In this document: one piece after another, positions 1 through 64,000 of the stretch | Layout of the letters: each line of letters starts with the position of its first letter | Position numbering within the stretch: the first letter of the stretch is position 1 | Source of the DNA: Candidatus Liptonbacteria bacterium | GTDB taxonomy: Bacteria > Patescibacteriota > Minisyncoccia > UBA6257 > 2-01-FULL-56-20 | Length of the DNA stretch: 64,000 nucleotides | Direction: 5' to 3' | Assembly: GCA_016186635.1 (NCBI GenBank) | Contig: JACPLI010000020.1 | Location: 3,548 to 67,547, forward strand | The notes under the pieces: generated by a model | Databases searched by the model: none | Seen by the model: only the letters and a program-made list of their open reading frames with translations | What the model was told of the DNA's origin: nothing | Translations under genes and position numbers: made by a program

Positions 1-1
1 G

Positions 2-899
<898 letters not shown>

Positions 900-907
<8 letters not shown>

Positions 908-2090
908 AAAAGTATTCATCGCCATGAGCGGAGGCGTGGATTCTTCCGTGGCCGCCCTATTGCTCAAAAGAGAAAGATATGACGTGACTGGCGTGTTTAT
1001 GCGCTGTTACAACATTGATGGATGTGCGGAGCGCGATGCCGAGGACGCGCGGCGCGTGGCGGGGCGGCTGAAGATTCCCTTTTATGTGTGGGATTTTGAG
1101 AAAGAGTATAAGCGGCGAGTGGTGGAGTATATGGTGCGGGGGTACCGGCAGGGAATTACGCCGAATCCGGATGTGATGTGCAATCGAGAGATTAAGTTCG
1201 GGTTGTTTCTAAAGCGCGCATTGTTGCTGGGAGCGGATTACGTGGCGACGGGGCACTATGTCCGGCTTCGCCGCACAGCGACAAGGAACAAGGAACAAGG
1301 AACAAGGAAATCCGCCATGTCCCATGTCCCATGTCCCATGTCACTGTTCGTTGCGCGCGACAAGAACAAGGACCAATCCTACTTCCTCTGGACGCTTACG
1401 CAGGAGCAGCTGCGGCACTGCCTTTTTCCCATCGGAGATTATGTGAAGCCCGAAGTGCGGAAGATTGCCGCGCGGGTGGGATTGTCCACTGCGGATAAAA
1501 AAGATTCGCAGGGAATTTGTTTTCTGGGGAAGTTCTCGCTCAAGGATTTTTTGAGGAAGCGCATCCGCTGTAAAAAGGGAAAGGTGGTGACGACGTCCGG
1601 CGTATTTGTGGGGGAGCATGACGGGGCGGCGTTCTACACTATTGGCCAACGTCGCATTGGCGTGGCCAATCGCGGATTGTCGCTGACCGAACGCGGAACA
1701 ACGCGGAAGGACTTTAAGCCGTTCTATGTGGCAGATAAAGATATCAAGACGAATACACTCATTGTTGCGGAGGGAGAGAAAAGCCCCGCGCTGTATAAAA
1801 GGGAAGTGCTACTCAAGGATGTGAATTTTATTGACTCTCACTTTAAGCTTAAAGCTCGAAGCTTAAAGCTCCCCGTGCTTGCCCGAGTGCGCTATCGGCA
1901 GCCGCTCGTGGAAGCCGCACTCGTAATTAGTAAATCGAAATTAGTAAATAAGAAACATCATTCCTCAATTACTAATTGCCAATTACGATTTTCGAGTCCA
2001 ATAAAATTCATCGCCGGGGGCCAGTCCGCGGTGTTTTACTCTCGGAAGGGAGAACTTCTCGGGGGAGGGGTGATTACGCGCGGGGATTGA
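900..2090 (+). CDS. mnmA: tRNA-specific 2-thiouridylase MnmA
   Basis: N-terminal PP-loop MGKKVFIAMSGGVDSSVAA, NKDQSYFLW, GICFLG and C-terminal GQSAVFY are all present. The start was reset to M13 of the track ORF. It carries in-frame tandem-repeat insertions. Confidence 0.9.
1281..1342 (+). repeat. In-frame microsatellite-like tandem repeats inside mnmA: (aacaagg)x4 then (tcccatg)x3
   Basis: Read directly from the sequence. It encodes TATRNKEQGTRKSAMSHVPCPMS, which is extra relative to canonical MnmA between GHYVR and LxxxDxNKDQSYF. Confidence 0.8.
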
Positions 2091-2126
2091 CCCCCATCGC
2101 ATTTTCAGGTACACTTTACTCTCAAC

Positions 2127-2903
2127 ATGGCTGACGAAACGAAATCGGCATACCCGCAGGCGCTCGGCGCCGAGCTGAATGATGCGGCGCGCGAGATGAT
2201 TGCCGCAGGCGTATTTTACGGGAAAAAGAAGAGCAAGACGCACCCGCGCATGAAGGCGTGGGTCTTGGCGAACCGCGGGGGCATTGAGATTATCAATTTG
2301 GCGAAAACGGAAGAAGAGCTTTCGCGCGCGGCGGAGTTTGTGAAGGGGAAGGCAAAAGCGGGAGAACTTTTTCTTTTTGTGGGTACCCAGCCGGCGGCGC
2401 AGGATGCGGTGCAATCGGTCGCCGCGGAGTTTAAGATGCCGTTCGTGGTGAACCGGTGGGTGGGAGGAACGCTCACCAATTTCAAAATGATTGCCCAGCG
2501 GGTGGAATACATGAAAAAGCTCCGGACGGGTCTTGCCACGGGGATGTTCGACAAGTACACGAAGAAAGAGCGCCTTGGAATTGAGCGGGAGCTTGGGCGC
2601 CTTATAGAACTTATGGCGGGGCTTGAAGCGCTCGCGCGCGTTCCAGACGCGCTTGTCGTCATTGACCCTGTCGTGCATGAAACGGCGGTGCGCGAAGCCC
2701 TCCAGCTGGGGATTCCGGTCATTGCGCTTGCCGATACCGATGCGGACCCCGACGCAGTGACGCGCATGGTCCCGGGAAATGCGAAATCGAAGAAAAGCAT
2801 CGAATGGTTTTTGGGGAGAGTGAAGGCGGCTGTTGCGGAGGGGAAGAGTGCGGTACAATCTACCGAAGGAGTAATCGCCAATAACGCGAATGGAGGCAAA
2901 TAA
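2127..2903 (+). CDS. rpsB: 30S ribosomal protein S2
   Basis: S2 signature VVNRWVGGTLTNFKMI. The last 12 codons (VIANNANGGK*) are encoded by a family-A palindromic repeat. Confidence 0.9.
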   Translation: MADETKSAYPQALGAELNDAAREMIAAGVFYGKKKSKTHPRMKAWVLANRGGIEIINLAKTEEELSRAAEFVKGKAKAGELFLFVGTQPAAQDAVQSVAAEFKMPFVVNRWVGGTLTNFKMIAQRVEYMKKLRTGLATGMFDKYTKKERLGIERELGRLIELMAGLEALARVPDALVVIDPVVHETAVREALQLGIPVIALADTDADPDAVTRMVPGNAKSKKSIEWFLGRVKAAVAEGKSAVQSTEGVIANNANGGK

Positions 2904-2912
2904 CGCGAATAA
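2867..2912. repeat. Family-A palindromic repeat (GGAGTAATCGCSAATAACGCGAATG core), copy 1
   Basis: ggagtaatcgccaataacgcgaatggaggcaaataacgcgaat. It overlaps the rpsB stop and the tsf start. Confidence 0.8.
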
Positions 2913-3348
2913 GGATGCAGTTCAAAAATTGAGGGAGGCGACGGGCGCGGGGGTGATGGAGTGCCACCGGGCGCTCAAGGACGCCGGCGGCGATTTTGCC
3001 AAGGCGGCGGCGCTTATCGGCGAGCAGGGACTTTCCAAGGTGGAAAAGCGCGCGGGGCGGGAAACCAGCGCGGGGTTGGTGCACGCGTACGTGCACGGCG
3101 AGCGTATCGGTGTCTTGCTCCACGTTTCCGCGGAGACCGATTTTGTGGTGCGTTCGGAGCCTTTCAAGGCGCTCGCGCACGAGCTTGCAATGCACATTGC
3201 CGCGGCGGCGCCGAAGGACATCGCGGAACTTCTCGGTCAGCCCTACATCCGCGACGAGAAGAAAACGGTGAACGACCTCATCGGCGAGGTGATTGCGAAG
3301 GTGGGGGAGAATATACAGGTGAAGGAGTTTTATAGGATAGAACTTTAA
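2890..3348 (+). CDS. tsf: Elongation factor Ts, short form
   Basis: UBA-like N-terminus LREATGAGVMECHRALKDAGGDFAKAAALI. The gene sits directly downstream of rpsB. The first 6 codons lie in the family-A repeat, so the true start is uncertain. Confidence 0.8.
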   Translation: MEANNANKDAVQKLREATGAGVMECHRALKDAGGDFAKAAALIGEQGLSKVEKRAGRETSAGLVHAYVHGERIGVLLHVSAETDFVVRSEPFKALAHELAMHIAAAAPKDIAELLGQPYIRDEKKTVNDLIGEVIAKVGENIQVKEFYRIEL

Positions 3349-3438
3349 AGGAGTAATCGCTAATAACGCGAATGAAGGCAAATAACGCAAATAGGATTCG
3401 CATTATTGAATCCAAATTCGCATTATTCGCGAATACTC
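3349..3438. repeat. Family-A palindromic repeat, full two-arm copy 2
   Basis: Left arm ggagtaatcgctaataacgcgaatgaaggcaaataacgc. Right arm, inverted, ggattcgcattattgaatccaaattcgcattattcgcgaatactcc. Confidence 0.85.
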
Positions 3439-3439
3439 C

Positions 3440-3802
3440 ATGTTAGAATTTGTCCTTGCAAACATCGCAATGCTCTCCGCGGGAGTGGCGCTTTTTCTCG
3501 TTGCGCACTCACTGCCGCGCGTGGGGGAAAGTGAAACGGAGCCGAAATGGTTTCTGGAGCGGTGGGTTACGCTGGAATTTCCCGAGAAACTCGACGGGGC
3601 ATTTAACAGCTTCGCGGGAAAGTTTTTGAGGAAGCTCCGCGTGGTTATACTGAAATTCGACAACGCGGTATCCGGGACACTGAAGCGCTTCAAGAGCGAG
3701 AATGGCAACGGGAAATCGCTTGACTTTAAAGAGATGATGGGGGATAAAGGGGGGGGCGAAGCGAAGGATGAGGATGAGGGCAAGCGAAAAAAATCCAAAT
3801 AA
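3440..3802 (+). CDS. Hypothetical small membrane protein with Lys/Glu/Gly-rich tail
   Basis: 120-aa ORF with an N-terminal hydrophobic helix. It is flanked by repeat elements. No recognisable domain. Confidence 0.35.
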   Translation: MLEFVLANIAMLSAGVALFLVAHSLPRVGESETEPKWFLERWVTLEFPEKLDGAFNSFAGKFLRKLRVVILKFDNAVSGTLKRFKSENGNGKSLDFKEMMGDKGGGEAKDEDEGKRKKSK

Positions 3803-3882
3803 TATGCATACGCTCGTCTATACAATCCCGCTCCGCCAGCCGGCGGACAGCGGGACCTCATAGAAGCAGTTCTTTGGGAAGA

Positions 3883-3992
3883 GGAGTAATCGCTCGTACC
3901 GCGAATGAAGGCAAATCTGCCTGTCGGTAGGCAAATAACGCAAGTAGGATTCGCATTATTGAATCCAAATTCGCATTATTCGCGAATACTCC
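3883..3992. repeat. Family-A palindromic repeat copy 3 with nested family-D motif
   Basis: gaggagtaatcgctcgtaccgcgaatgaaggcaaa + tctgcctgtcggtaggca + aataacgcaagtaggattcgcattattgaatccaaattcgcattattcgcgaatactcc. Confidence 0.8.
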
Positions 3993-3998
3993 CTATAT

Positions 3999-4083
3999 GC
4001 GCAGGTGGTAGAGCGGCCAATTACACGACGCTGTAAACGTCGCGCCCTTTCGGGCTACGGGGGTTCGAATCCCTCCCTGCGCA
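3999..4083 (+). tRNA. tRNA-Tyr (anticodon GTA) with long variable arm, no encoded CCA
   Basis: Hand-folded. Acceptor gcgcagg/cctgcgc, D-stem gtag/ttac, anticodon stem cgacg/cgtcg with loop ctGTAaa, variable arm gccc-ttt-c-gggc, T-arm ggggg-ttcgaat-ccctc, discriminator A. Confidence 0.8.
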
Positions 4084-4193
4084 CACTAAACCCCCGACCC
4101 CCGTCTGGGACACCTTCTGGTTTCCCACCCGCCCCGCTTCACCGCGGGGCTCCTTCCAACACGGGGGTTTAGTTCGCTTTGCTCCGCAAAGCG

Positions 4194-4214
4194 GCGCAGG
4201 GAGGGATTCGAACC
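4194..4214 (-). repeat. Inverted 21-nt copy of the tRNA-Tyr 3' end (T-arm plus acceptor)
   Basis: gcgcagggagggattcgaacc is the exact reverse complement of tRNA positions 4062-4082. No 5' half follows. It sits inside a nest of long hairpins, for example ctaaacccccg...cgggggtttag. Confidence 0.7.
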
Positions 4215-4307
4215 GAAGGAGGGGTTTGGAGGAGGGCATGAAATGTCATAATTGGGACGATCGCCCCAATTATGACATTACAAGAGCAGAAACTACCCGT
4301 TAGAGAT

Positions 4308-4390
4308 GTCATTCCCATGAAAATGGGAATCCAGGGTATTGCAACAAAGCCATATTCTGGATCCCCGCGTGCGCGAGGATGACAGGACGT
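4308..4390. repeat. Family-E MITE-like element (TIR gtcattccc ... gggaatgac), copy 1
   Basis: gtcattcccatgaaaatgggaatccagggtattgcaacaaagccatattctggatccccgcgtgcgcgaggatgacagg. The same architecture appears at 17278 and 38513. Confidence 0.65.
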
Positions 4391-4500
4391 CATGAGAAAA
4401 CCCAGCCTTCTGTGCTCACTGCATAGTCATCTTTTGTTATCTACGAGCGCGGCGAGCATTAATGGGAAATTTGCCATGCCATGCTCAAGCTGATAGCATC

Positions 4501-7272
4501 ATGAATATGCCTAAAATCACAAAACTTTTCGCTCTCGCCGCAATTTTTGCCGCTCTGTTTTTTCTGCCCGGCATTACCGGCCTTATTACCGACTGGTGGT
4601 GGTTTACGGAAGTGAGCCATTCCCAGATTTTTGTAAAAATGCTGGTCACGAAACTAACGCTGTTTGGAACTGTCGGCTTGTTCGCCGCCGTTTTCTTGCT
4701 TGCCAGTTTCCGTCTGGCGCTTCGCTCAAAAACTTCCTGGACGGCAGTGCTGCCGGCGGGCATAACCGGCCAGGAGGTGAATATAGCCGACCGTATCGTG
4801 AAAAAAGTCGTTGTGGCGGTGAGCGTGGTCATCGCGCTCTTTTTCGGGCTTGCCGCCGCCGGCAATTGGCAGGAAACGCTGAAATTTATTTCTGGCGTGC
4901 CGTTTGGCGCAGTGGACCCCATCTTCGGTAAAGATGTCGGCTTTTACCTGTTCACCCTTCCCGTTGTTCAGATGGGGTTGGGGATGCTGCAATTTCTCAT
5001 TCTCACATCGCTCGCCGGCGCCGCAGTCCTTTACTTTTTTCAAGGACGACTTCGCTTTTTAAGCCGGCGCGCCGACCCGCACACCTCGCCGGCGAGTGGA
5101 GACGAAACTGGCGCCCAATCGTTTGAGCGGTTGCAAGTGGACCGCGCGGCAAGAATGCATCTCGGCGTTTTGCTCGCGATGCTTCTCGCGGGCATTGCCG
5201 TCGGCGCCTATCTTTCTCGTTTTGCGCTGCTTACGGGCCCGGGCGGCCTAGTATTCGGCGCGACGTACACAGACGTCGCCGTGAGAATGCCGATGCTGTG
5301 GATTTCGGCGGCCATCGCACTTGTTGCGGCGGTTTTCGCCGCCCTTTGGGCGTGGAAAGGGAAATTATCGCCACTCATTGCGGCGATAACTTTATATGTT
5401 GTTATAGAGTTCGCCGGAGCAGTGGTTCCGTCTCTTGTCCAAAAAGTGGCGGTTGCCCCCAACGAGCTGGTAAAAGAAACGCCGTTCATTCAGCATAATA
5501 TTGCCGCTACCCGCCGGGGATTCGCGCTTGATGCGATTGAGGAGCGCAACATCTCGGGAGATGCGCCCATCACCAGCGCCGACATCGCGGCCAACAATCT
5601 TACGGTTAAAAACGTGCGGCTTTGGGACAGGAGCCCTCTTTTGTCGACTTTTTCGCAGGTGCAGGAAATCAGAACGTATTACGAGTTTGCCGAAGTTGAT
5701 AATGACCGGTACATCATAGACGGAGAGATCCGCCAGATTATGCTTTCCCCCCGGGAGCTGTCTTCGGCGAGTTTGCCGAACAGGAATTGGATCAATGAAC
5801 GTTTGACCTTTACGCACGGGTACGGCGTGGCGGCTGGACCGGTGAATCAAGTTACTCCGGAAGGACTTCCGGTTTTGTTTGTGAAAGATTTGCCGCCCAA
5901 ATCGGACGCGGAAGAGCTTGCAATTTCTCGCCCCGAAATCTACTTCGGCGAACTTTCGAACGATTATGTCGTTGTCAAAACAAAATCCCGCGAGTTCGAT
6001 TATCCCAAAGGCGAGGAAAATATTTATGCAACATACGAGGGCGCGGGAGGAGTAGAGATTAACTCTTTTTTGAGGCGCGCGTTGTACGCGATAAAGTTTC
6101 AATCGCTGAAACTGTTTTTATCGAACGACATAACCAGCGAGAGCAGGATTCTCTACCACCGCACCATCGCCGAGAGAGTCGCCAAAATTGCGCCGTTTCT
6201 GGCGTTTGATAGGGATCCCTATATCGCCATTGCCGACGGCAAAGTGTATTGGATCGCCGATGCCTATACCACCAGTAACCGCTACCCGTATTCGGAACTC
6301 GTGCGATTGAATGGCGATACCGTAAACTATATCAGGAACTCGGTAAAAATAGTGGTTGATGCGTATGACGGCAGCGTCGTTTTCTACCAGGCGGATATCG
6401 AGGACCCCATCATACGCACCTATAGCGCGATTTTTCCCGGAACATTCCGGCCGATGTCGGAGATTCCCGAAAGCCTGGTTCCTCATTTGCGCTACCCTGA
6501 AGACATCTTCACCCTGCAGACCGCCGCGTACTCCGTCTATCATATGGACGATGCGCAGATTTTTTACAACAAAGAAGACCAGTGGGAAATTCCGGCTATT
6601 GCGGCAGAAGGAGAAGGGGTGTCTGCGGGCGGAGTTCCGCAAATGTCGCCCCGGCACATCATTATGAAGCTGCCGGACGAGAAAAAAGAGGAATATGTCT
6701 TGATGCTGCCCTTTACCCCCCGGGCAAAAGACAATCTATCCGCGTGGATGGTTGCCCGCAACGATGGAGAGCGCTACGGCAAGTTGCTGGTGTACCGCTT
6801 TCCTAAAGACAAACTTGTGTTCGGACCAAAACAAGTTATCGGCAGAATCAATCAGGACACCGAGATCAGCCAGCAGATTACGCTATGGAGCCAAGGCGGG
6901 TCGCAGGTAATCCAAGGCACGCTGTTGGTTATTCCGATTGAAGAATCGCTCTTGTATGTGCGTCCACTCTATCTTAAGGCCGAATCCGGAAAAATTCCCG
7001 AGTTAAAGCGGGTGGTGGTGGCGTACGAAAATAAAATAGCCATGGCGGAAACGTTAGAGGAAGGATTGATGAGAATCTTTGGCGGCGCGGCAGGAGCACG
7101 GCCGCAGGGCATTACGACGGCAAGGCCGCAAGCGGCGCCTTCTCAAAGCTTTCAGGGGCGCATACAAAGAGCCGCCGCTGCGTACGAAGAGGCGCTCCGT
7201 GCGCAAAGGGATGGCGACTGGGCGCGCTATGGCGAAGCGATAAAACGGCTGGGAAATATCTTGAAGCAATAG
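4501..7272 (+). CDS. UPF0182 family membrane protein
   Basis: ~920 aa with an N-terminal block of TM helices and a large extracytoplasmic domain. Motifs are typical of the UPF0182 (YybT-unrelated) family found in Actinobacteria and CPR. Start at M14 of the ORF. Confidence 0.8.
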   Translation: MNMPKITKLFALAAIFAALFFLPGITGLITDWWWFTEVSHSQIFVKMLVTKLTLFGTVGLFAAVFLLASFRLALRSKTSWTAVLPAGITGQEVNIADRIVKKVVVAVSVVIALFFGLAAAGNWQETLKFISGVPFGAVDPIFGKDVGFYLFTLPVVQMGLGMLQFLILTSLAGAAVLYFFQGRLRFLSRRADPHTSPASGDETGAQSFERLQVDRAARMHLGVLLAMLLAGIAVGAYLSRFALLTGPGGLVFGATYTDVAVRMPMLWISAAIALVAAVFAALWAWKGKLSPLIAAITLYVVIEFAGAVVPSLVQKVAVAPNELVKETPFIQHNIAATRRGFALDAIEERNISGDAPITSADIAANNLTVKNVRLWDRSPLLSTFSQVQEIRTYYEFAEVDNDRYIIDGEIRQIMLSPRELSSASLPNRNWINERLTFTHGYGVAAGPVNQVTPEGLPVLFVKDLPPKSDAEELAISRPEIYFGELSNDYVVVKTKSREFDYPKGEENIYATYEGAGGVEINSFLRRALYAIKFQSLKLFLSNDITSESRILYHRTIAERVAKIAPFLAFDRDPYIAIADGKVYWIADAYTTSNRYPYSELVRLNGDTVNYIRNSVKIVVDAYDGSVVFYQADIEDPIIRTYSAIFPGTFRPMSEIPESLVPHLRYPEDIFTLQTAAYSVYHMDDAQIFYNKEDQWEIPAIAAEGEGVSAGGVPQMSPRHIIMKLPDEKKEEYVLMLPFTPRAKDNLSAWMVARNDGERYGKLLVYRFPKDKLVFGPKQVIGRINQDTEISQQITLWSQGGSQVIQGTLLVIPIEESLLYVRPLYLKAESGKIPELKRVVVAYENKIAMAETLEEGLMRIFGGAAGARPQGITTARPQAAPSQSFQGRIQRAAAAYEEALRAQRDGDWARYGEAIKRLGNILKQ

Positions 7273-7307
7273 ATAATGGAAGAATATGGGGAAAAACGGC
7301 GGGACGC

Positions 7308-7538
7308 CTACTTTTTCACCGCGCAGAACCTTCTTACAATTTCGTTTTCGTAAGAATCGCCCGTGCAGTACTTCGCGCGGAGTTCCTTTTCCAGGGCTTC
7401 TGCGTGGGCTTGCTTCAGCGCGGCGGCTTGCTCGATGGGGACAATCACCACGTAATACCACAACGCGAACACCCCGAGCGTCAGCACTACCATTATGGCT
7501 GCCACTCCAAGCAATCTCCTCACCGAGATAGGTTCCAT
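7308..7538 (-). CDS. Hypothetical small membrane protein (76 aa)
   Basis: MEPISVRRLLGVAAIMVVLTLGVFALWYYVVIV... has one TM helix and an RBS (aggaaagga) upstream. The rest of the 197-aa minus ORF is an N-terminal read-through. Confidence 0.4.
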   Translation of the reverse strand: MEPISVRRLLGVAAIMVVLTLGVFALWYYVVIVPIEQAAALKQAHAEALEKELRAKYCTGDSYENEIVRRFCAVKK

Positions 7539-7590
7539 TTCCTTTCCTGTAACTATAGCAAACTTGCCCGGCGGGAGGTACAATGGCGGT

Positions 7591-8082
7591 ATGCAGGAAT
7601 ATGCGGGCGAGGCGGTTGTCTTGCGGCGGGAGCCGCACGGCGAGCAGGACAGCCGCGTATCGCTCTTTACGAAGCGGTATGGCAAACTGACCGCGAAGGC
7701 GAAGAGCGCCCGGAAAATCACCTCCAAACTCTCGCCGCATCTTGAGCCGGGGCTCGTGACAGACATCCGGCTCGTGGAGAAGAACGATATGCTTGTGACG
7801 GACGCCTTGAAGCGGGAGAAGCTCGCGCTCCCGCCTTCCACGCTTTTCTCTCTTGACCGAGTGCTCGCGGAAGCGGTTCCCGAAGAAGAACTGTGGAGCA
7901 TGATTCGAAACGGGGATTTTTCATGGCGTGCAGCGCTTGGCGAATTAGGGTGGGACCCGCGGGAAGCCGCGTGCGCGGTATGCGCCGCTTCGCCCGAGGC
8001 GTTTCACGCGGGACGGCAGGAATTTTTTTGTTCTTCGTGTGCGATGAAGATGAAAGTAGGAGACCTCATCGTGTTAGGATAA
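7591..8082 (+). CDS. recO: DNA repair protein RecO (short form)
   Basis: OB-fold N-terminus AVVLRREPHGEQDSRVSLFTKRYGKL and a C-terminal Zn finger CAVCAAS...FFCSSCA. Confidence 0.75.
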   Translation: MQEYAGEAVVLRREPHGEQDSRVSLFTKRYGKLTAKAKSARKITSKLSPHLEPGLVTDIRLVEKNDMLVTDALKREKLALPPSTLFSLDRVLAEAVPEEELWSMIRNGDFSWRAALGELGWDPREAACAVCAASPEAFHAGRQEFFCSSCAMKMKVGDLIVLG

Positions 8083-8115
8083 TTAGGTCAATTAGAGCAA
8101 TTAGAGATTTCTTCA

Positions 8116-9903
8116 ATGTCTACTTCTCCTTGGTCTGCGGATGAGGGGCTCGAGGCGCGTTCACCCCAGCCGCCGCGCTCGTACCTTTGGAGGGCGCTCC
8201 TCGGCGCGCTCGTGGCGCTTGGCATCGGGGCAGGCGTCTACGGGTATGTGCTTTTCAACCAGCCGCCGGACGCGAAAGTGTCGGTGGTGTTCGAAACGCC
8301 TCCCCAGCCGCTCCTCGGGGAACCGTTCTTGCTTTTTCTTTCGGTCGCCAACCAGTCGGACAATGTACTCCACGATGCGAAGCTTTCCATTTTCCTCCCG
8401 CAAGACGTCGCGTTCGTTGGGGAGTGGAGCGGGGAGCGGGTGCACGATGAATTGCTGGGAACGCTCGGGCCTGGGAGCGTGATGCAGCGGACCATGAATG
8501 TGGTGGCAAGCGGCCAGGCGAAGACAGTGCGGGAAATCCGGGCGAAGTTTGTCTACACGATTACCCCCGAGGGGCGCGTGCAGTTTGAGCGGAATACGAA
8601 CGCGACCGTGCAGATAGGCGAGCCCGCAATCACGCTCTCGCTCGAGACTCCCCAGCAGGCGGTGAATGGAGAGCCGTTCACCGTGAATGTGAAGTACAAA
8701 AACGTGAGCACGCAGGACTTTCGGAACGTGCGGCTCGGCGTTACGCGCCCGGGCATCTTCCAATTCCGGAAAGCGAGTCTTGAACCCGCCTCGCGCGCGA
8801 ACGATTCTTGGAATCTTGGTGCGCTCAAGGCGGGTGCCGAGGGGCAGATTGCAATCGAGGGCGTTGTCGTGGGACCGGAGGGGTCGTTTTTCACGGTCGC
8901 GGCAAGCGTCAGCGCGGATTTCCTCGGCGAGTCGAAGGAGCTTGCGAATCAAAGCGCGTCGCTTACGATTGCCACGTCGCCGCTCTCACTTTCCGTCTCG
9001 GCAAACGGCAGCCAGGAGTACGTCGCAGGAATCGGCGATTCGCTCCAGTACGTCATTACATACCGGAACAATTCCGCGGCGGTATTCCGCGGCATCGCGG
9101 TGCGCGCGCGCCTTATCGGGGGGCTTTTCGATTATTCCACGCTAAGCTCGCAGGGGTCCTTTAATTCGCTCTCAAACACGCTCACGTGGATTGCCGCGAA
9201 CGCGCCCGAATTGGAAAGCCTGGGACCAGGGGAAGAGCGGACGCTCAATTTCAGTATCCGGTTGAAACCCGCGTTTCCCATCAGCCGCGCGAGCGACAAG
9301 AACTATACGCTCAAAGTTGAGGCACGGGTGGAGTCACCCACGGTCCCGAGCGGAATTGCCGCAGAGCGCACCGTGTCGGTCGCTTCGCTTGAGACGAAAG
9401 TGCGAGGCGCGGTTGCGCTTCACACGAAAGCGTTGTGGCGGGACGCGGCGTGGGGATTCCTGAACGAGGGTCCTTACCCTCCGAGGATGAATCAGCCGAC
9501 GCAGTACACCATCCATTGGAGCATCACGAACTATGCGACGGATATTGGTTCGGTGCACATGGAGACGTTTCTGCAGTCGGGCGCGAAATTTTTAGGCAAA
9601 GCGAAGAGTACGGTGGCTACGCTTCCCCAGTACGACGCCGCGACAGGGCGCGTGACGTGGGACATTCCCACCATTGCGGCGACGCGGGGAGTGGTGGGCG
9701 CGCCGGTTGAGGGCGTGTTCCAGATAGAGGTTACGCCCGCGGTAACGCATGTGGGGAACAACGTGGTGCTTACGAACAGCACGCGACTGCAGGCGAGCGA
9801 CTTGTTCACCGGCGTGGCGCTTGAGAGTGTCGCGCCGGCGCTCACCACCGCGCTTCCGGAAGACCCCACCATTCAAGTTCCAGACAGGAGGGTGCAGCCG
9901 TAA
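8116..9903 (+). CDS. Membrane-anchored surface protein with repeated DUF11-like beta-sandwich domains
   Basis: N-terminal TM (LLGALVALGIGAGVYGYVLF) followed by several ~100-aa repeats with alternating hydrophobic patterns and no Cys. Confidence 0.65.
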   Translation: MSTSPWSADEGLEARSPQPPRSYLWRALLGALVALGIGAGVYGYVLFNQPPDAKVSVVFETPPQPLLGEPFLLFLSVANQSDNVLHDAKLSIFLPQDVAFVGEWSGERVHDELLGTLGPGSVMQRTMNVVASGQAKTVREIRAKFVYTITPEGRVQFERNTNATVQIGEPAITLSLETPQQAVNGEPFTVNVKYKNVSTQDFRNVRLGVTRPGIFQFRKASLEPASRANDSWNLGALKAGAEGQIAIEGVVVGPEGSFFTVAASVSADFLGESKELANQSASLTIATSPLSLSVSANGSQEYVAGIGDSLQYVITYRNNSAAVFRGIAVRARLIGGLFDYSTLSSQGSFNSLSNTLTWIAANAPELESLGPGEERTLNFSIRLKPAFPISRASDKNYTLKVEARVESPTVPSGIAAERTVSVASLETKVRGAVALHTKALWRDAAWGFLNEGPYPPRMNQPTQYTIHWSITNYATDIGSVHMETFLQSGAKFLGKAKSTVATLPQYDAATGRVTWDIPTIAATRGVVGAPVEGVFQIEVTPAVTHVGNNVVLTNSTRLQASDLFTGVALESVAPALTTALPEDPTIQVPDRRVQP

Positions 9904-10008
9904 CTGCGGCCCATTAATAGGAGAATTTATGGTTCCTATACCCGCATTTACCCATTCGTGCGAATGTGTCCATTGATGGTGACAGGGATATTGTGTAGAA
10001 TCAAGAAA

Positions 10009-11850
10009 ATGAATTCTCAGGCTCGGCAGTGTCAGAATTGCAAATCAAGGTTTTTAATCGAGCAGGATGACCTTGCATTTTATGAGAAATTGTCCGCCAA
10101 AGGCGGATCCGCCTCCGGCGGAAAAGTCCCGCTTCCGACCTTCTGCTGGCTCTGCCGTGCCCAGCGGCGGATGGCGTTTCGGAACGAGCGTGTTCTCTAT
10201 AAACGGAAGAGTGATTTTTCCGGGAAGGATATCTTCAGCATGTATGCCCCTGACTCAGGGTACAAAGTGTATGAAAAAGATATATGGGTGAGCGACCAAT
10301 GGGACCCGCTCACGTACGGCAGGGATTATGATTTCAACCGCCCGTTCTTCGAGCAGTTTAATGAGCTTTTGCACGCGGTGCCGCTTAAAAATCTGAACGT
10401 GGTGAACGGCGTACGGAGCGATTACAGCAACAATTTCACCGACCCGAAGAATTGCTATCTCTGCTTCAACGGCAATAATTCCGAGGATTGCATGTACAGC
10501 CACGGGCTTACACAATGCCGGGATTGCGTGGATGTGTCGCATCTTGCAAAGAGCGAGTCGTGCTATGACTGTTTCTGGGTGACTTCCGGGAACCGGAATG
10601 TGGGTTGTGTGAATTGCGAGAACTCTTTCAATATGTGGTTTTCGAAGAATTGCGTTGGCTGCTCAGACTGCGTGGGATGCGCGGGACTCCGGAAAAAGCA
10701 GTATTGCATTTGGAACGAGCAGTACTCAAAAGAGGAATATTTGGCAAAGCTCAAGGAATTAAATTTGGGCTCGCATACGCAGTATGAAAAAGCGAAAGCC
10801 AAAGCGAAAGAGTTTTGGCTGAAGTTCCCGAACAAATTTCTCGAGGGGCTTCATAATGCGCGCGTGAGCGGGAACTATATTGACCAATCGAAGAACGTGC
10901 GTAACTCGTTCCTCGTGCGCGAAGGAGAAAACCTGAAGTTTTGCCAGTATCTTCAGGAAACGCCGGGCTCGAAAGATTGCTACGACTGGTCCATCTGGGG
11001 CGACAACGGCCAGCTTATGTATGAATGCCACGCGTGCGGCATCGGGACGCAGAATGTGAAATTCTGCCTTTTCACGCAGGAGGATTCGCACGACATTGAA
11101 TACTCGATGGTCTGCAGCGGCGCGAGCTACCTTTTCGGATGCGTGGGCGTGCGGAAGAAGCAATACTGCATTTTGAATAAGCAGTATACGAAGGACGAAT
11201 ATGAGAAACGTGCGGCAAAGATCCGGGCGCACATGGACGAGGTGCCCTATAAAGATAAGGCAGGGAGAGTATACAAGTACGGCGAGTTTTTCCCGATAGA
11301 GTTGAGTCCCGTGGGGTACAACGAATCCATGGCGCAGGAGTATTTCCCTCTGGGGAAGGAAGAAATAGTTGCGCAGGGATATGCATGGCGCGACACTGCC
11401 GCGCGGGACTATAAGCCCACGAAGCGCCCGGGTGAACTGCCGGACGGCATTGCCGAAGCGCCGGACTCGATTGTGAACGAGGTGATTGCGTGTGCCCATT
11501 CGACAAGCTCATGGCAAGGCGCCAACGGGGGAATGTGCAACCAGCTGTGCACCACCGCGTTCCGCATTCTTCCCGATGAGCTTACGTTTTACCGCAAACT
11601 TGGCGTGCCTCTCCCGCGGCTTTGCCACAACTGCCGGACGTTCGAGCGGTTGAGACACCGCACAGGACTGCAGTTGTATGCGCGGCAGTGCGAATGTAAC
11701 GGGGCACAATCGAAGAACGGCGCGTATGAGAATACCGTCGCGCACTTTCACGCCGTTGCGGCTTGCCCCAACCGGTTTGAAACGGCATACGGACCAGACA
11801 GGAAAGAAATCATCTACTGCGAGCAATGTTATCAGGCGGAAGTCGTGTAG
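10009..11850 (+). CDS. Cysteine-rich protein A of a tandem paralogous pair; Zn-ribbon-like ends and internal CxxCxxCxxC repeats; unknown function
   Basis: N-terminal CQNC...FYEKL...CWLCR and C-terminal CHNCR...CEQCYQAEVV. Two internal repeats end in C-x2-C-x-GC-x-GLRKKQYCI-N-QY-K-EY. It is ~45% identical to the next gene. Confidence 0.7.
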   Translation: MNSQARQCQNCKSRFLIEQDDLAFYEKLSAKGGSASGGKVPLPTFCWLCRAQRRMAFRNERVLYKRKSDFSGKDIFSMYAPDSGYKVYEKDIWVSDQWDPLTYGRDYDFNRPFFEQFNELLHAVPLKNLNVVNGVRSDYSNNFTDPKNCYLCFNGNNSEDCMYSHGLTQCRDCVDVSHLAKSESCYDCFWVTSGNRNVGCVNCENSFNMWFSKNCVGCSDCVGCAGLRKKQYCIWNEQYSKEEYLAKLKELNLGSHTQYEKAKAKAKEFWLKFPNKFLEGLHNARVSGNYIDQSKNVRNSFLVREGENLKFCQYLQETPGSKDCYDWSIWGDNGQLMYECHACGIGTQNVKFCLFTQEDSHDIEYSMVCSGASYLFGCVGVRKKQYCILNKQYTKDEYEKRAAKIRAHMDEVPYKDKAGRVYKYGEFFPIELSPVGYNESMAQEYFPLGKEEIVAQGYAWRDTAARDYKPTKRPGELPDGIAEAPDSIVNEVIACAHSTSSWQGANGGMCNQLCTTAFRILPDELTFYRKLGVPLPRLCHNCRTFERLRHRTGLQLYARQCECNGAQSKNGAYENTVAHFHAVAACPNRFETAYGPDRKEIIYCEQCYQAEVV

Positions 11851-11890
11851 AAGTCCCAATATTTGGAGCGTGTGAGGTATTATAGCAGTT

Positions 11891-13672
11891 ATGAGCGTTG
11901 CGGAGAGGAGGTCTTGCCAGAGTTGCAGGAGCCAGTTCATGATTGAGCCGGAAGACTTTGATTTCTACAAGAAAATCCAGGTCCCGCCGCCCACATGGTG
12001 CCCGGAGTGCCGCTACCGGAGGAGGTTAAGCTGGAGAAACACGTGGCATCTCTTCAAGAAGAAAGACGCCCGCACTGGCGAGGAAATATTCTCGCTGTTT
12101 CCCGAGGAGAGTCCGGTGAAAATTTACGAAAAGGAGTATTGGAACGGGGACGCATGGGACCCGATGGAGTACGGGCGGGAGTATGATTTCACCCAGACGT
12201 TTTTCAGCCAGTTTCGGGAGTTGATGCGCACGGTGCCGTTCCCCGCGCATTCCGTGACAAACCTTTCGAACTGCCAGTACTGCACGAACGCGAACGGCTT
12301 GAAAAACTGCTATCTTGTCCGCGCCTCGACGCTCACGGAGGATTCCCTGTATCTCATTTGGGACCACATGTCGAAACGCTGCCTTGACAGTCACATGACG
12401 AACCGGTGCGAATTGAGTTGCGGGAACATCAATACTCTCCGGTGCTATAAAACCTTCTTCTCGGCGGATTGCGAGGACTGCCAGAACGTCACGCTTTCGA
12501 AGGACTGCGTGGGGTGCAATAACTGTTTCGGCTGCATCGGGCTCCGCAATAAGTCGTACTACATTTGGAACAAGCCGTACACAAAGGAAACCTACGCGGG
12601 GGAGTTGAAGAAGCTCGACATCGGCTCGGCGAAAACCCTCGAAGAATTGCGGCAGAGAGCATATGCGCATTGGAAGAAGTTTCCGCACAAATTTATGCAC
12701 GGGCGGCAGAACGCAGGAGTAAGCGGGGATTATATTTCGGCATCCAAGAATGCGACACACTGCTTTCGTGTCCGCGGCACGGAAGACTCGAAGTTTTGCC
12801 AAAACTTTCTCGATGGGCCCGCGAAGCAGTGCTATGACTATTCGAATTGGGGCGAGAATGCGGAACTCGTGTATGAGTGCCTTATCGCGGGGATGGGCGT
12901 CTACAACCTCCGTTTTTGCTGGAACAACTTTCCGAATGTTAAAAATCTGGAGTATTGCATCTTCTGCCCCAGTTCATCCGATTGCTTCGGCTGTGTGGGG
13001 TTAAAGAAGAAGCAATATTGCATTTTCAATATGCAGTATGCGAAAGATGAGTATGAGAAGTTGAGGAAGAAGATAATCGCGCATATGAACGAGGCGCCTT
13101 ACACCGACAGCGCGGGGAGAGCATACCGTTACGGCGAATTTTTCCCGCCGGAACTCTCGCCGTTTCCCTACGAGGCCACCGAGGCGTACGAGTTTTTTCC
13201 GAGAACAGAGGGGGAAGCCCGCCGGGAGGGATTTGTGTGGTATCCCGTGAAGAAGCAGTCGTACGCCGTTACACTCCAGAGTCCGGCAATTCCCGACTCC
13301 ATCAAGGAGGTCAAGGACATTCTGGACGAAGTAATCGAATGCGCCCATAAGGGGGAATGCAAGGAGGAATGTACGGGCGCGTTTCGCATCGTCCGCGACG
13401 AAATTGAGTTTTATCGGCAGATGAATATCGCGCTCCCGCGGCTTTGCCCGAACTGCCGTCACTATAGCCGCCTCGCGCTCCGCAACCCGCCGAAGTTTTT
13501 CACTCGGCAGTGCCAGTGCGGGGGAGCGGCATCGGAAGATGGAGTGTACGCAAATGCCGTGGAGCATTTCCACGGGGACGGGCATTGTCAAAACGAGTTT
13601 GAAACCTCATATTCCCCGGAAAGGTCGGAAATAGTGTACTGCGAGCAGTGCTATCAAGCCGAGGTTGCATGA
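11891..13672 (+). CDS. Cysteine-rich protein B, paralog of the preceding gene
   Basis: Same architecture. CQSCRSQFMIEPEDFDFYKKIQVPPPTWCPECR at the N-terminus, CPNCRHYSRL...CEQCYQAEVA at the C-terminus. Repeats GCIGLRNKSYYIWNKPYTKETY and GCVGLKKKQYCIFNMQYAKDEY. Confidence 0.7.
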   Translation: MSVAERRSCQSCRSQFMIEPEDFDFYKKIQVPPPTWCPECRYRRRLSWRNTWHLFKKKDARTGEEIFSLFPEESPVKIYEKEYWNGDAWDPMEYGREYDFTQTFFSQFRELMRTVPFPAHSVTNLSNCQYCTNANGLKNCYLVRASTLTEDSLYLIWDHMSKRCLDSHMTNRCELSCGNINTLRCYKTFFSADCEDCQNVTLSKDCVGCNNCFGCIGLRNKSYYIWNKPYTKETYAGELKKLDIGSAKTLEELRQRAYAHWKKFPHKFMHGRQNAGVSGDYISASKNATHCFRVRGTEDSKFCQNFLDGPAKQCYDYSNWGENAELVYECLIAGMGVYNLRFCWNNFPNVKNLEYCIFCPSSSDCFGCVGLKKKQYCIFNMQYAKDEYEKLRKKIIAHMNEAPYTDSAGRAYRYGEFFPPELSPFPYEATEAYEFFPRTEGEARREGFVWYPVKKQSYAVTLQSPAIPDSIKEVKDILDEVIECAHKGECKEECTGAFRIVRDEIEFYRQMNIALPRLCPNCRHYSRLALRNPPKFFTRQCQCGGAASEDGVYANAVEHFHGDGHCQNEFETSYSPERSEIVYCEQCYQAEVA

Positions 13673-13836
13673 CTCCAAATGCCGGAACGCAAGTTCCTCA
13701 AGTGGTGGAATTGGAAGGATTGACAGGGAAGGAATAGCGGGGTATCCTTTTACAAATGTTTCTGACATTCATACAAACAGTAATTGTTCGCCGGAGCCGC
13801 CGTATCTAGAACGGGCGGTCTTTTAAAGTACATCAG

Positions 13837-13863
13837 CAAAAACCGCCCGCAAGGCGGTTTTTG
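13837..13863 (+). terminator. Rho-independent terminator after the Cys-rich pair
   Basis: aaaaaccgcccgcaaggcggtttttgc has a stem ccgcc/ggcgg followed by a T-run. Confidence 0.6.
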
Positions 13864-13986
13864 CTTGGAAAAGGCGATACTCTCCGAAAGCTTCTGGCAC
13901 ACTCTCATATCTTCTCTTCCAGCCCGAAAACGCTCATTCACAAATTCTCCGCGGGCTGGCGGAGAAGACAAACGAAAGGATTAGTG

Positions 13987-14673
13987 ATGACTAAGATTAG
14001 AATTGATACTGCAACGACGTTCACGCCCCACGACCTGCTTGAAAGACTTCTTGTGGTTGAAGAAAAGGCATGGAGCGCTCAGGGGAATGCAATCGCGGCT
14101 TCGGCGGAAAAAATAAGAAGGCGAGTTATGACTTTCCCCGAGGGAGTAGTTATTGCCTGCGACGAAGGCAAACCGGAACTGCCGGTGGCGGGGTCGCAAT
14201 ACTTCTTCCGCTTTGACTGGGACAAGGATTTGAGTCGGCTCACGAGCTGGGAAGAAGCGACGCACAATGGCAATACGTGGGAAGTACACAGGGACGACGG
14301 CACTACGGGTTTCCTCGTGGGCGTCGGAGTTGTGCCGGAATACCGGGGAATGCGCGTAAGCCATAACTTGCGTTTTGGTGAGCATAAAATCTCGGAGTTG
14401 CTTATCGCTTTTGTGCTCGACTCCTTGTTCAATGCGGGAGTGGAACGGGTTATCGCCAATGCCCGGATTCCCTTCTATCACAAAGTCGGGAGTGAAATGA
14501 GGGTTGAAGCGTACTGCGCATTCAGGCAGGAGGGAAAACTTTTCGACCCGGTGCTCCGCTTCCACGAGCGGATGGGCGCGAAAATCCTGAAGCCGGTTTC
14601 GTACAGCATGGACGACCCGGAATCTCGAAATGGAGGCTGCTGGGTTGTTTACGAGAGGAGGTTCGAGAGTTAA
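13987..14673 (+). CDS. GNAT-family N-acetyltransferase-like protein
   Basis: VGVVPEYRGMRVSHNL resembles the acetyl-CoA-binding Q/RxxGxG/A motif. Start reset to M43 of the track ORF. Confidence 0.55.
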   Translation: MTKIRIDTATTFTPHDLLERLLVVEEKAWSAQGNAIAASAEKIRRRVMTFPEGVVIACDEGKPELPVAGSQYFFRFDWDKDLSRLTSWEEATHNGNTWEVHRDDGTTGFLVGVGVVPEYRGMRVSHNLRFGEHKISELLIAFVLDSLFNAGVERVIANARIPFYHKVGSEMRVEAYCAFRQEGKLFDPVLRFHERMGAKILKPVSYSMDDPESRNGGCWVVYERRFES

Positions 14674-14716
14674 TCTTCGTGTGGGGAGTCGTTGTGCGCT
14701 CCCCGCACAACCATTT

Positions 14717-15433
14717 ATGAAGTTCAAAATTCAAAAAGTATCAAAAGAAATCTATAAGGTAACAGAGCCTTATTTTTTGGAATACGCGAATATTTTCGTG
14801 TTTTGCGGTAAATCGTTTGACTTGGTTGTTGACGGTGGAATCGGTCTTGAAGATATAAAGTCTTTTCTCGTTTCCAAAGGCTTTAATCCAAGGCTTTTTT
14901 TGACGCATGGGCATTTTGACCATTGCGGGGGACTTCGATATTTTGAGGCGAATGATGTTCTAATGATGCCGAAAATAAGGGAAAATTTGGGCAACCGAGA
15001 ACTGCTGGGACTGGATTATCTGGATGCCAAATATTTCGTGCAGGATGCGGGAAAAGTTTTGAAGGCCGACATCCCGTCACTTGTCTCCGGCTTCCGAGTT
15101 TTTTTGCCGGAGAACGTGCAGGCATACAAAGGAAAGACAATTTCAAACGGGAGTTTTTCATTTGAGACTATTCACATGCCGGGGCATACGGATGATTCGT
15201 ACGTTCTCTTTGAGAAAACAAAAAGAATACTCGTAACGGGAGATGCGTTATATGATGGCGAAATATATACTTCTTTCTCTAATTCAAATACGCAAGATTT
15301 TCTTGCGTCGCTCAAAAAAATGAGGAAGCTGGATTTTGATGTTGTGTTACCCGGGCATAATGAGATAATGGATAGAAAGCATGCATTGGGAGTTGTTGGC
15401 CGGTGGATTAGGATTCTTTCTCAAATGAAATGA
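14717..15433 (+). CDS. MBL-fold metallo-hydrolase
   Basis: HxHxDH motif LTHGHFDHCGG, then MPGHTDDS and a later LPGH. Confidence 0.8.
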   Translation: MKFKIQKVSKEIYKVTEPYFLEYANIFVFCGKSFDLVVDGGIGLEDIKSFLVSKGFNPRLFLTHGHFDHCGGLRYFEANDVLMMPKIRENLGNRELLGLDYLDAKYFVQDAGKVLKADIPSLVSGFRVFLPENVQAYKGKTISNGSFSFETIHMPGHTDDSYVLFEKTKRILVTGDALYDGEIYTSFSNSNTQDFLASLKKMRKLDFDVVLPGHNEIMDRKHALGVVGRWIRILSQMK

Positions 15434-15945
15434 AAATTATCCTCTACATGGCAATCACGGCGAACGGGTACATTGCCCGCGAGAACGGCGACACGCCGTG
15501 GTCGGAGGAAGAATTTAAGGCGTATTATGGATTTGTGAAGGAGAGGGGGAATGTCATGGTTGGCTGGAATACGTACGAGCTTATGAAAAGCGGAGGAGAG
15601 TTTGAGAAATGCGGCAATCCCTTTGTGGTAATAGTTTCAAGAGACAATAAGAATAAGAATGAGAATGAAGCGAACGCATGTTGTGCTTCCTCGCCGCGGG
15701 AAGCGGTTGAGGTTCTCGCAGGAAAAGGATTCAAGGAAGTCGTCGTGGGCGGCGGAGGGACCTTGAACGCCGGATTCTTGAAGGGAGGGTTGATTGACGA
15801 ACTCATTCTTGACGTCGAGCCGCTCATTTTCGGGAAGGGGATTAAGCTTTTCAAAGATACGGATATGGAGGCACGGCTAGAATTACTTGAAACTCGGGCG
15901 CTCTCAAAAAACACGGTTCGGCTTCGGTATAAAGTTGTAAAATAA
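15430..15945 (+). CDS. RibD C-terminal domain / dihydrofolate reductase-like protein
   Basis: MKIILYMAITANGYIA...GGGGTLNAGFLKGGLIDELIL matches the YwjB/RibD_C family. Confidence 0.7.
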   Translation: MKIILYMAITANGYIARENGDTPWSEEEFKAYYGFVKERGNVMVGWNTYELMKSGGEFEKCGNPFVVIVSRDNKNKNENEANACCASSPREAVEVLAGKGFKEVVVGGGGTLNAGFLKGGLIDELILDVEPLIFGKGIKLFKDTDMEARLELLETRALSKNTVRLRYKVVK

Positions 15946-15954
15946 TACATACAC

Positions 15955-15992
15955 TCAAGGTCGAACCTTGGGGATTCTAAAGGTTCGACCTT
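15955..15992. repeat. Family-C double palindrome (AAGGTYGAACCTT x2), copy 1
   Basis: caaggtcgaaccttggggattctaaaggttcgacctt. Confidence 0.8.
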
Positions 15993-15997
15993 ATACA

Positions 15998-16264
15998 ATG
16001 GCAACAATCAAAAAGAAAATCTGGCCGGAGTATTTTGATGCGGTCGCCTCCGGCAAGAAGAAATTTGAGCTGCGGCTGAATGACCTCGAGGTGCATGAGG
16101 GCGACACCCTTCTACTCGAGGAGTGGGACCCGAAAACAAAAGTGTATACGGGGAGAACGGTTGAGAAAAAGGTGGGTTATGTTTTTAAGTTCAAGATGAG
16201 TGCGCTGTTTTGGCCCGAAGAAGAGGTAAAAGCAAAGGGATTGCAGATTATGTCAATCGAGTGA
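15998..16264 (+). CDS. ASCH/DUF3850-like small protein
   Basis: KKIWPEYFDAVASGKKKFELRLND...EGDTLLLEEW. Confidence 0.5.
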   Translation: MATIKKKIWPEYFDAVASGKKKFELRLNDLEVHEGDTLLLEEWDPKTKVYTGRTVEKKVGYVFKFKMSALFWPEEEVKAKGLQIMSIE

Positions 16265-16355
16265 TACTTAAAATGCCCTTTCACAACATACCAACATACT
16301 GGAGTATGTTGGTATGTCGTCGCCTTGAGTAATTGATGTGGAGGAGACGGAAACA

Positions 16356-16820
16356 ATGAAAAAAATTCTCACGCTTTGCCTCGTGCATCAGCCGTCGCGG
16401 TTGCTTCTCGGCATGAAAAAGCGGGGGTTCGGTGCGGGGCGGTGGAATGGGTTCGGCGGGAAGGTAAAAGAAGGAGAAACAATCGAGGAGGCGATGCAAC
16501 GGGAAGTGCGCGAGGAAGCGGGGATTGAAGTGCGAGACGCCGTGAAGGCGGGCATTATCAAGTTCGAGTTCCAGGGCAATCCGGAAATTCTTGAGGTGCA
16601 TATTTTTCGCGCGACGGAGTTTACCGGAGCGCCGAGTGAAAGCGACGAGATGAAGCCGCGATGGTATGGGGTAAAAGAGATTCCGTACGACGAGATGTGG
16701 CCCGATGATAAATACTGGTTGCCGCTTTTTCTCGAGGGGAAAAAATGTAAAGGGAGGTTTCTATTCGGCGAAGGGGACTCGATTCTCGAACACTCGCTTG
16801 AAACGGTCGAGATGCTATGA
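16356..16820 (+). CDS. Nudix hydrolase
   Basis: Nudix box GGKVKEGETIEEAMQREVREEAGIEV. Confidence 0.8.
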   Translation: MKKILTLCLVHQPSRLLLGMKKRGFGAGRWNGFGGKVKEGETIEEAMQREVREEAGIEVRDAVKAGIIKFEFQGNPEILEVHIFRATEFTGAPSESDEMKPRWYGVKEIPYDEMWPDDKYWLPLFLEGKKCKGRFLFGEGDSILEHSLETVEML

Positions 16821-17311
16821 CTACATTTGTTCCAAAGCCGGGGCAAGTTGATTACACGCACGCTGCGCGCGCGCCAGTCATCAATTGTGTGGTAGAGCAT
16901 GATGGAAAAATTCTGCTTGTAAAGCGGAGCAGGAAACTCAATTTGCATCCGGGAGTATGGAATGGCGTGAGCGGGTTCCTTGACGACGGGAAAAGTCCGA
17001 TGGAGAAGGCGAAGGAGGAACTTCTCGAGGAAGCGGGCATTTCACCGGAGCAGATTATCTCCATGGAGGAGGGAAAGGTTTTTGAGGTGAGAGATGGGGC
17101 ATACGGCAAGACGTGGGTGACGCACCCCGTGCATGTGAAAGTGGCTACCGATGCGGTGAAGCTTGATTGGGAAGCGGAGGAGTATCGGTGGGTTGCGCCT
17201 GCGGAGATAAAAGGATTGGCGCTTACCCCGGGGTTTCTGAACGTATTGGACCAATTCTTCGGCAAAACAGCACACCTGTCATCCCCGCGCACGCGGGGAT
17301 CCATGCCCTAG
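16817..17311 (+). CDS. Nudix hydrolase (second, adjacent)
   Basis: GFLDDGKSPMEKAKEELLEEAGI. The last ~12 codons (HLSSPRTRGSMP*) are encoded by a family-E element. Confidence 0.75.
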   Translation: MTTFVPKPGQVDYTHAARAPVINCVVEHDGKILLVKRSRKLNLHPGVWNGVSGFLDDGKSPMEKAKEELLEEAGISPEQIISMEEGKVFEVRDGAYGKTWVTHPVHVKVATDAVKLDWEAEEYRWVAPAEIKGLALTPGFLNVLDQFFGKTAHLSSPRTRGSMP

Positions 17312-17357
17312 ATTCCCGCTGGAGCCTGCCCTCGACTACGATCGGGGGCGGAAATGA
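17278..17357. repeat. Family-E MITE-like element copy 2 (overlaps the Nudix 3' end)
   Basis: gtcatccccgcgcacgcggggatccatgccctagattcccgc...gggggcggaaatgacaa. Confidence 0.65.
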
Positions 17358-17442
17358 CAAGCATGCATCATGGTGTGAAGGGATAGCTGTGGATAACTCC
17401 GCTTGACGCCCTTTTGTGTGGTGCTACTATTCAAATATTCGT

Positions 17443-17766
17443 ATGAATATTGTAATAGATAAAGCAGCGCGTGGTGCAGCAATGTCAGCGCCCGCGCTCC
17501 TCAAAAAGTCCCGTCTTCTCGCACTCGCGGGGGACCCAACGCGGGTCAAAATCTTTTGCTTTATGTTTGAGCGCAAGGAGGGATGCGTGTCGGATGTCGC
17601 CGCGGCGCTCCGGATGAGCATCTCAAGCGTGTCGCACCATCTTCGGCTTATGCGCGATAACGGTCTCCTTACCGCGCACCGGATGGGTAACAACATCTGT
17701 TATCACCTTGTGCGCAATTCGTTTACCAAAGCGCTTGAGGAGTTGATTTGCAAAGTAAAGGTCTAA
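17443..17766 (+). CDS. ArsR/SmtB-family transcriptional regulator
   Basis: wHTH block LLALAGDPTRVKIFCFMF...VSDVAAALRMSISSVSHHLRLMRDNGLL. Confidence 0.7.
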   Translation: MNIVIDKAARGAAMSAPALLKKSRLLALAGDPTRVKIFCFMFERKEGCVSDVAAALRMSISSVSHHLRLMRDNGLLTAHRMGNNICYHLVRNSFTKALEELICKVKV

Positions 17767-17785
17767 TACACAAAGAAATAAAACC

Positions 17786-18022
17786 ATGTCACACATTACC
17801 ATTTACACCACCCCCGGATGTGTTTATTGCAAGATGACTAAGGCATTCTTAAAGGAGCATAACATCAGCTATGACGAGAAAGACGTTTCGGCGGATGCGG
17901 CGGCGCGCGATGAGATGGTGGCAAAGTCCCAGCAAATGGGCGTGCCCGTCGTTGACATTGACGGCGCAATCGTTGTCGGTTTCGACAAGACGCGGCTTTC
18001 AGAACTACTCCACTTGCAATAA
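17786..18022 (+). CDS. Glutaredoxin-like protein (NrdH/Grx fold)
   Basis: ITIYTTPGCVYCKMTKAFL carries a CxxC active site. Thioredoxin fold of 78 aa. Confidence 0.75.
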   Translation: MSHITIYTTPGCVYCKMTKAFLKEHNISYDEKDVSADAAARDEMVAKSQQMGVPVVDIDGAIVVGFDKTRLSELLHLQ

Positions 18023-18025
18023 CTC

Positions 18026-18556
18026 ATGAGTACGAAAGCCATAGTCGGAGGAATTGCGCTTCTTGCAGTTGCCTTGCTTGTGGCAGGTGGCTTGAACAGC
18101 ACTTCGGTGCCCGCCAGTCCCTCTCTTCAAAGCGCCTCTCTTCAAAGCGTTGTGCGGAATGGCAACGTTCCCGATTTCAGTTTAGAGAAGTTAGACGGGG
18201 GCACTATCACGCTCTCCGAGTTCAGCGGCAAAAAGCCGGTGGTGGTGGATTTCTGGGCTTCATGGTGCCCGAACTGCCGCCGCGATATGCCCCGCCTCAA
18301 TGGTTTCTACGAGAAATACAAGGACAAGGTTGCAGTCGTCGGCGTGAATTTGCAGGAGAGCGCATCGACCGTACGGGATTTTATTGCATCCCGCGGCATT
18401 TCTTTCCCTATAGCGCTCGACCCGTATGGACAAGCATCGAATGCGTTCGGCGTTCGTTCCACCAACACGCATGTGCTCATACACAAAGACGGCACTGTGG
18501 CGCGCACCATTCCCGGCGACATACAGGAGTCGGATATCCTCTCTCTCATTGAGTAG
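18026..18556 (+). CDS. TlpA/ResA-family thiol-disulfide oxidoreductase (membrane-anchored)
   Basis: N-terminal TM, then VVVDFWASWCPNCRRDMP. The neighbouring repeat caaagcgcctctcttcaaagcg x2 is a tandem duplication. Confidence 0.8.
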   Translation: MSTKAIVGGIALLAVALLVAGGLNSTSVPASPSLQSASLQSVVRNGNVPDFSLEKLDGGTITLSEFSGKKPVVVDFWASWCPNCRRDMPRLNGFYEKYKDKVAVVGVNLQESASTVRDFIASRGISFPIALDPYGQASNAFGVRSTNTHVLIHKDGTVARTIPGDIQESDILSLIE

Positions 18557-18561
18557 CTTTC

Positions 18562-19599
18562 ATGCAATCATCCAAAACAGTCATTACGTTCGGCATTTTT
18601 GCACTCGCCATACTCGCGGCGTTTGCGCTACTGCGCGGGACGTCAAAGAACGATGTTGCCCCACCTCGGGGTGCGGAAATTACAGAAAGAACGAATACGG
18701 TGAGCGGCGCGTCACGTTCTTTATCGGAGCGAGAAATTACGGTGACAAACGGTGTGAAACGCAGCATTTCCCTCGATGAAATCATCGGTGGCGGACCGCC
18801 GCAGGACGGGATTCCTCCGATTGACCATCCGAAGTTTGTTCCGGCGGCACAATCCTTGTTCCTCACGGATACCGACCCCGGCATCGCGCTTTCGATTGAC
18901 GGGGCGGAGCGGTTCTACCCGTTTCAGATTCTGGTCTGGCATGAGATTGTGAACGACACCGTGAATGGCCAGCGTGTACTCGTCACCTATTGTCCATTGT
19001 GTCTCTCTGGAATCGTGTTTGACCCCGTTGTCAAAGGCGAGCAGGTCGAGTTCGGCACTTCCGGCAAGTTGTGGAATTCAAATTTAGTGATGTATGACCG
19101 CAAAACCGATTCGTTGTGGTCGCAGATCTTGGGAGAAGCAATCGTGGGAGAAATGACCGGCACGCGACTTGAAGTTTTGCCGTCAGACCAGATTCGATTC
19201 GGCGACTGGCGGAAATCTCATCCGAGCGGCGAGGTTCTGTCGCGCGATACGGGAGCCACAAGATTTTATGGGCGAGACCCCTACGGCGACTACTACACGA
19301 AACCCGGCACATATTTCCCGGTCAGCAAGAAAGACAGCCGCTTGGGCGAAAAAGAGTTTATTTTGGGAATAGTAGTGAACGGCAAGGCCAAAGCGTACTG
19401 GCCGCCAGCCGTCAAAAAATCGGGAAGGGTTGAGGATGTGCTTCAAGGAAAAACTATTGTTGCGGAGTACGAAAAAGATATTGACGCGGTGCGTCTTTTT
19501 GAGAAGAAAAGCGACGGGGAGCTTATTCGCATCAATCCGTTCGGCTCGTTCTGGTTTTCGTGGGTGGCGGCGCATCAGGAAACTGAATTATTCAAATAG
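18562..19599 (+). CDS. DUF3179 domain protein (membrane-anchored)
   Basis: N-terminal TM and the hallmark QDGIPPIDHPKFV. Confidence 0.7.
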   Translation: MQSSKTVITFGIFALAILAAFALLRGTSKNDVAPPRGAEITERTNTVSGASRSLSEREITVTNGVKRSISLDEIIGGGPPQDGIPPIDHPKFVPAAQSLFLTDTDPGIALSIDGAERFYPFQILVWHEIVNDTVNGQRVLVTYCPLCLSGIVFDPVVKGEQVEFGTSGKLWNSNLVMYDRKTDSLWSQILGEAIVGEMTGTRLEVLPSDQIRFGDWRKSHPSGEVLSRDTGATRFYGRDPYGDYYTKPGTYFPVSKKDSRLGEKEFILGIVVNGKAKAYWPPAVKKSGRVEDVLQGKTIVAEYEKDIDAVRLFEKKSDGELIRINPFGSFWFSWVAAHQETELFK

Positions 19600-19609
19600 T
19601 AAAAATAAC

Positions 19610-19831
19610 ATGAATAGTGATGAGCAAAATATGAATGAATCTAGCGAAAATCAGCCCTATAAAGTGGGAAGTATAGTACCAGAAGACGGATGGTATGCTT
19701 GTGTTCCCTGCGGTAACAGAAAATATCTCAAAGCAGGGACACGTTTCGGAAGTTGCTTAATGTGTTTTGGTAAAGAGAAGAAAGAATTTCGCAAAGGATT
19801 TGAACTTTGGGAAAAGTTGGAATCAAAATAG
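19610..19831 (+). CDS. Small Zn-ribbon protein (73 aa)
   Basis: MNSDEQ...CVPCGNRKYL...CLMCFG has two CxxC pairs. The start was chosen inside the longer track ORF. Confidence 0.35.
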   Translation: MNSDEQNMNESSENQPYKVGSIVPEDGWYACVPCGNRKYLKAGTRFGSCLMCFGKEKKEFRKGFELWEKLESK

Positions 19832-19840
19832 GCAATCAAT

Positions 19841-20971
19841 ATGAAAATTATGAAAGACACATTTGGTCCGGAATATATTGTCAGGGTATATAATCCCAAG
19901 GTTGGCATGGAGGGATTTTTGGTCATTGATACTACCACACTTGGACCCGGTAAGGGCGGCATTCGGATGACTCCAAATGTAACGGAAGAAGAAGTGCGGA
20001 GACTGGCTCGGGCGATGACCTGGAAAAATGCTCTGGCGGGCATTCCTTTTGGCGGAGCAAAAGCTGGAATTATCTGGCCGGGTGGATCAGATGAGCTAAA
20101 AAGGAAATATGTTCAGAGCTTTGCCCGCGCAATCAAGTTATTTACGCCGCGAAAGTATATTGGCGGGCCAGATGTGAATACGGGCGAAAAAGAAATGCAG
20201 TGGTTTGTGGAGGAAACAGGCAATTGGCGCTCCGTTACCGGCAAGCCTGCCACTCTCTGTATGAAATTATTTGGAAGGACGGGCGAGAAATGCGGTATTC
20301 CTCACGAATTCGGGAGTACCGGTTTTGGCGTAGCTCAAGCCGTTTTAGAAACGGCACAAGCTCTTGCTATTGGTATTCGTGGGGCTCGTGTGGCGATTCA
20401 CGGTTTTGGAAATGTCGGCACGTTCACCTATACTTATCTGCATCGCGCAGGAGCCAAAATTGTTGCTATTGCGGACAGTAGCGGCGCGATTTTTAGCGAT
20501 GCTGGGTTAGATGATGCTGAGGTGCAGGAAGTTATAAAAAAGAAACAACACATCTCTGAATGTAAAGGGTGCCGCAAGATTTCGAGTGAAGATTTTTGGA
20601 AGGTACCTGTTGATTTTCTCATTCCCGCCTCAGTTACGGATGTCATCAACGAAACGAATAAAAATGGTATCCGCGCCAAAGCAATTATTGAAGCGGGAAA
20701 TATTCCTATGAGAGAAAACATAGAAGAAGAGTTGTCTAAAAAAGGCATTGTTATAGTTCCAGATTTTGTGGCAAATGCGGGCGGGGTTATCTCCTCGTAT
20801 GCGGAATATCGCGGCTATAATCCTAAAAGAATGTTTGCACTTGTGGAGAGAAAAATTAGAAATAGCACTCGCCTCGTTTTGGAACAAAGTATAAAATTGA
20901 AGAAAAATCCTCGTGAAATCGCTTTGGCAATCGCCAAAGAAAAGGTCGAGGCGGAGATGAGTAAAAAATAA
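19841..20971 (+). CDS. gdh: Glu/Leu/Phe/Val-type amino-acid dehydrogenase (likely glutamate dehydrogenase)
   Basis: Catalytic GGAKAGI and Rossmann HGFGNVG. Confidence 0.85.
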   Translation: MKIMKDTFGPEYIVRVYNPKVGMEGFLVIDTTTLGPGKGGIRMTPNVTEEEVRRLARAMTWKNALAGIPFGGAKAGIIWPGGSDELKRKYVQSFARAIKLFTPRKYIGGPDVNTGEKEMQWFVEETGNWRSVTGKPATLCMKLFGRTGEKCGIPHEFGSTGFGVAQAVLETAQALAIGIRGARVAIHGFGNVGTFTYTYLHRAGAKIVAIADSSGAIFSDAGLDDAEVQEVIKKKQHISECKGCRKISSEDFWKVPVDFLIPASVTDVINETNKNGIRAKAIIEAGNIPMRENIEEELSKKGIVIVPDFVANAGGVISSYAEYRGYNPKRMFALVERKIRNSTRLVLEQSIKLKKNPREIALAIAKEKVEAEMSKK

Positions 20972-20979
20972 ACTAAAGT

Positions 20980-21363
20980 ATGTTCGAACAACTAACACAA
21001 TACAACGACATCGGGCTCCTGATTCTGCGGCTGGCCGTTGCGGTAATCTTTATCTATCACGCTCTGCCCAAATTAAGGAACGCTTCCGGCATGAGCCAGA
21101 TGATGGGTATGCCAGCCGGTATGATCTTTATGCTTGGTTTAGTTGAAGCCGTCTCATCTTTGGGCATGATATTTGGTATCTACACGCAACTTGCCGCATT
21201 GCTTCTAGGGATTGTCATGATTGGCGCGATTGGCACGAAAATGATGAAATGGCGAGTACCGTTTGCTGCGATGGATAAAACTGGATGGGAGTTTGATTTG
21301 ATATTGCTCGCCGCAAATATCGCCATTGTGCTTGGTGGGGGCGGCGCGATAGGCATTCAGTAA
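20980..21363 (+). CDS. DoxX-family membrane protein
   Basis: Four TM segments with the DoxX-like pattern LILRLAVAVIFIYHALPKL. Confidence 0.65.
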   Translation: MFEQLTQYNDIGLLILRLAVAVIFIYHALPKLRNASGMSQMMGMPAGMIFMLGLVEAVSSLGMIFGIYTQLAALLLGIVMIGAIGTKMMKWRVPFAAMDKTGWEFDLILLAANIAIVLGGGGAIGIQ

Positions 21364-21372
21364 AACAGCAAT

Positions 21373-22344
21373 ATGGACACTATGTACGACCTCATCATTA
21401 TTGGCTCGGGCGCGGCCGGTCTTGGAGCTGCCATCTACAGCGGACGGTACCGTATGAAGGTTTTGGTCATTGGCAAAGAATTTGGCGGGGAAACCGCAAA
21501 AGCCGGCGCCATCGAAAATTATCCCGGTTTCCAGTCAATTGACGGTTTCGAATTAATGGACGCGATGAAAAAACAAGCGAAGGGCCTTGAAGTCAAAACA
21601 CTAGACGGCGAAGTTGCGGGTGTTAACCAGCAAGAGCATTGTTTTGAGGTTACTGTCGGAGATACGACGCATCACGCGAACTCCATTATTTTTGCTGTGG
21701 GAGCAGAGCGGCGCCGTTTGGAATTACCGAATGAAAAAGAGCTTACTGGCCGCGGAGTTCATTATTGCGTTACCTGCGACGGACCCGTATATGGCGGAAA
21801 GGTTATTGCGATGGTGGGTGGCGGCGACGCGTCAGTCAAAGGCGCGGTGCTGGCCGCGGAATATGTTTCAAAACTTTTTCTTATTGTACGGGGCAAAGAA
21901 GTTACCGCGGAGCCCATCAATCTTGAACGCATGAAGAAGCTCGGTGATAAAATTGAAGTGCTCTCTGAAACCGAAGTTAAAGAAATCGTTGGCAAGGGAA
22001 AGCTGGAAAAACTGATTTTGTCGCGTCCGTACAAAAATTCAAACGAGCTTGTTGTCGAAGGCCTTTTCGTCGAAGTCGGAGCGATTCCCAATGTGGAGCT
22101 CGCACAATCGCTTGGCGTAGAGCTTGACGGGCGAGGATACATCAAGGTCGACAATATGATGAAGACAAACATTGACGGCGTGTTCGCCGCGGGGGATGCA
22201 GTCAATCATTTTGGGTCGTTCAAGCAGGATATTACCGCGGCCGCCATGGGCGCGGTGGCCGCGACGAGTGCGTACGAAGACCATAAAGTTCACGGTGACC
22301 TCTGTTCTCTGCATAGTCGCCCAGCCATGCCGAAAGAAATATAA
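21373..22344 (+). CDS. trxB: Thioredoxin-disulfide reductase
   Basis: FAD site IIIGSGAAGLGAAIY, redox CVTCDG, NADPH site GGGDA, and GVFAAGD. Confidence 0.9.
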   Translation: MDTMYDLIIIGSGAAGLGAAIYSGRYRMKVLVIGKEFGGETAKAGAIENYPGFQSIDGFELMDAMKKQAKGLEVKTLDGEVAGVNQQEHCFEVTVGDTTHHANSIIFAVGAERRRLELPNEKELTGRGVHYCVTCDGPVYGGKVIAMVGGGDASVKGAVLAAEYVSKLFLIVRGKEVTAEPINLERMKKLGDKIEVLSETEVKEIVGKGKLEKLILSRPYKNSNELVVEGLFVEVGAIPNVELAQSLGVELDGRGYIKVDNMMKTNIDGVFAAGDAVNHFGSFKQDITAAAMGAVAATSAYEDHKVHGDLCSLHSRPAMPKEI

Positions 22345-22465
22345 ATTAACAATTAATCAAATCAAGCTCTTCATGATGCCGATTCGTTTGGCAAAACTGA
22401 TGAAGGAAAACAAATAGTAATAGTAAAGGTCGAAAGCAGTAATCAGCAACTAATCAACAAAAAAT

Positions 22466-22636
22466 ATGAACAATCAAAACGATCAACAAAAGTTTGTCTG
22501 CAAGAGTTGCGGCTCGGAGTCGCAAGAAAAAGCGGGTACCTGTTGTGGCGCAGAGAGAAAAGAGAAAAAAGATGACGGCACCTGCATGGCGTGCAGCTGT
22601 CCTTGCGAGATGCACAAAGAGCACACCCACAAGTAA
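22466..22636 (+). CDS. Tiny Cys/His-rich putative metal-binding protein (56 aa; below the ORF-track cutoff)
   Basis: MNNQNDQQKFVCKSCGSESQEKAGTCCGAERKEKKDDGTCMACSCPCEMHKEHTHK read by hand in another frame than ORF 22494. It has 9 Cys and a His-rich tail. Confidence 0.35.
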   Translation: MNNQNDQQKFVCKSCGSESQEKAGTCCGAERKEKKDDGTCMACSCPCEMHKEHTHK

Positions 22637-22682
22637 AGTGGGTGTGCTCGCTACGATTGCGGTTGTAAACAATATCTCCATT

Positions 22683-23078
22683 ATGAAGGACTTTCGTAAA
22701 AAAGTGCTCACAAGATTCACACCCATCCTAGGCGCGGGAGCGGTTGGAGTTTGTCCGCTTTGTTGGATCGGCTCAGCATCGCTTCTTACCTATTTGGGCT
22801 TGGGAGCACTTATACCGGTATGGCGCTGGATTGCTTTTGGATTAATTGCGCTGGGCGCAGTAGGATTCATCCTTGATTACCGGTCTCATAAAAATCTCTC
22901 TCCGCTTATACTTCTTTCTCTTGGCGCAATTCTTCTTTATGTCGGCCGGTACATATTCTTAAGCACTTGGGGAGCATGGCAGATTTGGGGACCAGGCGCG
23001 TTACTCATCATTGGAGCAGTAATCTACAATAAACACCTCTTCAGAAAACCGCTCGCCTCGCCGAAGCCTGCGGCGTAG
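22683..23078 (+). CDS. Membrane protein with CxxC (MerT-like / DsbB-like topology)
   Basis: MKDFRKKVLTRFTPILGAGAVGVCPLCWIGSASLL plus 3-4 TM helices. The N-terminal 63 residues of the track ORF are treated as read-through. Confidence 0.5.
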   Translation: MKDFRKKVLTRFTPILGAGAVGVCPLCWIGSASLLTYLGLGALIPVWRWIAFGLIALGAVGFILDYRSHKNLSPLILLSLGAILLYVGRYIFLSTWGAWQIWGPGALLIIGAVIYNKHLFRKPLASPKPAA

Positions 23079-23130
23079 CGCGGGTCGGCTCTGCCACAAC
23101 TGCAAACATAGCAATGTATTCTATTCAAAT

Positions 23131-23673
23131 ATGAAAACGCCCATAATTATTATTAGTGTTGTGGTTCTCGTTGTTGCAGGATGGTTGCTTATTTCCAATA
23201 CGGGACAGCATCAGAATATGAATTCAAACGGCAACATCCCCGGAGAATCCGTTCGATTTGAGAGAGCGCCGGATTTTGCCTTGCAAGATTATAACGGCAA
23301 AACTGTACGGCTGGCTGATTTTTCCGGAAAACCGATGGTAATTAACTCTTGGGCGGCATGGTGTCCTTTTTGCCGGAAAGAACTGGTGGATTTTGCGACG
23401 GTGCAAAAGGAGTTAGGCGATAGAGTCGCAATCATTGCTGTTGATAGAGCGGAATCGCGAGAGACGGCAAAGAAATATACGGACGAATTAGGCGTGACGA
23501 ACGACTTGATATTTCTGCTTGACCCTTCGGATTCGTTTTACCAATCTATCGGTGGATTTTCTATGCCGGAAACAATATTTGTGGACAAAAATGGAAACAT
23601 TGTTGAGCGCAAGCGAGGGCCGATGGATGTTCAGGAAATCAGAGAAAAAGTCCGAAAACTTCTATCAACGTAA
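23131..23673 (+). CDS. TlpA-like thioredoxin-fold protein (second)
   Basis: N-terminal TM and VINSWAAWCPFCRKEL. Confidence 0.8.
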   Translation: MKTPIIIISVVVLVVAGWLLISNTGQHQNMNSNGNIPGESVRFERAPDFALQDYNGKTVRLADFSGKPMVINSWAAWCPFCRKELVDFATVQKELGDRVAIIAVDRAESRETAKKYTDELGVTNDLIFLLDPSDSFYQSIGGFSMPETIFVDKNGNIVERKRGPMDVQEIREKVRKLLST

Positions 23674-23689
23674 GTAGAGACACAAAGTT

Positions 23690-23863
23690 ATGGTAAATAT
23701 TATACCGCAAGAAAATAAGACTCTGTATCAGTGCGAAGAGTGTGGTTTGAAGTATGCCGAAAAAGAAATCGCTGAGAAGTGCCAGGCGTGGTGCAAAGAA
23801 CACAAAAGCTGCAATCTTGACATTATCAAACATGCCGTAAAAGATTTATCTCACCAGTCATGA
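23690..23863 (+). CDS. Tiny Zn-ribbon protein (57 aa; below the ORF-track cutoff)
   Basis: MVNIIPQENKTLYQCEECGLKYAEKEIAEKCQAWCKEHKSC read by hand. Confidence 0.35.
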   Translation: MVNIIPQENKTLYQCEECGLKYAEKEIAEKCQAWCKEHKSCNLDIIKHAVKDLSHQS

Positions 23864-24050
23864 GTAAGAATCCGTCTCAAAAGTATCTTCGGCCGCGATA
23901 CAGGCCAATTTTGACTGACACAAGGAGCGACGACGGAGGTGTATCCTGTGATACTCCGAGGAGGAGTGACGATGCGATCAGGCGAAATTGGCCGTATCCC
24001 GAAGGGTTTTCGCTATTTTCCCGCTCTGCGGCGTGAAGTATACTTTTAAG

Positions 24051-24509
24051 ATGGGTTCTCGCACTCACCCTCGCATGCCGATATTTGAATACGATTACAT
24101 TGCTGACGGTATTTTTATCGGCACGAATCAGTGCTGCACGACGCACTTCGCTGAAGCGCTTCTTAAAGAGGGTATCACTGCGGATATCTCGCTCGAGGAG
24201 GACCGGCTTGACCAGCCGTTCGGCGTAGAAGCGTATGTGTGGCTTCCGGTGAAGGACCACGAGCCGCCCACACGCGCACAACTGGAAATTGGCGTTTCTG
24301 CGCTCGAGAAGTTCGCGGCGCTCGGGAAGAAGGTCTACGTCCACTGCAAAAACGGGCACGGGCGCGCGCCGACGCTTGTCGCGGCGTATATGATGCGGAA
24401 GGGAAAATCAGTGAAGGAAGCGGTTGCGCTCATCCGGGCGCAACGGCCTTCTGTGCATCTTCAGGATTCGCAAGTTGCTGCATTACAACAATGGAATTCT
24501 TCGCGCTAA
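24051..24509 (+). CDS. Dual-specificity / Cys-based protein phosphatase
   Basis: CX5R P-loop VHCKNGHGRAPT. Start at M22 of the track ORF. Confidence 0.7.
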   Translation: MGSRTHPRMPIFEYDYIADGIFIGTNQCCTTHFAEALLKEGITADISLEEDRLDQPFGVEAYVWLPVKDHEPPTRAQLEIGVSALEKFAALGKKVYVHCKNGHGRAPTLVAAYMMRKGKSVKEAVALIRAQRPSVHLQDSQVAALQQWNSSR

Positions 24510-25261
24510 TCATTCCGGCATTTATTGCGGGAGTCCTCATGTTCCTTGCGCCGTGCACATTCCCGCTCATCCCGGCGTATGTGAGTTTTATCGGTGGTAC
24601 CACGGCGCATGATCTTCGGGATCCCGCGAAGGTGCGCGGCGCACGCCGAAGGGTTTTTATAAACGGCCTTTCGTATGTCATTGGTTTTAGCTTTGCGTTT
24701 ATTGCACTGGGGACGCTCTTCAGCGCAGGCGGCATCGCGCTTGCGCCCTATCGCCTCTGGCTTGGGCGCATCGGCGGGCTTTTCATTATATTTTTCGGAC
24801 TTTATCTTTTGGGGCTGTTCCGGCTGCCGTTTCTCTCACGGGCGATGGATGCGGAACACCACCTTCGAATTGGAAAGTCGCTCACGCCTGGGAAACCGAT
24901 GTCATCATTTGTATTTGGCGTAACGTTTGCGCTTGGATGGACGCCATGCGTGGGGCCGGTGCTCGCTTCGATTCTCGTGCTTGCTTCAACTGCGACGACG
25001 GTCTGGCAGGGAATGTTCCTCCTCACCGTCTTTTCCGCGGGGCTCGCGGTGCCGTTCCTGCTCGTGGCATGGGGAATCGGGTCCGCGCCGAAATACGTCG
25101 CGCGTGTTGCAAAGTACCTTCCCGCCGTCACGGTAATTGGCGGACTGCTGCTCGTGGTGCTTGGCGTGTTGCTGGTAACCGATCGTTTTTCCTTATGGGT
25201 AGGAGGTTTCTACCGATACTTCAACTTTATTCCCTACGAGCGGCTTCTCGACTATCTTTAG
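24491..25261 (+). CDS. ccdA: Cytochrome c-type biogenesis protein CcdA (DsbD transmembrane domain)
   Basis: MEFFALIIPAFIAGVLMFLAPCTFPLIPAY...GWTPCVGPVL carries the two conserved Cys in TM1 and TM4. Confidence 0.85.
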   Translation: MEFFALIIPAFIAGVLMFLAPCTFPLIPAYVSFIGGTTAHDLRDPAKVRGARRRVFINGLSYVIGFSFAFIALGTLFSAGGIALAPYRLWLGRIGGLFIIFFGLYLLGLFRLPFLSRAMDAEHHLRIGKSLTPGKPMSSFVFGVTFALGWTPCVGPVLASILVLASTATTVWQGMFLLTVFSAGLAVPFLLVAWGIGSAPKYVARVAKYLPAVTVIGGLLLVVLGVLLVTDRFSLWVGGFYRYFNFIPYERLLDYL

Positions 25262-25339
25262 ACGGCTCATTCATGGTTCCTTCATTTTCTGTGCGTAACT
25301 CTTATTAAAAAGTCGGTTTTTTTTGGTACAATTCACCGC

Positions 25340-26014
25340 ATGAGCACAATTATGAAGCGGTTTGCGGTGGGAGGTGCGGTGGCGGTGTATCTCGCGCTCG
25401 CGGTCGCGGCGGGGGCGCAAACGCGGGCAACAGCGACGCCGCAGAAGGAAGTGAGGCGCGCGGCGGTGGAGGAAATGCGTGCAAAGTTCGAGGCGGCGAA
25501 GAAAGAGGCGCAAACGAAGATGCAGGCGGCGAGGACCGATTTTCAGGCGAAACTCAAGCAGATAAAGGACGGGAAGAAACAGCAAGCCGCGGATAACTTA
25601 TATGAGCGTTTGGGGATGCTCAACGCCAAGTGGGCGGAGCATTTCGGAAATGTGCTTGAGAAGTATGATGCGACGCTCAAAAAAGTGGAGAGTCGAAGGG
25701 ATAAAGCGCAAACTGCAGGAAGAGATGTGGCCGTAGTGAACGCCGCATTCCAAGCGGCAACCGCGATGATTGAGAGCGCCCGCGCCGCAGTAGAGGCGCA
25801 AACGAAGAAAACATATTCCGTAGCCGTTACCACAGAAGCGAAGCTCCGCGAGGCGTTCCAGGCCGCGCACAAGGCCTTGAAGACCGACCTCATGGCGCTT
25901 CGTGACGGGGCAATGAGGAGCGCGCGCGAGGCGGTGCAAAAAGCGATTCAGTCCCTTCGCGCCATACCGAATGTGGACAGTGCAAGAACTACTGCAACAT
26001 CCTCGCAACAATAA
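25340..26014 (+). CDS. Secreted Ala/Lys/Glu-rich coiled-coil protein
   Basis: Signal peptide MSTIMKRFAVGGAVAVYLALAVAAGAQT followed by a heptad-rich sequence. Confidence 0.5.
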   Translation: MSTIMKRFAVGGAVAVYLALAVAAGAQTRATATPQKEVRRAAVEEMRAKFEAAKKEAQTKMQAARTDFQAKLKQIKDGKKQQAADNLYERLGMLNAKWAEHFGNVLEKYDATLKKVESRRDKAQTAGRDVAVVNAAFQAATAMIESARAAVEAQTKKTYSVAVTTEAKLREAFQAAHKALKTDLMALRDGAMRSAREAVQKAIQSLRAIPNVDSARTTATSSQQ

Positions 26015-26025
26015 TTTTTACCATC

Positions 26026-26313
26026 ATGGAAAACAACAACAAGACAGGATGGGTAATCGCAGTCGTGGTGATTATCGCGGTGGCGCTCGTTGCGTGGTGG
26101 TATGTGGGCGAGAGCACGCCGCAGACCGCAAATGAGGCAGTATCATCGCCCCAACCGGCGGCGGAGAATCCTAGCGTACAGGAGCAGGTGGCGGTACCGG
26201 CGCCCGACAGTACGAGCGAGATTCAAAAGGACTTGGATGCGGCGGGCGGAGGGAATGAGGACCTTCAAGGAGAGCTTGATGCGCTTGATGCAGATATTCA
26301 GAAGGGATTTTGA
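26026..26313 (+). CDS. Small membrane-anchored protein
   Basis: TM helix GWVIAVVVIIAVALVAWWYV followed by an acidic tail. Confidence 0.45.
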   Translation: MENNNKTGWVIAVVVIIAVALVAWWYVGESTPQTANEAVSSPQPAAENPSVQEQVAVPAPDSTSEIQKDLDAAGGGNEDLQGELDALDADIQKGF

Positions 26314-26774
26314 GGTTTCGACGTGCGTCAATTCTAGGAAATCGGACCTCTTATAACGGCATGCGTATTATGAACCGTGAAGGGTATATGCATATTGTAG
26401 TTTTCATTGTTGCAGTCATCATCGGCATCGCAATGCTTCTCTTCCTTCGCGAGAAGGGCATCTCGCACGTCGATGGGGGAAGCCCACGGCTTTCTCCAGC
26501 GCTCATCAGCGGCCCCCAATCACGGTAAGGGAATCCATTACTGCATGCGCGTTTCTTATAGCGGACGGGGTGTGCATAACTTTTCTGTACATGTGAGCGT
26601 GTGGTTCTAGAATTTGAGATAAGGAGAAAGGTCGGCGTTTGCATAACGGAAGGGATGAGCATTTCGATGGCGAAAAAAAGAAGGAAGTCGAAGAAGAATG
26701 CGCGGAGGGGGAAGCGGCGGACTGCGAAGCGAGGAGGAAAGCGGCGAAGGAGATAAATTGTATCTCCGTGTGTT

Positions 26775-26817
26775 CCCGTCCCTCCCTTTCTGCAGAAAGG
26801 GAGGGACGGGTTTTGTG
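26775..26817 (+). terminator. Rho-independent terminator
   Basis: cccgtccctcccttt-ctgcag-aaagggagggacggg followed by ttttgtg. Confidence 0.8.
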
Positions 26818-26841
26818 TTGTCGTGTATAATAGGGAGACAT

Positions 26842-27255
26842 ATGACGGAGGAGGACTGGAAGCAAAAACTTACCCCCGAACAGTACCGCGTACTCCGCGA
26901 GCAGGGGACGGAAGCCGCCTTTACGGGGAAATATTGGAACGAGCACGGGAAGGGCATGTATCGGTGTGCCGCATGCGGCGCCGAGCTTTTTTCGTCTGAT
27001 ACAAAGTTTGATTCCGGCACTGGCTGGCCGAGCTTTACTGAGCCCGCAAATGTGGCACATGTGGAACTCCGTGAGGACAGGAGCCGCGGGCTCGCGCGCA
27101 CCGAGGTGCGCTGCAAAAAATGCGGCTCTCACTTGGGGCATGCGTTTGACGACGGACCGGTTGACAGGAGCCTGCCTGCCGGTAGGCAGGGGAAGCGCTA
27201 CTGCATCAATTCGGTATGCCTGGAGCTCGAAAGGTCGGGGGATGAGAATCAGTAA
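26842..27255 (+). CDS. msrB: Peptide-methionine (R)-S-oxide reductase MsrB
   Basis: CAACGAELF...GWPSF...RCKKCGSHLGHAFDDGP...RYCINS. An extended -10 tgtataat lies at 26824-26831. It carries an in-frame family-D insertion (SLPAGRQGK). Confidence 0.85.
   Translation: MTEEDWKQKLTPEQYRVLREQGTEAAFTGKYWNEHGKGMYRCAACGAELFSSDTKFDSGTGWPSFTEPANVAHVELREDRSRGLARTEVRCKKCGSHLGHAFDDGPVDRSLPAGRQGKRYCINSVCLELERSGDENQ
27172..27190. repeat. Family-D palindrome CTGCCTGCCGGYAGGCAGG inside msrB
   Basis: cctgcctgccggtaggcagg encodes LPAGRQG, which is absent from canonical MsrB between DGP and RYCINS. Confidence 0.8.
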
Positions 27256-27260
27256 TCAAC

Positions 27261-27557
27261 ATGGGTACAAGAGTGCTCATACGGGTAAGCGGAATTATCT
27301 TCGGGCTTTTTGCCCTTGCGCATGCGGTGCGGGCGATATTCCGGTGGGAGATTACCTTCGCGGGGCGCGCGATGCCGATATGGGCAAGCGTCCTCGTCGC
27401 GGTTATTGCGGCGTACCTCGCCTATGAGAGTTTTCGCACGCGGGAGGTGCGCTATATCTGCACGGGAGAATGCGGCGGCATGTCCCCGAAGCCGGGAATG
27501 TGCCAGGCGGAGAAGTGCGCGAAGAAGGGCATGCCGCTCGAAGAGGTGAGCGCATAG
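27261..27557 (+). CDS. Hypothetical membrane protein with C-terminal Cys cluster
   Basis: Two TM helices, then CTGECGGMSPKPGMCQAEKCAKKG. Confidence 0.4.
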   Translation: MGTRVLIRVSGIIFGLFALAHAVRAIFRWEITFAGRAMPIWASVLVAVIAAYLAYESFRTREVRYICTGECGGMSPKPGMCQAEKCAKKGMPLEEVSA

Positions 27558-27560
27558 CGT

Positions 27561-28382
27561 ATGGCGTATTGCAAAGAGCGAGTCGCACGATTTCGCCGCA
27601 TTGTGTGGAATTATTACCGCGCGCATGGGCGCGATTTGCCCTGGCGGCGCACACGGAATCCCTACCGCGTTACGGTTTCGGAAATCATGCTTCAGCAAAC
27701 GCAGGTGGAGAGGGTCCGCGGCAAGTACGAGGAGTTCTTGAAGAAGTTTCCTGATTTCGCTTCGCTTGCGGGGGCCTCGTCCGCAGAGGTGCTCCGCGTG
27801 TGGCAGGGGTTGGGATATAACCGGCGCGCGCTTGCACTTCGATGTCTCGCGAAGGAAGTGGTGGGAAAGTACGGCGGAAATCTTCCGCGGGAGGTCGAGG
27901 CGCTCGACGCGCTTCCCGGAATCGGCGCGGCCACGGCGGGTTCCGTTGCGGCATTTGCATTCAATGTACCGGTGGTGTTTGTGGAAACGAACATCCGGCG
28001 CGCCGTTATCCATCATTTCTTCCCGCGCCGCCGCAAGGTAAGCGAGGAAAAAGTGCGGGAAGCTGTCGCCACTGCGCTCGACCGGAAGAATCCCCGCGAG
28101 TGGTATTGGGCGCTCATGGATTATGGCGCGATGCTTGGGAAATCAGTCTCGAATCCCAATCGCCGGAGTGAGCGATACCGGAAGCAATCCTCATTTCGCG
28201 GCTCGGATAGGGAACTCCGCGGGAAGATTGTGCGTTTGCTTCTCGAGCAGTCCCGCATAGCGGCTTCTTCTGTCCTGGAAATTACGCAAAAATCCGCGGA
28301 ACGAGTGAACGAGATTCTCGAATCGCTTGAGCGGGAGGGCTTTTTGCGGCAGGAGAAAGGGATTGTTATGATTGCGAAATAG
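27561..28382 (+). CDS. HhH-GPD base-excision DNA glycosylase (MutY/Nth family) with C-terminal extension
   Basis: MLQQTQV, LPGIGAATAGSVAAFAF (HhH-GPD), and VDTNIRR-like VETNIRRAV. Confidence 0.75.
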   Translation: MAYCKERVARFRRIVWNYYRAHGRDLPWRRTRNPYRVTVSEIMLQQTQVERVRGKYEEFLKKFPDFASLAGASSAEVLRVWQGLGYNRRALALRCLAKEVVGKYGGNLPREVEALDALPGIGAATAGSVAAFAFNVPVVFVETNIRRAVIHHFFPRRRKVSEEKVREAVATALDRKNPREWYWALMDYGAMLGKSVSNPNRRSERYRKQSSFRGSDRELRGKIVRLLLEQSRIAASSVLEITQKSAERVNEILESLEREGFLRQEKGIVMIAK

Positions 28383-28391
28383 TTACCTTTT

Positions 28392-28447
28392 CAACGCGTC
28401 GAAGTCAGACTTCCTGAAGGAAGTCTGACTTCGGCAGATTGATGCAG
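28392..28447. repeat. Family-B palindrome (GAAGTCRGACTTC), copy 1
   Basis: ttcaacgcgtcgaagtcagacttcctgaaggaagtctgacttcggcagattgatg. Confidence 0.8.
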
Positions 28448-28457
28448 AACCAAACCA

Positions 28458-28874
28458 ATGCGGCAGATTCTTAAAGATGGCGCAGTATATATCCTCCGTT
28501 TCGATAAGGGCGAGGAAGTGCTCACGGGGCTGATTGCATTCGCGCGGCAGATGGATATTCACGCGGGAACATTTTCCGGCATCGGGGCGGCCTCGAGAGT
28601 GGCGCTTTCTTATTATGACTTTGAAAAGAAAGAATATTTGAGCACAGAACTTCGGGAAGTGGAAATCGCCTCGCTTACCGGCAATATCGGGATTTTGAAA
28701 GGGGAAATAGCCATACACGCGCACGGAGTGTTCTCTGGAAGGGATATGGCGGCAAAGGCGGGACATGTGAAGGAAATCGTGGTATCAGGAACATGTGAAA
28801 TGCGTTTCGAGGCGCTCGCAGGGAAACTTGAACGCGCGCATGACGCGACAACGGGACTGAATTTGATACAGTAA
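28458..28874 (+). CDS. PPC-domain (DUF296) protein
   Basis: GEEVLTGLIAFARQMDIHAGTFSGIGAASRVALSYYD...GNIGILKGEIAIHAHGVFSG. Family-B palindromes bracket it on both sides. Confidence 0.6.
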   Translation: MRQILKDGAVYILRFDKGEEVLTGLIAFARQMDIHAGTFSGIGAASRVALSYYDFEKKEYLSTELREVEIASLTGNIGILKGEIAIHAHGVFSGRDMAAKAGHVKEIVVSGTCEMRFEALAGKLERAHDATTGLNLIQ

Positions 28875-28876
28875 GA

Positions 28877-28966
28877 ATTCAACGTGTTGAAGTCGGACTT
28901 CCTGCCTGCGCTACGCCGAAGGCTCCGGCAAGGCGAGCAGGAAGTCCGACTTCGGCAGATTGATGT
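28877..28966. repeat. Family-B palindrome copy 2 with internal D-like insert
   Basis: ttcaacgtgttgaagtcggacttcctgcctgcgctacgccgaaggctccggcaaggcgagcaggaagtccgacttcggcagattgatg. Confidence 0.8.
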
Positions 28967-28993
28967 GGGAGAGTTCGCTATAATGTGTAAGTT

Positions 28994-29248
28994 ATGAAGA
29001 GAAGTTTCAAAGAACGGGTATATGCAGTTGTCGCAAAAATTCCCCGTGGGAAAGTATTGACGTACAAGGAAGTCGCACGCCGAGCGGGGAGTCCGGATGC
29101 CTCCCGTGCGGTCGGAAATATTCTGGCGAAGAATTTCAACCCAAAGATTCCCTGCCACCGCGTGATTCGCTCGGATGGGAAACTCGGCGGCTATAACCGC
29201 GGCGGAGACCTCAAGCGTGAGATTTTGGAAAGAGAGAAGGTGCTATAA
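28994..29248 (+). CDS. Methylated-DNA-protein-cysteine methyltransferase DNA-binding domain protein (Ogt/ATL-like)
   Basis: IPRGKVLTYKEVARRAG...IPCHRVIRSDGKLGGY carries the PCHRV active-site motif. It is 84 aa with no N-terminal domain. Confidence 0.7.
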   Translation: MKRSFKERVYAVVAKIPRGKVLTYKEVARRAGSPDASRAVGNILAKNFNPKIPCHRVIRSDGKLGGYNRGGDLKREILEREKVL

Positions 29249-29283
29249 AGGATTCTGGCTGGAACTTATGCAGTCCCAGCCGG

Positions 29284-29916
29284 TCAGCTGTGGAACGACA
29301 GCTTGCAGCTCTTTGAGGCATTGCGCACTCGCGCATGCCAGGAGCTAACAGTAGTATAGCAAATAAACCTGAAATTGTAGAGCTTTTTCGCCCATGCGCC
29401 TGCATAATCCACGCCGATGCGCTTTCCCGCGAGGATATCTTTCTTGTTAATGCATACTCCGCGGTTTTCAAACCACAGTCCAGTTTTCCTTGCAGCGATT
29501 TTCCCGTTGAAAGATTTCCCGACGTGGAGATATTTCGTGAGCCGCGCCGGCCCACGGATGAGTTTAGAGATGAGTTTAGAAGTGATAAGTGGTGAGTGAT
29601 AAGTAACACCGCTTCGAATGAGAACTGCGGCGGGGTATCCCTTGGGACCAGTCACGATGTTCAGCATCCAGTGCATGCCGTAGGTGAAATAGACGTAAAA
29701 ACGCCCTGCCTCGCCGAACATGACCTTCGTCCGGGGCGTGAGTCCGCGGCTCGCGTGCGATGCCTTGTCATGCGGTCCGTCGTACGCCTCTGTCTCGGTA
29801 ATCATCACCGCGATGGTTTTCGTGCCAATCTTGCGCACGAGGAATTTTCCCAGAAGTTCCTGTGCCACCGTGAGCGTCGGGCGATTGAAAAATATTTTCC
29901 CGAGGACTTTTCTCAT
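29284..29916 (-). CDS. mpg: DNA-3-methyladenine glycosylase (Mpg/AAG family)
   Basis: MITETEAYDGPHDKASHASRGLTPRTKVMFGEAGRFYVYFTYGMHWMLNIV. It contains an in-frame tandem insertion (TSKLISKLI). Confidence 0.75.
   Translation of the reverse strand: MRKVLGKIFFNRPTLTVAQELLGKFLVRKIGTKTIAVMITETEAYDGPHDKASHASRGLTPRTKVMFGEAGRFYVYFTYGMHWMLNIVTGPKGYPAAVLIRSGVTYHSPLITSKLISKLIRGPARLTKYLHVGKSFNGKIAARKTGLWFENRGVCINKKDILAGKRIGVDYAGAWAKKLYNFRFICYTTVSSWHARVRNASKSCKLSFHS
29558..29604. repeat. Two consecutive 12-bp tandem duplications inside mpg
   Basis: gatgagtttaga x2 then agtgataagtgg/tgagtgataagt. In frame on the minus strand. Confidence 0.7.
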
Positions 29917-29949
29917 TTATCCCATTTTACCCATTACTGCACTCGCTGT

Positions 29950-29988
29950 TAAGGTTTGACCTTGAGAACGCCTAAGGTCGAACCTTAG
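29950..29988. repeat. Family-C double palindrome copy 2
   Basis: taaggtttgaccttgagaacgcctaaggtcgaacctta. Confidence 0.8.
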
Positions 29989-30018
29989 AAAATAAAAAGC
30001 CCCGCGTCGCGCGGGGGG
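29989..30018 (-). terminator. Rho-independent terminator for the minus-strand 3D-domain gene
   Basis: Minus-strand read ccccccgcgcgacgcggggc followed by tttttatttt. Confidence 0.65.
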
Positions 30019-30052
30019 GTGTCATCGTCATTGTTATGGTCATCGTGTGACC

Positions 30053-30496
30053 CTAGTTCAGCACCGCAATCTCCGCCCGATGCGCGCCGAACCGGAGCGC
30101 ATCCGCCTTCGTCGGCATCCACACGTCCACATTATTAGTCTTGCGGCGGTGCATGCGGTCTTCCACGACGAAAATCTTGTCCCCGAAAAGCGAAGGAATC
30201 TGAACTTTGGTTCCGAAGGGGAGGAAGTTCGCGGCAATGATGCCGTCACGCACGAACGTGCCTTTTGCGGTGATAAACGGCGTGTCGTCCGTTTCCTCCG
30301 GGGTGCTTGAATAGGCAGTCACCCAGACGGTAACTGTAGGCGCCTTCCTTGCGGCGACGCGCGGCGTGCTCTGGAGAAGCGTCGCTTCGAGAGAGGTGCC
30401 CAGTACAATTGGCTCGTCAGCCATCGTGATGCCTGCCGAAGAGGGGTATACCGCAAGCGCGCCCGTTATAAAGATTAAAACCAGGTTTTTTGCCAT
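30053..30496 (-). CDS. Secreted 3D-domain protein (MltA/YabE-type cell-wall-binding domain)
   Basis: Signal/TM MAKNLVLIFITGALAVYPSSA. 3D block VTAYSSTPEETDDTPFITAKGTFVRDGIIAANFLPFGTKVQI...VVEDRMHRR...DVWM. Confidence 0.65.
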   Translation of the reverse strand: MAKNLVLIFITGALAVYPSSAGITMADEPIVLGTSLEATLLQSTPRVAARKAPTVTVWVTAYSSTPEETDDTPFITAKGTFVRDGIIAANFLPFGTKVQIPSLFGDKIFVVEDRMHRRKTNNVDVWMPTKADALRFGAHRAEIAVLN

Positions 30497-30640
30497 GGTT
30501 CCTAATAAAAAGCCCCCTTTCTGGGGGTATTGAATTGTTAGGGGATATGCTAGCAAACTTGACGAATATTGTCAAGTATTGTGGAATTGCATGTGGAAGA
30601 TTTTCTATCGGCTAATTCGTACGAATGGTAGAATAAAAGC

Positions 30641-30901
30641 ATGCGGGAGTTTGAAAAAACTCTTAAGGCGGTCGCGAATCGGCGGCGATTGGCAATCCTT
30701 AAGTATTTGAAGAGTAATGACGCGGCATCAGTGGGAGAGATTGCGCGGGAAATTGGATTATCACTTCGCTCGACATCGAGGCACCTTGCGGTGTTAAGCG
30801 CGTGCGACATTGTGGAACGTGACCAGCGGGGATTACAAGTTTTCTACTGTCTCGCATGCAAATTACACACTACAGTTCGCCAGGTTATCTCTCTTCTTTG
30901 A
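30641..30901 (+). CDS. ArsR-family transcriptional regulator
   Basis: ANRRRLAILKYLKSNDAASVGEIAREIGLSLRSTSRHLAVL. Confidence 0.7.
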   Translation: MREFEKTLKAVANRRRLAILKYLKSNDAASVGEIAREIGLSLRSTSRHLAVLSACDIVERDQRGLQVFYCLACKLHTTVRQVISLL

Positions 30902-30989
30902 CCCTTGTCTTGTTGTTATGGGCTTATTCGTGCGAATTAGCCCATAACATAGCAGGAATTTGGGAGTCAGGAGTCGGGATGGGGTATAG

Positions 30990-31652
30990 ATGAGGTATAA
31001 TAGGAATATGATAAGTGGCAAAGAGCTTTCCGGGATGAGAAAGCGGGCATCGAAAATCATTAGTGTTCTCGGAAAGCTTTTTCCGAACCCAAAAATTGCC
31101 CTGAAGTACGGCAATAACTGGGAATTGCTCGTGGCGGTGCAATTAAGTGCCCAATGCACGGACAAAAAAGTGAATGAGGTAACCCCCGCGCTTTTCAAGA
31201 AATATCGGCGGCTTGAGGATTATGTAAGCGCCAATCCCCGGGAGTTTGAAAAGGATATCCACCAGTGCGGGTTTTTTCGGGCGAAAACGAGGAATATTTT
31301 AGCCGCGGCAAAGGTGGTGCAGGAAAAATTTGGCGGGAAACTGCCGCGCACAATGGAGGAGATGCTCGTGATTCCCGGCATCGGCAGAAAAAGCGCGAAT
31401 GTCATCCTCGGGAACGCCTACGGCGTAGTGGAAGGAATTGCGGTAGACACGCACGTAAAGCGCCTCTCGCGGGTGCTGGGATTAAGTAACGAAAAAACGC
31501 CGGAGAAAGTCGAGAAAGACTTGATGGCGATTATTCCGAAGAAGGATTGGTTCAGGGCGACGTACCTTTTGATTGATTATGGAAGGAAATATTGTTTTGC
31601 AAGGCCGCATCAACACCACCTTTGCCCGTTATCGAAAATTTTGGAGCGGTAA
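30990..31652 (+). CDS. nth: Endonuclease III
   Basis: LLVAVQLSAQCTDKKVN, IPGIGRKSANVILGNAYG, VDTHVKRLSRVLGL. The C-terminal Fe-S Cys motif is incomplete (CFARPHQHHLCPL). The start could also be M at 31008 or 31035. Confidence 0.8.
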   Translation: MRYNRNMISGKELSGMRKRASKIISVLGKLFPNPKIALKYGNNWELLVAVQLSAQCTDKKVNEVTPALFKKYRRLEDYVSANPREFEKDIHQCGFFRAKTRNILAAAKVVQEKFGGKLPRTMEEMLVIPGIGRKSANVILGNAYGVVEGIAVDTHVKRLSRVLGLSNEKTPEKVEKDLMAIIPKKDWFRATYLLIDYGRKYCFARPHQHHLCPLSKILER

Positions 31653-31690
31653 AGGTTTGACCTTGGTTCTGCAAAAAGGTCGAACCTTGG
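31651..31690. repeat. Family-C double palindrome copy 3, immediately at the nth stop
   Basis: aaaggtttgaccttggttctgcaaaaaggtcgaaccttgg. The spacer tctgcaaaaagg is shared with copy 6 at the uvrA stop. Confidence 0.8.
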
Positions 31691-31732
31691 CGGTGTTGAT
31701 AATGCGTCCCATAGTCCCGCGAGCGTCGGGGC

Positions 31733-31800
31733 TTTGCAGGGCTTCGCAAGGCCGTATGAGCATGATATTTGCCCGTTGTCGAAGATTGGGGTCGGGTAGC
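31733..31800 (+). repeat. Degenerate direct duplication (~70% over ~50 nt) of the nth 3' end
   Basis: gcaaggccgTatGAGCaTGaTATttgcccgttGtcgaaGattGGgg versus the gene-end gcaaggccgCatCAACaCCaCCTttgcccgttAtcgaaAattTTgg. Confidence 0.55.
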
Positions 31801-31804
31801 TTCT

Positions 31805-31838
31805 CTATTTTCTTATTCGCGCGAATAAGAAAATAGGA
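31805..31838. repeat. Perfect 34-bp palindrome upstream of the islet operon
   Basis: ctattttcttattcgcg|cgcgaataagaaaatag. It lies 50 bp upstream of the protease ATG. Candidate operator or bidirectional hairpin. Confidence 0.7.
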
Positions 31839-31888
31839 TATATGCAGTTTGAAAATTGTGAATATTGGAGTAGTATTGTCATATTGAG

Positions 31889-32914
31889 ATGGATAAGAAA
31901 CAGCTCATACAGCAGATACAAGGACTACGGAATTCGCGGGTAATTACCTATGTCACAAGCGACCGGACGGGGCCGGTAAACGCCCGAATTGCGATGGATG
32001 TGATTCCTGTGGTGAGCAAACAACTCCGCGCAATCGGAAAAACCCAGAATATCGACCTGTTTCTCTACAGCGCCGGAGGCGACACAATGGTGCCGTGGAG
32101 AATTGTGTCCATGATTCGGGAGTATTGTGAGAAGTTTTCGGTGCTTGTGCCGTACAAGGCGCACAGCGCGGCGACGATGATTGCGCTCGGCGCGGATGAG
32201 ATTGCGATGAGCGACCTCTCGGAAATCTCACCGATTGACCCCTCAACGGCGAATGTTTTCAACCCGCAAGACCCCCAGAATCCGCAGAATAAAATCCCGA
32301 TTTCCGTGGAGGACGTGATGGCATATTTCGATTTGGCAAAAAATAAGTTCGGTATTAAGAATGACGCGGAACTTTCCAGTATCTTCTCAAAGTTTGTGGA
32401 GTCGAATCCGCAGATTCATCCTTTGGCGCTCGGGAACGTGAATCGTATCCACAACCTCATCCGTATTCTCGCGAAGCGGTTGCTGAAGAGCCATAAAACG
32501 CCAATGAAGGATGATGAGGTGGAAAAGATTGTTGACTACTTCACCGAAAAACTTTACTCGCACCAGTATTTCATCGGGCGGAAGGAAGCGAAAGAGGATT
32601 TGGGTTTGAAGTCGGTTGCGTATGCGGATAACTCCCTCGCGAAAGCGATGACGGAGTTGTTTGAGGAATACAGGAAAGATATGGACCTTGAGACGCTCTG
32701 GAACCCGGAAAACGAGCTGGGTGTGAATGCGATGCAGAATAGGAAGCAGTATAAGATTGCGTTTATTGAAAGCGCGCAAGAATCAAGGCATTTTGAACTC
32801 TCGATTGAGTATCGCAAACAGCAAGTGAATATGGTTCAGCAAACCCCGCAGGGACCGATTCAAGTCCCGCAAGAACAGGTCGGATGGAGAATTATGGAGC
32901 AGGGGTGGAGATAA
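31889..32914 (+). CDS. SDH-family / S49 (SppA-ClpP fold) serine protease
   Basis: LFLYSAGGDTMVPWRIVSMI...VPYKAHSAATMIALGADEIAMSDLSEISPIDP matches the Clp-fold Ser protease pattern. Confidence 0.65.
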   Translation: MDKKQLIQQIQGLRNSRVITYVTSDRTGPVNARIAMDVIPVVSKQLRAIGKTQNIDLFLYSAGGDTMVPWRIVSMIREYCEKFSVLVPYKAHSAATMIALGADEIAMSDLSEISPIDPSTANVFNPQDPQNPQNKIPISVEDVMAYFDLAKNKFGIKNDAELSSIFSKFVESNPQIHPLALGNVNRIHNLIRILAKRLLKSHKTPMKDDEVEKIVDYFTEKLYSHQYFIGRKEAKEDLGLKSVAYADNSLAKAMTELFEEYRKDMDLETLWNPENELGVNAMQNRKQYKIAFIESAQESRHFELSIEYRKQQVNMVQQTPQGPIQVPQEQVGWRIMEQGWR

Positions 32915-32941
32915 ATCTTTGTTTCTGTTATCATACCTTCT

Positions 32942-33550
32942 ATGAAGATTGAAGCAGTGAAAAACGTAAATATTACGGCACTTTTTGCGTCTCCTCTTAA
33001 CCACCTCCTTATTAGTCAGAGTGGTCTTTTGGATTTGCTAAAAACCGGCGACGAAATAAAAGATAAGAGAACCTTTGTTGAGGCCCCTGGTTTGAAGGTC
33101 TTGATATTTCCGAATAGGAAAAAAGATTTTGTGTTTGAGGGAACAAGAATCCTCGTTAGCGACAAGAGCGAAGTTTTACCAAAAGAATCTGATGTGGTAG
33201 ATGATTTTGAAAAGATAGTTAACAGCGACATGGTTGAAAAAAACAAGATTGCGGCTTACGGATTTAATTATGATGCTGTAGTAAATCCCGAGAACGGTTT
33301 TAAAATCGGTGACATTGTTGGCAGTAAGATCGCTGGCATCCAAGATATAAAGAGTGCAGGAGTCAGCATTTTATTTGAAAAGGGTGGAACAACTTATACA
33401 TTAGAGATTAAACCGATAGGAGTGGAACAGAAATTTGTTGCACACTTTAATGCTCATTTTAGTACTAACAGTTTACCAAGTGATGAGGAGTTAAAGGGAA
33501 AAATCGATAAGGAGTTTTTAGAATTTAGAAATATTGTTGGAAAAATATGA
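32942..33550 (+). CDS. Hypothetical protein (202 aa), islet gene 2
   Basis: AT-rich codon usage unlike the flanking genes and no recognisable motif. It sits 27 bp after the protease gene. Confidence 0.5.
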   Translation: MKIEAVKNVNITALFASPLNHLLISQSGLLDLLKTGDEIKDKRTFVEAPGLKVLIFPNRKKDFVFEGTRILVSDKSEVLPKESDVVDDFEKIVNSDMVEKNKIAAYGFNYDAVVNPENGFKIGDIVGSKIAGIQDIKSAGVSILFEKGGTTYTLEIKPIGVEQKFVAHFNAHFSTNSLPSDEELKGKIDKEFLEFRNIVGKI

Positions 33551-33810
33551 ATGAAGTGTTGACGCTCGACAATCTTACTGGAGTGTTTCAGCCAGGCGCA
33601 ATTTCACTCTCTCCGCAGCCTTTAGTGGAAGAGAAAATAATTGAGGATAAGTTTTTGTTATTGAAAAAGGATATAGGGGAGGATTTATTTAATAAACTCA
33701 CCTACGGCCAACAGGCTTTTATTGTGAACGTGTCTAATACGATTGACCTAGGCGAGACTGTTGATATTGATGCAATATATAGCGGAATTGAGAAATTAGA
33801 GTATGAGTGA
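33547..33810 (+). CDS. Hypothetical small acidic protein (87 aa), islet gene 3 (antitoxin-like position)
   Basis: Overlaps the upstream gene by 4 nt (ATGA) and the PIN gene by 8 nt. Confidence 0.45.
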   Translation: MNEVLTLDNLTGVFQPGAISLSPQPLVEEKIIEDKFLLLKKDIGEDLFNKLTYGQQAFIVNVSNTIDLGETVDIDAIYSGIEKLEYE

Positions 33811-34336
33811 GGTGAGGGTACGAGAGGGCAGAGCGAAGGCATTTCTAGATACGGCTTTTTTAGCCTCTTTTTCCATACCAAATCACAAGGACAATAAAAA
33901 GGCGAGAATATTATTGGCAGAACTTACACTAAAGTATGACTTATACACAGCACCCCTTTGTTTTTATGAGTTGTGGCAAGTAGTAAAAGAGTACAAAGAT
34001 TTTTATAAAGGAAATTACCAATTTATAAGGAAGCTAAATAAGGTACTAAAGCTTATTCATTGTAAAATATTATTTAACGAGATCAATCTTTCTTATAAGG
34101 CGGTAATTAATGATTTAAAGTCTTTCACGAAGCAAATTCTTGGATCGATGTTTATTACTGTTATTCCCTCAGATAGGCAGAGTATTAACTCAGCATTGGA
34201 TGCGATAGACGAGTTTCTGGCGAAACCAGGCGACGCTTTTCACTTTTCCTCAATGGATAGTGCTGGGATTGAAACGGTGGTTACTGGGAATAGAAAAGAT
34301 TTTGAAAGGATGGGATTACATGTAATTTGGTTTTAG
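33803..34336 (+). CDS. PIN-domain nuclease (VapC-like), islet gene 4
   Basis: Acidic quartet in PIN spacing: D16 (AFLDTAFL), E56 (FYELW), D in GDAFHFS, and D in TGNRKDF. Confidence 0.6.
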   Translation: MSEVRVREGRAKAFLDTAFLASFSIPNHKDNKKARILLAELTLKYDLYTAPLCFYELWQVVKEYKDFYKGNYQFIRKLNKVLKLIHCKILFNEINLSYKAVINDLKSFTKQILGSMFITVIPSDRQSINSALDAIDEFLAKPGDAFHFSSMDSAGIETVVTGNRKDFERMGLHVIWF

Positions 34337-34447
34337 ATAAGCTTGATGTATTTCCTCATTCGCCCATTTGCACGAATGGGCGAATGAGGGTGTGACGAGA
34401 GAAGTATATTTGTATTACTTGAGTGATATGTTTACATTTGACATGCA

Positions 34448-36559
34448 ATGCAAAAATTTGAACTCGCAAAAGAGTTGAAGCCAGCAGGTGATCAACCAAG
34501 CGCTATCGAGAAGCTTGTGGCGGGATTGAAGAGGGGATACCAGCATCAGACGCTTTTGGGAGTTACGGGGAGCGGAAAGACGTTTACTGTCGCGAACGTG
34601 ATTGCAAAGATACAGAAGCCGACGCTGGTGATCGCGCACAACAAGACGCTCGCGGCCCAGCTTACGAATGAATTCAGGGAGCTTTTCCCGAAGAACTCGG
34701 TAAATTATTTCGTGTCGTACTACGACTACTACCAGCCGGAGGCGTATATTCCATCGTCCGACACCTACATAGACAAAGAAGCGCTTATCAACGACGAGAT
34801 TGATAAACTGCGCCATGCGGCGACGACGGCGCTCCTCACGCGGCGGGACGTAATTGTGGTTGCATCCGTCTCATGTATCTACGGCTTGGGCGCGCCGGAG
34901 ACGTACGCGGAGAACATTTTCCGGTTCAAGGTTGGAGACAGGGTTGAGCGGAAGAATTTTGCGCGAAAGCTTGTTGAATTGCAATTCACGCGCACGAACA
35001 TAAATTTGAAGCGCGGTACGTTCCGCCTTCGTGGAGAGAATTGGGAAATAATGCCGCCGGACAGGGAAGTGATTTACATGCTCGAAGTGCGAAGTTCAAC
35101 TATCGCGGCGATATATGCAACAGACCCTGTAGTTGGGTTTCAGCCCGGCAAGACACCGCCAGTCGAGGAAGTCATCATTCCTCCGGCAAAACATTTCATT
35201 ACCGAAGCGGACGCGCGCGAGCGGGCAATCGGCTTGATTCAGGAGGAGCTCAGGGTGCAACTCAAGTATTTTGAGGAAAATAAGAAATTTCTCGAAGCCG
35301 AACGGCTCGAGCGCCGTACAAAGTTCGACATTGCGATGATACGGGAGATCGGCTACTGCCACGGCATCGAGAACTATTCGCGGCACCTTTCGGGCCGCGC
35401 GGCAGGTACTCCTCCTGAAACTCTTCTCGACTATTTTATGCAGGGTTCGAAATCGCATTCGGATGCAAAGGTTCGACCTTTAGGGGGTTCTCAAGGTCGA
35501 ACCTTGGAAGAACCCGATTTCCTGACCATAATTGACGAATCCCACATCACCGTGCCGCAGATTCAGGGGATGTATCATGGCGACGCGTCGCGGAAGAAAA
35601 CGCTCGTCGAATACGGGTTCCGTCTTCCCTCCGCCGCGGACAACCGGCCATTGAAATTTGCGGAGTTTGAAAAGCGCATAGGGCAGACGATATATACATC
35701 CGCCACGCCGGGACCGTATGAGTTGAAGAAGAGCGGGGTAAAAGCTCGACCTTTAAGGGATTCTCAAGGTCGAGCCTTGGGAGAAACCGGAGGTCAAGTT
35801 GTGGAGCAAATTATCCGCCCTACTGGCCTCGTAGACCCCAAAATCACCATCCGGCCCGCGCGCGGGCAGGTGGACGACCTGATTCCTCGGATCGAGGAGC
35901 GCGTTGCCGCAAAGGAGCGGGTGCTCGTGACGACGCTCACCAAGAAAATGGCGGAGGATTTATCCGCATATCTCGAAGGAAAGAAAATGAAAGTGGCGTA
36001 TCTCCACAGCGACGTGAAAACGCTTGACCGTATCCGCATTCTTACGAACTTGCGGAAGGGTTCGGAGGCGAAGGGCGGATTCGACGTGCTCGTGGGAGTG
36101 AATCTCCTGCGCGAAGGGCTCGACTTGCCCGAAGTGTCGCTCGTCGCGATTCTTGATGCGGACAAGGAGGGCTTTCTCCGGAGCGAGACCTCGCTCATCC
36201 AGACCATCGGGCGCGCGGCGCGAAACGTGCGCGGAGAGGTTTTGATGTATGCCGACCACATCACGGGTTCGATTAAGCGCGCGGCGGGGGAGACCGAGCG
36301 GCGCCGAAAACTTCAACTTGCCTACAATAAAGAACATGGCATTACGCCGAAGACGGTGATGAAGAAAATCACGAGTATCTTGCCGGAAGAGGTGTTGAAG
36401 CTCGAAATGAAGCCGATTCCGAAATCCAAATCCGCAATAGAGAAGCTTATCCGCGAGAAGGAGCGGGAGATGCGCGAAGCGGCGAAAGAGCTGAACTTTG
36501 AATTAGCGGCGATTTTACGAGATGAGATAAAGGTTCTTAAGAGGAGTAATCGCGAATAG
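34448..36559 (+). CDS. uvrB: Excinuclease ABC subunit B
   Basis: GVTGSGKTF, DESHVT-like IDESHITVPQ, QTIYTSATPG, VVEQIIRPTGLVDP, and a C-terminal UVR motif. Two in-frame family-C insertions. The stop codon lies inside a family-A repeat (KRSNRE*). Confidence 0.95.
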   Translation: MQKFELAKELKPAGDQPSAIEKLVAGLKRGYQHQTLLGVTGSGKTFTVANVIAKIQKPTLVIAHNKTLAAQLTNEFRELFPKNSVNYFVSYYDYYQPEAYIPSSDTYIDKEALINDEIDKLRHAATTALLTRRDVIVVASVSCIYGLGAPETYAENIFRFKVGDRVERKNFARKLVELQFTRTNINLKRGTFRLRGENWEIMPPDREVIYMLEVRSSTIAAIYATDPVVGFQPGKTPPVEEVIIPPAKHFITEADARERAIGLIQEELRVQLKYFEENKKFLEAERLERRTKFDIAMIREIGYCHGIENYSRHLSGRAAGTPPETLLDYFMQGSKSHSDAKVRPLGGSQGRTLEEPDFLTIIDESHITVPQIQGMYHGDASRKKTLVEYGFRLPSAADNRPLKFAEFEKRIGQTIYTSATPGPYELKKSGVKARPLRDSQGRALGETGGQVVEQIIRPTGLVDPKITIRPARGQVDDLIPRIEERVAAKERVLVTTLTKKMAEDLSAYLEGKKMKVAYLHSDVKTLDRIRILTNLRKGSEAKGGFDVLVGVNLLREGLDLPEVSLVAILDADKEGFLRSETSLIQTIGRAARNVRGEVLMYADHITGSIKRAAGETERRRKLQLAYNKEHGITPKTVMKKITSILPEEVLKLEMKPIPKSKSAIEKLIREKEREMREAAKELNFELAAILRDEIKVLKRSNRE
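35467..35507. repeat. Family-C double palindrome copy 4, in-frame inside uvrB
   Basis: aaaggttcgacctttagggggttctcaaggtcgaaccttgg encodes KVRPLGGSQGRTLE, which is extra relative to canonical UvrB between LxDY and IDESH. Confidence 0.85.
35740..35779. repeat. Family-C double palindrome copy 5, in-frame inside uvrB
   Basis: aaagctcgacctttaagggattctcaaggtcgagccttgg encodes KARPLRDSQGRALG, inserted between YELKKSG and GQVVEQIIRPTGL. Confidence 0.85.
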
Positions 36560-36590
36560 CGCGAATTTGGATTTAATAACGCGAATAAAT
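36541..36590. repeat. Family-A repeat (half-element) copy 4 at the uvrB stop
   Basis: gaggagtaatcgcgaatagcgcgaatttggatttaataacgcgaataaa. Confidence 0.75.
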
Positions 36591-36995
36591 CTCTTGCCCA
36601 TTTTATCCACAGGAAAGGGTTAGTTGTCCACCGATTCTCCACATTTTTTACTTGACTTTTTGAAACGAGGCGGGAAAATTATTACGGTTCCTAGGATCGC
36701 GCACAACTTCCGTTCAAAGTAATTTTTCACCACAAGAACCCGAAGCATGACGCGCCTGTGGGTACGTCATTGAGGGTCAAAACTTGTGAAACCGGCGGAG
36801 GAGTTTGAGCGCGAGACGAAGAACCAAGATAGAGTTTCCTGCACAGCCGCAGGAAACTCTCCGTATAACCAAACTTTTATCTACCACCGCCCCCGCAGGC
36901 GGTTTTAATTTTTTCCGGTGTTCTGCTACACTTTCTCTTGCTACCCCCTATGCATCACATGAAGGGGGCGATTTGCATGTTGCGGAATCAATTTC

Positions 36996-37011
36996 GGGAA
37001 GTCGGACTTCC
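36996..37011. repeat. Family-B palindrome copy 3 upstream of uvrA
   Basis: gggaagtcggacttcc. Confidence 0.7.
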
Positions 37012-37037
37012 AAACATTGGGAGCTAATCCAAAAACT

Positions 37038-39725
37038 ATGCATAACAAGATAATCATTCGCGGCGCCCGCGAGCATAATTTGAAGAACATCACGCTCGAG
37101 ATTCCGCGCGATAAAATGACTGTGTTCACCGGGCTTTCCGGCTCGGGGAAGTCGAGCATGGCGTTCGACACGATTTTCGCCGAGGGACAGCGCCGCTACA
37201 TCGAGTCGCTCTCCGCGTATGCGCGGCAGTTTTTGGGGCGGCTCGATAAACCGGACGTGGATGATATTGAGGGGCTCTCGCCCGCAATCTCGATTGATCA
37301 GAAAAGCCATTCCCACAATCCGCGTTCGACGGTGGCAACCGTGACCGAGATTTATGACTATCTTCGCGTGCTCTTCGCCCGCGCGGGGAAGCCCCACTGC
37401 CCAAAGTGCGGCAGGGAAATCCAGAAGCTTACGAACGAGGAGATTGTGGATGTCGCCGTCCAAATCTCGAATGAGAATAAGTCAAAGAAAAACATCGTGA
37501 TTCTTGCGCCGGTCGTGCGTGGACGGAAAGGGGAATACTATCAGCTCCTCTACGACTTCTTGAACGCCGGGTTCTCCGAGGTGCGCGTGGACGGGGTTTA
37601 CAAAACGCTCCGCGAGCGAGTGGAATTGAGCAGATATAAAGCGCACTCGATTGATTTGGTAGTGGACCGCATTCCGGCGGGAATTGATTTTTCCGACAAA
37701 GATGCGCGGCTTCGACTTGCGGAGGCGGTTGAGATGGCCTTGAAATACGGGAATGACGTGGTGACGGTTGTGACCGACAAGGAAGTCTCGCTCTCCGCGA
37801 AGTTTACCTGTCCGAACGACGGGTTCTCGTTTCCCGAAATCGAGCCGCGGCTTTTCTCGTTCAACAGCCCGTACGGCGCGTGCCCCCAATGCCACGGGCT
37901 GGGCACGGAAGATGTGTGGTCCGAAAAGATTTGCCTGGTGTGCGCGGGGAAGCGTTTGAAAGAAGAAAGTTTGGGGGTATTGATTAACGGTAAAAGCATA
38001 GCTTCGATCGCGGCGCTATCGATTGGGGATGCGTATATGTTTTTTGAAAAATGGGAAGCATCAATAGCGGGGAAGTCGGACTTCCCGAGGAAGTCCGACT
38101 TCCAAAAATTGGCCTTGAAGGAGATCGCGGAAGCCCCGCTCCGCGAAATAAAAAACCGTCTGAAATTCATGATTGACGTGGGGCTCGAGTATCTCACGCT
38201 CGAACGCCGGGCGGGGACGCTCTCCGGCGGGGAAGCGCAACGAATCCGGCTTGCCTCGCAAGTGGGTTCTCGGCTCGTGGGCACGCTCTACATTTTGGAC
38301 GAGCCGACCATCGGGCTTCACCAAAAAGATAATGCGAAGCTCATCAAGACGCTTCACGACCTGCGTGATTTGGGGAACACGATTGTGGTCGTCGAGCACG
38401 ACGAGGAGACAATTCGGGAGAGCGATTATCTCGTAGACTTTGGTCCCGGCGCGGGTATTCATGGGGGGAAAGTGGTGGCGCAGGGGGCGATTCCAGAGCT
38501 GTTGGGACCAGTGTCATTCCCGCGCACGCGGGAATCCAAGGTATCACAGGGAACTCTGGATTCCCGTTTTCACGGGAATGACAGAAAAGTTCTTACTCGG
38601 CAAAGTCAGGTTTTGAAAGATTCTCTCACTCTTCAGTATTTGCATGGCAAGAAGTTTATTGAAATCCCGAAAGAGCGCCGCGGCGTCGGCAAGGGGACGA
38701 AGCTTATTTCCATCAAAGGCGCGAAAGAAAATAATCTCAAGAACATCGACGTGGCGATTCCCGTGGGGCGGCTTACGGCGGTGACCGGCGTTTCGGGTTC
38801 GGGGAAGTCGAGTTTGGTCTACGACGTGCTCTATAAGACGCTCGCGAATAAGTGGCACGGGGCGAGTTACAAGGAGGGCGCGCATAGCGGAATTTTTGGA
38901 TTAGAGCACATAAATCGAGTGATCAACATTGACCAGTCGCCGATTGGGCGCACGCCGCGCTCGAATCCCGCGACGTATGTGGGTGCGTGGACGTTTGTTA
39001 GAGACCTCTTCGCGGCGACCCCCGACGCAAAAGTGCGCGGCTATAAGCCGGGGCGGTTCAGCTTCAATGTGCCGGGCGGCCGGTGCGAGAACTGCGAAGG
39101 GCACGGCACGCTCGCCATCGAGATGCATTTCCTCCCCACGGTCTACGTGCAGTGCGACATCTGCAAAGGCAAGCGCTTCGACCGAGAGACGCTTGCGGTG
39201 GAGTACCGATCCTCCGCTAAAGCTATGGACGGCAGGCAAAGCAAAAATATATACGAGGTTTTGAAACTCACGATTGAAGAGGCGGTGAAGTTTTTTGATG
39301 AAATCCCGTGGCTCGCGGACCGATTGAAGATTCTGGACGAAGTGGGGCTCGGATACCTCGAACTCGGGCAGTCCGCGACGACCCTCTCCGGCGGAGAAGC
39401 CCAGCGCGTGAAGCTTGCCTCGGAGCTGGGGAAGCGCGACACCCGCCGGACGCTCTACTTGCTCGACGAACCCACGACGGGGCTTCACTTTGCGGACGTG
39501 GACAAATTGCTCCAAGTTTTACAGCGCCTTGTGGGCAGAGGGAATACGGTCGTCGTCATCGAGCATAACTTGGATGTCATCAAAACCGCGGACTGGGTGA
39601 TTGACCTTGGCCCCGAAGGAGGAGAGAAGGGCGGCGAAATTGTCGCCGCGGGCACGCCCGAAGAAATCGCGCGAAAGAAAGGGAGCTTTACGGGGGAGTA
39701 TCTGCGGAGGGTTCTCCAAGGTTAA
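37038..39725 (+). CDS. uvrA: Excinuclease ABC subunit A
   Basis: [18 protein letters not shown], two ABC ATPase modules (GLSGSGKSS / [17 protein letters not shown] x2), and Zn-finger Cys motifs. In-frame family-B and family-E insertions. The stop lies inside a family-C repeat. Confidence 0.95.
38070..38108. repeat. Family-B palindrome copy 4, in-frame inside uvrA
   Basis: gggaagtcggacttcccgaggaagtccgacttcc encodes [12 protein letters not shown]. Confidence 0.85.
38513..38583. repeat. Family-E MITE-like element copy 3, in-frame inside uvrA
   Basis: gtcattcccgcgcacgcgggaatccaaggtatcacagggaactctggattcccgttttcacgggaatgac encodes [24 protein letters not shown]. Confidence 0.85.
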
Positions 39726-39754
39726 ACCTTGAATCTGCAAAAAGGTTTAACCTT
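39715..39754. repeat. Family-C double palindrome copy 6 at the uvrA stop
   Basis: ccaaggttaaaccttgaatctgcaaaaaggtttaacctt encodes the final LQG*. Confidence 0.8.
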
Positions 39755-39778
39755 ACATTGAAATAGGGGCGATTCGCG

Positions 39779-40447
39779 TTACTTCAACCCCAAGATATTT
39801 TTAGCAATGGCCGGCACCTCGCGGCGGAAATATGCCTTTATTTCTCCCCACGTCGCCTTAAAGAAAAGGGTTGGCATAGGGTCGTCTTCCGCCTCCGTAA
39901 AATAAGTTAAGCTTTTGATGAAGTGCGGGAAGTTCAGATTTTTTGTTGGATAGTGTTCTTGCACGCGAGAGAGAATGTCGCAAAGCGGCTCCCGATTTTT
40001 GACATACCAGTACAGGTCAACAAAATCGCGCTTGCGGCAACGCTGACTGATTGCAATAATCTTCATCACCGCAATATCTTCCGGAGGAAGGATTTTAACG
40101 GTGCCGAAACGCGTGAATGTTCCTGAAGCGACGAAAAAGGGATAGGCGATAAAACTCGCTTTTGCTCCCGCATACTCTCCGTATAATGTGCCGGCGGTTG
40201 CCGATGTTGTGTTCCAATCGCCAGTTTTGAGAAGTACCCCTTCGAGCGCAAGCCGGTCAAACTCGGCTTCCGGCGTGAAAAAATCCAAATCAACGGACTG
40301 GCGATGTCCGACTTGCAGCGCGAGCGCCGTGCCCCCCGCGAGATACCAGCCGCCTCCGCGAAAAAGCGGCATCTTTGAGAATGTTTCAAGCGCGTGCTTG
40401 GTGTCCGCAGGCAATGCCTCAAAATGGAATCCATCAACTTGTTGCAT
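39779..40447 (-). CDS. AbiEii/AbiGii-family nucleotidyltransferase toxin (type IV TA)
   Basis: LFRGGGWYLAGGTALALQVGHRQSVDLDFF matches the DUF1814 signature. Start taken at internal M42 of the track ORF (±3 nt). Confidence 0.65.
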   Translation of the reverse strand: MQQVDGFHFEALPADTKHALETFSKMPLFRGGGWYLAGGTALALQVGHRQSVDLDFFTPEAEFDRLALEGVLLKTGDWNTTSATAGTLYGEYAGAKASFIAYPFFVASGTFTRFGTVKILPPEDIAVMKIIAISQRCRKRDFVDLYWYVKNREPLCDILSRVQEHYPTKNLNFPHFIKSLTYFTEAEDDPMPTLFFKATWGEIKAYFRREVPAIAKNILGLK

Positions 40448-40464
40448 GGTGTGCGGTACCGTTA

Positions 40465-40740
40465 TCAAGCAAACACAAGTTTCCACAATGCTCGCGATTG
40501 CGGCTGCAGCACGCGAGAGGTGAGCACTACCTTCTTGATGAGCGACTTGGGATAATACGCCGCCATCCATCGCAACTCGTCGTCTCTTCCGAAATCCAGA
40601 ATCCGCTCAATCACATAGACCGCGTGTTTCTTCGGGTCAATCGTCTTCGGGTCAACGTCCCAAAAAAGCGATTGCCGAAATCGCATTGCGGGCGTGGCGC
40701 TTTTTTTCGCGACCTTCATGTGTCGCCTATATTTTAGCAT
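40465..40740 (-). CDS. Putative cognate antitoxin / partner of the AbiEii-like toxin (91 aa)
   Basis: Lies immediately upstream on the same strand. Basic N-terminus. No motif could be named. Confidence 0.35.
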   Translation of the reverse strand: MLKYRRHMKVAKKSATPAMRFRQSLFWDVDPKTIDPKKHAVYVIERILDFGRDDELRWMAAYYPKSLIKKVVLTSRVLQPQSRALWKLVFA

Positions 40741-40794
40741 TTTTTACTCATTCTTTCTAATTTATTTCTCTCGGTTTTTTTGTTGCTCCGGATT

Positions 40795-40826
40795 CCGAAG
40801 TTGGACTTCCGGGAGGAAGGATTGTG
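40795..40826. repeat. Family-B palindrome copy 5
   Basis: ccgaagttggacttccgggaggaagg. Confidence 0.6.
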
Positions 40827-40868
40827 ATTGTACTTTCTTCCCTCTGATTGAGAAGCCGGAAGCGGGAT

Positions 40869-41300
40869 TTATTTTTCTTTTCCGACGAATGCGCGCACCT
40901 GCCGCGTATATTCCCCAAAATCGCCGTAGTTTTTCTTCGTATTTCGCACAAAGAGAGCCCTATCCAGTTTTTCGTATTGGTGCACAATCATGTTTCGCAC
41001 GCCGACAATCGGAGCTATTGTGAACGCAAAGTTTTTCTCTATCACATTCATCTCGCCAAGCAAGCGGAAGGTGCCCTCCAAATCGTCCGGCGCGCCAAGG
41101 TGTTTTTCCTTGATGATGTGCCGGTTGATATCTATCATGGCGTCAACTGCGAGCTGAAAAACCCGCTCAAGCGCGTGATATTTAACACTATCTTTCAAAA
41201 TATCGTCGTCCGAGAACTCGGCAACAAAGGGCTTTATTTCTCCCACATAACCTGCCAGCAGATGCAGCTTTTTCTCCACAAGCGCAAAATCGAGCGTCAT
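40869..41300 (-). CDS. hepT: HepT-like HEPN toxin (DUF86)
   Basis: Rx4-6H HEPN motif RNMIVHQY near the C-terminus. Overlaps the upstream MNT gene by 4 nt. Confidence 0.75.
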   Translation of the reverse strand: MTLDFALVEKKLHLLAGYVGEIKPFVAEFSDDDILKDSVKYHALERVFQLAVDAMIDINRHIIKEKHLGAPDDLEGTFRLLGEMNVIEKNFAFTIAPIVGVRNMIVHQYEKLDRALFVRNTKKNYGDFGEYTRQVRAFVGKEK

Positions 41301-41698
41301 AGTTTTGAAAGCGTGTAATCAAGGAAATCCCTTCGCAGTTCAAACAATATTTCTGCATCATCGTAGTTCCGGAGCGCATATAAATATGCCTCGTTAAAAA
41401 GCGATTGACTTCGCTCATACAGCACCACCGCATTCGTCACGATCTGCTTCGCGAGAAGCGGGGGCGCAGTTTTCAGATTCACGAGCGACACCTTGTCGTT
41501 CCGAAAAACCTCCGTCAGGTCGAAATTCAAAAGCACCTCATCGTCAAACGAGAGTTTTTTGTCCGCGAGATATGCCACGTCCACATCGCTTTCCTTGTGC
41601 GTCTGCCCTGTTGCCTGCGAGCCGAAAAGCACGACCAACGAAAGGCCGTATTTCTCGGCAAGCGCGGCGATATGGGGTTGTGTTGATGCAATATTCAT
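41297..41698 (-). CDS. mntA: MntA-like minimal nucleotidyltransferase antitoxin
   Basis: GSQATGQTHKESDVDVAY matches the NTase fold GS...D.D motif. Confidence 0.8.
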   Translation of the reverse strand: MNIASTQPHIAALAEKYGLSLVVLFGSQATGQTHKESDVDVAYLADKKLSFDDEVLLNFDLTEVFRNDKVSLVNLKTAPPLLAKQIVTNAVVLYERSQSLFNEAYLYALRNYDDAEILFELRRDFLDYTLSKL

Positions 41699-42330
41699 GT
41701 GATTTCATCGTACCATGTTTCTCTAAATGCTCCAATAACCCTTATTTTATAATGGTTTCCGACTTGTCCTGAGCTTGCCGAAGGAGAGACGATTGACAAG
41801 ATAGCATAAAGTATGCTATATTTACACCGTTATTTTGCAGTTCTTTCACACAGCAAAATCGTTTGAACCCCGTTGTTGTACGAGAATAGCACCATGCTAG
41901 TCACTAAGTCCTAATGGCTAAGTTCTAGTGGCTGTCATTGAGCTATTCTCGTGTGAGCGTAGCCAGTATCTTCGCCTCCTGTCTCTTTTGAGAGAATGGA
42001 CGAACGGTATCGCGCTACCGCAACAGCGCATCTCCATTTCCGATGACCTCAGTGGACCGCTGGGTTCGAAACTCGGGCAATGCCCGAGTAATGGTGCAGT
42101 GGGATGATCAAACTGGAAGGGTTCCAGCACTCATCCTTTCCACCCATTACCATGGGGATGGTGGCGGGCAGGATGCCCGCTTCGTGCGGATTCAGATTGG
42201 AAAACCCCTCTATTTTTCGCCCGCAATGTAAAAATGTGCGGGCACGCCGAAAGGCAATGGAGACGACTGAATCCTGTAGATTCGGTCAGGTGGAGCCCTG
42301 AGCTACGTCGAAGGGCTCCACCAATCTCTA

Positions 42331-42439
42331 CTGTTCTCGGTTCCAACGAGGGAGTTACATTTCTTCCTAAAAATAAAAAATTGAAAACATTGATGGGGCG
42401 AAAGAGTCAAAAACTCAATCGCCCCGCTCAATTGAGTCC
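42331..42439 (+). repeat. Cassette-array direct repeat R1 (~110 nt, ends in a conserved stem-loop plus CTCAATTGAG palindrome)
   Basis: ctgttctcggttccaacgagggag...ttcctaaaaa...ggggcga-loop-tcgccccgctcaattgagtcc. Confidence 0.75.
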
Positions 42440-42667
42440 ATAAGCGAAAGTTTGTGGATTCATAGAGCAAGCAGTTCTTTCAAATCAATAAAATTGGAAT
42501 CTGGAAGAATTCGTTGCTGCACTTGTAGGAAGCGCAAAGATTATCAAAATAGTTTTTGCGCTTCCTATGAGGAACGCAGGCGATATCGGCGGGCCGCAAA
42601 CATGCCGATAAACTTCACGCCCACTGGAAAGGCGCTATGCCAAGTCCTACGGGCACGAGGAGATAGT

Positions 42668-43429
42668 ATGGAAAATAACCAGCAGAATCAGTCGTATCGG
42701 GTATTCACCATCAATTCCGGGAGCATCACCGAAGGCGCGCCGGTTCAGATGGTGAAAATCGCGCAAGGGACAGTTGAGATTTTCGCGGTCACGGTCGGGG
42801 AGAGTGGCCGTGGGCGCCAACTCGGTATGGTCCCGGTGGACCGGCCGCCGCACACGGCTTGCTCGAACCGGAATCGAGAAATGTCCGGCGAAAAGTGCGA
42901 CAAATGCGGTGTCGCGCTTGAGAATGGCAAGCACCCGGACAAAGGAGAGGTGCCGGGGCGGCTCATGTTCGCGGAGTTGGGGCAGACAAAGTCCGGGAAA
43001 CCCAAACTTTTCTCGAAACCGTCGGCGACTTCGGATGAAAAGGTCATCGCTGTTTTCAGTACGATGATTGGTTTCCGGGGCGGCAATTCGCATACCGGAG
43101 ACCGCGCGGGGTGGACTTGTTCGTGCGGTGAGTCTGCTGACACCGCCAGGCCGGAAAAGTGCCCCAAGTGCGGTGGGACTGAAGGTCTGAAGAATAAATT
43201 CGCGCAGTTTCCTGGTGAGATTATCTGCCAGGGTACCATCGCCGAAGGAGACGCGGGGCGGATGGGGAGCGGCGAGCAGCTCGTCGCGTTCATGCCGAAG
43301 GATGTGGTTTTCCGAACATCCTACTCGGGGCGGCTCTATGGGAAGCCGGGTGCCCACTATTACAAGTGGACTGGCGAGAAATTCCTCGCCGCCACGTGGG
43401 AAGATCGGTCGGCGGCGGATCTGTTCTAG
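42668..43429 (+). CDS. Hypothetical Cys-rich protein with two Zn-ribbon-like CxxC pairs (253 aa)
   Basis: CDKCG...CSCGESADTARPEKCPKCGG. RBS aggagatagtATG. Start reset to M73 of the track ORF. Confidence 0.5.
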   Translation: MENNQQNQSYRVFTINSGSITEGAPVQMVKIAQGTVEIFAVTVGESGRGRQLGMVPVDRPPHTACSNRNREMSGEKCDKCGVALENGKHPDKGEVPGRLMFAELGQTKSGKPKLFSKPSATSDEKVIAVFSTMIGFRGGNSHTGDRAGWTCSCGESADTARPEKCPKCGGTEGLKNKFAQFPGEIICQGTIAEGDAGRMGSGEQLVAFMPKDVVFRTSYSGRLYGKPGAHYYKWTGEKFLAATWEDRSAADLF

Positions 43430-43523
43430 GTTCCAATCGGGAGAAGGAAAACTTCCTAAAAACAAACCAAAAAACATTTAGCGGGCGATTGGGAAAACCT
43501 GATCGCCCCGCTCAATTGAGTCC
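43421..43523 (+). repeat. Cassette-array direct repeat R2
   Basis: ctgttctaggttccaatcgggag...ttcctaaaaa...gggcgat-loop-atcgccccgctcaattgagtcc. Confidence 0.75.
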
Positions 43524-43583
43524 GTCGCGCCGTGAGTACGGAATGCGGTGGCCTCAACAGAGTGGTTGCTACTTTACAACTTT

Positions 43584-43916
43584 ATGAAAAGAATAATCGT
43601 CCAAAAGGCGACGGATTTCTGGCCAACCTACGACCCTAAGAAATGGGTTGCCTTCGAGGAGGGGAAAAACCCATCGGAGGGGAGTACGGGCAGTACTTTT
43701 GGGTTGGCGGCCATGGCGCTCGCTGCGAACGTGGCCGATGAGAGCGAAATACCGCCGATGCAGGTACGCATCACGGTAACGCTCAATCGGCCAAGGGATG
43801 CGGTACTCATGGTTTGGAAGTTTTTCCTCGCTTTTCTGAAGCTGCTATTTGGGGAAAAGCAGATTCGGATAAGTATGGATCCCTTGTCGATGTTTGTCGA
43901 CAAGGTACAGCGTTGA
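43584..43916 (+). CDS. Hypothetical protein (110 aa)
   Basis: ORF immediately downstream of R2. No recognisable domain. Confidence 0.4.
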   Translation: MKRIIVQKATDFWPTYDPKKWVAFEEGKNPSEGSTGSTFGLAAMALAANVADESEIPPMQVRITVTLNRPRDAVLMVWKFFLAFLKLLFGEKQIRISMDPLSMFVDKVQR

Positions 43917-43925
43917 AATTTTTGC

Positions 43926-43967
43926 GGGCGAGTGGTTCTATTCCATTCGCCCCGCTCAATTGAGTCC
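43926..43967 (+). repeat. Cassette-array direct repeat R3 (3' module only)
   Basis: gggcgagtggttctattccattcgccccgctcaattgagtcc. Confidence 0.7.
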
Positions 43968-44038
43968 GAGAGTGAAAGATTCTCGCGAGCTGAACAGAGC
44001 GATTTAAAAATAAAAACGTGAAAGGAGGTGAAAAGCAA

Positions 44039-44302
44039 ATGCTGAAAATCCCGAAAAACGGGGCGGAAATCCAAACGGTCAAAGGGATACAATATCTCGT
44101 TGCCCGGCTGGATGCGCAGAAAACCTGCGCGGACTACCTGAACGCGCTTCGGAGAGGAGAGACCGTGGTTGTGCCGCTTTCAAAAAGGACACATCTCACG
44201 GGGCTTCTTAAGAGGGAATCCATTTTTACTCGGCAAAAGACACTTGTTGCCGGGAAATGGATCTCTTTCACTCCGTGTGAAGAAAGGGAGTTCAAGCCTT
44301 AA
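44039..44302 (+). CDS. Hypothetical protein (87 aa)
   Basis: Strong RBS aaggaggtg 8 nt upstream of the ATG. A terminator follows. Confidence 0.45.
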   Translation: MLKIPKNGAEIQTVKGIQYLVARLDAQKTCADYLNALRRGETVVVPLSKRTHLTGLLKRESIFTRQKTLVAGKWISFTPCEEREFKP

Positions 44303-44362
44303 CTGCGGCTTTGGCACGCGGGGCAGAGCGACTGCCTGGCAACGGAATTGTCGCAAAAATTT

Positions 44363-44395
44363 GGAGGTGCAAAAACGCACCTCCTTTTGCTTTTT
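44363..44395 (+). terminator. Rho-independent terminator
   Basis: ggaggtgc-aaaaac-gcacctcc followed by ttttgcttttta. Confidence 0.8.
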
Positions 44396-44420
44396 ATACG
44401 ACGGGGTATACTCCAAGCGC

Positions 44421-45761
44421 ATGACTGATTTTGACCTGCCTGCTGGCAGGCAGGGAAAATTAAAAGACAAAGTGATACATGATTTTCCGGAGACGCCGGG
44501 GGTGTATACGATGCGGGGTGCAACAAAAAAGGTGCTTTACATCGGCAAAGCGGGAAATTTGCGGCGGCGGGTATCAAGCTATTTTCTACGCGCACACGAC
44601 GCGCGAATCGAGCGACTGATGCAGGAAGTGCGGGAGATTAGCTACGAGGAAACGGATACCGCGCTTGAGGCGCTCATTCTCGAGTCAAAACTCATTAAGG
44701 AAAAGCATCCGGTTTATAACATCCGCGAGCAGGATGACAAAAGTTTTCTCTATGTGGCGATTACGCGCGAGGCGTTCCCGCGGGTGCTCCTCGTGAGAGG
44801 AAAAGATTTCAATGCGGGAAGGATTAGCCTTCTGAAGGAGGCTAAGCCTTCCAAAGCATTCGGGCCATTTACCTCCGGCACGAGTATCCGCGAGGCGCTA
44901 CGGATTTTGAGAAGGATATTTCCGTGGAATACGCATAGGTTAGAAGGTGGAAAGGTGGAAAGGTTAGAAGCGGAGAAGCGGCCATGCTTCGATTACGAAG
45001 TGGGCTTGTGCCCGGGGACGTGTATCGGGGAGATAGATAAAAAAGAGTATCGCAAAAATATACACCGCCTCATAGACGTTTTTGAGGGAAAGAAGAAACG
45101 AGTGTTACTCGGGCTGGAGCGCGAAATGAAGAAAGCGAGTAAAGCGTTGGAATTTGAGAACGCCGCAAAACTGCGGAAACAGATTTTCGCGCTGAAGCAC
45201 ATACAGGATGTGGCGTTACTGAATCAAGATGCCCCAAGGTTTAACCTTGAGGATTCGAAGGTTAAACCTTCGATACGGATTGAAGGATATGACATCTCGA
45301 ACATTTCCGGGACTTCGGCGGTGGGTGCGATGGTAGTTTTTCTAAACGGGGAGCCGGCGAAAAGCGAGTATCGGAAATTTAAGATTTGCACGGTTGCGCA
45401 ATCCGATGATATCGGGATGCTCGAAGAGGTACTGCGAAGGAGGTTTAGGAGACATGGGGCGGAGGATGTTAAGGTTCAACCTTTCGGCACATCAAGGTTG
45501 AACCTTTGGGCGATGCCGAATCTTATTTTGGTTGACGGCGGGAGGGGACAAGTGAACGCGGCGCGGGAGGTGCTTGCAGAGGCGGAGCTCCGAATCCCGC
45601 TCGTGGGCATTGCGAAGGGACCGGAACGGAAAAGGAATGATGTCATCGGCAGAGTTCCAGTGGGGGTCTCGCTCGCCACGCTCATCAGAGTCCGCGACGA
45701 GGCACACCGGTTTGCGATTCGGTATCACAGAAAACTCCGAAGAACCAGGGCGTTTGAGTGA
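44421..45761 (+). CDS. uvrC: Excinuclease ABC subunit C, short form lacking the C-terminal HhH domain
   Basis: GIY-YIG N-terminus PGVYTM...VLYIGKAGNLRRRVSSYF, UVR motif, RNase H-like endonuclease domain, and EAHRFAIRYHR near the end. Three in-frame repeat insertions. Confidence 0.9.
   Translation: MTDFDLPAGRQGKLKDKVIHDFPETPGVYTMRGATKKVLYIGKAGNLRRRVSSYFLRAHDARIERLMQEVREISYEETDTALEALILESKLIKEKHPVYNIREQDDKSFLYVAITREAFPRVLLVRGKDFNAGRISLLKEAKPSKAFGPFTSGTSIREALRILRRIFPWNTHRLEGGKVERLEAEKRPCFDYEVGLCPGTCIGEIDKKEYRKNIHRLIDVFEGKKKRVLLGLEREMKKASKALEFENAAKLRKQIFALKHIQDVALLNQDAPRFNLEDSKVKPSIRIEGYDISNISGTSAVGAMVVFLNGEPAKSEYRKFKICTVAQSDDIGMLEEVLRRRFRRHGAEDVKVQPFGTSRLNLWAMPNLILVDGGRGQVNAAREVLAEAELRIPLVGIAKGPERKRNDVIGRVPVGVSLATLIRVRDEAHRFAIRYHRKLRRTRAFE
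44435..44453. repeat. Family-D palindrome in the uvrC N-terminus
   Basis: cctgcctgctggcaggcagg encodes LPAGRQG. Confidence 0.8.
45236..45272. repeat. Family-C double palindrome copy 7, in-frame inside uvrC
   Basis: caaggtttaaccttgaggattcgaaggttaaacctt encodes PRFNLEDSKVKPS. Confidence 0.85.
45471..45509. repeat. Family-C double palindrome copy 8, in-frame inside uvrC
   Basis: aaggttcaacctttcggcacatcaaggttgaacctttgg encodes VKVQPFGTSRLNLW. Confidence 0.85.
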
Positions 45762-45849
45762 TGCCCGGAACGAGCGCTTTTCATACTTACCCATTCGCAC
45801 GAATGGGTAAGTGTGAATTGGAGATTTTGACTCGTGGTATGCTGAAGGA

Positions 45850-46425
45850 ATGGCAGTTCTCGCAAATTCGTTGAGCGATGCGGGGGTTGTGCGGGTTCTT
45901 AGAGTTGGCGGCGTGGCGGTGATTCCGACGGACACAATTTACGGCATCGTGGGATCGGCGCTCCGCGAGAAAACAGTCGTGCGCATTTACAAACTGCGGA
46001 AGCGGAACCCAAAGAAGCCGCTCATCGTGCTTATCGGGTCGCTCCGTGAGCTTTCGCGCGTTGGGGTGCGTCTTGGGGCGCTTCGCCGTCCTCTGTTCCG
46101 ATTCCTACGGGGTGTGTGGCCCGGGAGGGTGAGCGTGGCATTGCCTGTCAAAAGCAAGAAATTCGGATACCTCCACCGAGGGACGGGATATATTGCCTTC
46201 CGCGTGCCAGCAAAGAAAGCGTTGCGGGAACTGCTTATGAAAACCGGGCCGCTCGTGGCGCCAAGTGCGAACGTCGAGGGAAAATCTCCCGCGACGACTC
46301 TTCGCGAAGCGCAGAGGTACTTTGGAGATAGGGCGGATTGCTATGTGGATGGAGGAAAAGTAATGCGCAAGCCCTCGACGCTTGTGAAGATATTGGAGGG
46401 GAAGCCGGTGGTGATACGAAAATAA
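45850..46425 (+). CDS. tsaC: L-threonylcarbamoyladenylate synthase (TsaC/YrdC/Sua5 family)
   Basis: VIPTDTIYGIVGSA and VAPSANVEGKSPATT. Confidence 0.85.
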   Translation: MAVLANSLSDAGVVRVLRVGGVAVIPTDTIYGIVGSALREKTVVRIYKLRKRNPKKPLIVLIGSLRELSRVGVRLGALRRPLFRFLRGVWPGRVSVALPVKSKKFGYLHRGTGYIAFRVPAKKALRELLMKTGPLVAPSANVEGKSPATTLREAQRYFGDRADCYVDGGKVMRKPSTLVKILEGKPVVIRK

Positions 46426-46427
46426 TA

Positions 46428-46519
46428 AGGAGTATTCGCGCCGTGCCTGCCGGCAGGCAGGAATAATGCTAATATAGATTCAATAATGCGAATCCATTCG
46501 CGTTATTGGCGATTACTCC
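46428..46519. repeat. Family-A repeat copy 5 with nested family-D palindrome
   Basis: aggagtattcgcgccgtgcctgccggcaggcaggaataatgctaatatagattcaataatgcgaatccattcgcgttattggcgattactcc. The right arm supplies MAITP at the FAD-oxidase start. Confidence 0.8.
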
Positions 46520-48170
46520 TCTTATGCTCGCTGACGAACTCCGGAAAATAATCAAGGGCGACGCGGAAGCGGACGACACGACGCTTGAGAAATACAGCCG
46601 CGACTTTTCGATTTTCAAGGTGGTGCCGGAGGTGGTGGTGTTCCCGAGGGACACCGAAGACGTGAAAGCGCTGGTGAAGTTTGCGAGCGCGGCGCGGAAA
46701 AGAGGAAGGAAAATCTCATTGACGGGGCGCGCGGCGGGCACGGATATGACGGGCGGGCCGCTTACGGAATCCGTGGTGGTGGACTTCACGCGGCACATGA
46801 ATCGGATTAAGGAAATCGGCAAGGATTATGTGGTGGTGGAGCCGGGAGTGTACTATCGGGACCTCGAACCGGAGCTTGCGCGCCGGGGGCTCATGTATCC
46901 GGCGTACCCCGCATCGAAGGATTACTGCGCCATCGGCGGCATGGTGATGAACAATGCGGGAGGCGAGAAGACGCTTCTCTACGGCAAGACCGAGCAGTAT
47001 GTGGCGCAAATAAAAATGGTGCTCGCGGATGGGGAGGAGCATGTGATAAAGCCCATGTCGCGCGGCGCGCTTGAGGAATGCGCGGGAAAGCGAGATTTCG
47101 AGTGTGCGGCATGGAGAAAGCTCCGGCGGATGCTCGAGCGGCGCGCGAACGCGATTGCGGCGGCGCGCCCGGACACGTCAAAGAATTCCTCCGGTTATTC
47201 GCTCTGGAACGTGTGGGACGGGAATACCTTTGACCCGGTGAAACTTTTCGTGGGCTCGCAAGGGACGCTTGGGCTCATGACAGAGGTAAAATTGCGGCTC
47301 GTGCCGAAGCCGGCGCACACCCAGCTTGTAGTGCTTTTCCTGCGCGATATCGAGCGCATCGGCGACCTCGTGAACGAGATTCTCAAAGTGAAACCGGAGA
47401 GCATTGAGTCCTACGACGACAAGACGCTCGGCGTGGTGCTCCGTTATCTTCCCAGTTTCATTTGGTCCATGAAAGGGGATTTCCTGAAGCTTGCATGGAG
47501 TTTCCTTCCAGAGGTGGGGATGATGCTTCGCGGCGGGGTTCCGAAGATGATTCTCTTGGTGTCGCTCACTGCCGATACAGAACAGGAACTTCATGCGCGC
47601 ACCATCAAGCTGGTGCACATGGTGCGGCGGGAGTTCCGGCTCCCTGTCCGCGCGGTGCGCGATAAGGCGGAAGAGGAAAAGTATTGGACGATTCGGCGCC
47701 AGAGCTTTGCGCTCCTTCATGGGCACATCAAGGACCGCGACACCGCGCCCTTCATTGATGACATCGCGGTACAGCCGCGGCACCTCCCTGAATTTTTGCC
47801 GAAGCTCAATGCGATTCTTGAGCGCTATAAAGACAAGCTTATCTATACGATTGCCGGGCACCCGGGGGACGGAAACTTCCATATTATCCCGCTCATGGAT
47901 TTGAAGAATCCAAAAGTGCGCGCGCTCATTCCCGCCATTTCCGATGAGGTATATGCGCTTGTGCTGCGCTATCGCGGCTCTATCACTGCCGAGCACAACG
48001 ACGGCATCATCCGCACGCCCTACGTAAAGGAGATGTATGGCAGGGAGGTGTACGCGCTCTTTGAGGAGGTGAAGCACACTTTCGACCCGCAGGGCGTTTT
48101 CAACCCTGGAAAGAAAGTGAGAGGGACGCTCAAATATGCGCTCGAGCATATCAGGAGTAATCGCGAATAA
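46506..48170 (+). CDS. FAD-linked oxidase (GlcD / D-lactate dehydrogenase-like)
   Basis: FAD-binding PCMH pattern with RGLMYPAYPASKDYCAIGGMVMNNAGGEK. The C-terminus RSNRE* is encoded by a family-A repeat. Confidence 0.85.
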   Translation: MAITPLMLADELRKIIKGDAEADDTTLEKYSRDFSIFKVVPEVVVFPRDTEDVKALVKFASAARKRGRKISLTGRAAGTDMTGGPLTESVVVDFTRHMNRIKEIGKDYVVVEPGVYYRDLEPELARRGLMYPAYPASKDYCAIGGMVMNNAGGEKTLLYGKTEQYVAQIKMVLADGEEHVIKPMSRGALEECAGKRDFECAAWRKLRRMLERRANAIAAARPDTSKNSSGYSLWNVWDGNTFDPVKLFVGSQGTLGLMTEVKLRLVPKPAHTQLVVLFLRDIERIGDLVNEILKVKPESIESYDDKTLGVVLRYLPSFIWSMKGDFLKLAWSFLPEVGMMLRGGVPKMILLVSLTADTEQELHARTIKLVHMVRREFRLPVRAVRDKAEEEKYWTIRRQSFALLHGHIKDRDTAPFIDDIAVQPRHLPEFLPKLNAILERYKDKLIYTIAGHPGDGNFHIIPLMDLKNPKVRALIPAISDEVYALVLRYRGSITAEHNDGIIRTPYVKEMYGREVYALFEEVKHTFDPQGVFNPGKKVRGTLKYALEHIRSNRE

Positions 48171-48262
48171 TGCGAATGGGGGCAAATAATGCGAATGAAG
48201 AAGCATAAGAAGAAATAATTTGCATTATTGAAATTACAATTTGCATTATTCGCGATTACTCC
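48153..48262. repeat. Family-A repeat copy 6 (full two-arm)
   Basis: aggagtaatcgcgaataatgcgaatgggggcaaataatgcgaatg...tttgcattattgaaattacaatttgcattattcgcgattactccc. Confidence 0.85.
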
Positions 48263-48263
48263 C

Positions 48264-48548
48264 ATGGAGGCGCCGAGCGCGTTCAAGATAAGGATTTTAG
48301 GGCGTGTGCAGGGCGTGGGATTCCGCTATGCGGCATATAAGGAAGCGGTGCGCCGCGGCATTCGGGGTTTTGTGAGGAACGAGCGCGACGGGAGCGTGTA
48401 CATGGAAGTAGAGGGAAGTCGTGAAATACTTGACGCGTTCACCGAGTGGTGCAGGAAGGGATTTCTTGGCGCGCATGTTGAGAAGGTGATTACGGAGGAA
48501 GCGCCAGTTCGTGGTTTTCAAAAATTCGAGATACAATCACTCATATGA
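48264..48548 (+). CDS. acyP: Acylphosphatase
   Basis: VQGVGFRYAAYKEAVRRGIRGFVRNERDGSVYMEVEG. Confidence 0.8.
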   Translation: MEAPSAFKIRILGRVQGVGFRYAAYKEAVRRGIRGFVRNERDGSVYMEVEGSREILDAFTEWCRKGFLGAHVEKVITEEAPVRGFQKFEIQSLI

Positions 48549-49516
48549 TGTATGACACTATTAGGGACTTTCATCGGCAATTTTCGTTTCGCCCGGAAAT
48601 TGAGAATAGGGGGCGGCTTGCGAGGAGAAAGAAAATCCTGGCGGCGGGGATGGGGGGTTCCCAGCTTGCGGCGACGCTCCTTCCGCTGTTCAGTCCGAAA
48701 CTCGACATTATCCATCATCGCGACTATGGGCTCCCGGCGGCGAACATCCGCGATCGGCTTGTGATTGCAAGCTCGTACTCGGGGAATACCGAGGAGACGT
48801 TGAGCGCGTTTCACGAAGCGCGGAGGCGGAAGGTATCGCTTCTTGCGATTGCTTCGGGCGGGAAACTCCTCGCGCGTGCGCGGCGTTTTAAAGTTCCCTG
48901 TATTGAGCTCCCCAACCTTCATATTGACCCTCGTTCGGCGCTGGGGGTAAGCACCATGGCGTTTCTTGCGGCAATCGGCGTGCGCAAAGAACTCCGCGAA
49001 GCATCGGGACTCGCGCGGACGCTTATGCCGCGTGCGCTTGAGCCGAGGGGGCAAGCGCTCGCGCGGCAGCTCAAGGGTAGCGTGCCTGTCGTGTACAGCT
49101 CGGCGCGAAATGCGCCGCTCGCGTATATTTGGAAAATTAAATTAAACGAGACAGGAAAGATTCCGGCATTCATGAACGTGCTCCCGGAGTTGAATCACAA
49201 CGAGATGAACGGCTTTGATGTGACGCCGCATACAAAAGAGCTTTGTTGCCCATTTCATTTCGTTTTTCTTGAGGATCCAGCCGACACCCCGAGAATCCAA
49301 AAAAGGATGAAGGTGCTTGCATCTCTCTACCGCAGGCGCGGATTGCCGGTGACTCCGGTTGCACTTCACGGAGAAGGGATGTTCAAGAAGGCGTTTTCTT
49401 CGGTTGTGCTCTCTGATTGGACTGCATATCACGCCGCGCTCATGTACCACAGGAATCCCGACGGCATCCCAATGGTGGAAGAATTCAAGCGGCTCATAAG
49501 GAGTAATCGGGAATAA
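48545..49516 (+). CDS. Bifunctional phosphoglucose/phosphomannose isomerase (SIS-domain, archaeal-type PGI/PMI)
   Basis: GMGGSQLAA and SYSGNTEETL are SIS motifs. The C-terminus RSNRE* comes from a family-A repeat. Confidence 0.8.
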   Translation: MMYDTIRDFHRQFSFRPEIENRGRLARRKKILAAGMGGSQLAATLLPLFSPKLDIIHHRDYGLPAANIRDRLVIASSYSGNTEETLSAFHEARRRKVSLLAIASGGKLLARARRFKVPCIELPNLHIDPRSALGVSTMAFLAAIGVRKELREASGLARTLMPRALEPRGQALARQLKGSVPVVYSSARNAPLAYIWKIKLNETGKIPAFMNVLPELNHNEMNGFDVTPHTKELCCPFHFVFLEDPADTPRIQKRMKVLASLYRRRGLPVTPVALHGEGMFKKAFSSVVLSDWTAYHAALMYHRNPDGIPMVEEFKRLIRSNRE

Positions 49517-49548
49517 TTGGTATCATTAGTACCCATTCGCGTATTGGC
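49498..49548. repeat. Family-A repeat copy 7 (degenerate)
   Basis: aggagtaatcgggaataattggtatcattagtacccattcgcgtattgg. Confidence 0.6.
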
Positions 49549-49558
49549 ATCGTTTATT

Positions 49559-50245
49559 ATGCAAAAACTCTCTCGCTCAAAAGTCGAACTGTTCTTGGAA
49601 TGCCCTCGGTGCTTTTGGCTGGACGTGGCGAAAGGGATAAAGCGCCCGCCTCCGGCGCCCTACACCATCAACAGCGCCATCGATTATCTCTTGAAGCAGG
49701 AATTTGACGTCTACCGAAAAAAAGGGGAGCCGCATCCAATCATGGTGAAGCACGGCGTGGAGGCAATTCCCTTCGCGCATAAGGATATCGACACGTGGCG
49801 GCATAACTTTACAGGAGTGTCGCATGTGCATAAGCCTACGGGCATACACGTGTTTGGCGCAGTGGACGATGTATGGATAAATCCCAACGGAGAGCTCCAC
49901 GTGGTGGACTACAAGGCAACCGGCGCGAATCAGCACAATGTGTACGATTCGTATCAGCGGCAGATGGAAGTGTACCAGTGGCTCCTGCGCCGGAACGGGC
50001 ACGAAGTTTCGCCCACGGGCTATTTTGTCTTCGCGCGGGTGGATAAGGGGGGAGGGTTTTCAGGAAACGGCAAAGGCGGCGGCACGGCACTTTTACCATT
50101 CAATATCTTCGTGGAGTCTTATACGGGCGATGATTCGTGGGTGGAGGAGGCAATCATGCGCGCGAACGAGACACTCAAAGGCGCAGCGATTCCGAGTGCG
50201 GCGGAGGAATGCGAGTATTGCAAATACCGCGAGGCAGGAACCTAG
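49559..50245 (+). CDS. PD-(D/E)xK nuclease, Cas4/RecB-like with Fe-S Cys (N-terminal C..C, C-terminal CEYC)
   Basis: CPRCFWLD, VDYKATG, QRQMEVYQWLL, and CEYCKYREAG. Confidence 0.7.
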   Translation: MQKLSRSKVELFLECPRCFWLDVAKGIKRPPPAPYTINSAIDYLLKQEFDVYRKKGEPHPIMVKHGVEAIPFAHKDIDTWRHNFTGVSHVHKPTGIHVFGAVDDVWINPNGELHVVDYKATGANQHNVYDSYQRQMEVYQWLLRRNGHEVSPTGYFVFARVDKGGGFSGNGKGGGTALLPFNIFVESYTGDDSWVEEAIMRANETLKGAAIPSAAEECEYCKYREAGT

Positions 50246-50263
50246 ATAACGATGTGAGAAGAA

Positions 50264-50303
50264 TGCACCATTTTATATCCCACGTGGGATATAAAATGGT
50301 GCA
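50264..50303. repeat. Perfect 40-bp palindrome
   Basis: tgcaccattttatatcccac|gtgggatataaaatggtgca lies 19 bp after the Cas4-like stop. Confidence 0.85.
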
Positions 50304-50707
50304 CAAAGAACTGCGAGCGTGCGCTAAGTTGCTAATCCTTCGTTGGCGGAATGCCGCGGGACATAACGATGGAGTTTTTATGCTGGGAGACGATGAACGA
50401 CAAGCGGTAACAACGGTAGTTTTCTCTTCTGATGATGCGCAGTACAGACTCATAAAAGTTTTACTTGTTGGGCTTAGGTTGCAACCGAACCAGCTCCAGC
50501 AAGTCGAAAATCTTTTGAGCTCGGTTGCGCCCCACGCGGTGAAAAAGGCAAAGGAGGAGATACAACAAGGACACAAACTGACTCCGCCGGCTTTGTTGGA
50601 TGAGGACGACGCGGCGCTGGAAACGGATGATTAGTTCGGACTTTCGTGCCCTGCGTTGCAATTTTGCGCGCAGGGCACAGTCATTTTTATCGGCGTATAA
50701 TGAAATT

Positions 50708-51154
50708 ATGTTTGAGTTCCGAAAGCCGAAAGTGTTTCACTGGACGAACCACGCCCGAGGGAAGATGCGGTATTATAAACTCTCCGAACAGCGGGTGCGG
50801 CGGGTGCTTCACTCGCCGAAGCGCGTGGAGGAGGGAATTGCGCCGAAGACGGTGGCTTTCATGCAACCATCATCAGTAAGTAGCAAGTGGCAAGTAGTAA
50901 GTGGTAAGGAACAACCGAAGAAGCAAGAAACATGGAGGCAGGAAATTTGGGTGATGATTCAGGATACGAGGAGTACGCGAAAGATTATCAGCGCATGGCG
51001 GTACCCGGGCATGACGAAGCCGGGGGCATCGCTCCCTGATGCAATTTTGCGGGAAGTGCGCGAGGGAGCGGTGGCATTGAGCGAGGAGAATCTTGCCGCC
51101 CGCGAAAAAATGTCCGGAATGCTTAAAAAATGGCGCCGGACACTGCGAGGGTAG
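50708..51154 (+). CDS. DUF4258-like small protein with in-frame tandem-repeat insertion
   Basis: HWTNHARGKMRYYKLSEQRVRRVL. The segment SSVSSKWQVVSGK is encoded by agtaagt-like 7-mer repeats at 50874-50908. Confidence 0.45.
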   Translation: MFEFRKPKVFHWTNHARGKMRYYKLSEQRVRRVLHSPKRVEEGIAPKTVAFMQPSSVSSKWQVVSGKEQPKKQETWRQEIWVMIQDTRSTRKIISAWRYPGMTKPGASLPDAILREVREGAVALSEENLAAREKMSGMLKKWRRTLRG

Positions 51155-51208
51155 TATTTTGCCGTTTAAAGCATAATTCATTATTCTTAATTCATAATTC
51201 TTTCTCGC

Positions 51209-51652
51209 ATGATTCTTACTACCCCTGCATTCAAAAACGGAGAGCCTATTCCAAAAAAATTTACCTGTGAAGGAGGGGATATAAATCCTGGGCTTCGGAT
51301 AGAAAACATGCCGCAGGGTGTGAAGAGTCTGGCATTGATTATGGAAGACCCCGATGCCCCCGGGGCGACGTTCGTGCATTGGATTGTATGGAATATTGAC
51401 CCTGCCGCGGCGTTCGTGAAGGAAGAAAGCAAACCGTCGCGGAGTATTGAGGGAACGAATTCCGCCGCAAAAATCGGTTACACGGGACCATGCCCCCCGC
51501 CCGGAAAGCCCCACCATTATTTTTTCAAAGTGTATGCGCTTGATGCGGATATGGACCTTATGCCCGGTGCAACGCGGCAGGAATTTGAGGAGGCGCTCGC
51601 GGGGCACGTGCTTGCGGAGGCGGAGTTGATGGGGACATACGCCCGCGAATAG
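51209..51652 (+). CDS. YbhB/YbcL-family PEBP (Raf kinase inhibitor-like) protein
   Basis: MEDPDAPGATFVHWIVWNI and GPCPPPGKPHHYFFKVYALD. Confidence 0.85.
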   Translation: MILTTPAFKNGEPIPKKFTCEGGDINPGLRIENMPQGVKSLALIMEDPDAPGATFVHWIVWNIDPAAAFVKEESKPSRSIEGTNSAAKIGYTGPCPPPGKPHHYFFKVYALDADMDLMPGATRQEFEEALAGHVLAEAELMGTYARE

Positions 51653-52093
51653 CGAGGAGCAAAGGGCAAATAGCTGATTGGAAAGGGGGTTGCTTGACGG
51701 GTATCCGATTGGGCTTTACACTGGATGCGTATTGAAAATCATAATGTCCGTCGGGGTCCCTTGCAGGAATGTGAGGGGTTGGGCCTCGGCAGTTCCGGGC
51801 AACTGGAGCGCGGATGATTCTTGCGAGAGTGAGAATCCGGCATCCCCCGTAATCATGGGATAACCAATGTCGTCCTGAGTTTGCCGAAGGACGGAGTTGG
51901 TGAGAAGCCCGAAGAAGCATAGGTGGAGCCCGCCTTCGCTAAAGCTTCGGCGGGCGAAGTAAGGTGGCACCGTGGGAATGAATCCCGCCCTTATTGTCTG
52001 ACGCAGTTGTCAGACCATGAGGACGGTTTTTTTGTTATACAAAATTCCCGAATGGATTTCATTGGCCCTTAACAAATCTTAAAAAAGATATTC

Positions 52094-52309
52094 ATGAAAG
52101 CAACTCACAGAACCTTCTTCTGCCCGGAATGCCGCTATTTCAGTACGCTGGCACTTCCGAAAGCCACTCGGAGTTGCCTCCGATGCGGGCATTCTCTCAT
52201 TCCTCCCTATACGGAAGAGGATTTTGGGGATACGAGCGATGTTCCCAACTGGCTTCGCATTCATACAACACGCTACTTTAGCCTGCCGCCCAAGGCGAAA
52301 CCGAAATAG
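52094..52309 (+). CDS. Small Zn-ribbon protein (71 aa)
   Basis: CPECRY...CLRCGH. A terminator follows. Confidence 0.4.
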   Translation: MKATHRTFFCPECRYFSTLALPKATRSCLRCGHSLIPPYTEEDFGDTSDVPNWLRIHTTRYFSLPPKAKPK

Positions 52310-52324
52310 CGGCAATCTAAGCAA

Positions 52325-52357
52325 GGCGCTCTCCGCAAGGGAGCGCCCCTTTTATTT
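52325..52357 (+). terminator. Rho-independent terminator
   Basis: ggcgctctccgcaagggagcgcc followed by ccttttatttc. Confidence 0.8.
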
Positions 52358-52593
52358 CAGGAGTTTACGAGGCTGTGGATAACCGGCTTGACACGGATGA
52401 GGAAGGGGAATATTCTCTACCGGTAGCCATGTCAAAGATTTCAGCCGTGCAAAATAATCACAAGCTTTATACGCCCTCGTTCGGCGCGTGGGATTTTTGC
52501 TTTAGTTTCAGCTTTATCTTTAGCAAGCCTCGCGAGGGGGTAACTGGAAATGTATGACTGTGGAATAGATATTGTTCCAAAGTAACCAGTGAA

Positions 52594-52628
52594 AACCTCC
52601 TCGCACCGCGAGGAGGTTTTGTTTTTTG
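52594..52628 (+). terminator. Rho-independent terminator-like hairpin
   Basis: aacctcctcgcaccgcgaggaggtt followed by ttgtttttt. Confidence 0.65.
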
Positions 52629-52823
52629 GGAGTCCCTCATCTTATCCGCTGTTTTATGAAAACGGCAGGAAAACAGCAGATAAGATGAGTGTCTCCGATG
52701 GATACCGGAACCATCTGCGGCATTCAGCTAGGTAGTAAGTAAGTGAAAAGTGTTAAGTGATAAGTTAGCAAAAGGTTATTGTATTAAAACGTCGCGATTG
52801 CGCATAGCAATTAAGAAAATCGC

Positions 52824-53513
52824 ATGAAAATAGGAGTTTTGGGAGGTACCAGTCCACTGGTAAGTATTCAGTTGCAGAGGCTGATTGCGGAGTCTACTCC
52901 TGCGAGAAAGGACGAAGACCATTTGGAGGTGGTGTGCTACACCAATCCAAAGGTTCCCGATTGCGCCGACGGGCCCGAGAGCGACCGGGACGCGACGGAG
53001 CATCATGAAGCACTCGTGACTTCCGCGCAGCTTTTGGTGCGGGCGGGCGTTTCCATGATTGCGATACCGTGCAACCGGGCGCATATGCGTATTACGGACA
53101 TTCAAGGGCGTGTTCCGGTGCCGGTCATGAATATGGTGGAGCTTGCGGTGCGCCGGGTTGTTGAGGAGCATGGCAAAGCCCACGTAGGTCTTATTGCCGC
53201 GGGACCGGTGGTTACCGGCAAGATATATGAACGTACGCTGCCCGATTCAGGAGTGCATTGGATATTGCCCGACGCGCGGGGGCAGGAAGCGGTGGCGAAA
53301 GCCGTGCAGGCGGTCAAGGCGAATGCGGACGTGGACGGCAGCGCGGTGGTGAAGGTCGCAAAACAACTCATCGAGAACGGCGCGAAAGTGCTCGTCGTGG
53401 GTTGCACGAAGCTTTCCATGCTTACGGAAGATATCGAGAAACTGGGGAAGCCGGTAATTGACCCCATGCGCGTGCTTGCGGAGCACCTTGTGGACCAGGC
53501 GAGAGTAGTGTGA
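52824..53513 (+). CDS. Asp/Glu/hydantoin racemase family protein
   Basis: MKIGVLGGTSPLVSIQLQRLI. The conserved Cys lie in IPCNRAH and VVGCTKLS. Confidence 0.8.
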   Translation: MKIGVLGGTSPLVSIQLQRLIAESTPARKDEDHLEVVCYTNPKVPDCADGPESDRDATEHHEALVTSAQLLVRAGVSMIAIPCNRAHMRITDIQGRVPVPVMNMVELAVRRVVEEHGKAHVGLIAAGPVVTGKIYERTLPDSGVHWILPDARGQEAVAKAVQAVKANADVDGSAVVKVAKQLIENGAKVLVVGCTKLSMLTEDIEKLGKPVIDPMRVLAEHLVDQARVV

Positions 53514-53556
53514 AGTAAAAGCGGCGAGGAATCTCGGTTCCTCGCCACTTTCCGTC

Positions 53557-53692
53557 TCGGGTATTGATTTCAGGCGAGGCGCCCCGCATGAAATCAGTAT
53601 CGGAGGAAACCATGTTGTGTGGACGTGGCCGATGCTGAAGCTCTTTGACTTCTTAAAAAACGTGCGAAGTGAAAGAGTTGATTAATGCAGCA
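53557..53692 (+). promoter_or_regulatory. Duplicated leader element L1: hairpin, RBS, 8-codon uORF MLCGRGRC (53612-53638), second hairpin, then gene start MQQRWE
   Basis: Near-identical (~95%) to 57674-57821. Hairpin tgatttcaggcgag..ctcgcatgaaatca, then ggaggaaaccATG, then ctctttgacttc..gaagtgaaagag. Confidence 0.7.
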
Positions 53693-54380
53693 ACGTTGGG
53701 AGATACATATGCTAAAAAGTTTTTTGGAGTTTGACCCTATGAAATGGACGGCGGAGACGAAGAAAGATGTTGTGAAGTCTCCGATGGTGAAGAAGGTAGT
53801 GTCGTTTGCGCTTGGGCCGAACGGCACTAATATTGCCCAGGCGGCGGGGCGCTGGCACGAAGAAATGGGAATTTCCGCTAAGGCGGAAATCAAGCTTTGT
53901 GATTTGCCGGAATCGGCGGTGCGGGAAAATTTGGCATTGCACGAAGATGGAGCTTTGGGGGTGTTCTGGACGTGCGCCGTGTTCAAGCGCCTGAATGAGG
54001 TGTTTTTTGATAACCCTGGGACATTCCCGTTTTTTTTCCAGTACGATATGCTTTTGGATGAGATGCAGCTTGCTGCTATCTCACGGGAGTGTTCGAAAAT
54101 TGATAATCCGGCGTCCATGACGATTGCTACACATGTGTCGCCAGCTCCTTTGGTGGTAGAGCTTGTGGCCGCTCACGCTCGGGTTGTGGATGCAAGCAGT
54201 AACGCCGAAGCCGCCCGTAAGTGCGAGGCGGGGGAAGTGACGGCGTGCATAACGACCGAGACTGCAAGACTTATGCAGCATCTTGTCACACTACACCGTT
54301 TCGGCTCCCCTCTCATGGTTTTCTTTGGTGGAATCACAGAGAGTGGACTTGCCTTGCTGACTTTGGCTGACGGACGCTAG
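53685..54380 (+). CDS. Prephenate dehydratase-like protein without ACT domain; resembles BacA/AerD/SalX non-aromatizing prephenate decarboxylases
   Basis: VSFALGPNGTNIAQAAG parallels the BacA LGPEGTSSEYAA. SNAEAARKCEAGEVTACITTETARL parallels STSQAARKVKEGLYDIALTNELARQ. No ENS or TRF motifs, and no regulatory domain. 231 aa. Confidence 0.6.
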   Translation: MQQRWEIHMLKSFLEFDPMKWTAETKKDVVKSPMVKKVVSFALGPNGTNIAQAAGRWHEEMGISAKAEIKLCDLPESAVRENLALHEDGALGVFWTCAVFKRLNEVFFDNPGTFPFFFQYDMLLDEMQLAAISRECSKIDNPASMTIATHVSPAPLVVELVAAHARVVDASSNAEAARKCEAGEVTACITTETARLMQHLVTLHRFGSPLMVFFGGITESGLALLTLADGR

Positions 54381-54511
54381 GACGTCACTCCGGCACTCAA
54401 CTCTTAAGTGGATGCATCAGCATTCCACAAGCAATTTCAATCCCCGTTGCGGCAACGCAGCGGGGGCCTTCTTTTTTTGGTTTCTTGAGTTATGCTTGAA
54501 AATAGAATGGC

Positions 54512-56047
54512 ATGAAGAAAGCGCAATCAAAATTTACGCAGGCAGTTATCGGCGCCAAGGGGAATATGGGCCGCTTTTTGGCGCAACACTTGGTTGCGCT
54601 CGCGCCGGTTATAGAAATAGATGCGGACAGCAGCGCTGCCGCGTGGAGAAAAGCCTGGAAAGCGGATGTGATATGGCTTTCTATTCCGCGGGAAGCAATT
54701 GATTCGACGTTTCGGGGGAAGAAACTCAACAAAAACCAGCTTGTTGTCGATATTTGCTCTGTTAAAAGCGATGTGGGGAGAATTATCGGGGAGAGCGGCG
54801 CCACTCACCTTTCCCTGCATCCGTTGCATGGTCCGAAGGTTCCTTTAATAGGACAGCGTTGGGCGGTAATACAAACCTCTTCGCATGGCGAGCAGCATCC
54901 TCTGGGGCGCGTAACGCTCGATTTTTTCAGAAAGCAAGGAGTGGCCTTTTTGCCGCCGGTCCCGCATGACCAGCACGATTTTATGATGGGAGTTACTTTG
55001 AGTATTCCGGAAGTTCTCACTGTCGTTTTAGACAGAGTTATCGGTAGTTATGCAAAACGTTCGGGGAAGCCTGTTCCTTCTCAAGAAGAACTGATGCGGT
55101 GGGCAGTGCCTGCTTCGAACGCCATTTTCGGCGCGTACGTGCATATCGTGAACAGCACGCCGGAGTGGCTGCGGTATGAGATTGTGAAGCAGGCTCCGCA
55201 TGATGTCTTGGGCGCCATTCGTGATGCTTGTCGGGGGATTGAAGAACTTTCTTTAGGCGATGTGGAAAAGGAGGTTGCGGAGCAGGCACAAAGCGTGCAT
55301 CAGATTTCTCCCGCAGAGCAGGACCGTATCCGCCGGTGGATTAACCAGTGGTTTGTGGACTCGACCAAGACATTCTTTAAAACCGCGAAAGAGAGCCGTG
55401 TGAAACCGGCATTAAACATCCAATGGATGGAGAAGAAGGAAGCAATCTTTCCGCGTTCCAAGAAATCCCTTACCGTGGGGATTCACGGAATAGACGGTTG
55501 TTTCACGCACGAGGCGTTGCTGCGCTTTCTTGAAGAAAACGGAATTTCCGAACACCGCGTGGCGCCGAAGTTCCTTGTGACCGCAGAGAATGTGCTTGAA
55601 GCGGTTACTTCCGGTAAAACGGACTTGGGGATATTTGCAATCGCGAATTCCGGTTCGGGCGCTTACGTTTCGAGCATGGCGCCGATCGCAAAACATACGT
55701 TCAAAGTGCAGGCAGTGATGGGTATGGAAATTATGCAGTGTCTTTTGGCGCACAAGTCGGTGAAAAGCGTGGATGGCATCAAGGAAGTGTTTGGTCATCC
55801 GCAGGCGGTGAGCCAGTGCAAGCGGACGCTTGAAGAAAGTTATCCGCGGCTCAAAGTTGTTGCCGGAAAAGACAGCGACGACACGGCGCTTTGCGCGAAG
55901 TGGATTGCCGAAGGGATTCTGCCGAGAACCACCGCGACCCTCGCCTCGCAGATAGCCGCGAGGCGCTACGGGCTGAATATCATTTCCTACAACATGCACC
56001 ACGACCCGTTCAATACGACGACGTTTCTTCTCGTATCAAGGAAGTAG
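54512..56047 (+). CDS. Fusion protein: prephenate/arogenate dehydrogenase (TyrA) N-domain plus atypical PDT-like C-domain
   Basis: N-terminal NAD site AVIGAKGNMGRFLAQHL. C-terminal PDT fold with ANSGSGAY (not ENS) and NTTTFLLV (TTF, not TRF). No ACT domain. Confidence 0.7.
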   Translation: MKKAQSKFTQAVIGAKGNMGRFLAQHLVALAPVIEIDADSSAAAWRKAWKADVIWLSIPREAIDSTFRGKKLNKNQLVVDICSVKSDVGRIIGESGATHLSLHPLHGPKVPLIGQRWAVIQTSSHGEQHPLGRVTLDFFRKQGVAFLPPVPHDQHDFMMGVTLSIPEVLTVVLDRVIGSYAKRSGKPVPSQEELMRWAVPASNAIFGAYVHIVNSTPEWLRYEIVKQAPHDVLGAIRDACRGIEELSLGDVEKEVAEQAQSVHQISPAEQDRIRRWINQWFVDSTKTFFKTAKESRVKPALNIQWMEKKEAIFPRSKKSLTVGIHGIDGCFTHEALLRFLEENGISEHRVAPKFLVTAENVLEAVTSGKTDLGIFAIANSGSGAYVSSMAPIAKHTFKVQAVMGMEIMQCLLAHKSVKSVDGIKEVFGHPQAVSQCKRTLEESYPRLKVVAGKDSDDTALCAKWIAEGILPRTTATLASQIAARRYGLNIISYNMHHDPFNTTTFLLVSRK

Positions 56048-56177
56048 TTGATTCCCATTGGCGGGTGCGGTAGGGTGGTAGGGCTTGTCTAGAAAGACGG
56101 GCTTTCCTTAACAATTTTAATGACGATGTTCGAAGCGCATGGCAGCGTCGGCGAGCGTCGTTCCACAACCAAAATGA

Positions 56178-57380
56178 GTGAAGGTACTTATGAGAAAATC
56201 ACGATTGTCAGTCGGTGCGGATTTATTTGTCAGAATAAAGTCTGCAATTGCGGCGGCGGAAGCGTCGGGCAGGAAGTTGATTCCGCTTGCCGTCGGGCAA
56301 CCGACAGGAGCGGCATTCCTTGAAGCGAGACGAGCCGCCGCCGTGGCAGTTATGAGCGAGGCGGAAGCGATGCATCAGTATCAAGACGTATGGAGTCCCG
56401 GGGTGCCGAACTTTGCCGAGCGGTTCGTGCAGACGCATGTGAAGACGAAACTTGCGAGGCAAAGCGTGGACTTTCTGCCGATACCGGGAATTAAGTCGAT
56501 CTTGAAAACGGTCATCATCGCGTCGCGCTGTTCCAGTGAGCGACTCAAGGTCCGGACGATGACGGCTCCGGGCTACGGCGTTCCTGCCACGTGGTGCAAG
56601 GGGCACTTCCGCGATTTCATCACCCATACGGAAGTGTCGCTTAACCCGAGGAATCGCTTCTTATTTGATCCAAGCTTCGACCTTGAGAATCTAACGCACG
56701 GCTTGCTCATGCTGAATTACCCACACGCGCCATCCGGACAGATTGCGAGTCAGGAGTGGCTCTGGCGTGTGTGCAGATTTTGCGAGGCGCAGAACATTCG
56801 CATCTTCAACGATGCGGCATACACGGCGCTTGTGCACGCCCCCAAAAATCATTCAACGCTCACCGACGTTGCAGTTGAGTTTCCTAATCTGTCTTGGGCG
56901 GAAGCATTTTCCGCGTCAAAGGCACTGGGAAACACCACGGGGTGGCGTATCGGCGCGGTTGCGGGGTCACCCGATTTTGTGGACGATGTGCGGACTGTCA
57001 AATCAAGCGATGATGCCGGGTTCGTAGCGTTTGCTGCGGCGGGAGTCATTGAAGGGTTTGAGAAGTATGCGCATCTGATTGAGGCGAACCGCAAAGTCTA
57101 TGCTCGACGACTGCGACTACTCATTAAGTGTCTTCGGTCGAAAGGCATGCGGCTTGCAGTTCAACCGAAAGCAGGCTTCTTCACGCTTTGGCTCACGCCA
57201 AAGCGGGCATTCGGTCGGGACATCGCATCGGCAGAGGACTTCAACTTCCTCATGCTTCAACGCACACGCATCTTTGGGGTGCATTTCCCTCCCTATCTCC
57301 GCTATGCGGTGGTAGGGGACGTGGAAGCGGCGCTCCCCGAGATTGGCGCCGCATTCGAAGCGGCGAAAGTCGCTTATTAA
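56178..57380 (+). CDS. Class I/II pyridoxal-phosphate-dependent aminotransferase
   Basis: LMLNYPHAPSGQIAS, IFNDAAYTALV, and a Lys-containing SASKALGNTGWRIG-like segment. ~400 aa. Confidence 0.8.
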   Translation: MKVLMRKSRLSVGADLFVRIKSAIAAAEASGRKLIPLAVGQPTGAAFLEARRAAAVAVMSEAEAMHQYQDVWSPGVPNFAERFVQTHVKTKLARQSVDFLPIPGIKSILKTVIIASRCSSERLKVRTMTAPGYGVPATWCKGHFRDFITHTEVSLNPRNRFLFDPSFDLENLTHGLLMLNYPHAPSGQIASQEWLWRVCRFCEAQNIRIFNDAAYTALVHAPKNHSTLTDVAVEFPNLSWAEAFSASKALGNTTGWRIGAVAGSPDFVDDVRTVKSSDDAGFVAFAAAGVIEGFEKYAHLIEANRKVYARRLRLLIKCLRSKGMRLAVQPKAGFFTLWLTPKRAFGRDIASAEDFNFLMLQRTRIFGVHFPPYLRYAVVGDVEAALPEIGAAFEAAKVAY

Positions 57381-57393
57381 TCAGCTTTATCAT

Positions 57394-57433
57394 GCAGGCG
57401 GACGGGTTTCCTCGTCCGCCTGCTTGTATTTTT
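57394..57433 (+). terminator. Rho-independent terminator after the aminotransferase gene
   Basis: caggcggacgggtttcctcgtccgcctg followed by cttgtattttt. Confidence 0.8.
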
Positions 57434-57449
57434 GGGATCCTATCTCTAC

Positions 57450-57478
57450 TTGACAAGGTTTTTAAAGGAGAATAATCT
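57450..57478 (+). promoter_or_regulatory. Sigma70-like promoter (TTGACA-17-TAATCT)
   Basis: -35 ttgaca at 57450-57455, a 17-nt spacer, and -10 taatct at 57473-57478. It drives a ~200-nt unit ending at the terminator at 57645. Confidence 0.55.
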
Positions 57479-57644
57479 GAATGTAATATGATGTGCAGAG
57501 TGCAAAATTTAGCGTGCATCGTCCCATTCTCCCCATCGTTCGCGGCGGCTTTTTGGTTTACATTTTATGGATTTACCACCAAGGAGGCGGGAGAAAAAGC
57601 CACACTGTAAGGAATCAGACTGAAACACAAATAGAAATTTCTCC

Positions 57645-57675
57645 AAGCCTCCTCCAAAAGGAGGCTTTTCGTTTC
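57645..57675 (+). terminator. Rho-independent terminator immediately before leader L2
   Basis: aagcctcctccaaaaggaggctt followed by ttcgtttc. Confidence 0.7.
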
Positions 57676-57821
57676 GGGTATTGATTTCAGGCGAGCCGCC
57701 TCGCATGAAATCAGTATCGGAGGAAACCATGTTGTGTGGACATGGCCGATGCTGAAGCTCTTTAACTTCTTAAAAAACGTGCGAAGTGAAAGAGTTGAAA
57801 GAAATGCAGCAACGTTGGGAG
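57674..57821 (+). promoter_or_regulatory. Duplicated leader element L2 with uORF MLCGHGRC (57729-57755)
   Basis: Second copy of the 53557 element. It includes a copy of the first 6 codons (MQQRWE) of gene 53685, but here they run into a short dead-end frame. The real downstream gene starts at 57886 in another frame. Confidence 0.7.
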
Positions 57822-57885
57822 CATAGTTTGTTATGTTATGTTTTTTTCTTCTGGCGGTGGAAATCCGCTTGGGAAGGAGATTGCG

Positions 57886-59265
57886 ATGAATACGCAACTC
57901 CAGGAGATGTTCGATGTGATGATGGGAAGAGGTGACAAAAGGTTGCGGGTGTATGGAGGCAAGGGTGGCAACCTTGAAAGGGGTATCGTGCTTGACTCGG
58001 GGAACGCCTTCGGTAGGTCATTGAGTGACTTGCTTGAAAGGCATGAGTACCAGGCGCGGAGGTTTCAGGTGGAACCTGCTGCGGTCATGCAAGTCTTCAC
58101 AGGCTCCATTTCAGGGGTTTCAACAGGAAGGACGCTGGATGGTTTGTTCGATCTTCCGTTGTTCTGTATGGATGTTGCGGAAAACCCAGCATCTTTGGAA
58201 CACACAACCATCACCATGGGTTTCGGAGGTTCGACATCACCAACTCCTCTCCGTTTCCCTGCATATGTCGTGCCAGCGATGAGAATGCTTTGCGGGCTTG
58301 AGGCGCTTGGATTGCCTTTGCCTGCAGTGCGGCTCATTTCAGCACAGATGAGCGCGGTTACCGTAAACGGCATGAATGCGGCGGAACTTTGGCCTGCAAC
58401 ACTTACCAACTTCGCGGCGGCGAAACTCTTCGTGGAAGAGTTTTTTCCGAAGGTTGCCCATCGGCTTCTGGTCGATTTTGATCAGCCGCTTGAGGGGGAA
58501 TACTTGGAAGCTGCGACGGCACTTGGAGAGTATGTCACAAGAGAGGGTAAGAAAGAGCGAATTCTTGATGAGGCCTTTGCAGCGATGGAACGACAGGGGC
58601 GGCAGCATGGCGGGGCAGAGAGAGCAATGTTGTACGTGGCGTTGCACGTTCTCCTTTCGCCTGATTGCACCGCTGGGAAATTCGGTTCTCCATGGGTTTC
58701 CGCATGTCACCAAAATGGCATCGTGGATCAGATTATGATTACCGCAGGGTGCGAGACCGAAGGCTACTTCAACGCCCTTCGGCGATTCCTAGCCGAGAAT
58801 GCTCGGAAGGTTCTCGGTGGAGCAGTGAGGTTTCCTCGCCGATCTTTGCAGGTAATCTTCGGGGCGCATGTTCCTCCGTACTATCCAAGGGTTGGAGAAT
58901 TGGACTTTCAGTCAAGGAGAATCGAGAGCTTGCTTTATGACTTCAAGGGGAAGCCCCGGGGAGATTCCGAATGGCGACGGGCGAGAGCGGATCATGAGCT
59001 GGCCTGGGATTATGACGTGCTTGAAGCCGCCGCAGGGGGCTGGAGGCCGTTTCTCGAGTGGGTGTGGGACACAGCAGCTCTCTTTGAGCTTGCTGATGGA
59101 TTAGGGAACAACGCGCGAGAGCGGTTTGCGGGATTGGTCTTGCGGGATGATAAGCAACGCGACCCTTTCGCCATTTTGTTGGAAGCGTATGCTGAAAAAT
59201 TGAAGGGCAAATCATTTGCTGCTCTATGTGCGCTTCAGCGGCAAAGGTTTCTGAATGGGACATAG
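57886..59265 (+). CDS. Hypothetical protein (459 aa), cluster member
   Basis: Long ORF with ordinary codon usage and no recognisable motif. Start at M17 of the track ORF. Confidence 0.5.
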   Translation: MNTQLQEMFDVMMGRGDKRLRVYGGKGGNLERGIVLDSGNAFGRSLSDLLERHEYQARRFQVEPAAVMQVFTGSISGVSTGRTLDGLFDLPLFCMDVAENPASLEHTTITMGFGGSTSPTPLRFPAYVVPAMRMLCGLEALGLPLPAVRLISAQMSAVTVNGMNAAELWPATLTNFAAAKLFVEEFFPKVAHRLLVDFDQPLEGEYLEAATALGEYVTREGKKERILDEAFAAMERQGRQHGGAERAMLYVALHVLLSPDCTAGKFGSPWVSACHQNGIVDQIMITAGCETEGYFNALRRFLAENARKVLGGAVRFPRRSLQVIFGAHVPPYYPRVGELDFQSRRIESLLYDFKGKPRGDSEWRRARADHELAWDYDVLEAAAGGWRPFLEWVWDTAALFELADGLGNNARERFAGLVLRDDKQRDPFAILLEAYAEKLKGKSFAALCALQRQRFLNGT

Positions 59266-59396
59266 TCCGAGGGTGGACTCGCACGAGTGTTGGTAAACAA
59301 ATTTGAGGGAGACATATGACTTGTGTCTCCCTCAAACCCGTTTCACAGAAGTTGAACCGCATCTCTTAATACGATATTGTGATACGTATATGCACT

Positions 59397-60851
59397 ATGA
59401 AAGAAGTTTTAATTGAACAAAAAAAGCAAATCGCGGAAAAGGTGGACGCGGTGCTCAAGAAAATTCTCGATGGGAGACCGGCGCTCCAGGCGATTGCGGA
59501 GGCGCGCACTCTTGGGGAATACTTGGAGCCTCCGCTCCGATGGAATCCGGAAAAGGGAGCGTTTCCGCTGCGCCCGCTTCTTGAGGACTTAATATTGAAG
59601 GAAGCCGAACGCTTATACGGAATCCCAACGCGCGAGGCGTTGCGGGAAGAGTTTTCCAAAAACTGGGCGGTGGAGACAGGGGCGCATATTTATTTGCCGC
59701 GGCGGTATGACCGACTCGAGAAGAAAGGGGCGGGGCAAATCAATCCCGTGGTGTTTCAGGGGCAGGTGCTGTGGGCGGCGCTGCGGCGCGCGCTTTTGGG
59801 GAGCCGCATTAACTTCAGCATGAATACCGGCCGCATACCGCTCTGCAATGCAAATAGCGGCGCATATTTGGATTTTTCTTTTTCCACGGAGCCGCTCCGC
59901 CTCGTGAGCAACCGCTATATGAATACGCCGCAGCTCTTTATTCCCGCGCTGGACGATGAAAAACTCAAAGAGAAAACCGAACAGCTTCAGGCGCTTGCGA
60001 GTCAGGAAAAAATTACCGATGCCGAATATGCGTACGCGAAGGAAGTACTTGCTGTGTTTGTGGAGCATCGCGACGGGCGCTTCAATCACCAGGTGGCGGT
60101 GGGGCAGGCGCATATTATGAATAAAGTATTGCCGCAGGGAATGAGGCAAGTCACGATTGACCTCGAGAATATCGGCACCGCATTCATAGTGCGGCTTTTG
60201 CGGGACCCGTCGAGTACGCTTTACCGGATATTCAGCGATGAAAAGCTTCGCGCCCGTTTCTATGGCGCATTAAAGGGCATCCGCACCGCATGGGAGGAAG
60301 GGGACAGTATGTTTTACGAAGTGGACCGTTCGGGGAAGGAGCTTAAGCTGCGCGAGTACAGGGGAGACTTAATGCCCGAGGTACTTGCGGACCTGCTTGA
60401 ATCCGAGCGTATTCTCCACAAAGGACTCCTTGGTTTTTATATATTCATCATTGAAGGCGGGTTGTGCCCTATCGGCGGTATGTTCCAGTCGCAATATTGC
60501 ATCGAGCTCCGTGACCGTATGATTCCCATACTTGAGGCGATTGGCGAAGAAGCTCGTGCCGCGCATCTTCAAGAGATGCCCACTGCGGTTGCGGCGACGT
60601 CCCCCTGCTGGGGGCTTGTGCGGAGGGGCGCGGGAGTGGAGCTCTTGATTGCCATGGATTGCATGGCGGTGCCTTTATCCGAAGCCGATTTCGCTAAAAT
60701 TCCCGCCCTCTCCGGAAGGGATTCATTGCGCCTTGCCGCGCCGTCGCTTGCCCAACTCATGCTCCACGAGGAAGCCGGAGTTACTTACGAGGAATTGCGG
60801 GAACTCTTGGGGGAGCATATTGTTACTCGCGGGATGAGTACTGCAACATAA
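59397..60851 (+). CDS. Hypothetical protein (484 aa), cluster member
   Basis: Long ORF with no recognisable motif. Its stop overlaps the next gene's start (ATGA). Confidence 0.5.
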   Translation: MKEVLIEQKKQIAEKVDAVLKKILDGRPALQAIAEARTLGEYLEPPLRWNPEKGAFPLRPLLEDLILKEAERLYGIPTREALREEFSKNWAVETGAHIYLPRRYDRLEKKGAGQINPVVFQGQVLWAALRRALLGSRINFSMNTGRIPLCNANSGAYLDFSFSTEPLRLVSNRYMNTPQLFIPALDDEKLKEKTEQLQALASQEKITDAEYAYAKEVLAVFVEHRDGRFNHQVAVGQAHIMNKVLPQGMRQVTIDLENIGTAFIVRLLRDPSSTLYRIFSDEKLRARFYGALKGIRTAWEEGDSMFYEVDRSGKELKLREYRGDLMPEVLADLLESERILHKGLLGFYIFIIEGGLCPIGGMFQSQYCIELRDRMIPILEAIGEEARAAHLQEMPTAVAATSPCWGLVRRGAGVELLIAMDCMAVPLSEADFAKIPALSGRDSLRLAAPSLAQLMLHEEAGVTYEELRELLGEHIVTRGMSTAT

Positions 60852-61984
60852 TGAACATGTTCACCATTACCGGCGGTTCCATTTCGAAAATAACGATTCC
60901 GCTCGTGAAGCCGTTCGTCACAAGTTTCGGCAGTATTGCAGAGCGGGAAATCGTGCTTGTCTCGCTCGAGACGAAGGAAGGGGCGATTGGCTGGGGAGAA
61001 GCCCCCGTGCTTTCCCTGCCCGTGTACGGCGCGGAGATTCCCGAAAGCGCAATTGCGGTGATTGCCCGAGTCATTTTCCCGCGTGTGCGGGGTGTCTCGT
61101 TCGCGCACCCAGAGGAACTCGATACCGCGCTCGGCTTTATTCGCGGCAACGAATTTGCGAAGAGCGCGGTGATTATGGCGGCGTACGACCTCTACGGGCA
61201 ACTTGGGAAAAAGCGGCTGGTGGACCTTATCGGCGGCACGAGGAATGAAGTGCAAAACTCCGCGACTATCTCGATTCACGAACGCCCAGAGGACGCGATT
61301 GAGGAAGCGCGTGGGTACTATGACGCGGGAATTCGCTTTTTGAAACTCAAGATAAAGCCGGGGTTTGACTATGAGCATGCGCGGGCAATCCGCGAATCGT
61401 TCCCGGAAGCGAAACTGATGCTTGATGCGAATGCGAGCTATGCATTTTCGCCCGATGCAATTGCAATTTTGAAGAAGTGCGATGCGCTGGGGCTCTATTG
61501 CCTTGAACAGCCGTTCCGCGCCCGGGAACTTCTCGCGCATGCGAAGCTTCAGCGGGAAATCAAGGCGCCTCTCGCGCTTGATGAAAGCGTGGAATCATAC
61601 GCCGACGCAGAGCAGGTGATTGAGCTCGGAAGTGCTAAGTTGGTGAACGTCAAAATTGCGCGCGTGGGGGGACTTGTTCAGGCGCTCGCAATCAACAAAC
61701 TATGCGCCGCGCACGGCGTCCCCGCATGGGTGGGCGGTATGCTTGAGTCGCCGGTGGGGCTTTACGCGAACCTCGCGCTTGCGAGCGTGCCGAACTTTGA
61801 CTACCCGATTGATTTTCTTGACACGTTCACGTATCTCCGCGAGTATGCGTCGTTTTTCACCCGCGTGCCGTTCGAAATTCGCGGAGGGACTGTCGCCATC
61901 TCGCTTTCTGGATATGGCTTAGGACTGGAACTCGACTGGGAGCGCTGTAGAAGCCACATTTCGGAGCGCATTCCGTTGGCGTGA
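60851..61984 (+). CDS. Enolase-superfamily MLE-subgroup enzyme (dipeptide epimerase / N-succinyl-amino-acid racemase / OSBS-like)
   Basis: KxK in FLKLKIKPG, metal ligands in LMLDANASY, ...LEQP..., and LALDES. Confidence 0.8.
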   Translation: MNMFTITGGSISKITIPLVKPFVTSFGSIAEREIVLVSLETKEGAIGWGEAPVLSLPVYGAEIPESAIAVIARVIFPRVRGVSFAHPEELDTALGFIRGNEFAKSAVIMAAYDLYGQLGKKRLVDLIGGTRNEVQNSATISIHERPEDAIEEARGYYDAGIRFLKLKIKPGFDYEHARAIRESFPEAKLMLDANASYAFSPDAIAILKKCDALGLYCLEQPFRARELLAHAKLQREIKAPLALDESVESYADAEQVIELGSAKLVNVKIARVGGLVQALAINKLCAAHGVPAWVGGMLESPVGLYANLALASVPNFDYPIDFLDTFTYLREYASFFTRVPFEIRGGTVAISLSGYGLGLELDWERCRSHISERIPLA

Positions 61985-62018
61985 GCGATAACTAATTATT
62001 TTCACCTTTACAATTACA

Positions 62019-63146
62019 ATGAAGAATCAGGAAATCCAGAAGATATTGTTTGACCTCATACGTTTTAAGACAGAAACAAAAAAGCAGAGCGAAGTGAAGC
62101 GGGCAATCGGGTATATCGGGAAGTTTTTTGCGGGGACTTCGTATGCGGTGAAGCGCTTCGCGAAGCACGGTGTGCATTCGCTGCTGGTGTATCCAAAAGG
62201 TACAAGCTGGAGAAATCCGGAAGTTCTCCTGAACGGCCATGTGGATGTGGTTCCCGCAAGCGAGGCGGGGCAGTATGCGCCATTCAGGCGCGGGCATAAA
62301 GTGTTCGGGCGCGGGTCGTCCGATATGAAAGGAGGACTTTCCGCGATAATCGGCGCGCTTCTTGAACTTGATGCGAAGCGTGTGCGGCATGGTGCGGCGT
62401 TTCTCGTGAACGGCGACGAGGAGGTGGGGGGAGCGCATGGCGCGGGGTATGTGGTGAACGACATAGGCATCCGGCCGAAGTTCGTGGTGGTCGCCGATAA
62501 CCCGCGGCATGAGGGATTTGTGGTTACTACGAAAGAGAAAGGAGGAATATGGCTCGAGCTCACCGCTCGCGGGAGGGCGGCGCATGCGGCGTACCCGTGG
62601 CTCGGCGAAAATGCGCTTGAGAAGCTCATTCATGCGGTGGGGAAGATTCAGCGCCTCGTGGGGAAGGTGCGGCCCGACGCATGGAAGACCACCGTAAACC
62701 TCTCGGGGATTCATACGGACGGCGCGACGCATAACATGGTTCCCGCAGGGGCGCGCGCCATGCTTGATTTGCGCTTCACGGAGGAGTTTGCGAAGAGCGC
62801 GGATGAGGCGTACCGGAAAGTACGGCGCGCGGTGCCGGGGGTGGAAGTGCGTGCGCTTGTGAAAGTGGCGCCGCTCCGAAATAACCATCGGCACGCGCAC
62901 ATTCGGAATTTTCGGTCGCTCTTTTCCCGGACTCTCGGCAGGAAAATTCCCTTCGGGTACGGGCACGGCGCGAGCGATGCGCGTTACTTCGGCGCGCGCG
63001 GTATTCCGAGCATCCTTGTGGGCACCGTCGGCGCGCACTGGCATTCCCGGGGCGAATGGGTTGATTTCCGCACGGTGCTTGCGCTCAAAGACGTGGTAAA
63101 GGCATACATTGTGAAGCACCATGTTCATCGCGAGGTTAACTCTTGA
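62019..63146 (+). CDS. M20-family metallopeptidase/deacylase (ArgE/DapE/desuccinylase-like)
   Basis: GHVDVVPA, GRGSSDMKGG, and VNGDEEVGG. Confidence 0.85.
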   Translation: MKNQEIQKILFDLIRFKTETKKQSEVKRAIGYIGKFFAGTSYAVKRFAKHGVHSLLVYPKGTSWRNPEVLLNGHVDVVPASEAGQYAPFRRGHKVFGRGSSDMKGGLSAIIGALLELDAKRVRHGAAFLVNGDEEVGGAHGAGYVVNDIGIRPKFVVVADNPRHEGFVVTTKEKGGIWLELTARGRAAHAAYPWLGENALEKLIHAVGKIQRLVGKVRPDAWKTTVNLSGIHTDGATHNMVPAGARAMLDLRFTEEFAKSADEAYRKVRRAVPGVEVRALVKVAPLRNNHRHAHIRNFRSLFSRTLGRKIPFGYGHGASDARYFGARGIPSILVGTVGAHWHSRGEWVDFRTVLALKDVVKAYIVKHHVHREVNS

Positions 63147-63301
63147 CGGCTCCTGCTTTCGCGCTATAGTGAATCCAACAATGAATTGCTTCCGCACAAT
63201 CTCGCTTCTTAGCCTCCTTCTTAGCCCGACTAAGGGTGGAGGTTTTGCTTGTGTCCGGATTGCAAAGAGCGAATAGCAAATCGCAAAGAGCAAATAGAAA
63301 C

Positions 63302-63337
63302 AAGCCAGCCCTCCACGGACTGGCTTGTTTCTTTTTT
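63302..63337 (+). terminator. Rho-independent terminator
   Basis: aagccagccctccacggactggctt followed by gtttctttttt. Confidence 0.75.
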
Positions 63338-63646
63338 GGGAACAAGAGTGTGTTTTTTGTTTGTCTAATAATTCAATTTTCCAATGAGAAACATTCAGCA
63401 AAATCTTTTACTTGGATTGCTTCTTCAACTTCTTCTTACAGAGGGAGGGTTTTGTTGGAAATTGGTTTATAGATAGTAACTATAAAACGGATTCCATAAG
63501 CCCCTCCCTGCGCGGAGGGTTTTTTTGAGGTTTCGTTTCGGGGACTACGGACGAAAAAAACATCCCTAGTCCCCGGGTCAAAATCCTTAACAAAGCAACA
63601 CAGGTCCGGCTGCGTTGCAACAAAATGATTGATAGAAAGGAACCGT

Positions 63647-64000
63647 ATGAGTGAAAGAACTAAGCGGGTTCGGAAAAAGCCGTTTCAACTCATCCCAAGA
63701 GTTGATCGGGCGAAGGAATGGAAAGATGCGTTCGAAGATGGACATTGTAGACACTCGATGGCAGAGGTTATTGGTTTGACGGGGGCGTTCAACTTTGATG
63801 TGTGTATGGAAATGCCGTATGGCCACCTCTGCCACATTCTTGACTTGCATGTCAAAACGATGGCGCTTGTAGCGGAATCGGGAAGCGCCGGCGCGGGGGA
63901 TCTCCTTTTCAATGTAATGAAAGGAGGAATCAGAAGCTACGAAAGCCAAAAAAAATTCCTACGCGAGCTTGAGGCGATAACGGTGTACGGTTGTCCGTAC
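63647..64000 (+). CDS. Hypothetical protein, 5' part (runs off the window end; not in the ORF track)
   Basis: Hand-read MSERTKRVRKKPFQLIPRVDRAKEWKDAFEDGHCRHSMAEV... is open to the window edge. The RBS is weak. It is antisense to track ORF 63587..63949. Confidence 0.3.
   Translation, partial: MSERTKRVRKKPFQLIPRVDRAKEWKDAFEDGHCRHSMAEVIGLTGAFNFDVCMEMPYGHLCHILDLHVKTMALVAESGSAGAGDLLFNVMKGGIRSYESQKKFLRELEAITVYGCPY

Follow-up and report, generated by a model that had tools for sequence, protein, structure and literature searches.

A repeated two-hairpin element between the small genes of a variable operon: a candidate RNA module marking cistron boundaries

The array and its three repeats

The window analysed here, the whole 64-kb stretch of DNA, contains an array of small co-oriented genes flanked by uvrA, AbiE and HepT/MNT toxin-antitoxin modules, and uvrC. 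Three copies of a folded unit of ~80-140 nt, referred to here as R, lie between the small genes of this one variable operon. The features along the array are as follows:

41793..41822, + strand: sigma-70-type promoter (TTGACA-N18-TATATT with TG; 11/12 matches), conserved in the relative L006
41838..41870, + strand: leader motif L-a (GCAGTTCTTTCAcaCAGCAAAATcgtTTGAAcc), ~8 nt after the predicted transcription start
41880..41952, + strand: long leader hairpin (inverted repeat I1), base conserved and top variable with respect to L006
42043..42231, + strand: candidate ORF0, 62 aa, putatively coding, no family match, a variable gene slot
42266-42286 and 42289-42322, + strand: two hairpins just 5' of R1, stems differing from those of L006 with pairing kept
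42331..42471, + strand: R1, made up of the relic CTGTTCTCG, GGTTCCAA, hairpin A and an A-rich run, then hpB and P2
42395-42425 and 42426-42468, + strand: hpB and the imperfect hairpin P2 of R1, from inverted repeats and folding
42472..42667, + strand: conserved 5' leader of ORF1, from a six-lineage alignment
42668..43429, + strand: ORF1, 253 aa, conserved protein, all-beta, in which two zinc-ribbon inserts are optional
43421..43565, + strand: R2 (hpB 43483-43508; P2 43509-43564)
43584..43916, + strand: ORF2, 110 aa, strict orphan, Shine-Dalgarno sequence absent
43913..44002, + strand: R3, partial (hpB 43926-43952; P2 43953-44001)
44039..44302, + strand: ORF3, 87 aa, strong Shine-Dalgarno sequence, three homologues
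44300..44360, + strand: S element, structured 3' module with almost no variation, beginning at the ORF3 stop codon
44363..44395, + strand: intrinsic terminator (GGAGGTGC...GCACCTCC and a T run), the only convincing one of the array

The site at 41793-41822 is the sole strong + strand promoter upstream of the array, and the leader hairpin region behind it folds with z = -8.1. The initial annotation had described ~650 nt on this side of the repeats as structured and free of ORFs, a description that needs amending, as the stretch holds the near-consensus promoter, the conserved leader and possibly the 62-aa ORF0, at whose start position L006 carries an unrelated 217-aa ORF. A tmRNA- or tRNA-like end just before R1 (...GGGCTCCACCA) was rejected, as neither ARAGORN nor Rfam reported one and the CCA lies within a plain hairpin, the stem of which covaries with L006.

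The genes start at ATG 42668 (not TTG 42452), ATG 43584 and ATG 44039, i.e., 229, 61 and 72 nt from the 21-mer described below. The ORF1 leader contains, in order, the L-b motif CAGTTCTTTCAAATC, a hairpin at 42526-42567 (I5) and TTCACGCCCAC...GGGCACGAGGAG immediately before the ATG; a second copy of L-a follows R1 (42472), and this motif is also present in L006 and L018. The family of ORF1 numbers at least 678 proteins, most of them from Patescibacteria. The AlphaFold2 model of ORF1 is confident (pLDDT 94.7), but no relative was found in Pfam, NCBIfam or PDB, and a Foldseek search against PDB for a function from the fold gave no match at E below 0.1. The search for ORF2 homologues returned only itself among 1.84 billion representatives, and the three homologues of ORF3 (67-69% identity) lie in other gene contexts.

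Promoter scanning revealed no promoter-like site in 42331-42471, 43421-43565 or 43913-44002, and a sigma-70 promoter inside R was rejected, since neither the scan nor inspection of hexamers by eye showed anything conserved. The terminator scan found none at hpB, which is followed by CGCTCAATTGAG and not by T residues; hence, with no U tract at hpB, transcription is expected to read through. A minus-strand terminator was also dismissed, as the T run begins 6-8 nt past the stem and there are no minus-strand genes needing one. We infer that the array is one transcription unit, bounded by the 41793 promoter and the 44363-44395 terminator.

The repeats share an exact 21-mer, TCGCCCCGCTCAATTGAGTCC, present three times and each time on the + strand (42419-42439, 43503-43523 and 43947-43967), with 0 occurrences expected by chance (none in 100 shuffles). 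R1 (42331-42439) and R2 (43421-43523) are 73% identical over a 109-nt alignment and have ~90 nt 5' of the 21-mer in common, while R3 (43913-43967) is a partial repeat, with the stem-loop and the 21-mer but without the 5' module. Two direct repeats and a third, partial one had been annotated initially, and this is confirmed; the boundaries, however, had to be redrawn. The palindrome thought to end the element is present, but the full unit continues beyond the 21-mer through P2, to ~42471 (R1), ~43565 (R2) and ~44002 (R3). Similarly, a start right at the stop codon of the preceding gene holds for R2 only, since the R3 hairpin begins 10 nt past the ORF2 stop and R1 opens with a relic. The first 9 nt of R2, CTGTTCTAG, are the final codons of ORF1, and (D/E/V)(L/I/V/C/A)F or a similar C-terminus is found in 40/40 aligned members of the ORF1 family; hence, CTGTTCTCG of R1 is the relic of a duplicated ORF1 3' end.

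All three copies lie inside 1.7 kb of the window, and the further ones whose search the initial annotation had proposed were not found: the 64-kb window holds none at up to 3 mismatches, and two public scans (genomes and metagenomes) returned none beyond the locus of related lineages. R was found at this locus only, in the window, L006 and L018, which are three closely related lineages. It occurs at none of the distant ORF1 homologue loci (L002, L004, L021-L026), and a phage DNA collection and viral contigs contained no sequence similar to it. Matches in L001, L011, L014, L016 and L017 were rejected as chance similarity within GC-rich sequence, the stem being absent. With 3 copies per 64 kb and restriction to one locus among relatives, R does not show the dispersal of REP- or MITE-like elements. 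A MITE with inverted ends (CTGTT...AACAG) was rejected, because its left "end" is ORF1 coding sequence and is missing from the L018 copy, and so was a diversity-generating retroelement, the differences between R1 and R2 not being adenine-specific and a reverse transcriptase being absent. A genuinely dispersed palindromic family is present in the same window; R is not a member of it.

Possibly, R is functionless, an ORF1 3' untranslated region duplicated locally twice and kept similar by gene conversion. R1 indeed opens with a mutated copy of the last three codons of ORF1, the copies are confined to one 2-kb stretch, and the leader motif L was duplicated too (41838 and 42472). We nevertheless consider this the least probable of the readings weighed here: the three paralogues and two further lineages agree at 21/21 positions of the 21-mer, against ~73% for the flanking repeat (0.75^21, or ~0.002 per pair), the stems still pair via compensatory change, and L018 has a full R that stands behind another gene and is without the ORF1 relic.

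Two abutting hairpins in each copy

The palindrome of the 21-mer proved to be the 5' strand of P2, a longer imperfect hairpin whose 3' partner is the downstream box TCAACAGAGCG. CGCTC-AA-TTGAGTCC pairs with the downstream GGAyTCAA-CA-GAGCG, enclosing a variable hairpin, and in its RNA form P2 is an irregular helix of ~20 bp (CGCUC-AA-UUGAGUCC ... GGAyUCAA-CA-GAGCG). Since P2 closes on the downstream box, each copy of R consists of two adjacent hairpins, hpB and P2, and an A-rich single-stranded run lies immediately 5' of hpB. The same two-hairpin minimum-free-energy fold was predicted for 7/7 full copies from the three lineages, with shuffle z-scores of -2.5 to -7.4 in the five of the seven that were run. 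From base to tip, P2 comprises a lower stem, an internal loop that is 2x2 (AA/CA) or 3x2 (AAU/UA) depending on the copy, an upper stem and a terminal hairpin that varies from 13 to ~50 nt, and it measures 43-57 nt in the window copies and up to ~75 in one copy of the relative.

The base of hpB is GGGCGA/TCGCCC in all three window copies, with differing loops, as first annotated, and these loops are internally paired. In L018-b, the base has undergone two double-compensatory changes (GGAGGA/TCCTCC versus GGGCGA/TCGCCC), hpB of Rel-R1 contains a U-G wobble, and the wobbles of the P2 stem are located on the + strand. The top of hpB and hairpin C are wholly different among the copies, with pairing kept in all. 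The compensatory changes, along with these differing yet paired parts, support the initial suggestion of selection on structure. Covariation is thin, because R is known from only three closely related lineages, and the lower stem of P2 is almost without variation. Under RNA energy parameters, the + strand folds more stably than the - strand in 5/8 copies, with a difference of 6.5-11.6 kcal/mol, the two are equal in 2/8, and the + strand is weaker by 2.6 kcal/mol in 1/8.

In P2, the 3' strand drifts but the 5' strand shows no variation, a pattern suggestive of sequence-specific recognition beyond pairing, for instance by a protein or at the level of DNA. Every full copy carries a perfect 10-bp palindrome with invariant flanks, and the box CAGAGCGG is retained in L018 copy c1 although its pairing partner CGCTC is missing. 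None of the 4227 families of Rfam 15, among them the twister, twister-sister, pistol, hatchet, HDV-like and hairpin ribozymes, matched R at E up to 10, and covariance-model matches in the R region were at chance level (E >= 1.9) and to unrelated families.

Gene turnover at R and its counterparts in related operons

The comparison of relatives called for by the initial annotation bore out the cassette-like behaviour that it had proposed. The upstream neighbour of R is ORF1 in the window and in the relative L006, and gene C in L018; downstream, the window has ORF2 and ORF3, the relative has a terminator (at R2) and L018 has an ORF3 homologue, and homology breaks at the 21-mer and just past the 3' box. 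Since R is flanked by differing genes in three related lineages and homology is broken at conserved boxes, gene content beside R does vary. In L018, an R1-type copy precedes the L-a leader that in the window follows the sigma-70 promoter, and copy c1 has a sigma-70 promoter in place of hpB and half of the palindrome, before the hairpin C of window R2. An attempt to read L018 as the "empty site" of the ORF0 slot was abandoned, as the three-way alignment was too noisy. Repeated regulatory RNA modules can explain such gene turnover without a dedicated recombinase.

Alternatively, R or P2 might be a structure-specific recombination site like integron attC, served by a recombinase encoded elsewhere in the genome. 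P2 bears a generic resemblance to the sites of integrons and of integrase-less attC clusters, being an imperfect hairpin whose inverted boxes are conserved, whose spacer is small and unpaired and whose terminal hairpin varies. As in those systems, the genes share one orientation and a single promoter, and relatives differ in their gene content, the junctions here lying at conserved boxes. In L018 copy c1, homology breaks mid-palindrome, after a promoter. However, the RYYYAAC/GTTRRRY cores of the R/L box consensus are absent (the boxes are CGCTC/GAGCG and TTGAGTCC/GGAyTCAA, and the 3' end lacks GTTRRRY), and the search for an integrase or other Y-recombinase, suggested initially, found no tyrosine or other recombinase or integrase among the 27 window ORFs scanned with Pfam. 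Moreover, the coding (+) strand folds better, at least under RNA energy parameters, which may argue against the bottom-strand use typical of attC; ORF1, the central gene, is conserved and syntenic with its own long leader, and is no promoterless cassette; the ORF1-end relic in R1 points to segmental duplication; the copies sit at a single locus, with no others in the two public scans; and the hammerheads at equivalent positions, described below, would be left unaccounted for. An attC-like site, one of the two options of the initial annotation, is thus quite improbable.

A further set of observations comes from related operons, in six lineages of which the aligned ORF1 leader begins with G.TCTTT..A. 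Directly 5' of this leader lies R1 in the window and the relative, a promoter in L022, and a different, unrelated repeated structured element (R') in L026. Type III hammerheads, scoring 3.5-7 bits under the Rfam gathering cut-off, stand beside the ORF1 family in four Parcubacteria lineages: before the leader in L021 (41.5 bits, E 1.7e-6) and L025 (41.4 bits, E 3.8e-6; here with a promoter in front of the hammerhead), adjoining a shorter leader in L002 (43 bits, E 1.3e-6), and 60 nt past the ORF1 stop, the position of window R2, in L022/L023 (45 bits, E 1.7e-7). The ORF1 loci of L004, L024 and L026 gave no hammerhead. By analogy, the hammerheads at R-equivalent positions point to an RNA-level role for R.

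The promoters at these positions bear on another reading, in which the palindrome CTCAATTGAG would be an operator or part of a non-sigma-70 promoter, the genes being separately initiated and co-regulated in the manner of the promoter/stem-loop cassettes (PeSLs) of T4-type phages. The perfect palindrome with its invariant flanks would fit, R occupies the sigma-70 promoter positions of other lineages, and PeSLs are likewise units of stem-loop and promoter at shuffling junctions (PMC2839356, PMC4122927). We find it rather improbable: no copy has a -35/-10 match, hpB without a U tract is not a terminator, and the palindrome stands at no fixed spacing from the related 3' box (13 to ~50 nt). The compensatory changes, and the wobbles on the sense strand, speak for pairing rather than duplex recognition, Rel-R2 would drive an RNA of only ~60 nt, and L018 copy c1, which has a promoter, lacks half of the palindrome. 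In L025, a promoter and then a hammerhead precede the leader, so a promoter alone is insufficient for the role. The shared operator of the initial annotation is thus disfavoured by the lack of promoter-like sites at the copies, the unfixed box spacing and the relative's R2 preceding a terminator.

The hammerheads raise yet another possibility, that R is a new ribozyme which replaces them as the boundary mark of ORF1-family operons in Patescibacteria and cuts itself co-transcriptionally, without protein. R is placed, relative to the ORF1 leader and stop, as the type III hammerheads of four lineages are; it combines invariant nucleotides (CUCAAUUGAG and the 3' box) with freely varying stems, and it is absent from Rfam. 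Nonetheless, we deem it unlikely, as the internal loop of P2 is inconstant, the invariant bases lie mostly in predicted helices and not in junctions, and R is very narrowly distributed, with seven copies from three lineages. No hammerhead match was obtained in 41500-44500 at E up to 10, a pattern search for the CUGANGA/GAAA core found none in the window, and R could not be threaded manually on a hammerhead core or on that of the hairpin ribozyme, and a degenerate form of either was therefore rejected. If R does cut itself, it would be a new ribozyme class, reached by the guilt-by-association logic that gave twister-sister, pistol and hatchet, and the unrelated R' of L026 may separately represent another new self-cleaving class.

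R as a proposed mark of cistron boundaries in RNA

Our preferred reading, to which we assign a probability of about 0.45, is that R is a sense-strand RNA element marking cistron boundaries, an intercistronic processing module whose repetition also drives gene shuffling. The array would be transcribed as a single RNA, starting from the 41793 promoter and ending at the terminator (44363-44395), and each R folds into abutting hpB and P2 with the A-rich single-stranded run 5' of hpB. The RNA might then be cut at or beside R, most likely by a host RNase III-type (double-strand-specific) enzyme acting on P2 or by a single-strand endonuclease in the A-rich run. After the cut, hpB would remain as a protective 3' hairpin of the upstream mRNA, and P2 with hairpin C would form a structured downstream 5' end. 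We propose that individual small genes would thereby acquire separate mRNA ends, although none has a promoter or terminator to itself. Since the same sequence recurs within ~2 kb, the copies would also offer a substrate for homologous recombination, by which adjacent genes may be swapped, duplicated or lost; the breakpoints are observed, and the mechanism is proposed. Against the processing module stands R2 of the relative, just before a terminator, a spot without obvious use for a processing site. The thin covariation, the recognition suggested by the invariant 5' strand of P2, the box kept without its partner in L018 copy c1, the hammerhead scores under the cut-off and the ORF1 loci that gave no hammerhead also count against it.

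Known systems offer partial parallels. The RNase III sites between the early genes of phage T7 are irregular hairpins that contain an internal loop, span about two helical turns and are placed between the cistrons of one transcript; they are similar to one another in sequence, and cutting leaves a hairpin at the 3' end of the upstream mRNA. In R, a ~20-bp irregular helix (P2) is likewise predicted in every copy, within a transcript that is probably polycistronic. R differs in lying in a bacterial chromosome, in its extra abutting hpB and in its strictly invariant 5' strand, and its cleavage is putative. Clustered hammerheads cut polycistronic RNA and lie on either side of single genes whose identity is not constant (PMC3088659). 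Similarly to R, they are repeated structured RNAs between co-oriented small genes of changing identity, and they are thought to divide a long transcript into gene-length mRNAs, as proposed here for R (Perreault et al. 2011, PMC3088659). R, however, has neither the CUGANGA/GAAA core nor an Rfam hammerhead match, forms two side-by-side hairpins instead of a three-way junction, and would be self-cleaving only putatively. The PeSLs of T4-type phages combine a strong sigma-70-like promoter with an effective terminator stem-loop (PMC2839356, PMC4122927). Like R, they are short conserved composite motifs that border small genes, most of them unknown, within a variable region and serve as exchange points between otherwise unrelated sequences, and R too lies at insertion, deletion and replacement junctions between close relatives; unlike them, R has no promoter match and no U tract.

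One conserved leader is served interchangeably by a promoter, a hammerhead or either of two structured elements, a natural experiment that marks R, and R' of L026, as candidate end-generating RNA modules. Almost nothing is known about gene expression in Candidate Phyla Radiation bacteria, whose genomes are tiny. Should R be cut by a host RNase, it would become the first intercistronic processing signal to be described from the phylum, as well as a ready-made insulator part.

Copies and fold of the element R

The locus that carries the repeated structured element R is laid out as follows.

uvrA
Minus strand: AbiEii/DUF6922 pair and HepT/MNT pair
41793-41822: near-consensus promoter
Structured leader (z = -8.1) with a possible 62-aa ORF0
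42331-42439: R1, then ORF1 (42668-43429)
43421-43523: R2, then ORF2 (43584-43916)
R3, then ORF3 (44039-44302)
44300-44360: conserved 3' element S, then the only good terminator (44363-44395)
uvrC

Exact copies of the 21-mer TCGCCCCGCTCAATTGAGTCC start at 42419, 43503 and 43947 of the window, each on the plus strand, against none in 100 shuffles, which upholds the repeat described in the initial annotation; allowing up to 3 mismatches added no site in the window or the shuffles. R1 and R2 are 73% identical across 109 nt, and R3 has in common with them only the stem-loop and the 21-mer. Since the core is identical at 21/21 positions as against ~73% in the flanks, it is under constraint. A sequence profile detected no diverged relatives of R elsewhere in the 64 kb or in ~40 kb of related loci, and exact-match scans of genome and metagenome collections returned one relative and otherwise only chance matches; the further copies anticipated before other cargo genes were not encountered, the repeats being found at this locus only.

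Folded alone, each copy gave the same picture of two hairpins, hpB and P2, which abut without a spacer. hpB has the base GGGCGA/UCGCCC and a variable but internally paired top; P2, an imperfect hairpin of greater length, forms by pairing of CGCUC-AA-UUGAGUCC with GGAyUCAA-CA-GAGCG and encloses the variable hairpin C. The conserved sequence previously taken for a palindrome is thus present, but folding makes it the 5' strand of P2 rather than a standalone palindrome, and the 3' box of P2 is a degenerate copy of it, as expected of a partner that pairs with a palindrome. In full copies a 5' module, consisting of GGTTCCAA, the small hairpin A and an A-rich run, lies directly 3' of the upstream stop codon. 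The wobble pairs in the R stems are all on the plus strand, which exceeds its complement in stability by 6.5-11.6 kcal/mol in five of eight copies.

Gene content around R in related lineages

The relative (L006, L012, L013 and L015; ~80% DNA identity to the window) retains the promoter, leader, R1, ORF1 and R2; its ORF0 slot holds an unrelated 217-aa ORF, and 3' of R2 a terminator and an AbiE-like pair replace ORF2-R3-ORF3. A third lineage, L018, found via ORF3 homologues, has a full R between a different gene (gene C) and an ORF3 homologue. The hpB stem of its R1-type copy reads GGAGGA/UCCUCC, two double-compensatory changes that bear out the selection on structure suggested earlier, while another L018 copy has a sigma-70 promoter (TTGACA-N17-TATACT) in place of hpB and half the palindrome, ahead of the hairpin C also seen in window R2. 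Inter-lineage homology blocks end at the 21-mer and just 3' of the 3' box, and hence different genes stand beside R across lineages, as a cassette array had been expected to show. We therefore regard the R repeat as real, structured and cassette-like in behaviour. The attC-like recombination site first proposed for R is nevertheless weakened, as a Pfam scan revealed no recombinase among the 27 window ORFs; the shared operator suggested alongside it is weakened as well, as no promoter-like site occurs at R1, R2 or R3. Both readings retain a small probability, but on present evidence, drawn from the window and related loci, R is neither.

The ORF1 family ends in ...(D/E/V)(L/I/V/C/A)F or similar in 40/40 aligned proteins, R-less genomes included; therefore, the CTGTTCTAG opening R2 is ORF1 coding sequence. 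Judged by sequence, the CTGTTCTCG of R1 (CTGTTTGAG in the relative) is the remnant of a duplicated 3' end of ORF1, absent from the L018 copy behind gene C. Leader motif L likewise occurs twice (41838 and 42472), and both duplications indicate that the array was made by local duplication.

S (TAACTGCGGCTTyGGCACGCGGGGCAGAGCGACTGCCTGGCAACrGAAyyGTCGCA) also occurs in L018 (714-775, 2882-2940) and L020 (918-975). Its start coincides with the ORF3 stop codon and, in L018, also with that of the unrelated gene B; downstream comes a terminator or, in L018, an R-type copy. Between lineages with ~68% identity in their ORF3 proteins, S is ~94% identical. Its inner stem covaries (GGCAG/CTGCC vs GGAGG/CCTCC); Rfam gave nothing significant (best alpha_tmRNA, 15.2 bits vs a gathering score of 50, E 0.085).

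In the window, uvrA is followed by the AbiEii/DUF6922 toxin-antitoxin pair (39779-40740); in L013 the pair sits between R2 and uvrC (268-1129) and has palindromes on its flanks, ccatggaacaattctatagaattgttccatgg and another like it at 1150-1180. Hence, this module moved within the uvrA-uvrC interval. A near-identical palindrome, CCTGCCTGCTGGCAGGCAGG, lies just upstream of uvrC (44435-44455) and recurs ~2 kb further on, past the next gene (46441-46461). DNA-repair genes carry short in-frame palindromic insertions, e.g., ggaagtcggacttcccgaggaagtccgacttcc (uvrA 38072-38107; uvrC 45237-45272 and 45471-45505; relative's uvrC, L013 1439-1475), which look similar to palindromic elements that invade coding sequence; that of uvrA shares 92-94% identity with one in the relative's uvrC. 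A dispersed intergenic family of ~95-115 nt, with inverted ends GGAGTAATCGCGAATAACGCGAATG ... CATTATTCGCGATTACTCC and internal sub-repeats AATAACGCGAAT / ATTCGCATTATT, occupies at least six window sites (2866-2910, 3348-3442, 3930-3992, 36543-36587 (-), 46461-46510 (-), 48150-48262) and L013 5888-5990; this is the real REP/MITE-like family of the genome, unrelated to R.

The ORF1 family, its leader and hammerhead ribozymes

A hypothetical protein from a Candidatus Liptonbacteria MAG matches ORF1 at 100% identity. The conserved family to which ORF1 belongs counts at least 678 members, most of them from Patescibacteria, and has no relatives in Pfam, NCBIfam or PDB. The family has the invariant motifs GRGR, TKAGKPK, GFRGGNSHTGDR and AQGDAGRMGSGEQ, and the two zinc ribbons of ORF1 are optional inserts. 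AlphaFold2 predicts an all-beta protein (pLDDT 94.7), and neither sequence nor Foldseek comparison yields a PDB match. ORF2 is annotated in the MAG but lacks a Shine-Dalgarno sequence, and none of 1.84 billion cluster representatives is related to it; ORF2 may have arisen very recently, or may be no gene at all.

ORF1-family genes possess a 190-230-nt 5' leader, conserved across distant lineages and without an Rfam match, which opens with G.TCTTT..A, continues with a hairpin (GGTAGC...GCTACT or GGAAGCGC...GCGCTTCC) and ends with TTCACGCCCAC...ACGGGCACGA just 5' of the Shine-Dalgarno sequence. This leader is a candidate cis-regulatory RNA. The elements directly upstream of it differ between loci.

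Elements directly upstream of the ORF1 leader
Window (leader 42472-42667) and relative: R1
L021 (leader 999-1189): type III hammerhead, 944-998 (41.5 bits, E 1.7e-6)
L025 (leader 2317-2500): type III hammerhead, 2262-2316 (41.4 bits, E 3.8e-6)
L002: type III hammerhead, 3988-4042, abutting a shorter leader (43 bits)
L022 (leader 1193-1367): sigma-70 promoter plus a hairpin
L026 (leader 2240-2500): R', a structured element distinct from R, in three copies that precede three successive genes

The family is thus repeatedly associated with hammerhead ribozymes, and type III hammerheads reside in these Parcubacteria small-gene operons. In L025 the hammerhead is present despite a promoter 90 nt farther upstream. 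In L022 (2223-2279) and L023 (2518-2574) a hammerhead (45 bits, E 1.7e-7) lies 60 nt past the ORF1 stop, before the next gene, the same position as window R2; L004 and L024 have neither hammerhead nor R. The hammerheads have canonical cores with GUC or UUC cleavage sites; as their scores (41-45 bits) fall 3.5-7 bits under the Rfam gathering score of 48.5, default annotation would miss them. A second L002 site (about 1545-1600), a CUGAAGAG variant, was found by regular expression only.

The R' copies (about 1003-1064, 2160-2277 and 3400-3500) each precede a gene, an ORF1 homologue among them, and form a hairpin GGAGCG-UGACUGCCAA-CGCUCC, covarying to GGAAUG/CAUUCC, followed by UCCCAACACCCGAG, a variable hairpin and GGUUCAGGAAGUUGGAA. 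R' has no Rfam match at E up to 10; its strings ACUGCCAA and UCCCAA are reminiscent of twister ribozymes, and R' may be a ribozyme candidate.

R as a proposed intercistronic RNA element

The simplest reading of R is that of a module which acts at the RNA level and generates ends in a polycistronic transcript, given the sense-strand folding, the compensatory change in its stems, the read-through architecture (no promoter, and no U tract after hpB) and the interchange of R, promoters and hammerheads before the same leader. There is a documented precedent (PMC3088659) in clustered hammerheads, which flank single genes whose identity varies and cleave polycistronic RNA. Against this reading, R is carried by three lineages only, the relative's R2 stands just before a terminator, and the 5' strand of P2, being invariant, suggests that a specific sequence is recognised.

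Were R such a module, P2 could act as an RNase III substrate, which it resembles, and the A-rich run between hairpins as a single-strand endonuclease site. There is also a modest chance that R is a new, self-cleaving ribozyme, which, if true, would be the most interesting of these cutting modes; new ribozyme classes have been found via conserved RNAs near ribozyme-associated genes (PMC6154101). The shuffling would be a by-product of repeated homologous sequence, as shown for the PeSLs (promoter/stem-loop cassettes) of T4-type phages (PMC2839356, PMC4122927), although R has neither of the features that define PeSLs. R is best filed as a new, lineage-restricted form of intercistronic RNA punctuation.

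Follow-up and report, generated by a model that had tools for sequence, protein, structure and literature searches.

Organization of the locus

The genes described here lie within a 64-kb window, the whole stretch of DNA that was analysed, on a contig from Candidatus Liptonbacteria (CPR). Seven open reading frames on the plus strand, G1–G7, were found at the positions and in the orientation given by an earlier reading made without database searches (the sequence-only reading; Table 1). A further gene, G0, is missing from the gene list of that reading and sits directly upstream of G1. Its product matches TIGR00035 (asp_race) with 143 bits (cut-off 93) and reaches 175 bits with the CuyB cysteate racemase model, which is under the cut-off of 190; G0–G1 synteny recurs in related Liptonbacteria (loci L008/L009, L021 and L026/L027).

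The intergenic hairpin between G1 and G2 had no match in Rfam. A second, strong hairpin, resembling an intrinsic terminator, starts 14 nt past the stop codon of G3 and is followed by a gap of about 450 nt up to G4. The sequence-only reading had taken these ten kilobases to be a single biosynthetic cluster. This does not hold, because only G1–G2, with or without an aminotransferase gene, is kept across lineages, the hairpin follows G3, and G4, G5, G6 and G7 were found solely in Liptonbacteria relatives among the G1 loci compared. The region comprises two units, G1–G2–G3 with G0 upstream, and G4–G7.

Table 1 Genes, domains and hairpins of the region, in window coordinates
Feature	Position	Strand	Description
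G0	52824..53513	+	Asp/Glu-racemase-family (PLP-independent) amino-acid racemase; PF01177, E = 2.5e-37
G1	53685..54380	+	231 aa; BacA-family protein, PDT-fold; without ACT, ENS, TRF
Hairpin G1/G2	54441..54466	+	11-bp stem with 8 GC pairs, then T-rich tail
G2	54512..56047	+	511 aa; TyrA-like–PDT fusion
G2 N-terminal domain	54512..55441	+	Divergent TyrA-like NAD(P)-dependent cyclohexadienyl dehydrogenase
G2 C-terminal domain	55457..56047	+	Variant prephenate-dehydratase domain; ANS for ENS, TTF for TRF; without ACT
G3	56178..57380	+	Divergent class I aminotransferase; PF00155, E = 5e-19
Intrinsic-terminator-like hairpin	57394..57433	+	13-bp stem with 10 GC pairs, tail TTGTATTTTT
G4	57886..59265	+	459 aa; no assigned family; Liptonbacteria-restricted
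G5	59397..60851	+	484 aa; uncharacterised family; translationally coupled to G6
G6	60851..61984	+	NSAR/OSBS-subfamily enolase-superfamily enzyme (N-succinylamino-acid racemase type); MR_MLE_N/C domains
G7	62019..63146	+	M20 ArgE/DapE-family deacylase; PF01546 (M20) and PF07687 (M20 dimerisation)

G1 groups with BacA

BacA, AerD and SalX are the non-aromatizing prephenate decarboxylases of the bacilysin, aeruginoside and salinosporamide pathways. G1, which has the same sequence as a 'hypothetical protein' listed at NCBI for a Candidatus Liptonbacteria MAG, is a stand-alone PDT-fold protein of the ~200-aa class. Neither an ENS nor a TRF string occurs in it and Pfam and NCBIfam searches gave no ACT match, in agreement with the first description of the protein. 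It scores 14.6 bits against PF00800, and 32 of 45 family members match this model (best E = 2.5e-6); its kinship to PDT is remote but real.

Aligned as a family with hhalign, G1 gave 98.5% against BacA (E = 3e-15), compared with 13.5% against the E. coli PheA PDT domain and 2.3% against the PDT domain of G2. In a neighbour-joining tree, G1 fell with authentic BacA, apart from canonical PDT, and this split was recovered in 100 of 100 bootstraps; the source locus of the BacA reference was verified as a bac operon. Across the G1 family H150, S152 and P153 are invariant and align with the 'SHPSP' of BacA, where canonical PDTs carry HPQA; the TRF triad is missing. The alignment and the tree together bear out the proposed likeness to BacA, and on the same two results a canonical PheA/PDT was rejected for G1, which is a BacA-family protein and not a misread PheA. 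BacA-type chemistry, the conversion of prephenate to dihydro-4-hydroxyphenylpyruvate (H2HPP), would be expected of G1 by homology at ~21–23% identity.

G2 is a TyrA-like–PDT fusion with altered PDT motifs

The N-terminal domain of G2 scores just below the PDH_N cut-off (23.7 versus 26.5 bits) and matches NCBIfam prephenate dehydrogenase models with E values down to 5.6e-10, although the best score is 39 bits against a cut-off of 310. Alignment of 39 G2 orthologues to E. coli TyrA with hhalign gave 93.8% (E = 1.7e-7). Equivalents of the E. coli TyrA motifs GxxGxMG, SVK (K178), LHPLxGP (H197) and HD (H245) are retained in G2, and the catalytic His motif is present in 34 of the 39 orthologues. 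The column of the prephenate-binding Arg of TyrA (R294) holds His in G2 by MAFFT; the confident hhalign region ends at TyrA residue 284.

The C-terminal domain matches PF00800 with 107 bits (cut-off 25.2) and aligns to the E. coli PheA PDT domain at 96.9% (E = 1.6e-10), but it misses the NCBIfam equivalog PRK11898 (89 bits, cut-off 219). G2 PDT domains are monophyletic in 100 of 100 bootstraps and adjoin canonical PDT in the tree. Thus, the possibility that both PDT domains of the region lie within canonical PheA, named at the outset as the outcome that would overturn the BacA-like call, is borne out on the canonical side for G2 and not for G1. At the canonical TRF position the window G2 ends in 'NTTTF', and the protein stops right after the PDT domain, with no ACT domain detected by Pfam or NCBIfam. 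The proposed fusion of TyrA to an atypical PDT-like domain, with TTF for TRF and no ACT, is thereby confirmed. The ENS Glu is missing from each of the 39 orthologues (ANS in 38, Tyr in one), as is the TRF Arg (variants TTF, TTM, TTT and TNF, with the Thr kept). Given this uniformity, the motifs were not misread. The domain retains the Thr, NS and HPQA motifs, and canonical PDT-ACT proteins on two G2 contigs (L035 and L079) keep the Glu of ENS as well as the Arg of TRF.

The TRF triad is reported to be critical for catalysis (PMC13217925), and no substrate-bound PDT structure had been published as of 2021 (PMC8192741). The Glu and Arg lost from G2 might simply pair in a salt bridge that is irrelevant to the substrate. 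The premise that TyrA–PDT fusion is foreign to a canonical Phe/Tyr pathway finds no support: TyrA-AroQ-PheA fusions exist in Archaeoglobus and Candidatus Huberarchaea (PMC1173090; PMC11237513).

Conservation and neighbourhood of the G1–G2 pair

G2 directly follows G1 in 54 of 77 informative loci, at gaps of 38–213 nt with one exception of 769 nt. The pair occurs on many low-GC contigs, of which the named ones are Patescibacteria. An aminotransferase gene comes next in 18 loci, encoding a class I enzyme in nine and an IlvE-type class IV enzyme in nine; at one locus (L056) the trio is present as three separate genes in a different order. The class I assignment of G3 stands, given its match to PF00155 and a translation that shows the SASK lysine motif. 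Its best PDB relatives are weak ones: Arabidopsis prephenate aminotransferase, an archaeal aromatic aminotransferase and Thermus AspAT (E = 1e-9 to 1e-11).

Elsewhere the neighbours of G1–G2 are genes of primary metabolism (DAHP-synthase-like, PDT-ACT, TyrRS, LeuA-like, IlvE and TyrA-ACT). Homologues of the BacB cupin, the BacC-type SDR and the BacD ATP-grasp enzyme were absent from all G1–G2 loci in tblastn searches. A bacilysin-type cluster combines BacA with BacB, BacC, the ligase BacD, the exporter BacE, BacF and BacG; of these, the region has only BacA-like and aminotransferase counterparts. The suggested analogy to bacilysin, aeruginoside and salinosporamide clusters is not sustained.

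A further 18 of the 77 informative loci, of high GC content ('type B'), hold the G1 family in a recurrent DUF2000/FGE-sulfatase-like/Mo-oxidoreductase cluster. Their G1 proteins nest among those of CPR at 50–55% identity. Chorismate mutase genes (L001, L023 and L043) and DAHP synthase genes (L001, L029 and L048) accompany some of them, which argues for prephenate as the substrate of the G1 family.

G4–G7 and a predicted D-to-L amino-acid module

G6 matches TIGR01928 with 236 bits (cut-off 200.65). Its best PDB relatives are the N-acylamino-acid racemases 1wuf, 2zc8 and 1sja (E = 6e-66 to 1e-62), and in the alignment to 1sja the equivalents of KxK, D, E, D, K263 and the second-shell R266 are all present. 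G6 is therefore assigned to the NSAR/OSBS subfamily, with a full catalytic residue set. A dipeptide epimerase was rejected, the racemases being far closer than Ala-Glu epimerase (E = 7e-40 in the PDB search); of the two alternatives offered for this protein in the sequence-only reading, the racemase type alone survives.

Assignment of G7 as an M20 deacylase/peptidase was likewise upheld by its two Pfam domains. Every NCBIfam model stayed under its cut-off (TIGR01910 DapE-ArgE, 132.5 versus 217.6 bits), and PDB relatives include 2rb7 (E = 3e-37) and DapE (E = 1e-18). G7 follows G6 in L006, L007 and L024 too. In addition to this adjacent M20 gene, the context of G6 shows no men gene among the ~38 window ORFs scanned and no GNAT gene, with G5 in that position. 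A pathway of D-to-L amino-acid conversion that includes NSAR has been described, together with the role of R266 (bioRxiv 10.1101/2022.03.03.481873). G6 and G7 match this known module and would form an ordinary salvage unit, separate from the G1–G2–G3 trio.

The coordinates of G4 and G5 agree with NCBI-called proteins, and sequence searches of Pfam, NCBIfam and the PDB gave no match for either. G4 has only three homologues among 5.8 billion clusters, is missing from L006/L024 and L021, and gave an AF2 model too poor to use (pLDDT 41). For G5, a low-confidence model (pLDDT 59) offers a weak structural lead to BshC at 10% identity, with no sequence-profile or Pfam link between the two; G5 might resemble a BshC-like amide ligase, which is a lead and not a call of membership. 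BshC, the cysteine-adding enzyme of bacillithiol, has a class-I-aaRS-like fold and was compared with G5 only. A G5–NSAR pair is also present on a short (2.75-kb) contig, L108, on which no G1–G3 homologues were detected.

Interpretation

The G1–G2–aminotransferase trio looks like an undescribed route of prephenate processing. We tentatively favour, with a probability of roughly 0.38, decarboxylation-first processing by G1–G2–G3 alongside a D-to-L conversion module in G4–G7. G1 would produce H2HPP by decarboxylating prephenate while leaving the C4 hydroxyl in place. The two domains of G2 would be specialised TyrA and PDT paralogues that act on the already decarboxylated dienol, having kept the His of TyrA and the Thr of PDT, which work on the C4 hydroxyl, and lost conserved charged residues. 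The TyrA-like domain could oxidise H2HPP with NAD(P)+ to 4-hydroxyphenylpyruvate, and the PDT-like domain could dehydrate it to phenylpyruvate. Transamination of these keto acids by G3, or by an IlvE-type enzyme in this role elsewhere, would yield Tyr and Phe. The end product may be either Tyr/Phe or a dihydro/tetrahydro analogue. In the second unit, G6 would racemise N-acyl (succinyl) amino acids and G7 would deacylate the L form; G5 possibly provides the N-acylation, which a GNAT performs in Geobacillus.

Several points count against decarboxylation first. Neither the 64-kb window nor the flanks of G1–G2 loci yielded a gene for chorismate mutase or the shikimate pathway. Phenylpyruvate made by G1–G2 would render the canonical PDT-ACT proteins on the same contigs redundant. 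A base is required to dehydrate H2HPP, but one Glu is gone from the PDT-like domain.

A more doubtful proposal casts G2 as an ordinary bifunctional prephenate dehydrogenase/dehydratase acting on prephenate itself, an Archaeoglobus-like fusion minus AroQ and ACT, whose motif changes are neutral and beside which G1 is a side-branch enzyme or a non-catalytic partner. The strong PF00800 score and the position of the PDT domain by canonical PDT fit such an enzyme, as do the retained Thr and TyrA His, the precedent of TyrA-AroQ-PheA fusions and the occurrence of the G1 family without G2 in the 18 type B clusters. However, it leaves unexplained the tight adjacency of G1 and G2, which persists even where G2 is split, the loss of Glu and Arg from all orthologues when co-resident PDT-ACT proteins retain both, and the wide misses of equivalog cut-offs; G1 has many invariant polar residues, unlike a pseudoenzyme.

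It is rather unlikely that the product is non-aromatic, a pared-down version of the sequence-only reading, with the PDT-like domain isomerising H2HPP from G1 (the role of BacB), the TyrA-like domain reducing the ring or redox-tailoring it in another way (the role of BacG or BacC) and the aminotransferase delivering a dihydro- or tetrahydro-tyrosine-type amino acid. The decarboxylase, PBP-fold domain, NAD(P) oxidoreductase and aminotransferase, four catalytic units in all, do parallel the BacA–BacB–BacG–BacF route that Mahlstedt and Walsh are said to have described in 2010, and fused genes often encode consecutive steps. The consistent changes at hallmark positions in both G2 domains are in keeping with this, and so is the coexistence of PDT-ACT and TyrA-ACT with G1–G2 on some contigs, where the product of the pair may be neither Phe nor Tyr. 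Against it, the surroundings of G1–G2 show no recurrent cupin isomerase, SDR, ligase, NRPS or exporter, the neighbours being housekeeping and amino-acid biosynthesis genes; such wide retention of a secondary metabolite in minimal genomes would be unusual, and the Thr, NS and HPQA of the PDT-like domain are the motifs expected for dehydration.

Finally, although the genes all run in one direction and L006, L007 and L024 share the order G3-G5-G6-G7, it is highly improbable that the whole of 53.7–63.1 kb makes one dipeptide or N-acyl natural product, with G4 and G5 ligating or N-acylating the G1–G3 amino acid before G6 and G7 process it, given the hairpin after G3, the lack of G4–G7 at most G1–G2 loci (Liptonbacteria-like L021 included), the L108 contig and a known salvage pathway that already accounts for NSAR plus M20.

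Comparison with known systems

The second unit resembles the known NSAR D-to-L pathway (bioRxiv 10.1101/2022.03.03.481873) in that the M20 gene G7 comes immediately after the NSAR/OSBS-subfamily gene G6; it differs in having, instead of a GNAT gene, the translationally coupled 484-aa G5 upstream.

Like the P- and T-proteins of E. coli and the TyrA-AroQ-PheA(-ACT) proteins of Archaeoglobus and Huberarchaea, G2 joins aromatic-pathway domains in one chain, here a TyrA-type dehydrogenase and PDT, and retains the catalytic His of the one and the catalytic Thr of the other. Unlike them, it has neither a chorismate mutase domain nor ACT, carries ANS for ENS and TTF/TTM for TRF in 38 of 39 orthologues, falls below the PDH_N and NCBIfam equivalog cut-offs, and is always accompanied by a BacA-like partner gene.

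G1 shares with BacA, the member of the BacA/AerD/SalX family used for comparison, a stand-alone PDT-fold of ~200–250 aa without ACT, H-x-S-P in place of HPQA and the absence of TRF; its relatives lie in gene clusters that include chorismate mutase and DAHP synthase. It is nevertheless only ~21–23% identical to BacA, forms a separate clade and has 'WTCAVF' where BacA has 'PHAYDG'. The BacB/AerE cupin, BacG/AerF reductase and ligase partners of the BacA and AerD pathways are missing beside it (tblastn queries BacB, BacC and BacD). Unlike in the BacA, AerD and SalX pathways, the partner of G1 is a TyrA-like/PDT-like fusion, encoded in minimal CPR genomes among housekeeping neighbours.

G1 is a distant relative of BacA

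The window derives from a Candidatus Liptonbacteria (Patescibacteria/CPR) MAG contig, and NCBI proteins HYW65_02975, HYW65_02990 and HYW65_02995 match its products G1 (the 231-aa PDT-fold protein), G4 and G5 (459 and 484 aa) at 100% identity. All seven plus-strand ORFs of the sequence-only reading lie where it had placed them, and its domain calls were reproduced: weak PDH_N plus PDT in the fusion protein G2, Aminotran_1_2 in the aminotransferase G3, MR_MLE_N/C in the enolase-superfamily enzyme G6, and Peptidase_M20 with its dimerisation domain in G7. G1, G4 and G5 had zero Pfam or NCBIfam matches. Nearly every gene of the window is on the plus strand, and only one 2-kb bin (40001-42000) lacks a positive GC skew. 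In this GC-skewed region of plus-strand coding, the ORF antisense to G7 is in all likelihood spurious, a shadow ORF. No riboswitch, T-box, leader RNA or other cis-regulatory RNA was detected in the cluster.

G1 had been called BacA-like, and we searched the genome collection with a BacA query sequence. It was 100% identical to a Bacillus velezensis protein with orthologues in nine further Bacillus species; because genes for a cupin, an SDR, an ATP-grasp enzyme, an MFS transporter and an aminotransferase follow the matched bacA, we identify the Bacillus locus as the bac operon. Compared by hhalign, a profile of the G1 family (45-sequence alignment) scored 98.5% against BacA (E 3e-15, 165 columns), 13.5% against the E. 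coli PheA PDT domain (E 0.0021) and 2.3% against the PDT domain of G2 (E 0.021), with BacA itself scoring 13.6% against the PheA domain (E 0.0021). A neighbour-joining (NJ) tree of 42 sequences separated the G1 family, BacA and a second BacA-like protein of locus L002 from the G2 PDT domains and canonical PDTs in 100/100 bootstraps. At a pairwise identity of only ~21%, G1 and BacA have H-x-S-P in common where canonical PDTs have HPQA, and '...P-M...F-G' where these have N-x-T-R-F. Profiles, tree and motifs thus bear out the earlier call, supporting G1 as structurally BacA-like and a putative prephenate decarboxylase, and the first two rule out a misread canonical PheA. That G1 substitutes for a chorismate mutase, completing a CM-TyrA-PDT-aminotransferase set, was rejected, as the clusters of close G1 relatives already hold a CM_2 gene. 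Throughout the databases searched, those G1-family members that bear a name are called 'hypothetical protein', except three JGI entries ('prephenate dehydratase').

G1 recurs in two genomic settings

Gene contexts came from exact-protein look-ups and from scanning metagenomes with the G1 profile, a scan that gave 80 loci, and were analysed by tblastn and ORF clustering; 77 loci, some of them redundant copies, extend at least 400 nt 3' of G1. In 54 of these 77 (type A; mean GC 43%), G2 immediately follows G1, with gaps of 38-213 nt and a single exception of 769 nt; members with names belong to Liptonbacteria and Pacebacteria/Paceibacterota. Another 18 (type B; mean GC 59%) hold G1 in a different recurrent cluster with a DUF2000 protein, an FGE-sulfatase-like protein and a molybdopterin oxidoreductase, some adding an aminotransferase, DAHP synthase, chorismate mutase or haem-oxygenase-like (PF14518) protein. 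The remaining five fit neither type. The window G1 shares 50-55% identity with type B G1s, which nest among those of type A; this suggests that both types have the same chemistry. As type B G1s are linked to chorismate mutase and DAHP synthase, these loci point to prephenate as the G1 substrate, and the type B cluster itself looks like an uncharacterised prephenate-derived pathway.

In locus L056 the trio is kept unfused, with one gene each for G1, the PDT-like and the TyrA-like protein, in that order. Downstream of G2 we found a G3-type class I aminotransferase in nine loci and an IlvE-type class IV aminotransferase in nine others (309 bits; cut-off 279). The remaining neighbours of G1-G2 are primary-metabolism or housekeeping genes: ribosomal proteins and two LeuA-like genes in L004; a divergent DAHP-synthase-like gene, a canonical PDT-ACT and TyrRS in L035, L079 and L082; and elsewhere HtrA, ClpB and ComEC. 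The DAHP-synthase-like proteins have no Pfam match and reach NCBIfam aroFGH below cut-off (E 1e-14 to 1e-27); apart from their genes on these three contigs, no chorismate or shikimate genes were found in the window or in the flanks of G1-G2 loci, and tblastn with E. coli AroA, AroB, AroC and AroK detected none in any flank. Homologues of BacB, BacC and BacD were absent from every type A locus.

On the 325-kb contig L002, a natural-product-like cluster encodes two BacA-like proteins (191 and 214 aa) together with an HMGL/IPMS-like enzyme, large and small aconitase subunits, two radical-SAM enzymes, a methyltransferase, an S8 peptidase, an AMP-binding enzyme, an aminotransferase and a GNAT. This gene set suggests that a prephenate-derived acid there undergoes keto-acid chain elongation.

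Features located in the window and in loci holding relatives of its genes
Feature	Location	Strand	Remark
UPF0182 membrane protein	window 4462-7272	+	936 aa
Glu/Leu/Phe/Val-type amino-acid dehydrogenase	window 19841-20971	+	
AbiEii-type toxin nucleotidyltransferase	window 39779-40570	-	
G0, Asp/Glu-racemase family	window 52824-53513		directly upstream of G1
ORF antisense to G7	window 61992-63401	-	469 aa
Type B cluster, example	L001:8998-15262		
Type B cluster, example	L023:10001-13548		
Type B cluster, further examples	L029, L043, L048, L066, L089, L102		
Separate PDT-like then TyrA-like genes	L056:6962-8485		222 and 280 aa; order swapped relative to G2; directly after G1
DAHP-synthase-like gene	L035:117-1049		~300 aa
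DAHP-synthase-like gene	L079:171-1052		~300 aa
DAHP-synthase-like gene	L082:2871-3767		~300 aa
Stand-alone TyrA-ACT	L021:12722-13807		PRK11199, 126 bits; between G2 and aminotransferase; Liptonbacteria-like relative
Natural-product-like cluster	L002:839-16759		two BacA-like proteins
Partial G5 after G4	L008/L009:11479-11619		first 47 codons
Movable gene set near G1-G3	L006:369-5533		Liptonbacteria relative
Movable gene set near G1-G3	L021:17541-20987		Liptonbacteria relative
Movable gene set near G1-G3	L024:1-2386		Liptonbacteria relative

G2 has lost hallmark residues of its PDT family

The PDT domain of G2 clearly belongs to its family (107 bits; hhalign against the E. coli PheA PDT domain 96.9%, E 1.6e-10), and the G2 domains form their own clade beside canonical PDTs in the NJ tree. 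Over 39 full-length orthologues, the E-N-S of canonical enzymes is replaced by A-N-S in 38, and T-R-F, a motif reported to be critical for catalysis (PMC13217925), occurs in none (TTF in 30, TTM in 6, TTT in 2, TNF in 1); the Thr of this motif is retained in all 39 and HPQA in 32. Canonical PDT-ACT proteins on two G1-G2 contigs (L035, L079) retain E-N-V and T-R-F. In nearly every locus, the PDT domain is more similar to its window counterpart than is the TyrA-like part or G1, and no other part of the system is as well conserved.

The N-terminal domain of G2 is a divergent TyrA (hhalign against E. coli TyrA 93.8%, E 1.7e-7), with the NAD-binding glycines, SVK (K178), the HPxxGP His (H197) and HD (H245) conserved. 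MAFFT places a His at the equivalent of TyrA R294; the confident hhalign region stops short of that residue, and its loss was therefore dropped as an argument for a decarboxylated substrate. A hidden AroQ domain in the linker was also discarded, the stretch having no CM_2 match and corresponding to the helical C-terminal half of TyrA. The earlier view that a canonical pathway would not fuse TyrA to PDT does not hold, given the TyrA-AroQ-PheA-ACT fusions of Archaeoglobus (PMC1173090) and Ca. Huberarchaea (PMC11237513).

The region comprises two units

The sequence-only reading had treated the region as a single 10-kb cluster. The G1-G2 pair recurs widely on its own (54/77), the G3 stop codon is followed 14 nt later by a GC-rich 13-bp hairpin and its T-tail, then by a gap of ~450 nt, and G4 is absent from L006/L024 and L021. 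The region is thus two units, G1-G2-G3 and G4-G7. G4 has only three homologues, all on Liptonbacteria-type contigs, whereas 437 representatives at E<=1e-3 make up the uncharacterised family of G5. The stop codon of G5 overlaps the start of G6, and a G6-type gene also follows G5 in L006/L007 and in the distant soil contig L108 (43% identity). G4 and G5 lack mutual similarity and are not paralogues; searches of Pfam, NCBIfam and PDB, for G5 also with a 60-sequence profile, returned no match. In L008/L009, G5 is recognisable after G4 for its first 47 codons only (96% identity), with the contig running ~900 nt further, and may be a truncated gene or an assembly break. A 917-aa representative of the G5 family (P0150) has a weak C-terminal match to Peptidase_M15 (D-Ala-D-Ala dipeptidase; E 5.7e-4, below cut-off).

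For G6, claimed as a dipeptide epimerase or N-succinyl amino-acid racemase, the sequence points to the NSAR/OSBS subfamily: it passes the NSAR/OSBS model (236 bits; cut-off 200.65), N-acylamino-acid racemases are closest to it among solved structures (E about 1e-66 to 1e-62; Ala-Glu epimerase 7e-40), and all catalytic residues of Amycolatopsis NSAR align, including K263 and R266. The NSAR/OSBS scores, far above those of epimerase models, dismiss a dipeptide epimerase and, with the absence of men genes among those scanned, MenC of the menaquinone pathway. G7 is predicted to be an ArgE/DapE-type M20 deacylase; G3 and G7 were rejected as DapL and DapE of lysine synthesis, since they score far below the equivalog cut-offs. 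On related Liptonbacteria contigs, second racemases, an S58 DmpA-like peptidase and another M20 enzyme add to the D-amino-acid-type genes in the vicinity. The movable set of L006, L021 and L024 has the look of a salvage system for D-amino acids or peptides; it comprises an unknown protein of 600-650 aa, an S58 (DmpA-like) peptidase, a second Asp/Glu-type racemase and a second M20 enzyme.

Discussion

CPR bacteria are considered to synthesise hardly any amino acids. We put the probability at roughly 0.55 that many of them remove the ring carboxylate of prephenate with a BacA-family enzyme and then use a dedicated TyrA-like/PDT-like fusion, devoid of the hallmark PDT Arg and Glu, on the dienol to make Tyr/Phe or a dihydro-/tetrahydro-tyrosine-type amino acid. 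That G2 is a specialised partner of G1 is suggested by their tight pairing, by the hallmark residues that G2 has systematically lost, and by the presence of canonical PDT-ACT and TyrA-ACT on some G1-G2 contigs. In the favoured route, G1 would convert prephenate to H2HPP, the TyrA-like domain of G2 would carry out an NAD(P)+-dependent oxidation and its PDT-like domain a dehydration, and the resulting keto acids would be transaminated.

The primary-metabolism context tips the products towards Tyr and Phe. Dihydro- or tetrahydro-tyrosine is a serious rival as the product, since a Tyr/Phe route would be redundant with canonical PDT-ACT; if true, it would be an amino acid needed by minimal CPR cells. 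Alternatively, though the pairing and residue losses speak against it, G2 may be a bifunctional enzyme of the ordinary kind, with G1 acting independently. If G2 does use the G1 product, the system would represent either new enzymology for the final Tyr/Phe steps or a new, widespread non-proteinogenic amino acid, and both outcomes would alter how CPR metabolic capacity and host dependence are read. The G2 domains would also offer natural PDT and TyrA variants for probing the roles of the conserved TRF Arg and ENS Glu.

Unit 2 (G4-G7) is a probable member or variant of an already known D-to-L amino-acid salvage module; it contains no GNAT, and G5 holds that position. Unit 1, the G1-G2-aminotransferase set, is a conserved, undescribed module: the literature searched gave no link between CPR and prephenate enzymes and no description of a BacA-like/TyrA-PDT pairing. 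To our knowledge, the only role known for BacA-type prephenate decarboxylases is at the start of the pathways to a few antibiotics and protease inhibitors. In the present system, dozens of low-GC contigs, of which the named ones are CPR, couple a sister family to a specialised fusion of TyrA and PDT.

Follow-up and report, generated by a model that had tools for sequence, protein, structure and literature searches.

The window analyzed here, a stretch of 64 kb taken as a whole, contains two near-identical copies of a 150-nt element, 4.1 kb apart and both on the forward strand. Copy 1 (53548 to 53702) lies between a racemase gene and a gene for a BacA-like (short PDT-like) protein (HYW65_02975; 53709 to 54380, with a weak match to PF00800), and copy 2 (57665 to 57821) lies upstream of a gene encoding a protein of 459 aa. 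As direct repeats the copies are 96% identical over 53548 to 53681 and 57665 to 57798, and they can be aligned out to 53702 and 57821 with 93.6% identity and a 2-nt indel, bearing out the duplicated leader of about 95% identity in the original prediction (about 94 to 96% over the full extents). A 19-nt seed shared by both copies occurred twice against 0.01 expected occurrences. The copies scored 177 and 169 bits, respectively, with covariance model (CM) R1, and CM searches found no third copy in the window.

The start of the BacA-like gene had been assigned to the ATG at 53685, within the repeat. This was ruled out by the N termini of homologs (MLKQFPKF, MKMLPVFPQF, and others), which place the start at ATG 53709, and by two related contigs (L015 and the P0003 contig) in which the ATGCAG is out of frame with the gene. 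The annotated start of HYW65_02975 was corrected to this position, and it follows that the duplication did not carry the first codons of the gene, as had been supposed. The sequence ATGCAGCAACGTTGGGAG, which is indeed common to both copies, is a helix strand plus a Shine-Dalgarno (SD)-like GGGAG. The GGGAG forms the last conserved bases of the repeat (53698 to 53702), 6 nt before ATG 53709, and is likely the SD sequence of the BacA-like gene. The GGGAG-to-ATG spacing was 6, 8, 12, or 13 nt depending on the genome, the 12 to 13 nt of two genomes exceeding the normal SD range. In copy 2, where the corresponding ATG and GGGAG are at 57804 to 57806 and 57817 to 57821, the gene start had correctly been placed 65 nt past the end of the repeat, at ATG 57886 with SD sequence AAGGAG (57874 to 57879), in agreement with the NCBI call and with homologs. 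The copy 2-specific spacer (57822 to 57888) is predicted to form a hairpin pairing UUUCUUCU with the AAGGAG of the 459-aa gene. Pfam, NCBIfam, and PDB sequence searches returned nothing for the 459-aa protein or for 490-aa and ~600-aa proteins, and an AlphaFold2 model of the 459-aa protein was set aside (pLDDT of 41, only three homologs).

Predicted upstream attenuators

Ahead of copy 2, a sigma-70-like promoter (TTGACA, 17 nt, TAATCT; 57450 to 57478), inferred by sequence and uncalled by the promoter scan, is followed by the leader-peptide open reading frame (ORF) MMCRVQNLACIVPFSPSFAAAFWFTFYGFTTKEAGEKATL (57488 to 57610), whose aromatic codons cluster at 57551 to 57574 (FWFTFYGF). The same putative CTTGACAGG-type promoter precedes the small ORF in seven related loci. 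In L004, L001, and L019, the N-terminal half of the leader ORF has diverged, but its length and its C-terminal half with the aromatic cluster are unchanged in layout. Fold computation and a terminator scan located attenuator structures at 57549 to 57675, comprising helix 1:2 (57549 to 57557 with 57578 to 57586), antiterminator 2:3 (57582 to 57596 with 57638 to 57653; −22 kcal/mol), and terminator 3:4 (57645 to 57653 with 57659 to 57667; −14 kcal/mol), the last of which was also called by the scan and is followed by a U run extending into the 5′ flank of copy 2. With its clustered-codon ORF and predicted mutually exclusive 1:2, 2:3, and 3:4 helices, the unit at 57450 to 57675 fits a leader-peptide transcription attenuator and matches known systems of this kind (pheA/pheST, trp, and his; Phe_leader, RF01859). 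Upstream of the racemase gene, the unit at 52388 to 52627 likewise combines an intrinsic terminator with a short ORF in which aromatic codons cluster, and more distant BacA-like operons have FFHFFYF- and FYFGFFF-type leader peptides. These computed features suggest that the operons would first be controlled by classical leader-peptide attenuators with aromatic codon clusters.

The repeats are placed after this first control point. Copy 2 lies directly past the terminator (57645 to 57667 plus U run), in agreement with the earlier statement that each copy follows a terminator; for copy 1, which lies between the racemase cistron and the BacA-like gene, the statement failed. The GC-rich hairpin GGCGAGGAA/UUCCUCGCC (53523 to 53546), which lies 10 nt past the racemase stop codon, has no U run, was not called by the terminator scan, and is unconvincing as a terminator. 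Equivalent hairpins without a U run precede the motif in L001_B, L008_D, and L015. Copy 1 is probably intercistronic. No obvious promoter of its own was seen for copy 1.

Structure and distribution of the repeat

The motif folds as a three-hairpin RNA (P1, P2, and P3), and both copies are more stable than shuffled sequences (z = −4.3). P1 (53555 to 53606; 57672 to 57723 in copy 2), which corresponds to the long bulged hairpin originally described, is a helix of about 22 bp with a base of UCUC/GAGG, a G·G mismatch (53559/53602), a 13-bp core (53560 to 53572 with 53589 to 53601), stem flanks of the form 5′-UC-G and G-GA-3′, and a variable tip. P2 (53610 to 53628; 57727 to 57745) is a 7-bp hairpin, CCAUGUU/GACGUGG with loop GUGUG, which had been overlooked. 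P3 (53639 to 53679; 57756 to 57796), the previously noted second hairpin, has 13 bp with one G·G or A·G mismatch and runs AGCUCUUU-G-ACUUC, an A-rich 13-nt loop, and GAAGU-G-AAAGAGUU, the general form being CUCUUU-G-stem, A-rich loop, and stem-G-AAAGAG. Fold predictions further enclose P3 in P4 (53629 to 53699), which pairs CCGAUGCUG with CAGCA..UUGG; ATG 53685 sits in the P3-P4 linker, immediately 5′ of the CAGCA strand. P3 was repredicted independently in types A, B, and D of the motif (see below) and as a variant in type E, with an A-rich loop every time; energy minimization did not recover it in type C.

The same motif was found in five diverged types (A to E) in related CPR (Liptonbacteria-like) contigs, with homologs ahead of genes in L001, L004, L008, L015, L019, and L027. 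Compensatory changes among these types lend strong support to P1 and P2. In P1, 5 of 15 pairs changed on both sides and 98.7% of cells were paired; in P2, 5 of 7 pairs changed on both sides. Together, 97.7% of cells were paired and 10/22 pairs changed on both sides, a count that is confined to P1 and P2 because MAFFT misaligned P3 across types and that rests on few independent lineages, there being only five diverged types. None of 500 shuffles reached the observed level, and slid controls were 33 to 48% paired. The bases invariant in all types are UCGG...CGGA around P1, one G of the P2 loop, and UCUUUG. Strand specificity was evident with CM R2, which scored 84 to 88 bits on the forward strand versus 35 to 37 bits on the reverse strand.

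P1 is also a near-perfect inverted repeat, and as such it could be the operator of a dimeric transcription factor, or the repeat could carry a promoter; a TTGATT similar to a −35 box and the absence of an obvious promoter for copy 1 would fit. We regard a DNA-level element as very improbable, however. Of the paired cells in the covariation set, 30/213 (14%) are G·U, a mismatch in DNA and A·C on the other strand. The distance between the P1 arms ranges from 9 to 18 nt depending on the type, conservation extends to two more hairpins of the same strand, and the promoter scan called nothing in either copy. ECF and sigma-70 promoters within the repeat were also rejected on their misfitting spacings.

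All placements, 2 in the window and 10 in related contigs, are on the sense strand and 5′ of a gene. The downstream operons are of three types, namely, BacA-like/PDH-PDT/aminotransferase, ATP-grasp ligase/S58 peptidase/racemase, and the orphan 459-aa gene. The element in L001 shares 94% identity with that in the window, compared with 62 to 85% for flanking coding sequence. Because the window and L004 are closely related, with a mosaic pattern of divergence, little can be read from the conservation of type A between these two. Type A copies differ from one another by 1- to 2-nt indels, which rule out a coding function for either strand. Downstream of P3, the types differ, with an extra hairpin in B, D, and E and, in B, a 40-codon ORF before the gene, and consequently no single expression platform can be defined. 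In the relatives L026 and L028, the attenuator is present and the motif absent, indicating that the motif is a separable add-on module; CM searches found no motif at the more distant syntenic loci L021 to L026 and L028.

A scan of 596 Gb of genomes plus a metagenome collection with the pattern TCGGNTNNTGAT..ATNAGNANCGGA..TCTTTG, which would miss type E-like members, matched this lineage only, plus five false positives; one complete related metagenome-assembled genome (MAG) contained exactly two matches. At gathering thresholds, Rfam reported only tRNA in the whole window, and permissive scans of both copies against the 4,227 families of Rfam 15 gave chance-level matches (E value of ≥0.33). A literature search on riboswitches and structured RNAs of Patescibacteria/CPR found nothing relevant. 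The motif, an RNA leader not described before, was found in just a small group of ultrasmall CPR bacteria.

This distribution makes it hardly credible that the repeat is a selfish or neutral small repeat (MITE/REP-like) that landed by chance after hairpins. Such elements would account for two near-identical 150-nt copies 4.1 kb apart, and the observation that copies within a genome are about as similar as those between genomes could reflect movement or gene conversion. Against this, there are only two copies in the 64 kb and two in the complete MAG, every copy is oriented like its downstream gene, terminal inverted repeats and target duplications are absent, old diverged paralogs have been maintained with compensatory changes, and the scans of genomes and metagenomes found this lineage only. 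The original reading of the repeat as a regulatory leader rather than a dispersed repeat therefore stands, by virtue of its sense-strand position upstream of genes and its compensatory changes, and further copies, sought as had been proposed, conformed to it; the part of that reading that fell is the upstream ORF (uORF) as the core of the device.

The short ORF of type A

An RBS followed by an 8-codon ORF had been described and was present in both copies, with GGAGGAAACC ahead of MLCGRGRC (53612 to 53638) and MLCGHGRC (57729 to 57755). Neither version contains aromatic codons. The earlier remark that this is not a classical Phe/Tyr leader accordingly applies to the repeat itself; it missed the predicted classical aromatic attenuators directly upstream of copy 2 and upstream of the racemase gene. 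The uORF is specific to type A and absent from types B, C, D, and E, which keep the fold. Within type A its start codon alternates between AUG and GUG, Arg→His and Gly→Asp substitutions occur, and a change of the stop codon (UGA→UGG) lengthens it to 14 codons in L004 and L019a. All of these changes leave the helices unaffected, and none preserves the peptide.

We considered whether translation or stalling on MLCGRGRC might melt P2 and P4 and expose the downstream start, possibly sensing the supply of Cys, Arg, or Gly. In each of the eight type A copies, a strong SD sequence, GGAGG, lies 5 nt before the start codon (AUG or GUG) of the uORF. The end of the uORF falls within the 5′ strand of P4, and the 3′ strand of P4 borders GGGAG. 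The GGGAG at 53698 to 53702 is predicted to be mostly paired (unpaired probability of 0.06 to 0.22), as it is in four genomes, with a pairing partner that varies among genomes in the folding models. When a ribosome was masked at the uORF stop in constraint folding, the predicted accessibility of this SD sequence rose in three other genomes (from 0.19 to 0.43, from 0.06 to 0.28, and from 0.16 to 0.28) but not in the window copy (from 0.22 to 0.20). A uORF-driven translational attenuator is nevertheless improbable, given the same fold without a uORF in types B to E, the loss of the stop codon in two contigs, and the nonconservative, helix-neutral amino acid changes. In addition, its own SD sequence (53602 to 53606, in the P1 base) and its AUG (in P2) are buried, with unpaired probabilities of 0.0 to 0.38, and there is no link between Cys, Gly, and Arg codons and an operon with other leaders that count codons for aromatic residues. 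The motif resembles ermC/cat-type attenuation only in type A, where an SD-preceded short ORF lies ahead of hairpins holding RBS-like sequences; it differs in that the ORF is not family-wide and has no inducer-dependent stalling motif and in that modeled ribosome occupancy opens the motif inconsistently.

Possible functions of the leader RNA

Unlike leader-peptide attenuators, the repeat has a uORF without aromatic codons, has no terminator after it, and itself lies downstream of a terminator. The Rfam Phe_leader model yielded only a subthreshold match (21.5 bits, with a gathering score of 55). The alternative terminator/antiterminator folds that had been envisaged for it were not supported, with no terminator-like site in 53555 to 53702 or 57672 to 57821; P3 is unlike a terminator, being AU-rich with a 13-nt loop and no U run. 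We lean, with moderate confidence, toward the view that both repeats represent a structured leader RNA, acting in cis and restricted to this lineage, that forms a second checkpoint past the attenuator, predicted to be a translation gate. The motif would be transcribed together with its downstream genes, and its target would be transcripts that have read through, with translation initiation as the most likely step. When the RNA is folded, each RBS-like purine tract would be held in a helix by a CUCU-type pyrimidine strand: the GGAGG at the base of P1, the AAAGAG of P3, and the GGGAG adjacent to P4 and a closing helix. The conserved unpaired bases may provide a site for a small molecule or protein that shifts the fold equilibrium, and, in type A only, uORF translation could be an additional opener.

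The motif shares with SD-sequestering riboswitches a conserved, covarying multihelix fold with invariant unpaired bases, a sense-strand 5′ position common to functionally linked operons, variable 3′ parts, and RBS-like tracts held in helices. It also has the covariation-supported structure in a sense-strand 5′ untranslated region by which riboswitches are recognized. It differs in that its helices are mostly in series, not around one junction, and in that it sits behind another regulatory device and matches none of the Rfam families. That P1-P2-P3 is a new Patescibacteria riboswitch class for a metabolite of the aromatic amino acid or peptide pathway that its regulon encodes, in tandem with a tRNA-charging-sensitive attenuator, is a tentative proposal that we consider rather unlikely; candidate ligands would be Phe, Tyr, prephenate, an arylpyruvate, or a dipeptide product. 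We know of no natural riboswitch for an aromatic amino acid. The mgtA and mgtCBR leaders of Salmonella likewise combine leader-peptide sensing with a structured RNA part and so have two inputs, but the ORF of mgtA is located within the sensor. Here, the motif comes after both the aromatic leader ORF and its terminator, and we know of no similarity in sequence or structure.

As in ROSE-type thermometers, purine SD-like strands face U/C-rich strands with a conserved G·G mismatch (P1 base and P3), but there was no Rfam ROSE match, the three-hairpin architecture is much larger, and the genes are not heat shock genes. No match to the T-box family (RF00230) was obtained even at an E value of ≤10, and the T-box-like UGGN seen in the P2 loop is not shared by all types. 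A hammerhead-like core noticed by eye (CUGA..GAAA) had no Rfam match and is not kept in types B, C, and E. As for CsrA-type GGA sites, the CGGA after P1 is invariant, but conservation does not extend to a second GGA.

No other part of the motif is as well conserved or covaries as much as P1, which might instead serve, with no ligand, as a protective 5′ hairpin or a site of RNase III-type cleavage. Its role would then be to split leader and mRNA and determine the mRNA half-life, or to keep downstream sequence from interfering with the alternative folds of the attenuator. A long hairpin straight after the attenuator terminator also occurs without the motif sequence, in the racemase leader (52636 to 52689) and in L025, and the intercistronic position of copy 1 is a typical site of differential processing. 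A simple hairpin, however, needs no invariant unpaired bases (CGGA, the P2-loop G, and UCUUUG), the conserved P2 and A-rich-loop P3 would be superfluous, and L028 lacks any such hairpin; we judge a role in processing, stability, or insulation to be possible but doubtful.

CPR/Patescibacteria have tiny genomes, and to our knowledge almost nothing is known of their gene regulation. Here, a 6-kb stretch contains three predicted classical aromatic leader-peptide attenuators together with two copies of the motif. The motif defines a small regulon that takes in enzymes of aromatic amino acids, an orphan gene, and an ATP-grasp amide ligase accompanied by a peptidase and a racemase. Should it bind a metabolite, it would represent a new riboswitch class and offer a handle on the function of unannotated genes, and, if the riboswitch reading is true, there would be two-input control in organisms thought to be minimally regulated. 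If it is a processing element or a translation gate, it would still constitute layered RNA-based control in CPR bacteria.

Structure and setting of the duplicated leader

The two copies of the leader, at 53548 to 53681 and 57665 to 57798, lie in direct orientation and align without gaps at 96% identity; the alignment extends to 53702 and 57821 (a segment of approximately 155 nt) with 93.6% identity and a single 2-nt indel. The + strand of the window contains a 19-nt seed exactly twice, against an expectation of 0.01, and no third copy was found in the 64 kb with two covariance models (CMs). The repeat is a real, non-random feature, as expected from the original prediction of a near-identical duplicated leader of approximately 150 bp. 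Elsewhere in the window, repeat families D2 and D4 (AGGAGTAATCGC..AATAACGCGAAT..) at 2867 to 3992 flank a long-variable-arm tRNA at 3999 to 4083, and one further D2/D4 copy lies 44 kb distant at 48153 to 48205.

Both copies adopt the same fold and are far more stable than shuffled sequences (z = -4.3). In copy 1 the prediction comprises, on the + strand, a long hairpin P1 (53555 to 53606), a small hairpin P2 (53610 to 53628), and a hairpin P3 (53639 to 53679) nested in a helix P4 (53629 to 53637 with 53688 to 53699). The layout originally proposed, a long hairpin, a uORF, and a second hairpin, was correct in these elements but overlooked P2.

Copy 1 follows an Asp/Glu-type racemase gene (52824 to 53513) and precedes a BacA-like gene (short, PDT-like), a PDH_N-PDT fusion (54512 to 56047), an aminotransferase gene (56178 to 57380), and a terminator (57394 to 57423). 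A small ORF, a second terminator, and copy 2 come next, and then an orphan 459-aa gene (57886 to 59265), a 490-aa unknown gene, an OSBS/NSAR-type enolase gene, and an M20 deacylase gene. HYW65_02975, from a Candidatus Liptonbacteria MAG (CPR/Patescibacteria), matches the BacA-like protein at 100% identity. The BacA-like gene had been predicted to start at the ATG at 53685, but homologue N termini (MLKQFPKF, MKMLPVFPQF, or MPILPVFPQ) place the true start at ATG 53709. In the related contigs L015/L019 and in the P0003 contig, the BacA-like gene is not in the reading frame of ATGCAG.... The repeat-shared ATGCAGCAACGTTGGGAG contains the 3' strand of P4 (CAGCA, directly after the ATG) plus GGGAG, which lies 6 nt upstream of the true start. 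Each copy was also said to follow a terminator. This held for copy 2, which has a terminator-like site with a U run at 57645 to 57667, but not for copy 1, where a GC hairpin at 53523 to 53546 has no U run and was not called by a terminator scan.

A family of related leader RNAs

Syntenic contigs were retrieved with two pattern scans and by following protein homologues. Near-identical copies (type A) were found in L001, L004, L015, and L019, and type A copies precede the BacA-like gene, the 459-aa gene, or a truncated unknown gene. Among the four diverged versions, type B (L001:3944-4088), type C (L008:17349-~17490), and type E (L027:4628-4765) precede a gene for a protein of approximately 600 aa, followed by S58 peptidase and racemase genes, and type D (L008:10020-10160) precedes a BacA-like gene. 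Common to all types are 5'-UC-G-[P1]-G-GA-3' and a P2 of 4 to 7 bp with a loop of 4 to 9 nt. In types A, B, and D, P3 reads CUCUUU-G-stem, A-rich loop, stem-G-AAAGAG, of which type E has a variant.

In a 10-sequence alignment counted over P1 and P2 only, 97.7% of cells were paired, compared with 33 to 48% in slid controls, and 10 of 22 pairs had changed on both sides, a level reached by none of 500 shuffles. G.U cells (30 of 213) and CM scores of 84 to 88 bits on the + strand versus 35 to 37 bits on the - strand indicate a sense-strand RNA rather than a DNA palindrome, and a coding function is excluded by 1-nt and 2-nt indels between type A copies. The window and L001 share 94% identity over the element, against 62 to 85% over the adjoining coding sequence; as a mosaic close relative, L004 is uninformative for this comparison. 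Across 52800 to 59300, divergence between the window and L004, both from Liptonbacteria, is itself mosaic: nucleotide identity is 90 to 99% for the racemase and PDH-PDT genes versus only 63 to 74% for the BacA-like gene and 45 to 67% for the 459-aa gene, which suggests recombination or gene replacement inside the cluster.

One complete related MAG gave exactly two pattern matches, and scans covering 596 Gb of genomes, as well as the metagenome collection, gave matches confined to this lineage. No match to the motif was found in Rfam, and nothing on such a motif in the literature. The motif represents a new family of structured leader RNAs acting in cis, whose distribution is very narrow and whose phylogenetic reach is small. 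In L001, a 40-codon ORF (MSGKNLSDGNRIIVGTRRIGSSSMVQAFRNAQTVNMWWHV) at 4132 to 4254 separates the type B motif from the ATP-grasp gene, its stop overlapping the start of that gene (AUGA); in types C and E the motif and the small ORF come in the opposite order.

The original prediction centered its model on the uORF, which is real: GGAGGAAACC with an 8-codon ORF is present in both copies (53612 to 53638 and 57729 to 57755, + strand). It is confined to type A, however, being absent from types B to E, and its peptide is unconserved. The changes seen among type A copies (AUG to or from GUG; CGU to CAU; GGC to GAC, compensated across P2; and UGA to UGG, giving 14 codons in L004 and L019a) are all helix-neutral and none is peptide-conserving. 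Furthermore, the uORF SD lies within the base of P1 and its AUG within P2, and a ribosome modelled at the uORF stop made the downstream SD more accessible in three genomes, whereas the window copy showed no such gain. The uORF is therefore at most an accessory feature. The original uORF-centered model gains only partial support.

Tandem arrangement with predicted leader-peptide attenuators

Sequence and alternative-helix folding predict a textbook leader-peptide attenuator directly upstream of copy 2. On the + strand it has a putative promoter (TTGACA-17-TAATCT, 57450 to 57478) and a 40-codon leader ORF containing FWFTFYGF (57488 to 57610), together with a 1:2 helix spanning the aromatic codons, an antiterminator of -22 kcal/mol (57582 to 57596 with 57638 to 57653), and the closing terminator at 57645 to 57667 with its U run. 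A second unit (52388 to 52720) precedes the racemase gene, with its own promoter (TTGACA, 52388 to 52393; TATTCT, 52411 to 52416), a Phe-rich leader ORF containing FGAWDFCFSFSFIFS (52429 to 52557), and a terminator with a T run (52592 to 52620), so copy 1 is probably intercistronic in a racemase-BacA-like operon. A long hairpin (52636 to 52689) and then a short one follow this terminator; their grammar resembles P1-P2, and neither CM detected the motif there.

Distant BacA-like/PDT operons, in Pacebacteria and others, likewise have Phe-rich leader peptides followed by terminators (MSMLADKFFHFFYFSR, with FFHFFYF, at L021:9813-9935; ..FCFSFFFNF.. at L023:3131-3340; and MKFTGFYFGFFFS.., with FYFGFFF, at L025:1039-1165), which supports an aromatic amino acid role for the genes. 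In CPR bacteria, control of aromatic operons by leader-peptide attenuation seems to be common. In eight loci (window 57450 to 57490, L001, L004, L008, L019, L026, L027, and L028) the leader-peptide AUG lies 8 to 15 nt past the -10 hexamer with no SD, which suggests leaderless or near-leaderless mRNAs as the templates for these peptides.

The attenuator is present and the motif absent in L026 and L028, showing that the motif is a separable add-on. In L026, from another Patescibacterium, the ATP-grasp operon leader at 9880 to 9960 has short strings (ACUGGAC...CUUGUCAAA) in common with types C and E, located past the attenuator terminator; it gave no CM match and could be a degenerate or highly diverged version of the motif.

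The motif, a conserved, strand-specific, structured RNA common to three operon types, sits between the first control point and the cistron under regulation. The main rival explanation is a hairpin for processing, stability, or insulation, and in its favor a long hairpin past the attenuator terminator recurs without the motif, both at 52636 to 52689 and in L025. We suggest instead that the motif would subject read-through transcripts to a second checkpoint, most likely when translation initiates, because in the predicted folded state each RBS-like purine tract (GGAGG in the base of P1, AAAGAG in P3, and GGGAG adjoining P4) would pair with a CUCU-type strand. The downstream gene of type C, whose start at ATG 17493 is supported by the conserved N terminus FDVPRLFFTL, appears to use the AAAGAG of P3 as its SD, and in type E a closing helix spans the bases immediately 5' of the start codon. 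Invariant unpaired bases, the A-rich loop, and the conservation of two G.G mismatches suggest that a specific small molecule or protein may be the partner of this checkpoint.

The regulon and its possible ligands

The approximately 600-aa protein encoded after types B, C, and E (L001:4251-6080 [P0106], L008:17493-19334, and L027:4769-6649) belongs to a family widespread in Patescibacteria that lacks a Pfam domain and whose gene always precedes one for an S58 peptidase and usually also one for a racemase. Its confident AlphaFold2 model (pLDDT 89) best matched glutathione synthetase and glutathionylspermidine-synthetase-type ATP-grasp ligases (E = 1e-13 to 1e-9; TM 0.45 to 0.59 on target). At 60851 to 63146 in the window, an OSBS/N-succinylamino-acid-racemase-type enolase (TIGR01928, 236 bits) adjoins an M20 DapE/ArgE-type deacylase, a pairing typical of N-acyl-amino-acid racemase/deacylase pathways for D-to-L conversion. 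The 459-aa protein has three homologues among 5.8 billion proteins, both source-named ones being from Liptonbacteria; it had no match in Pfam, NCBIfam, or PDB, and its AlphaFold2 model was unusable (pLDDT 41).

Together, the modelled ATP-grasp fold, racemases, S58 peptidase, NSAR-type enolase, and M20 deacylases point to a regulon that metabolizes small peptides and aromatic amino acids, the latter possibly in the D form. This context suggests candidate ligands but proves nothing. Candidate roles for the motif are those of a riboswitch or of a leader that binds a protein, either of which would operate in tandem with the classical attenuation of these CPR bacteria.
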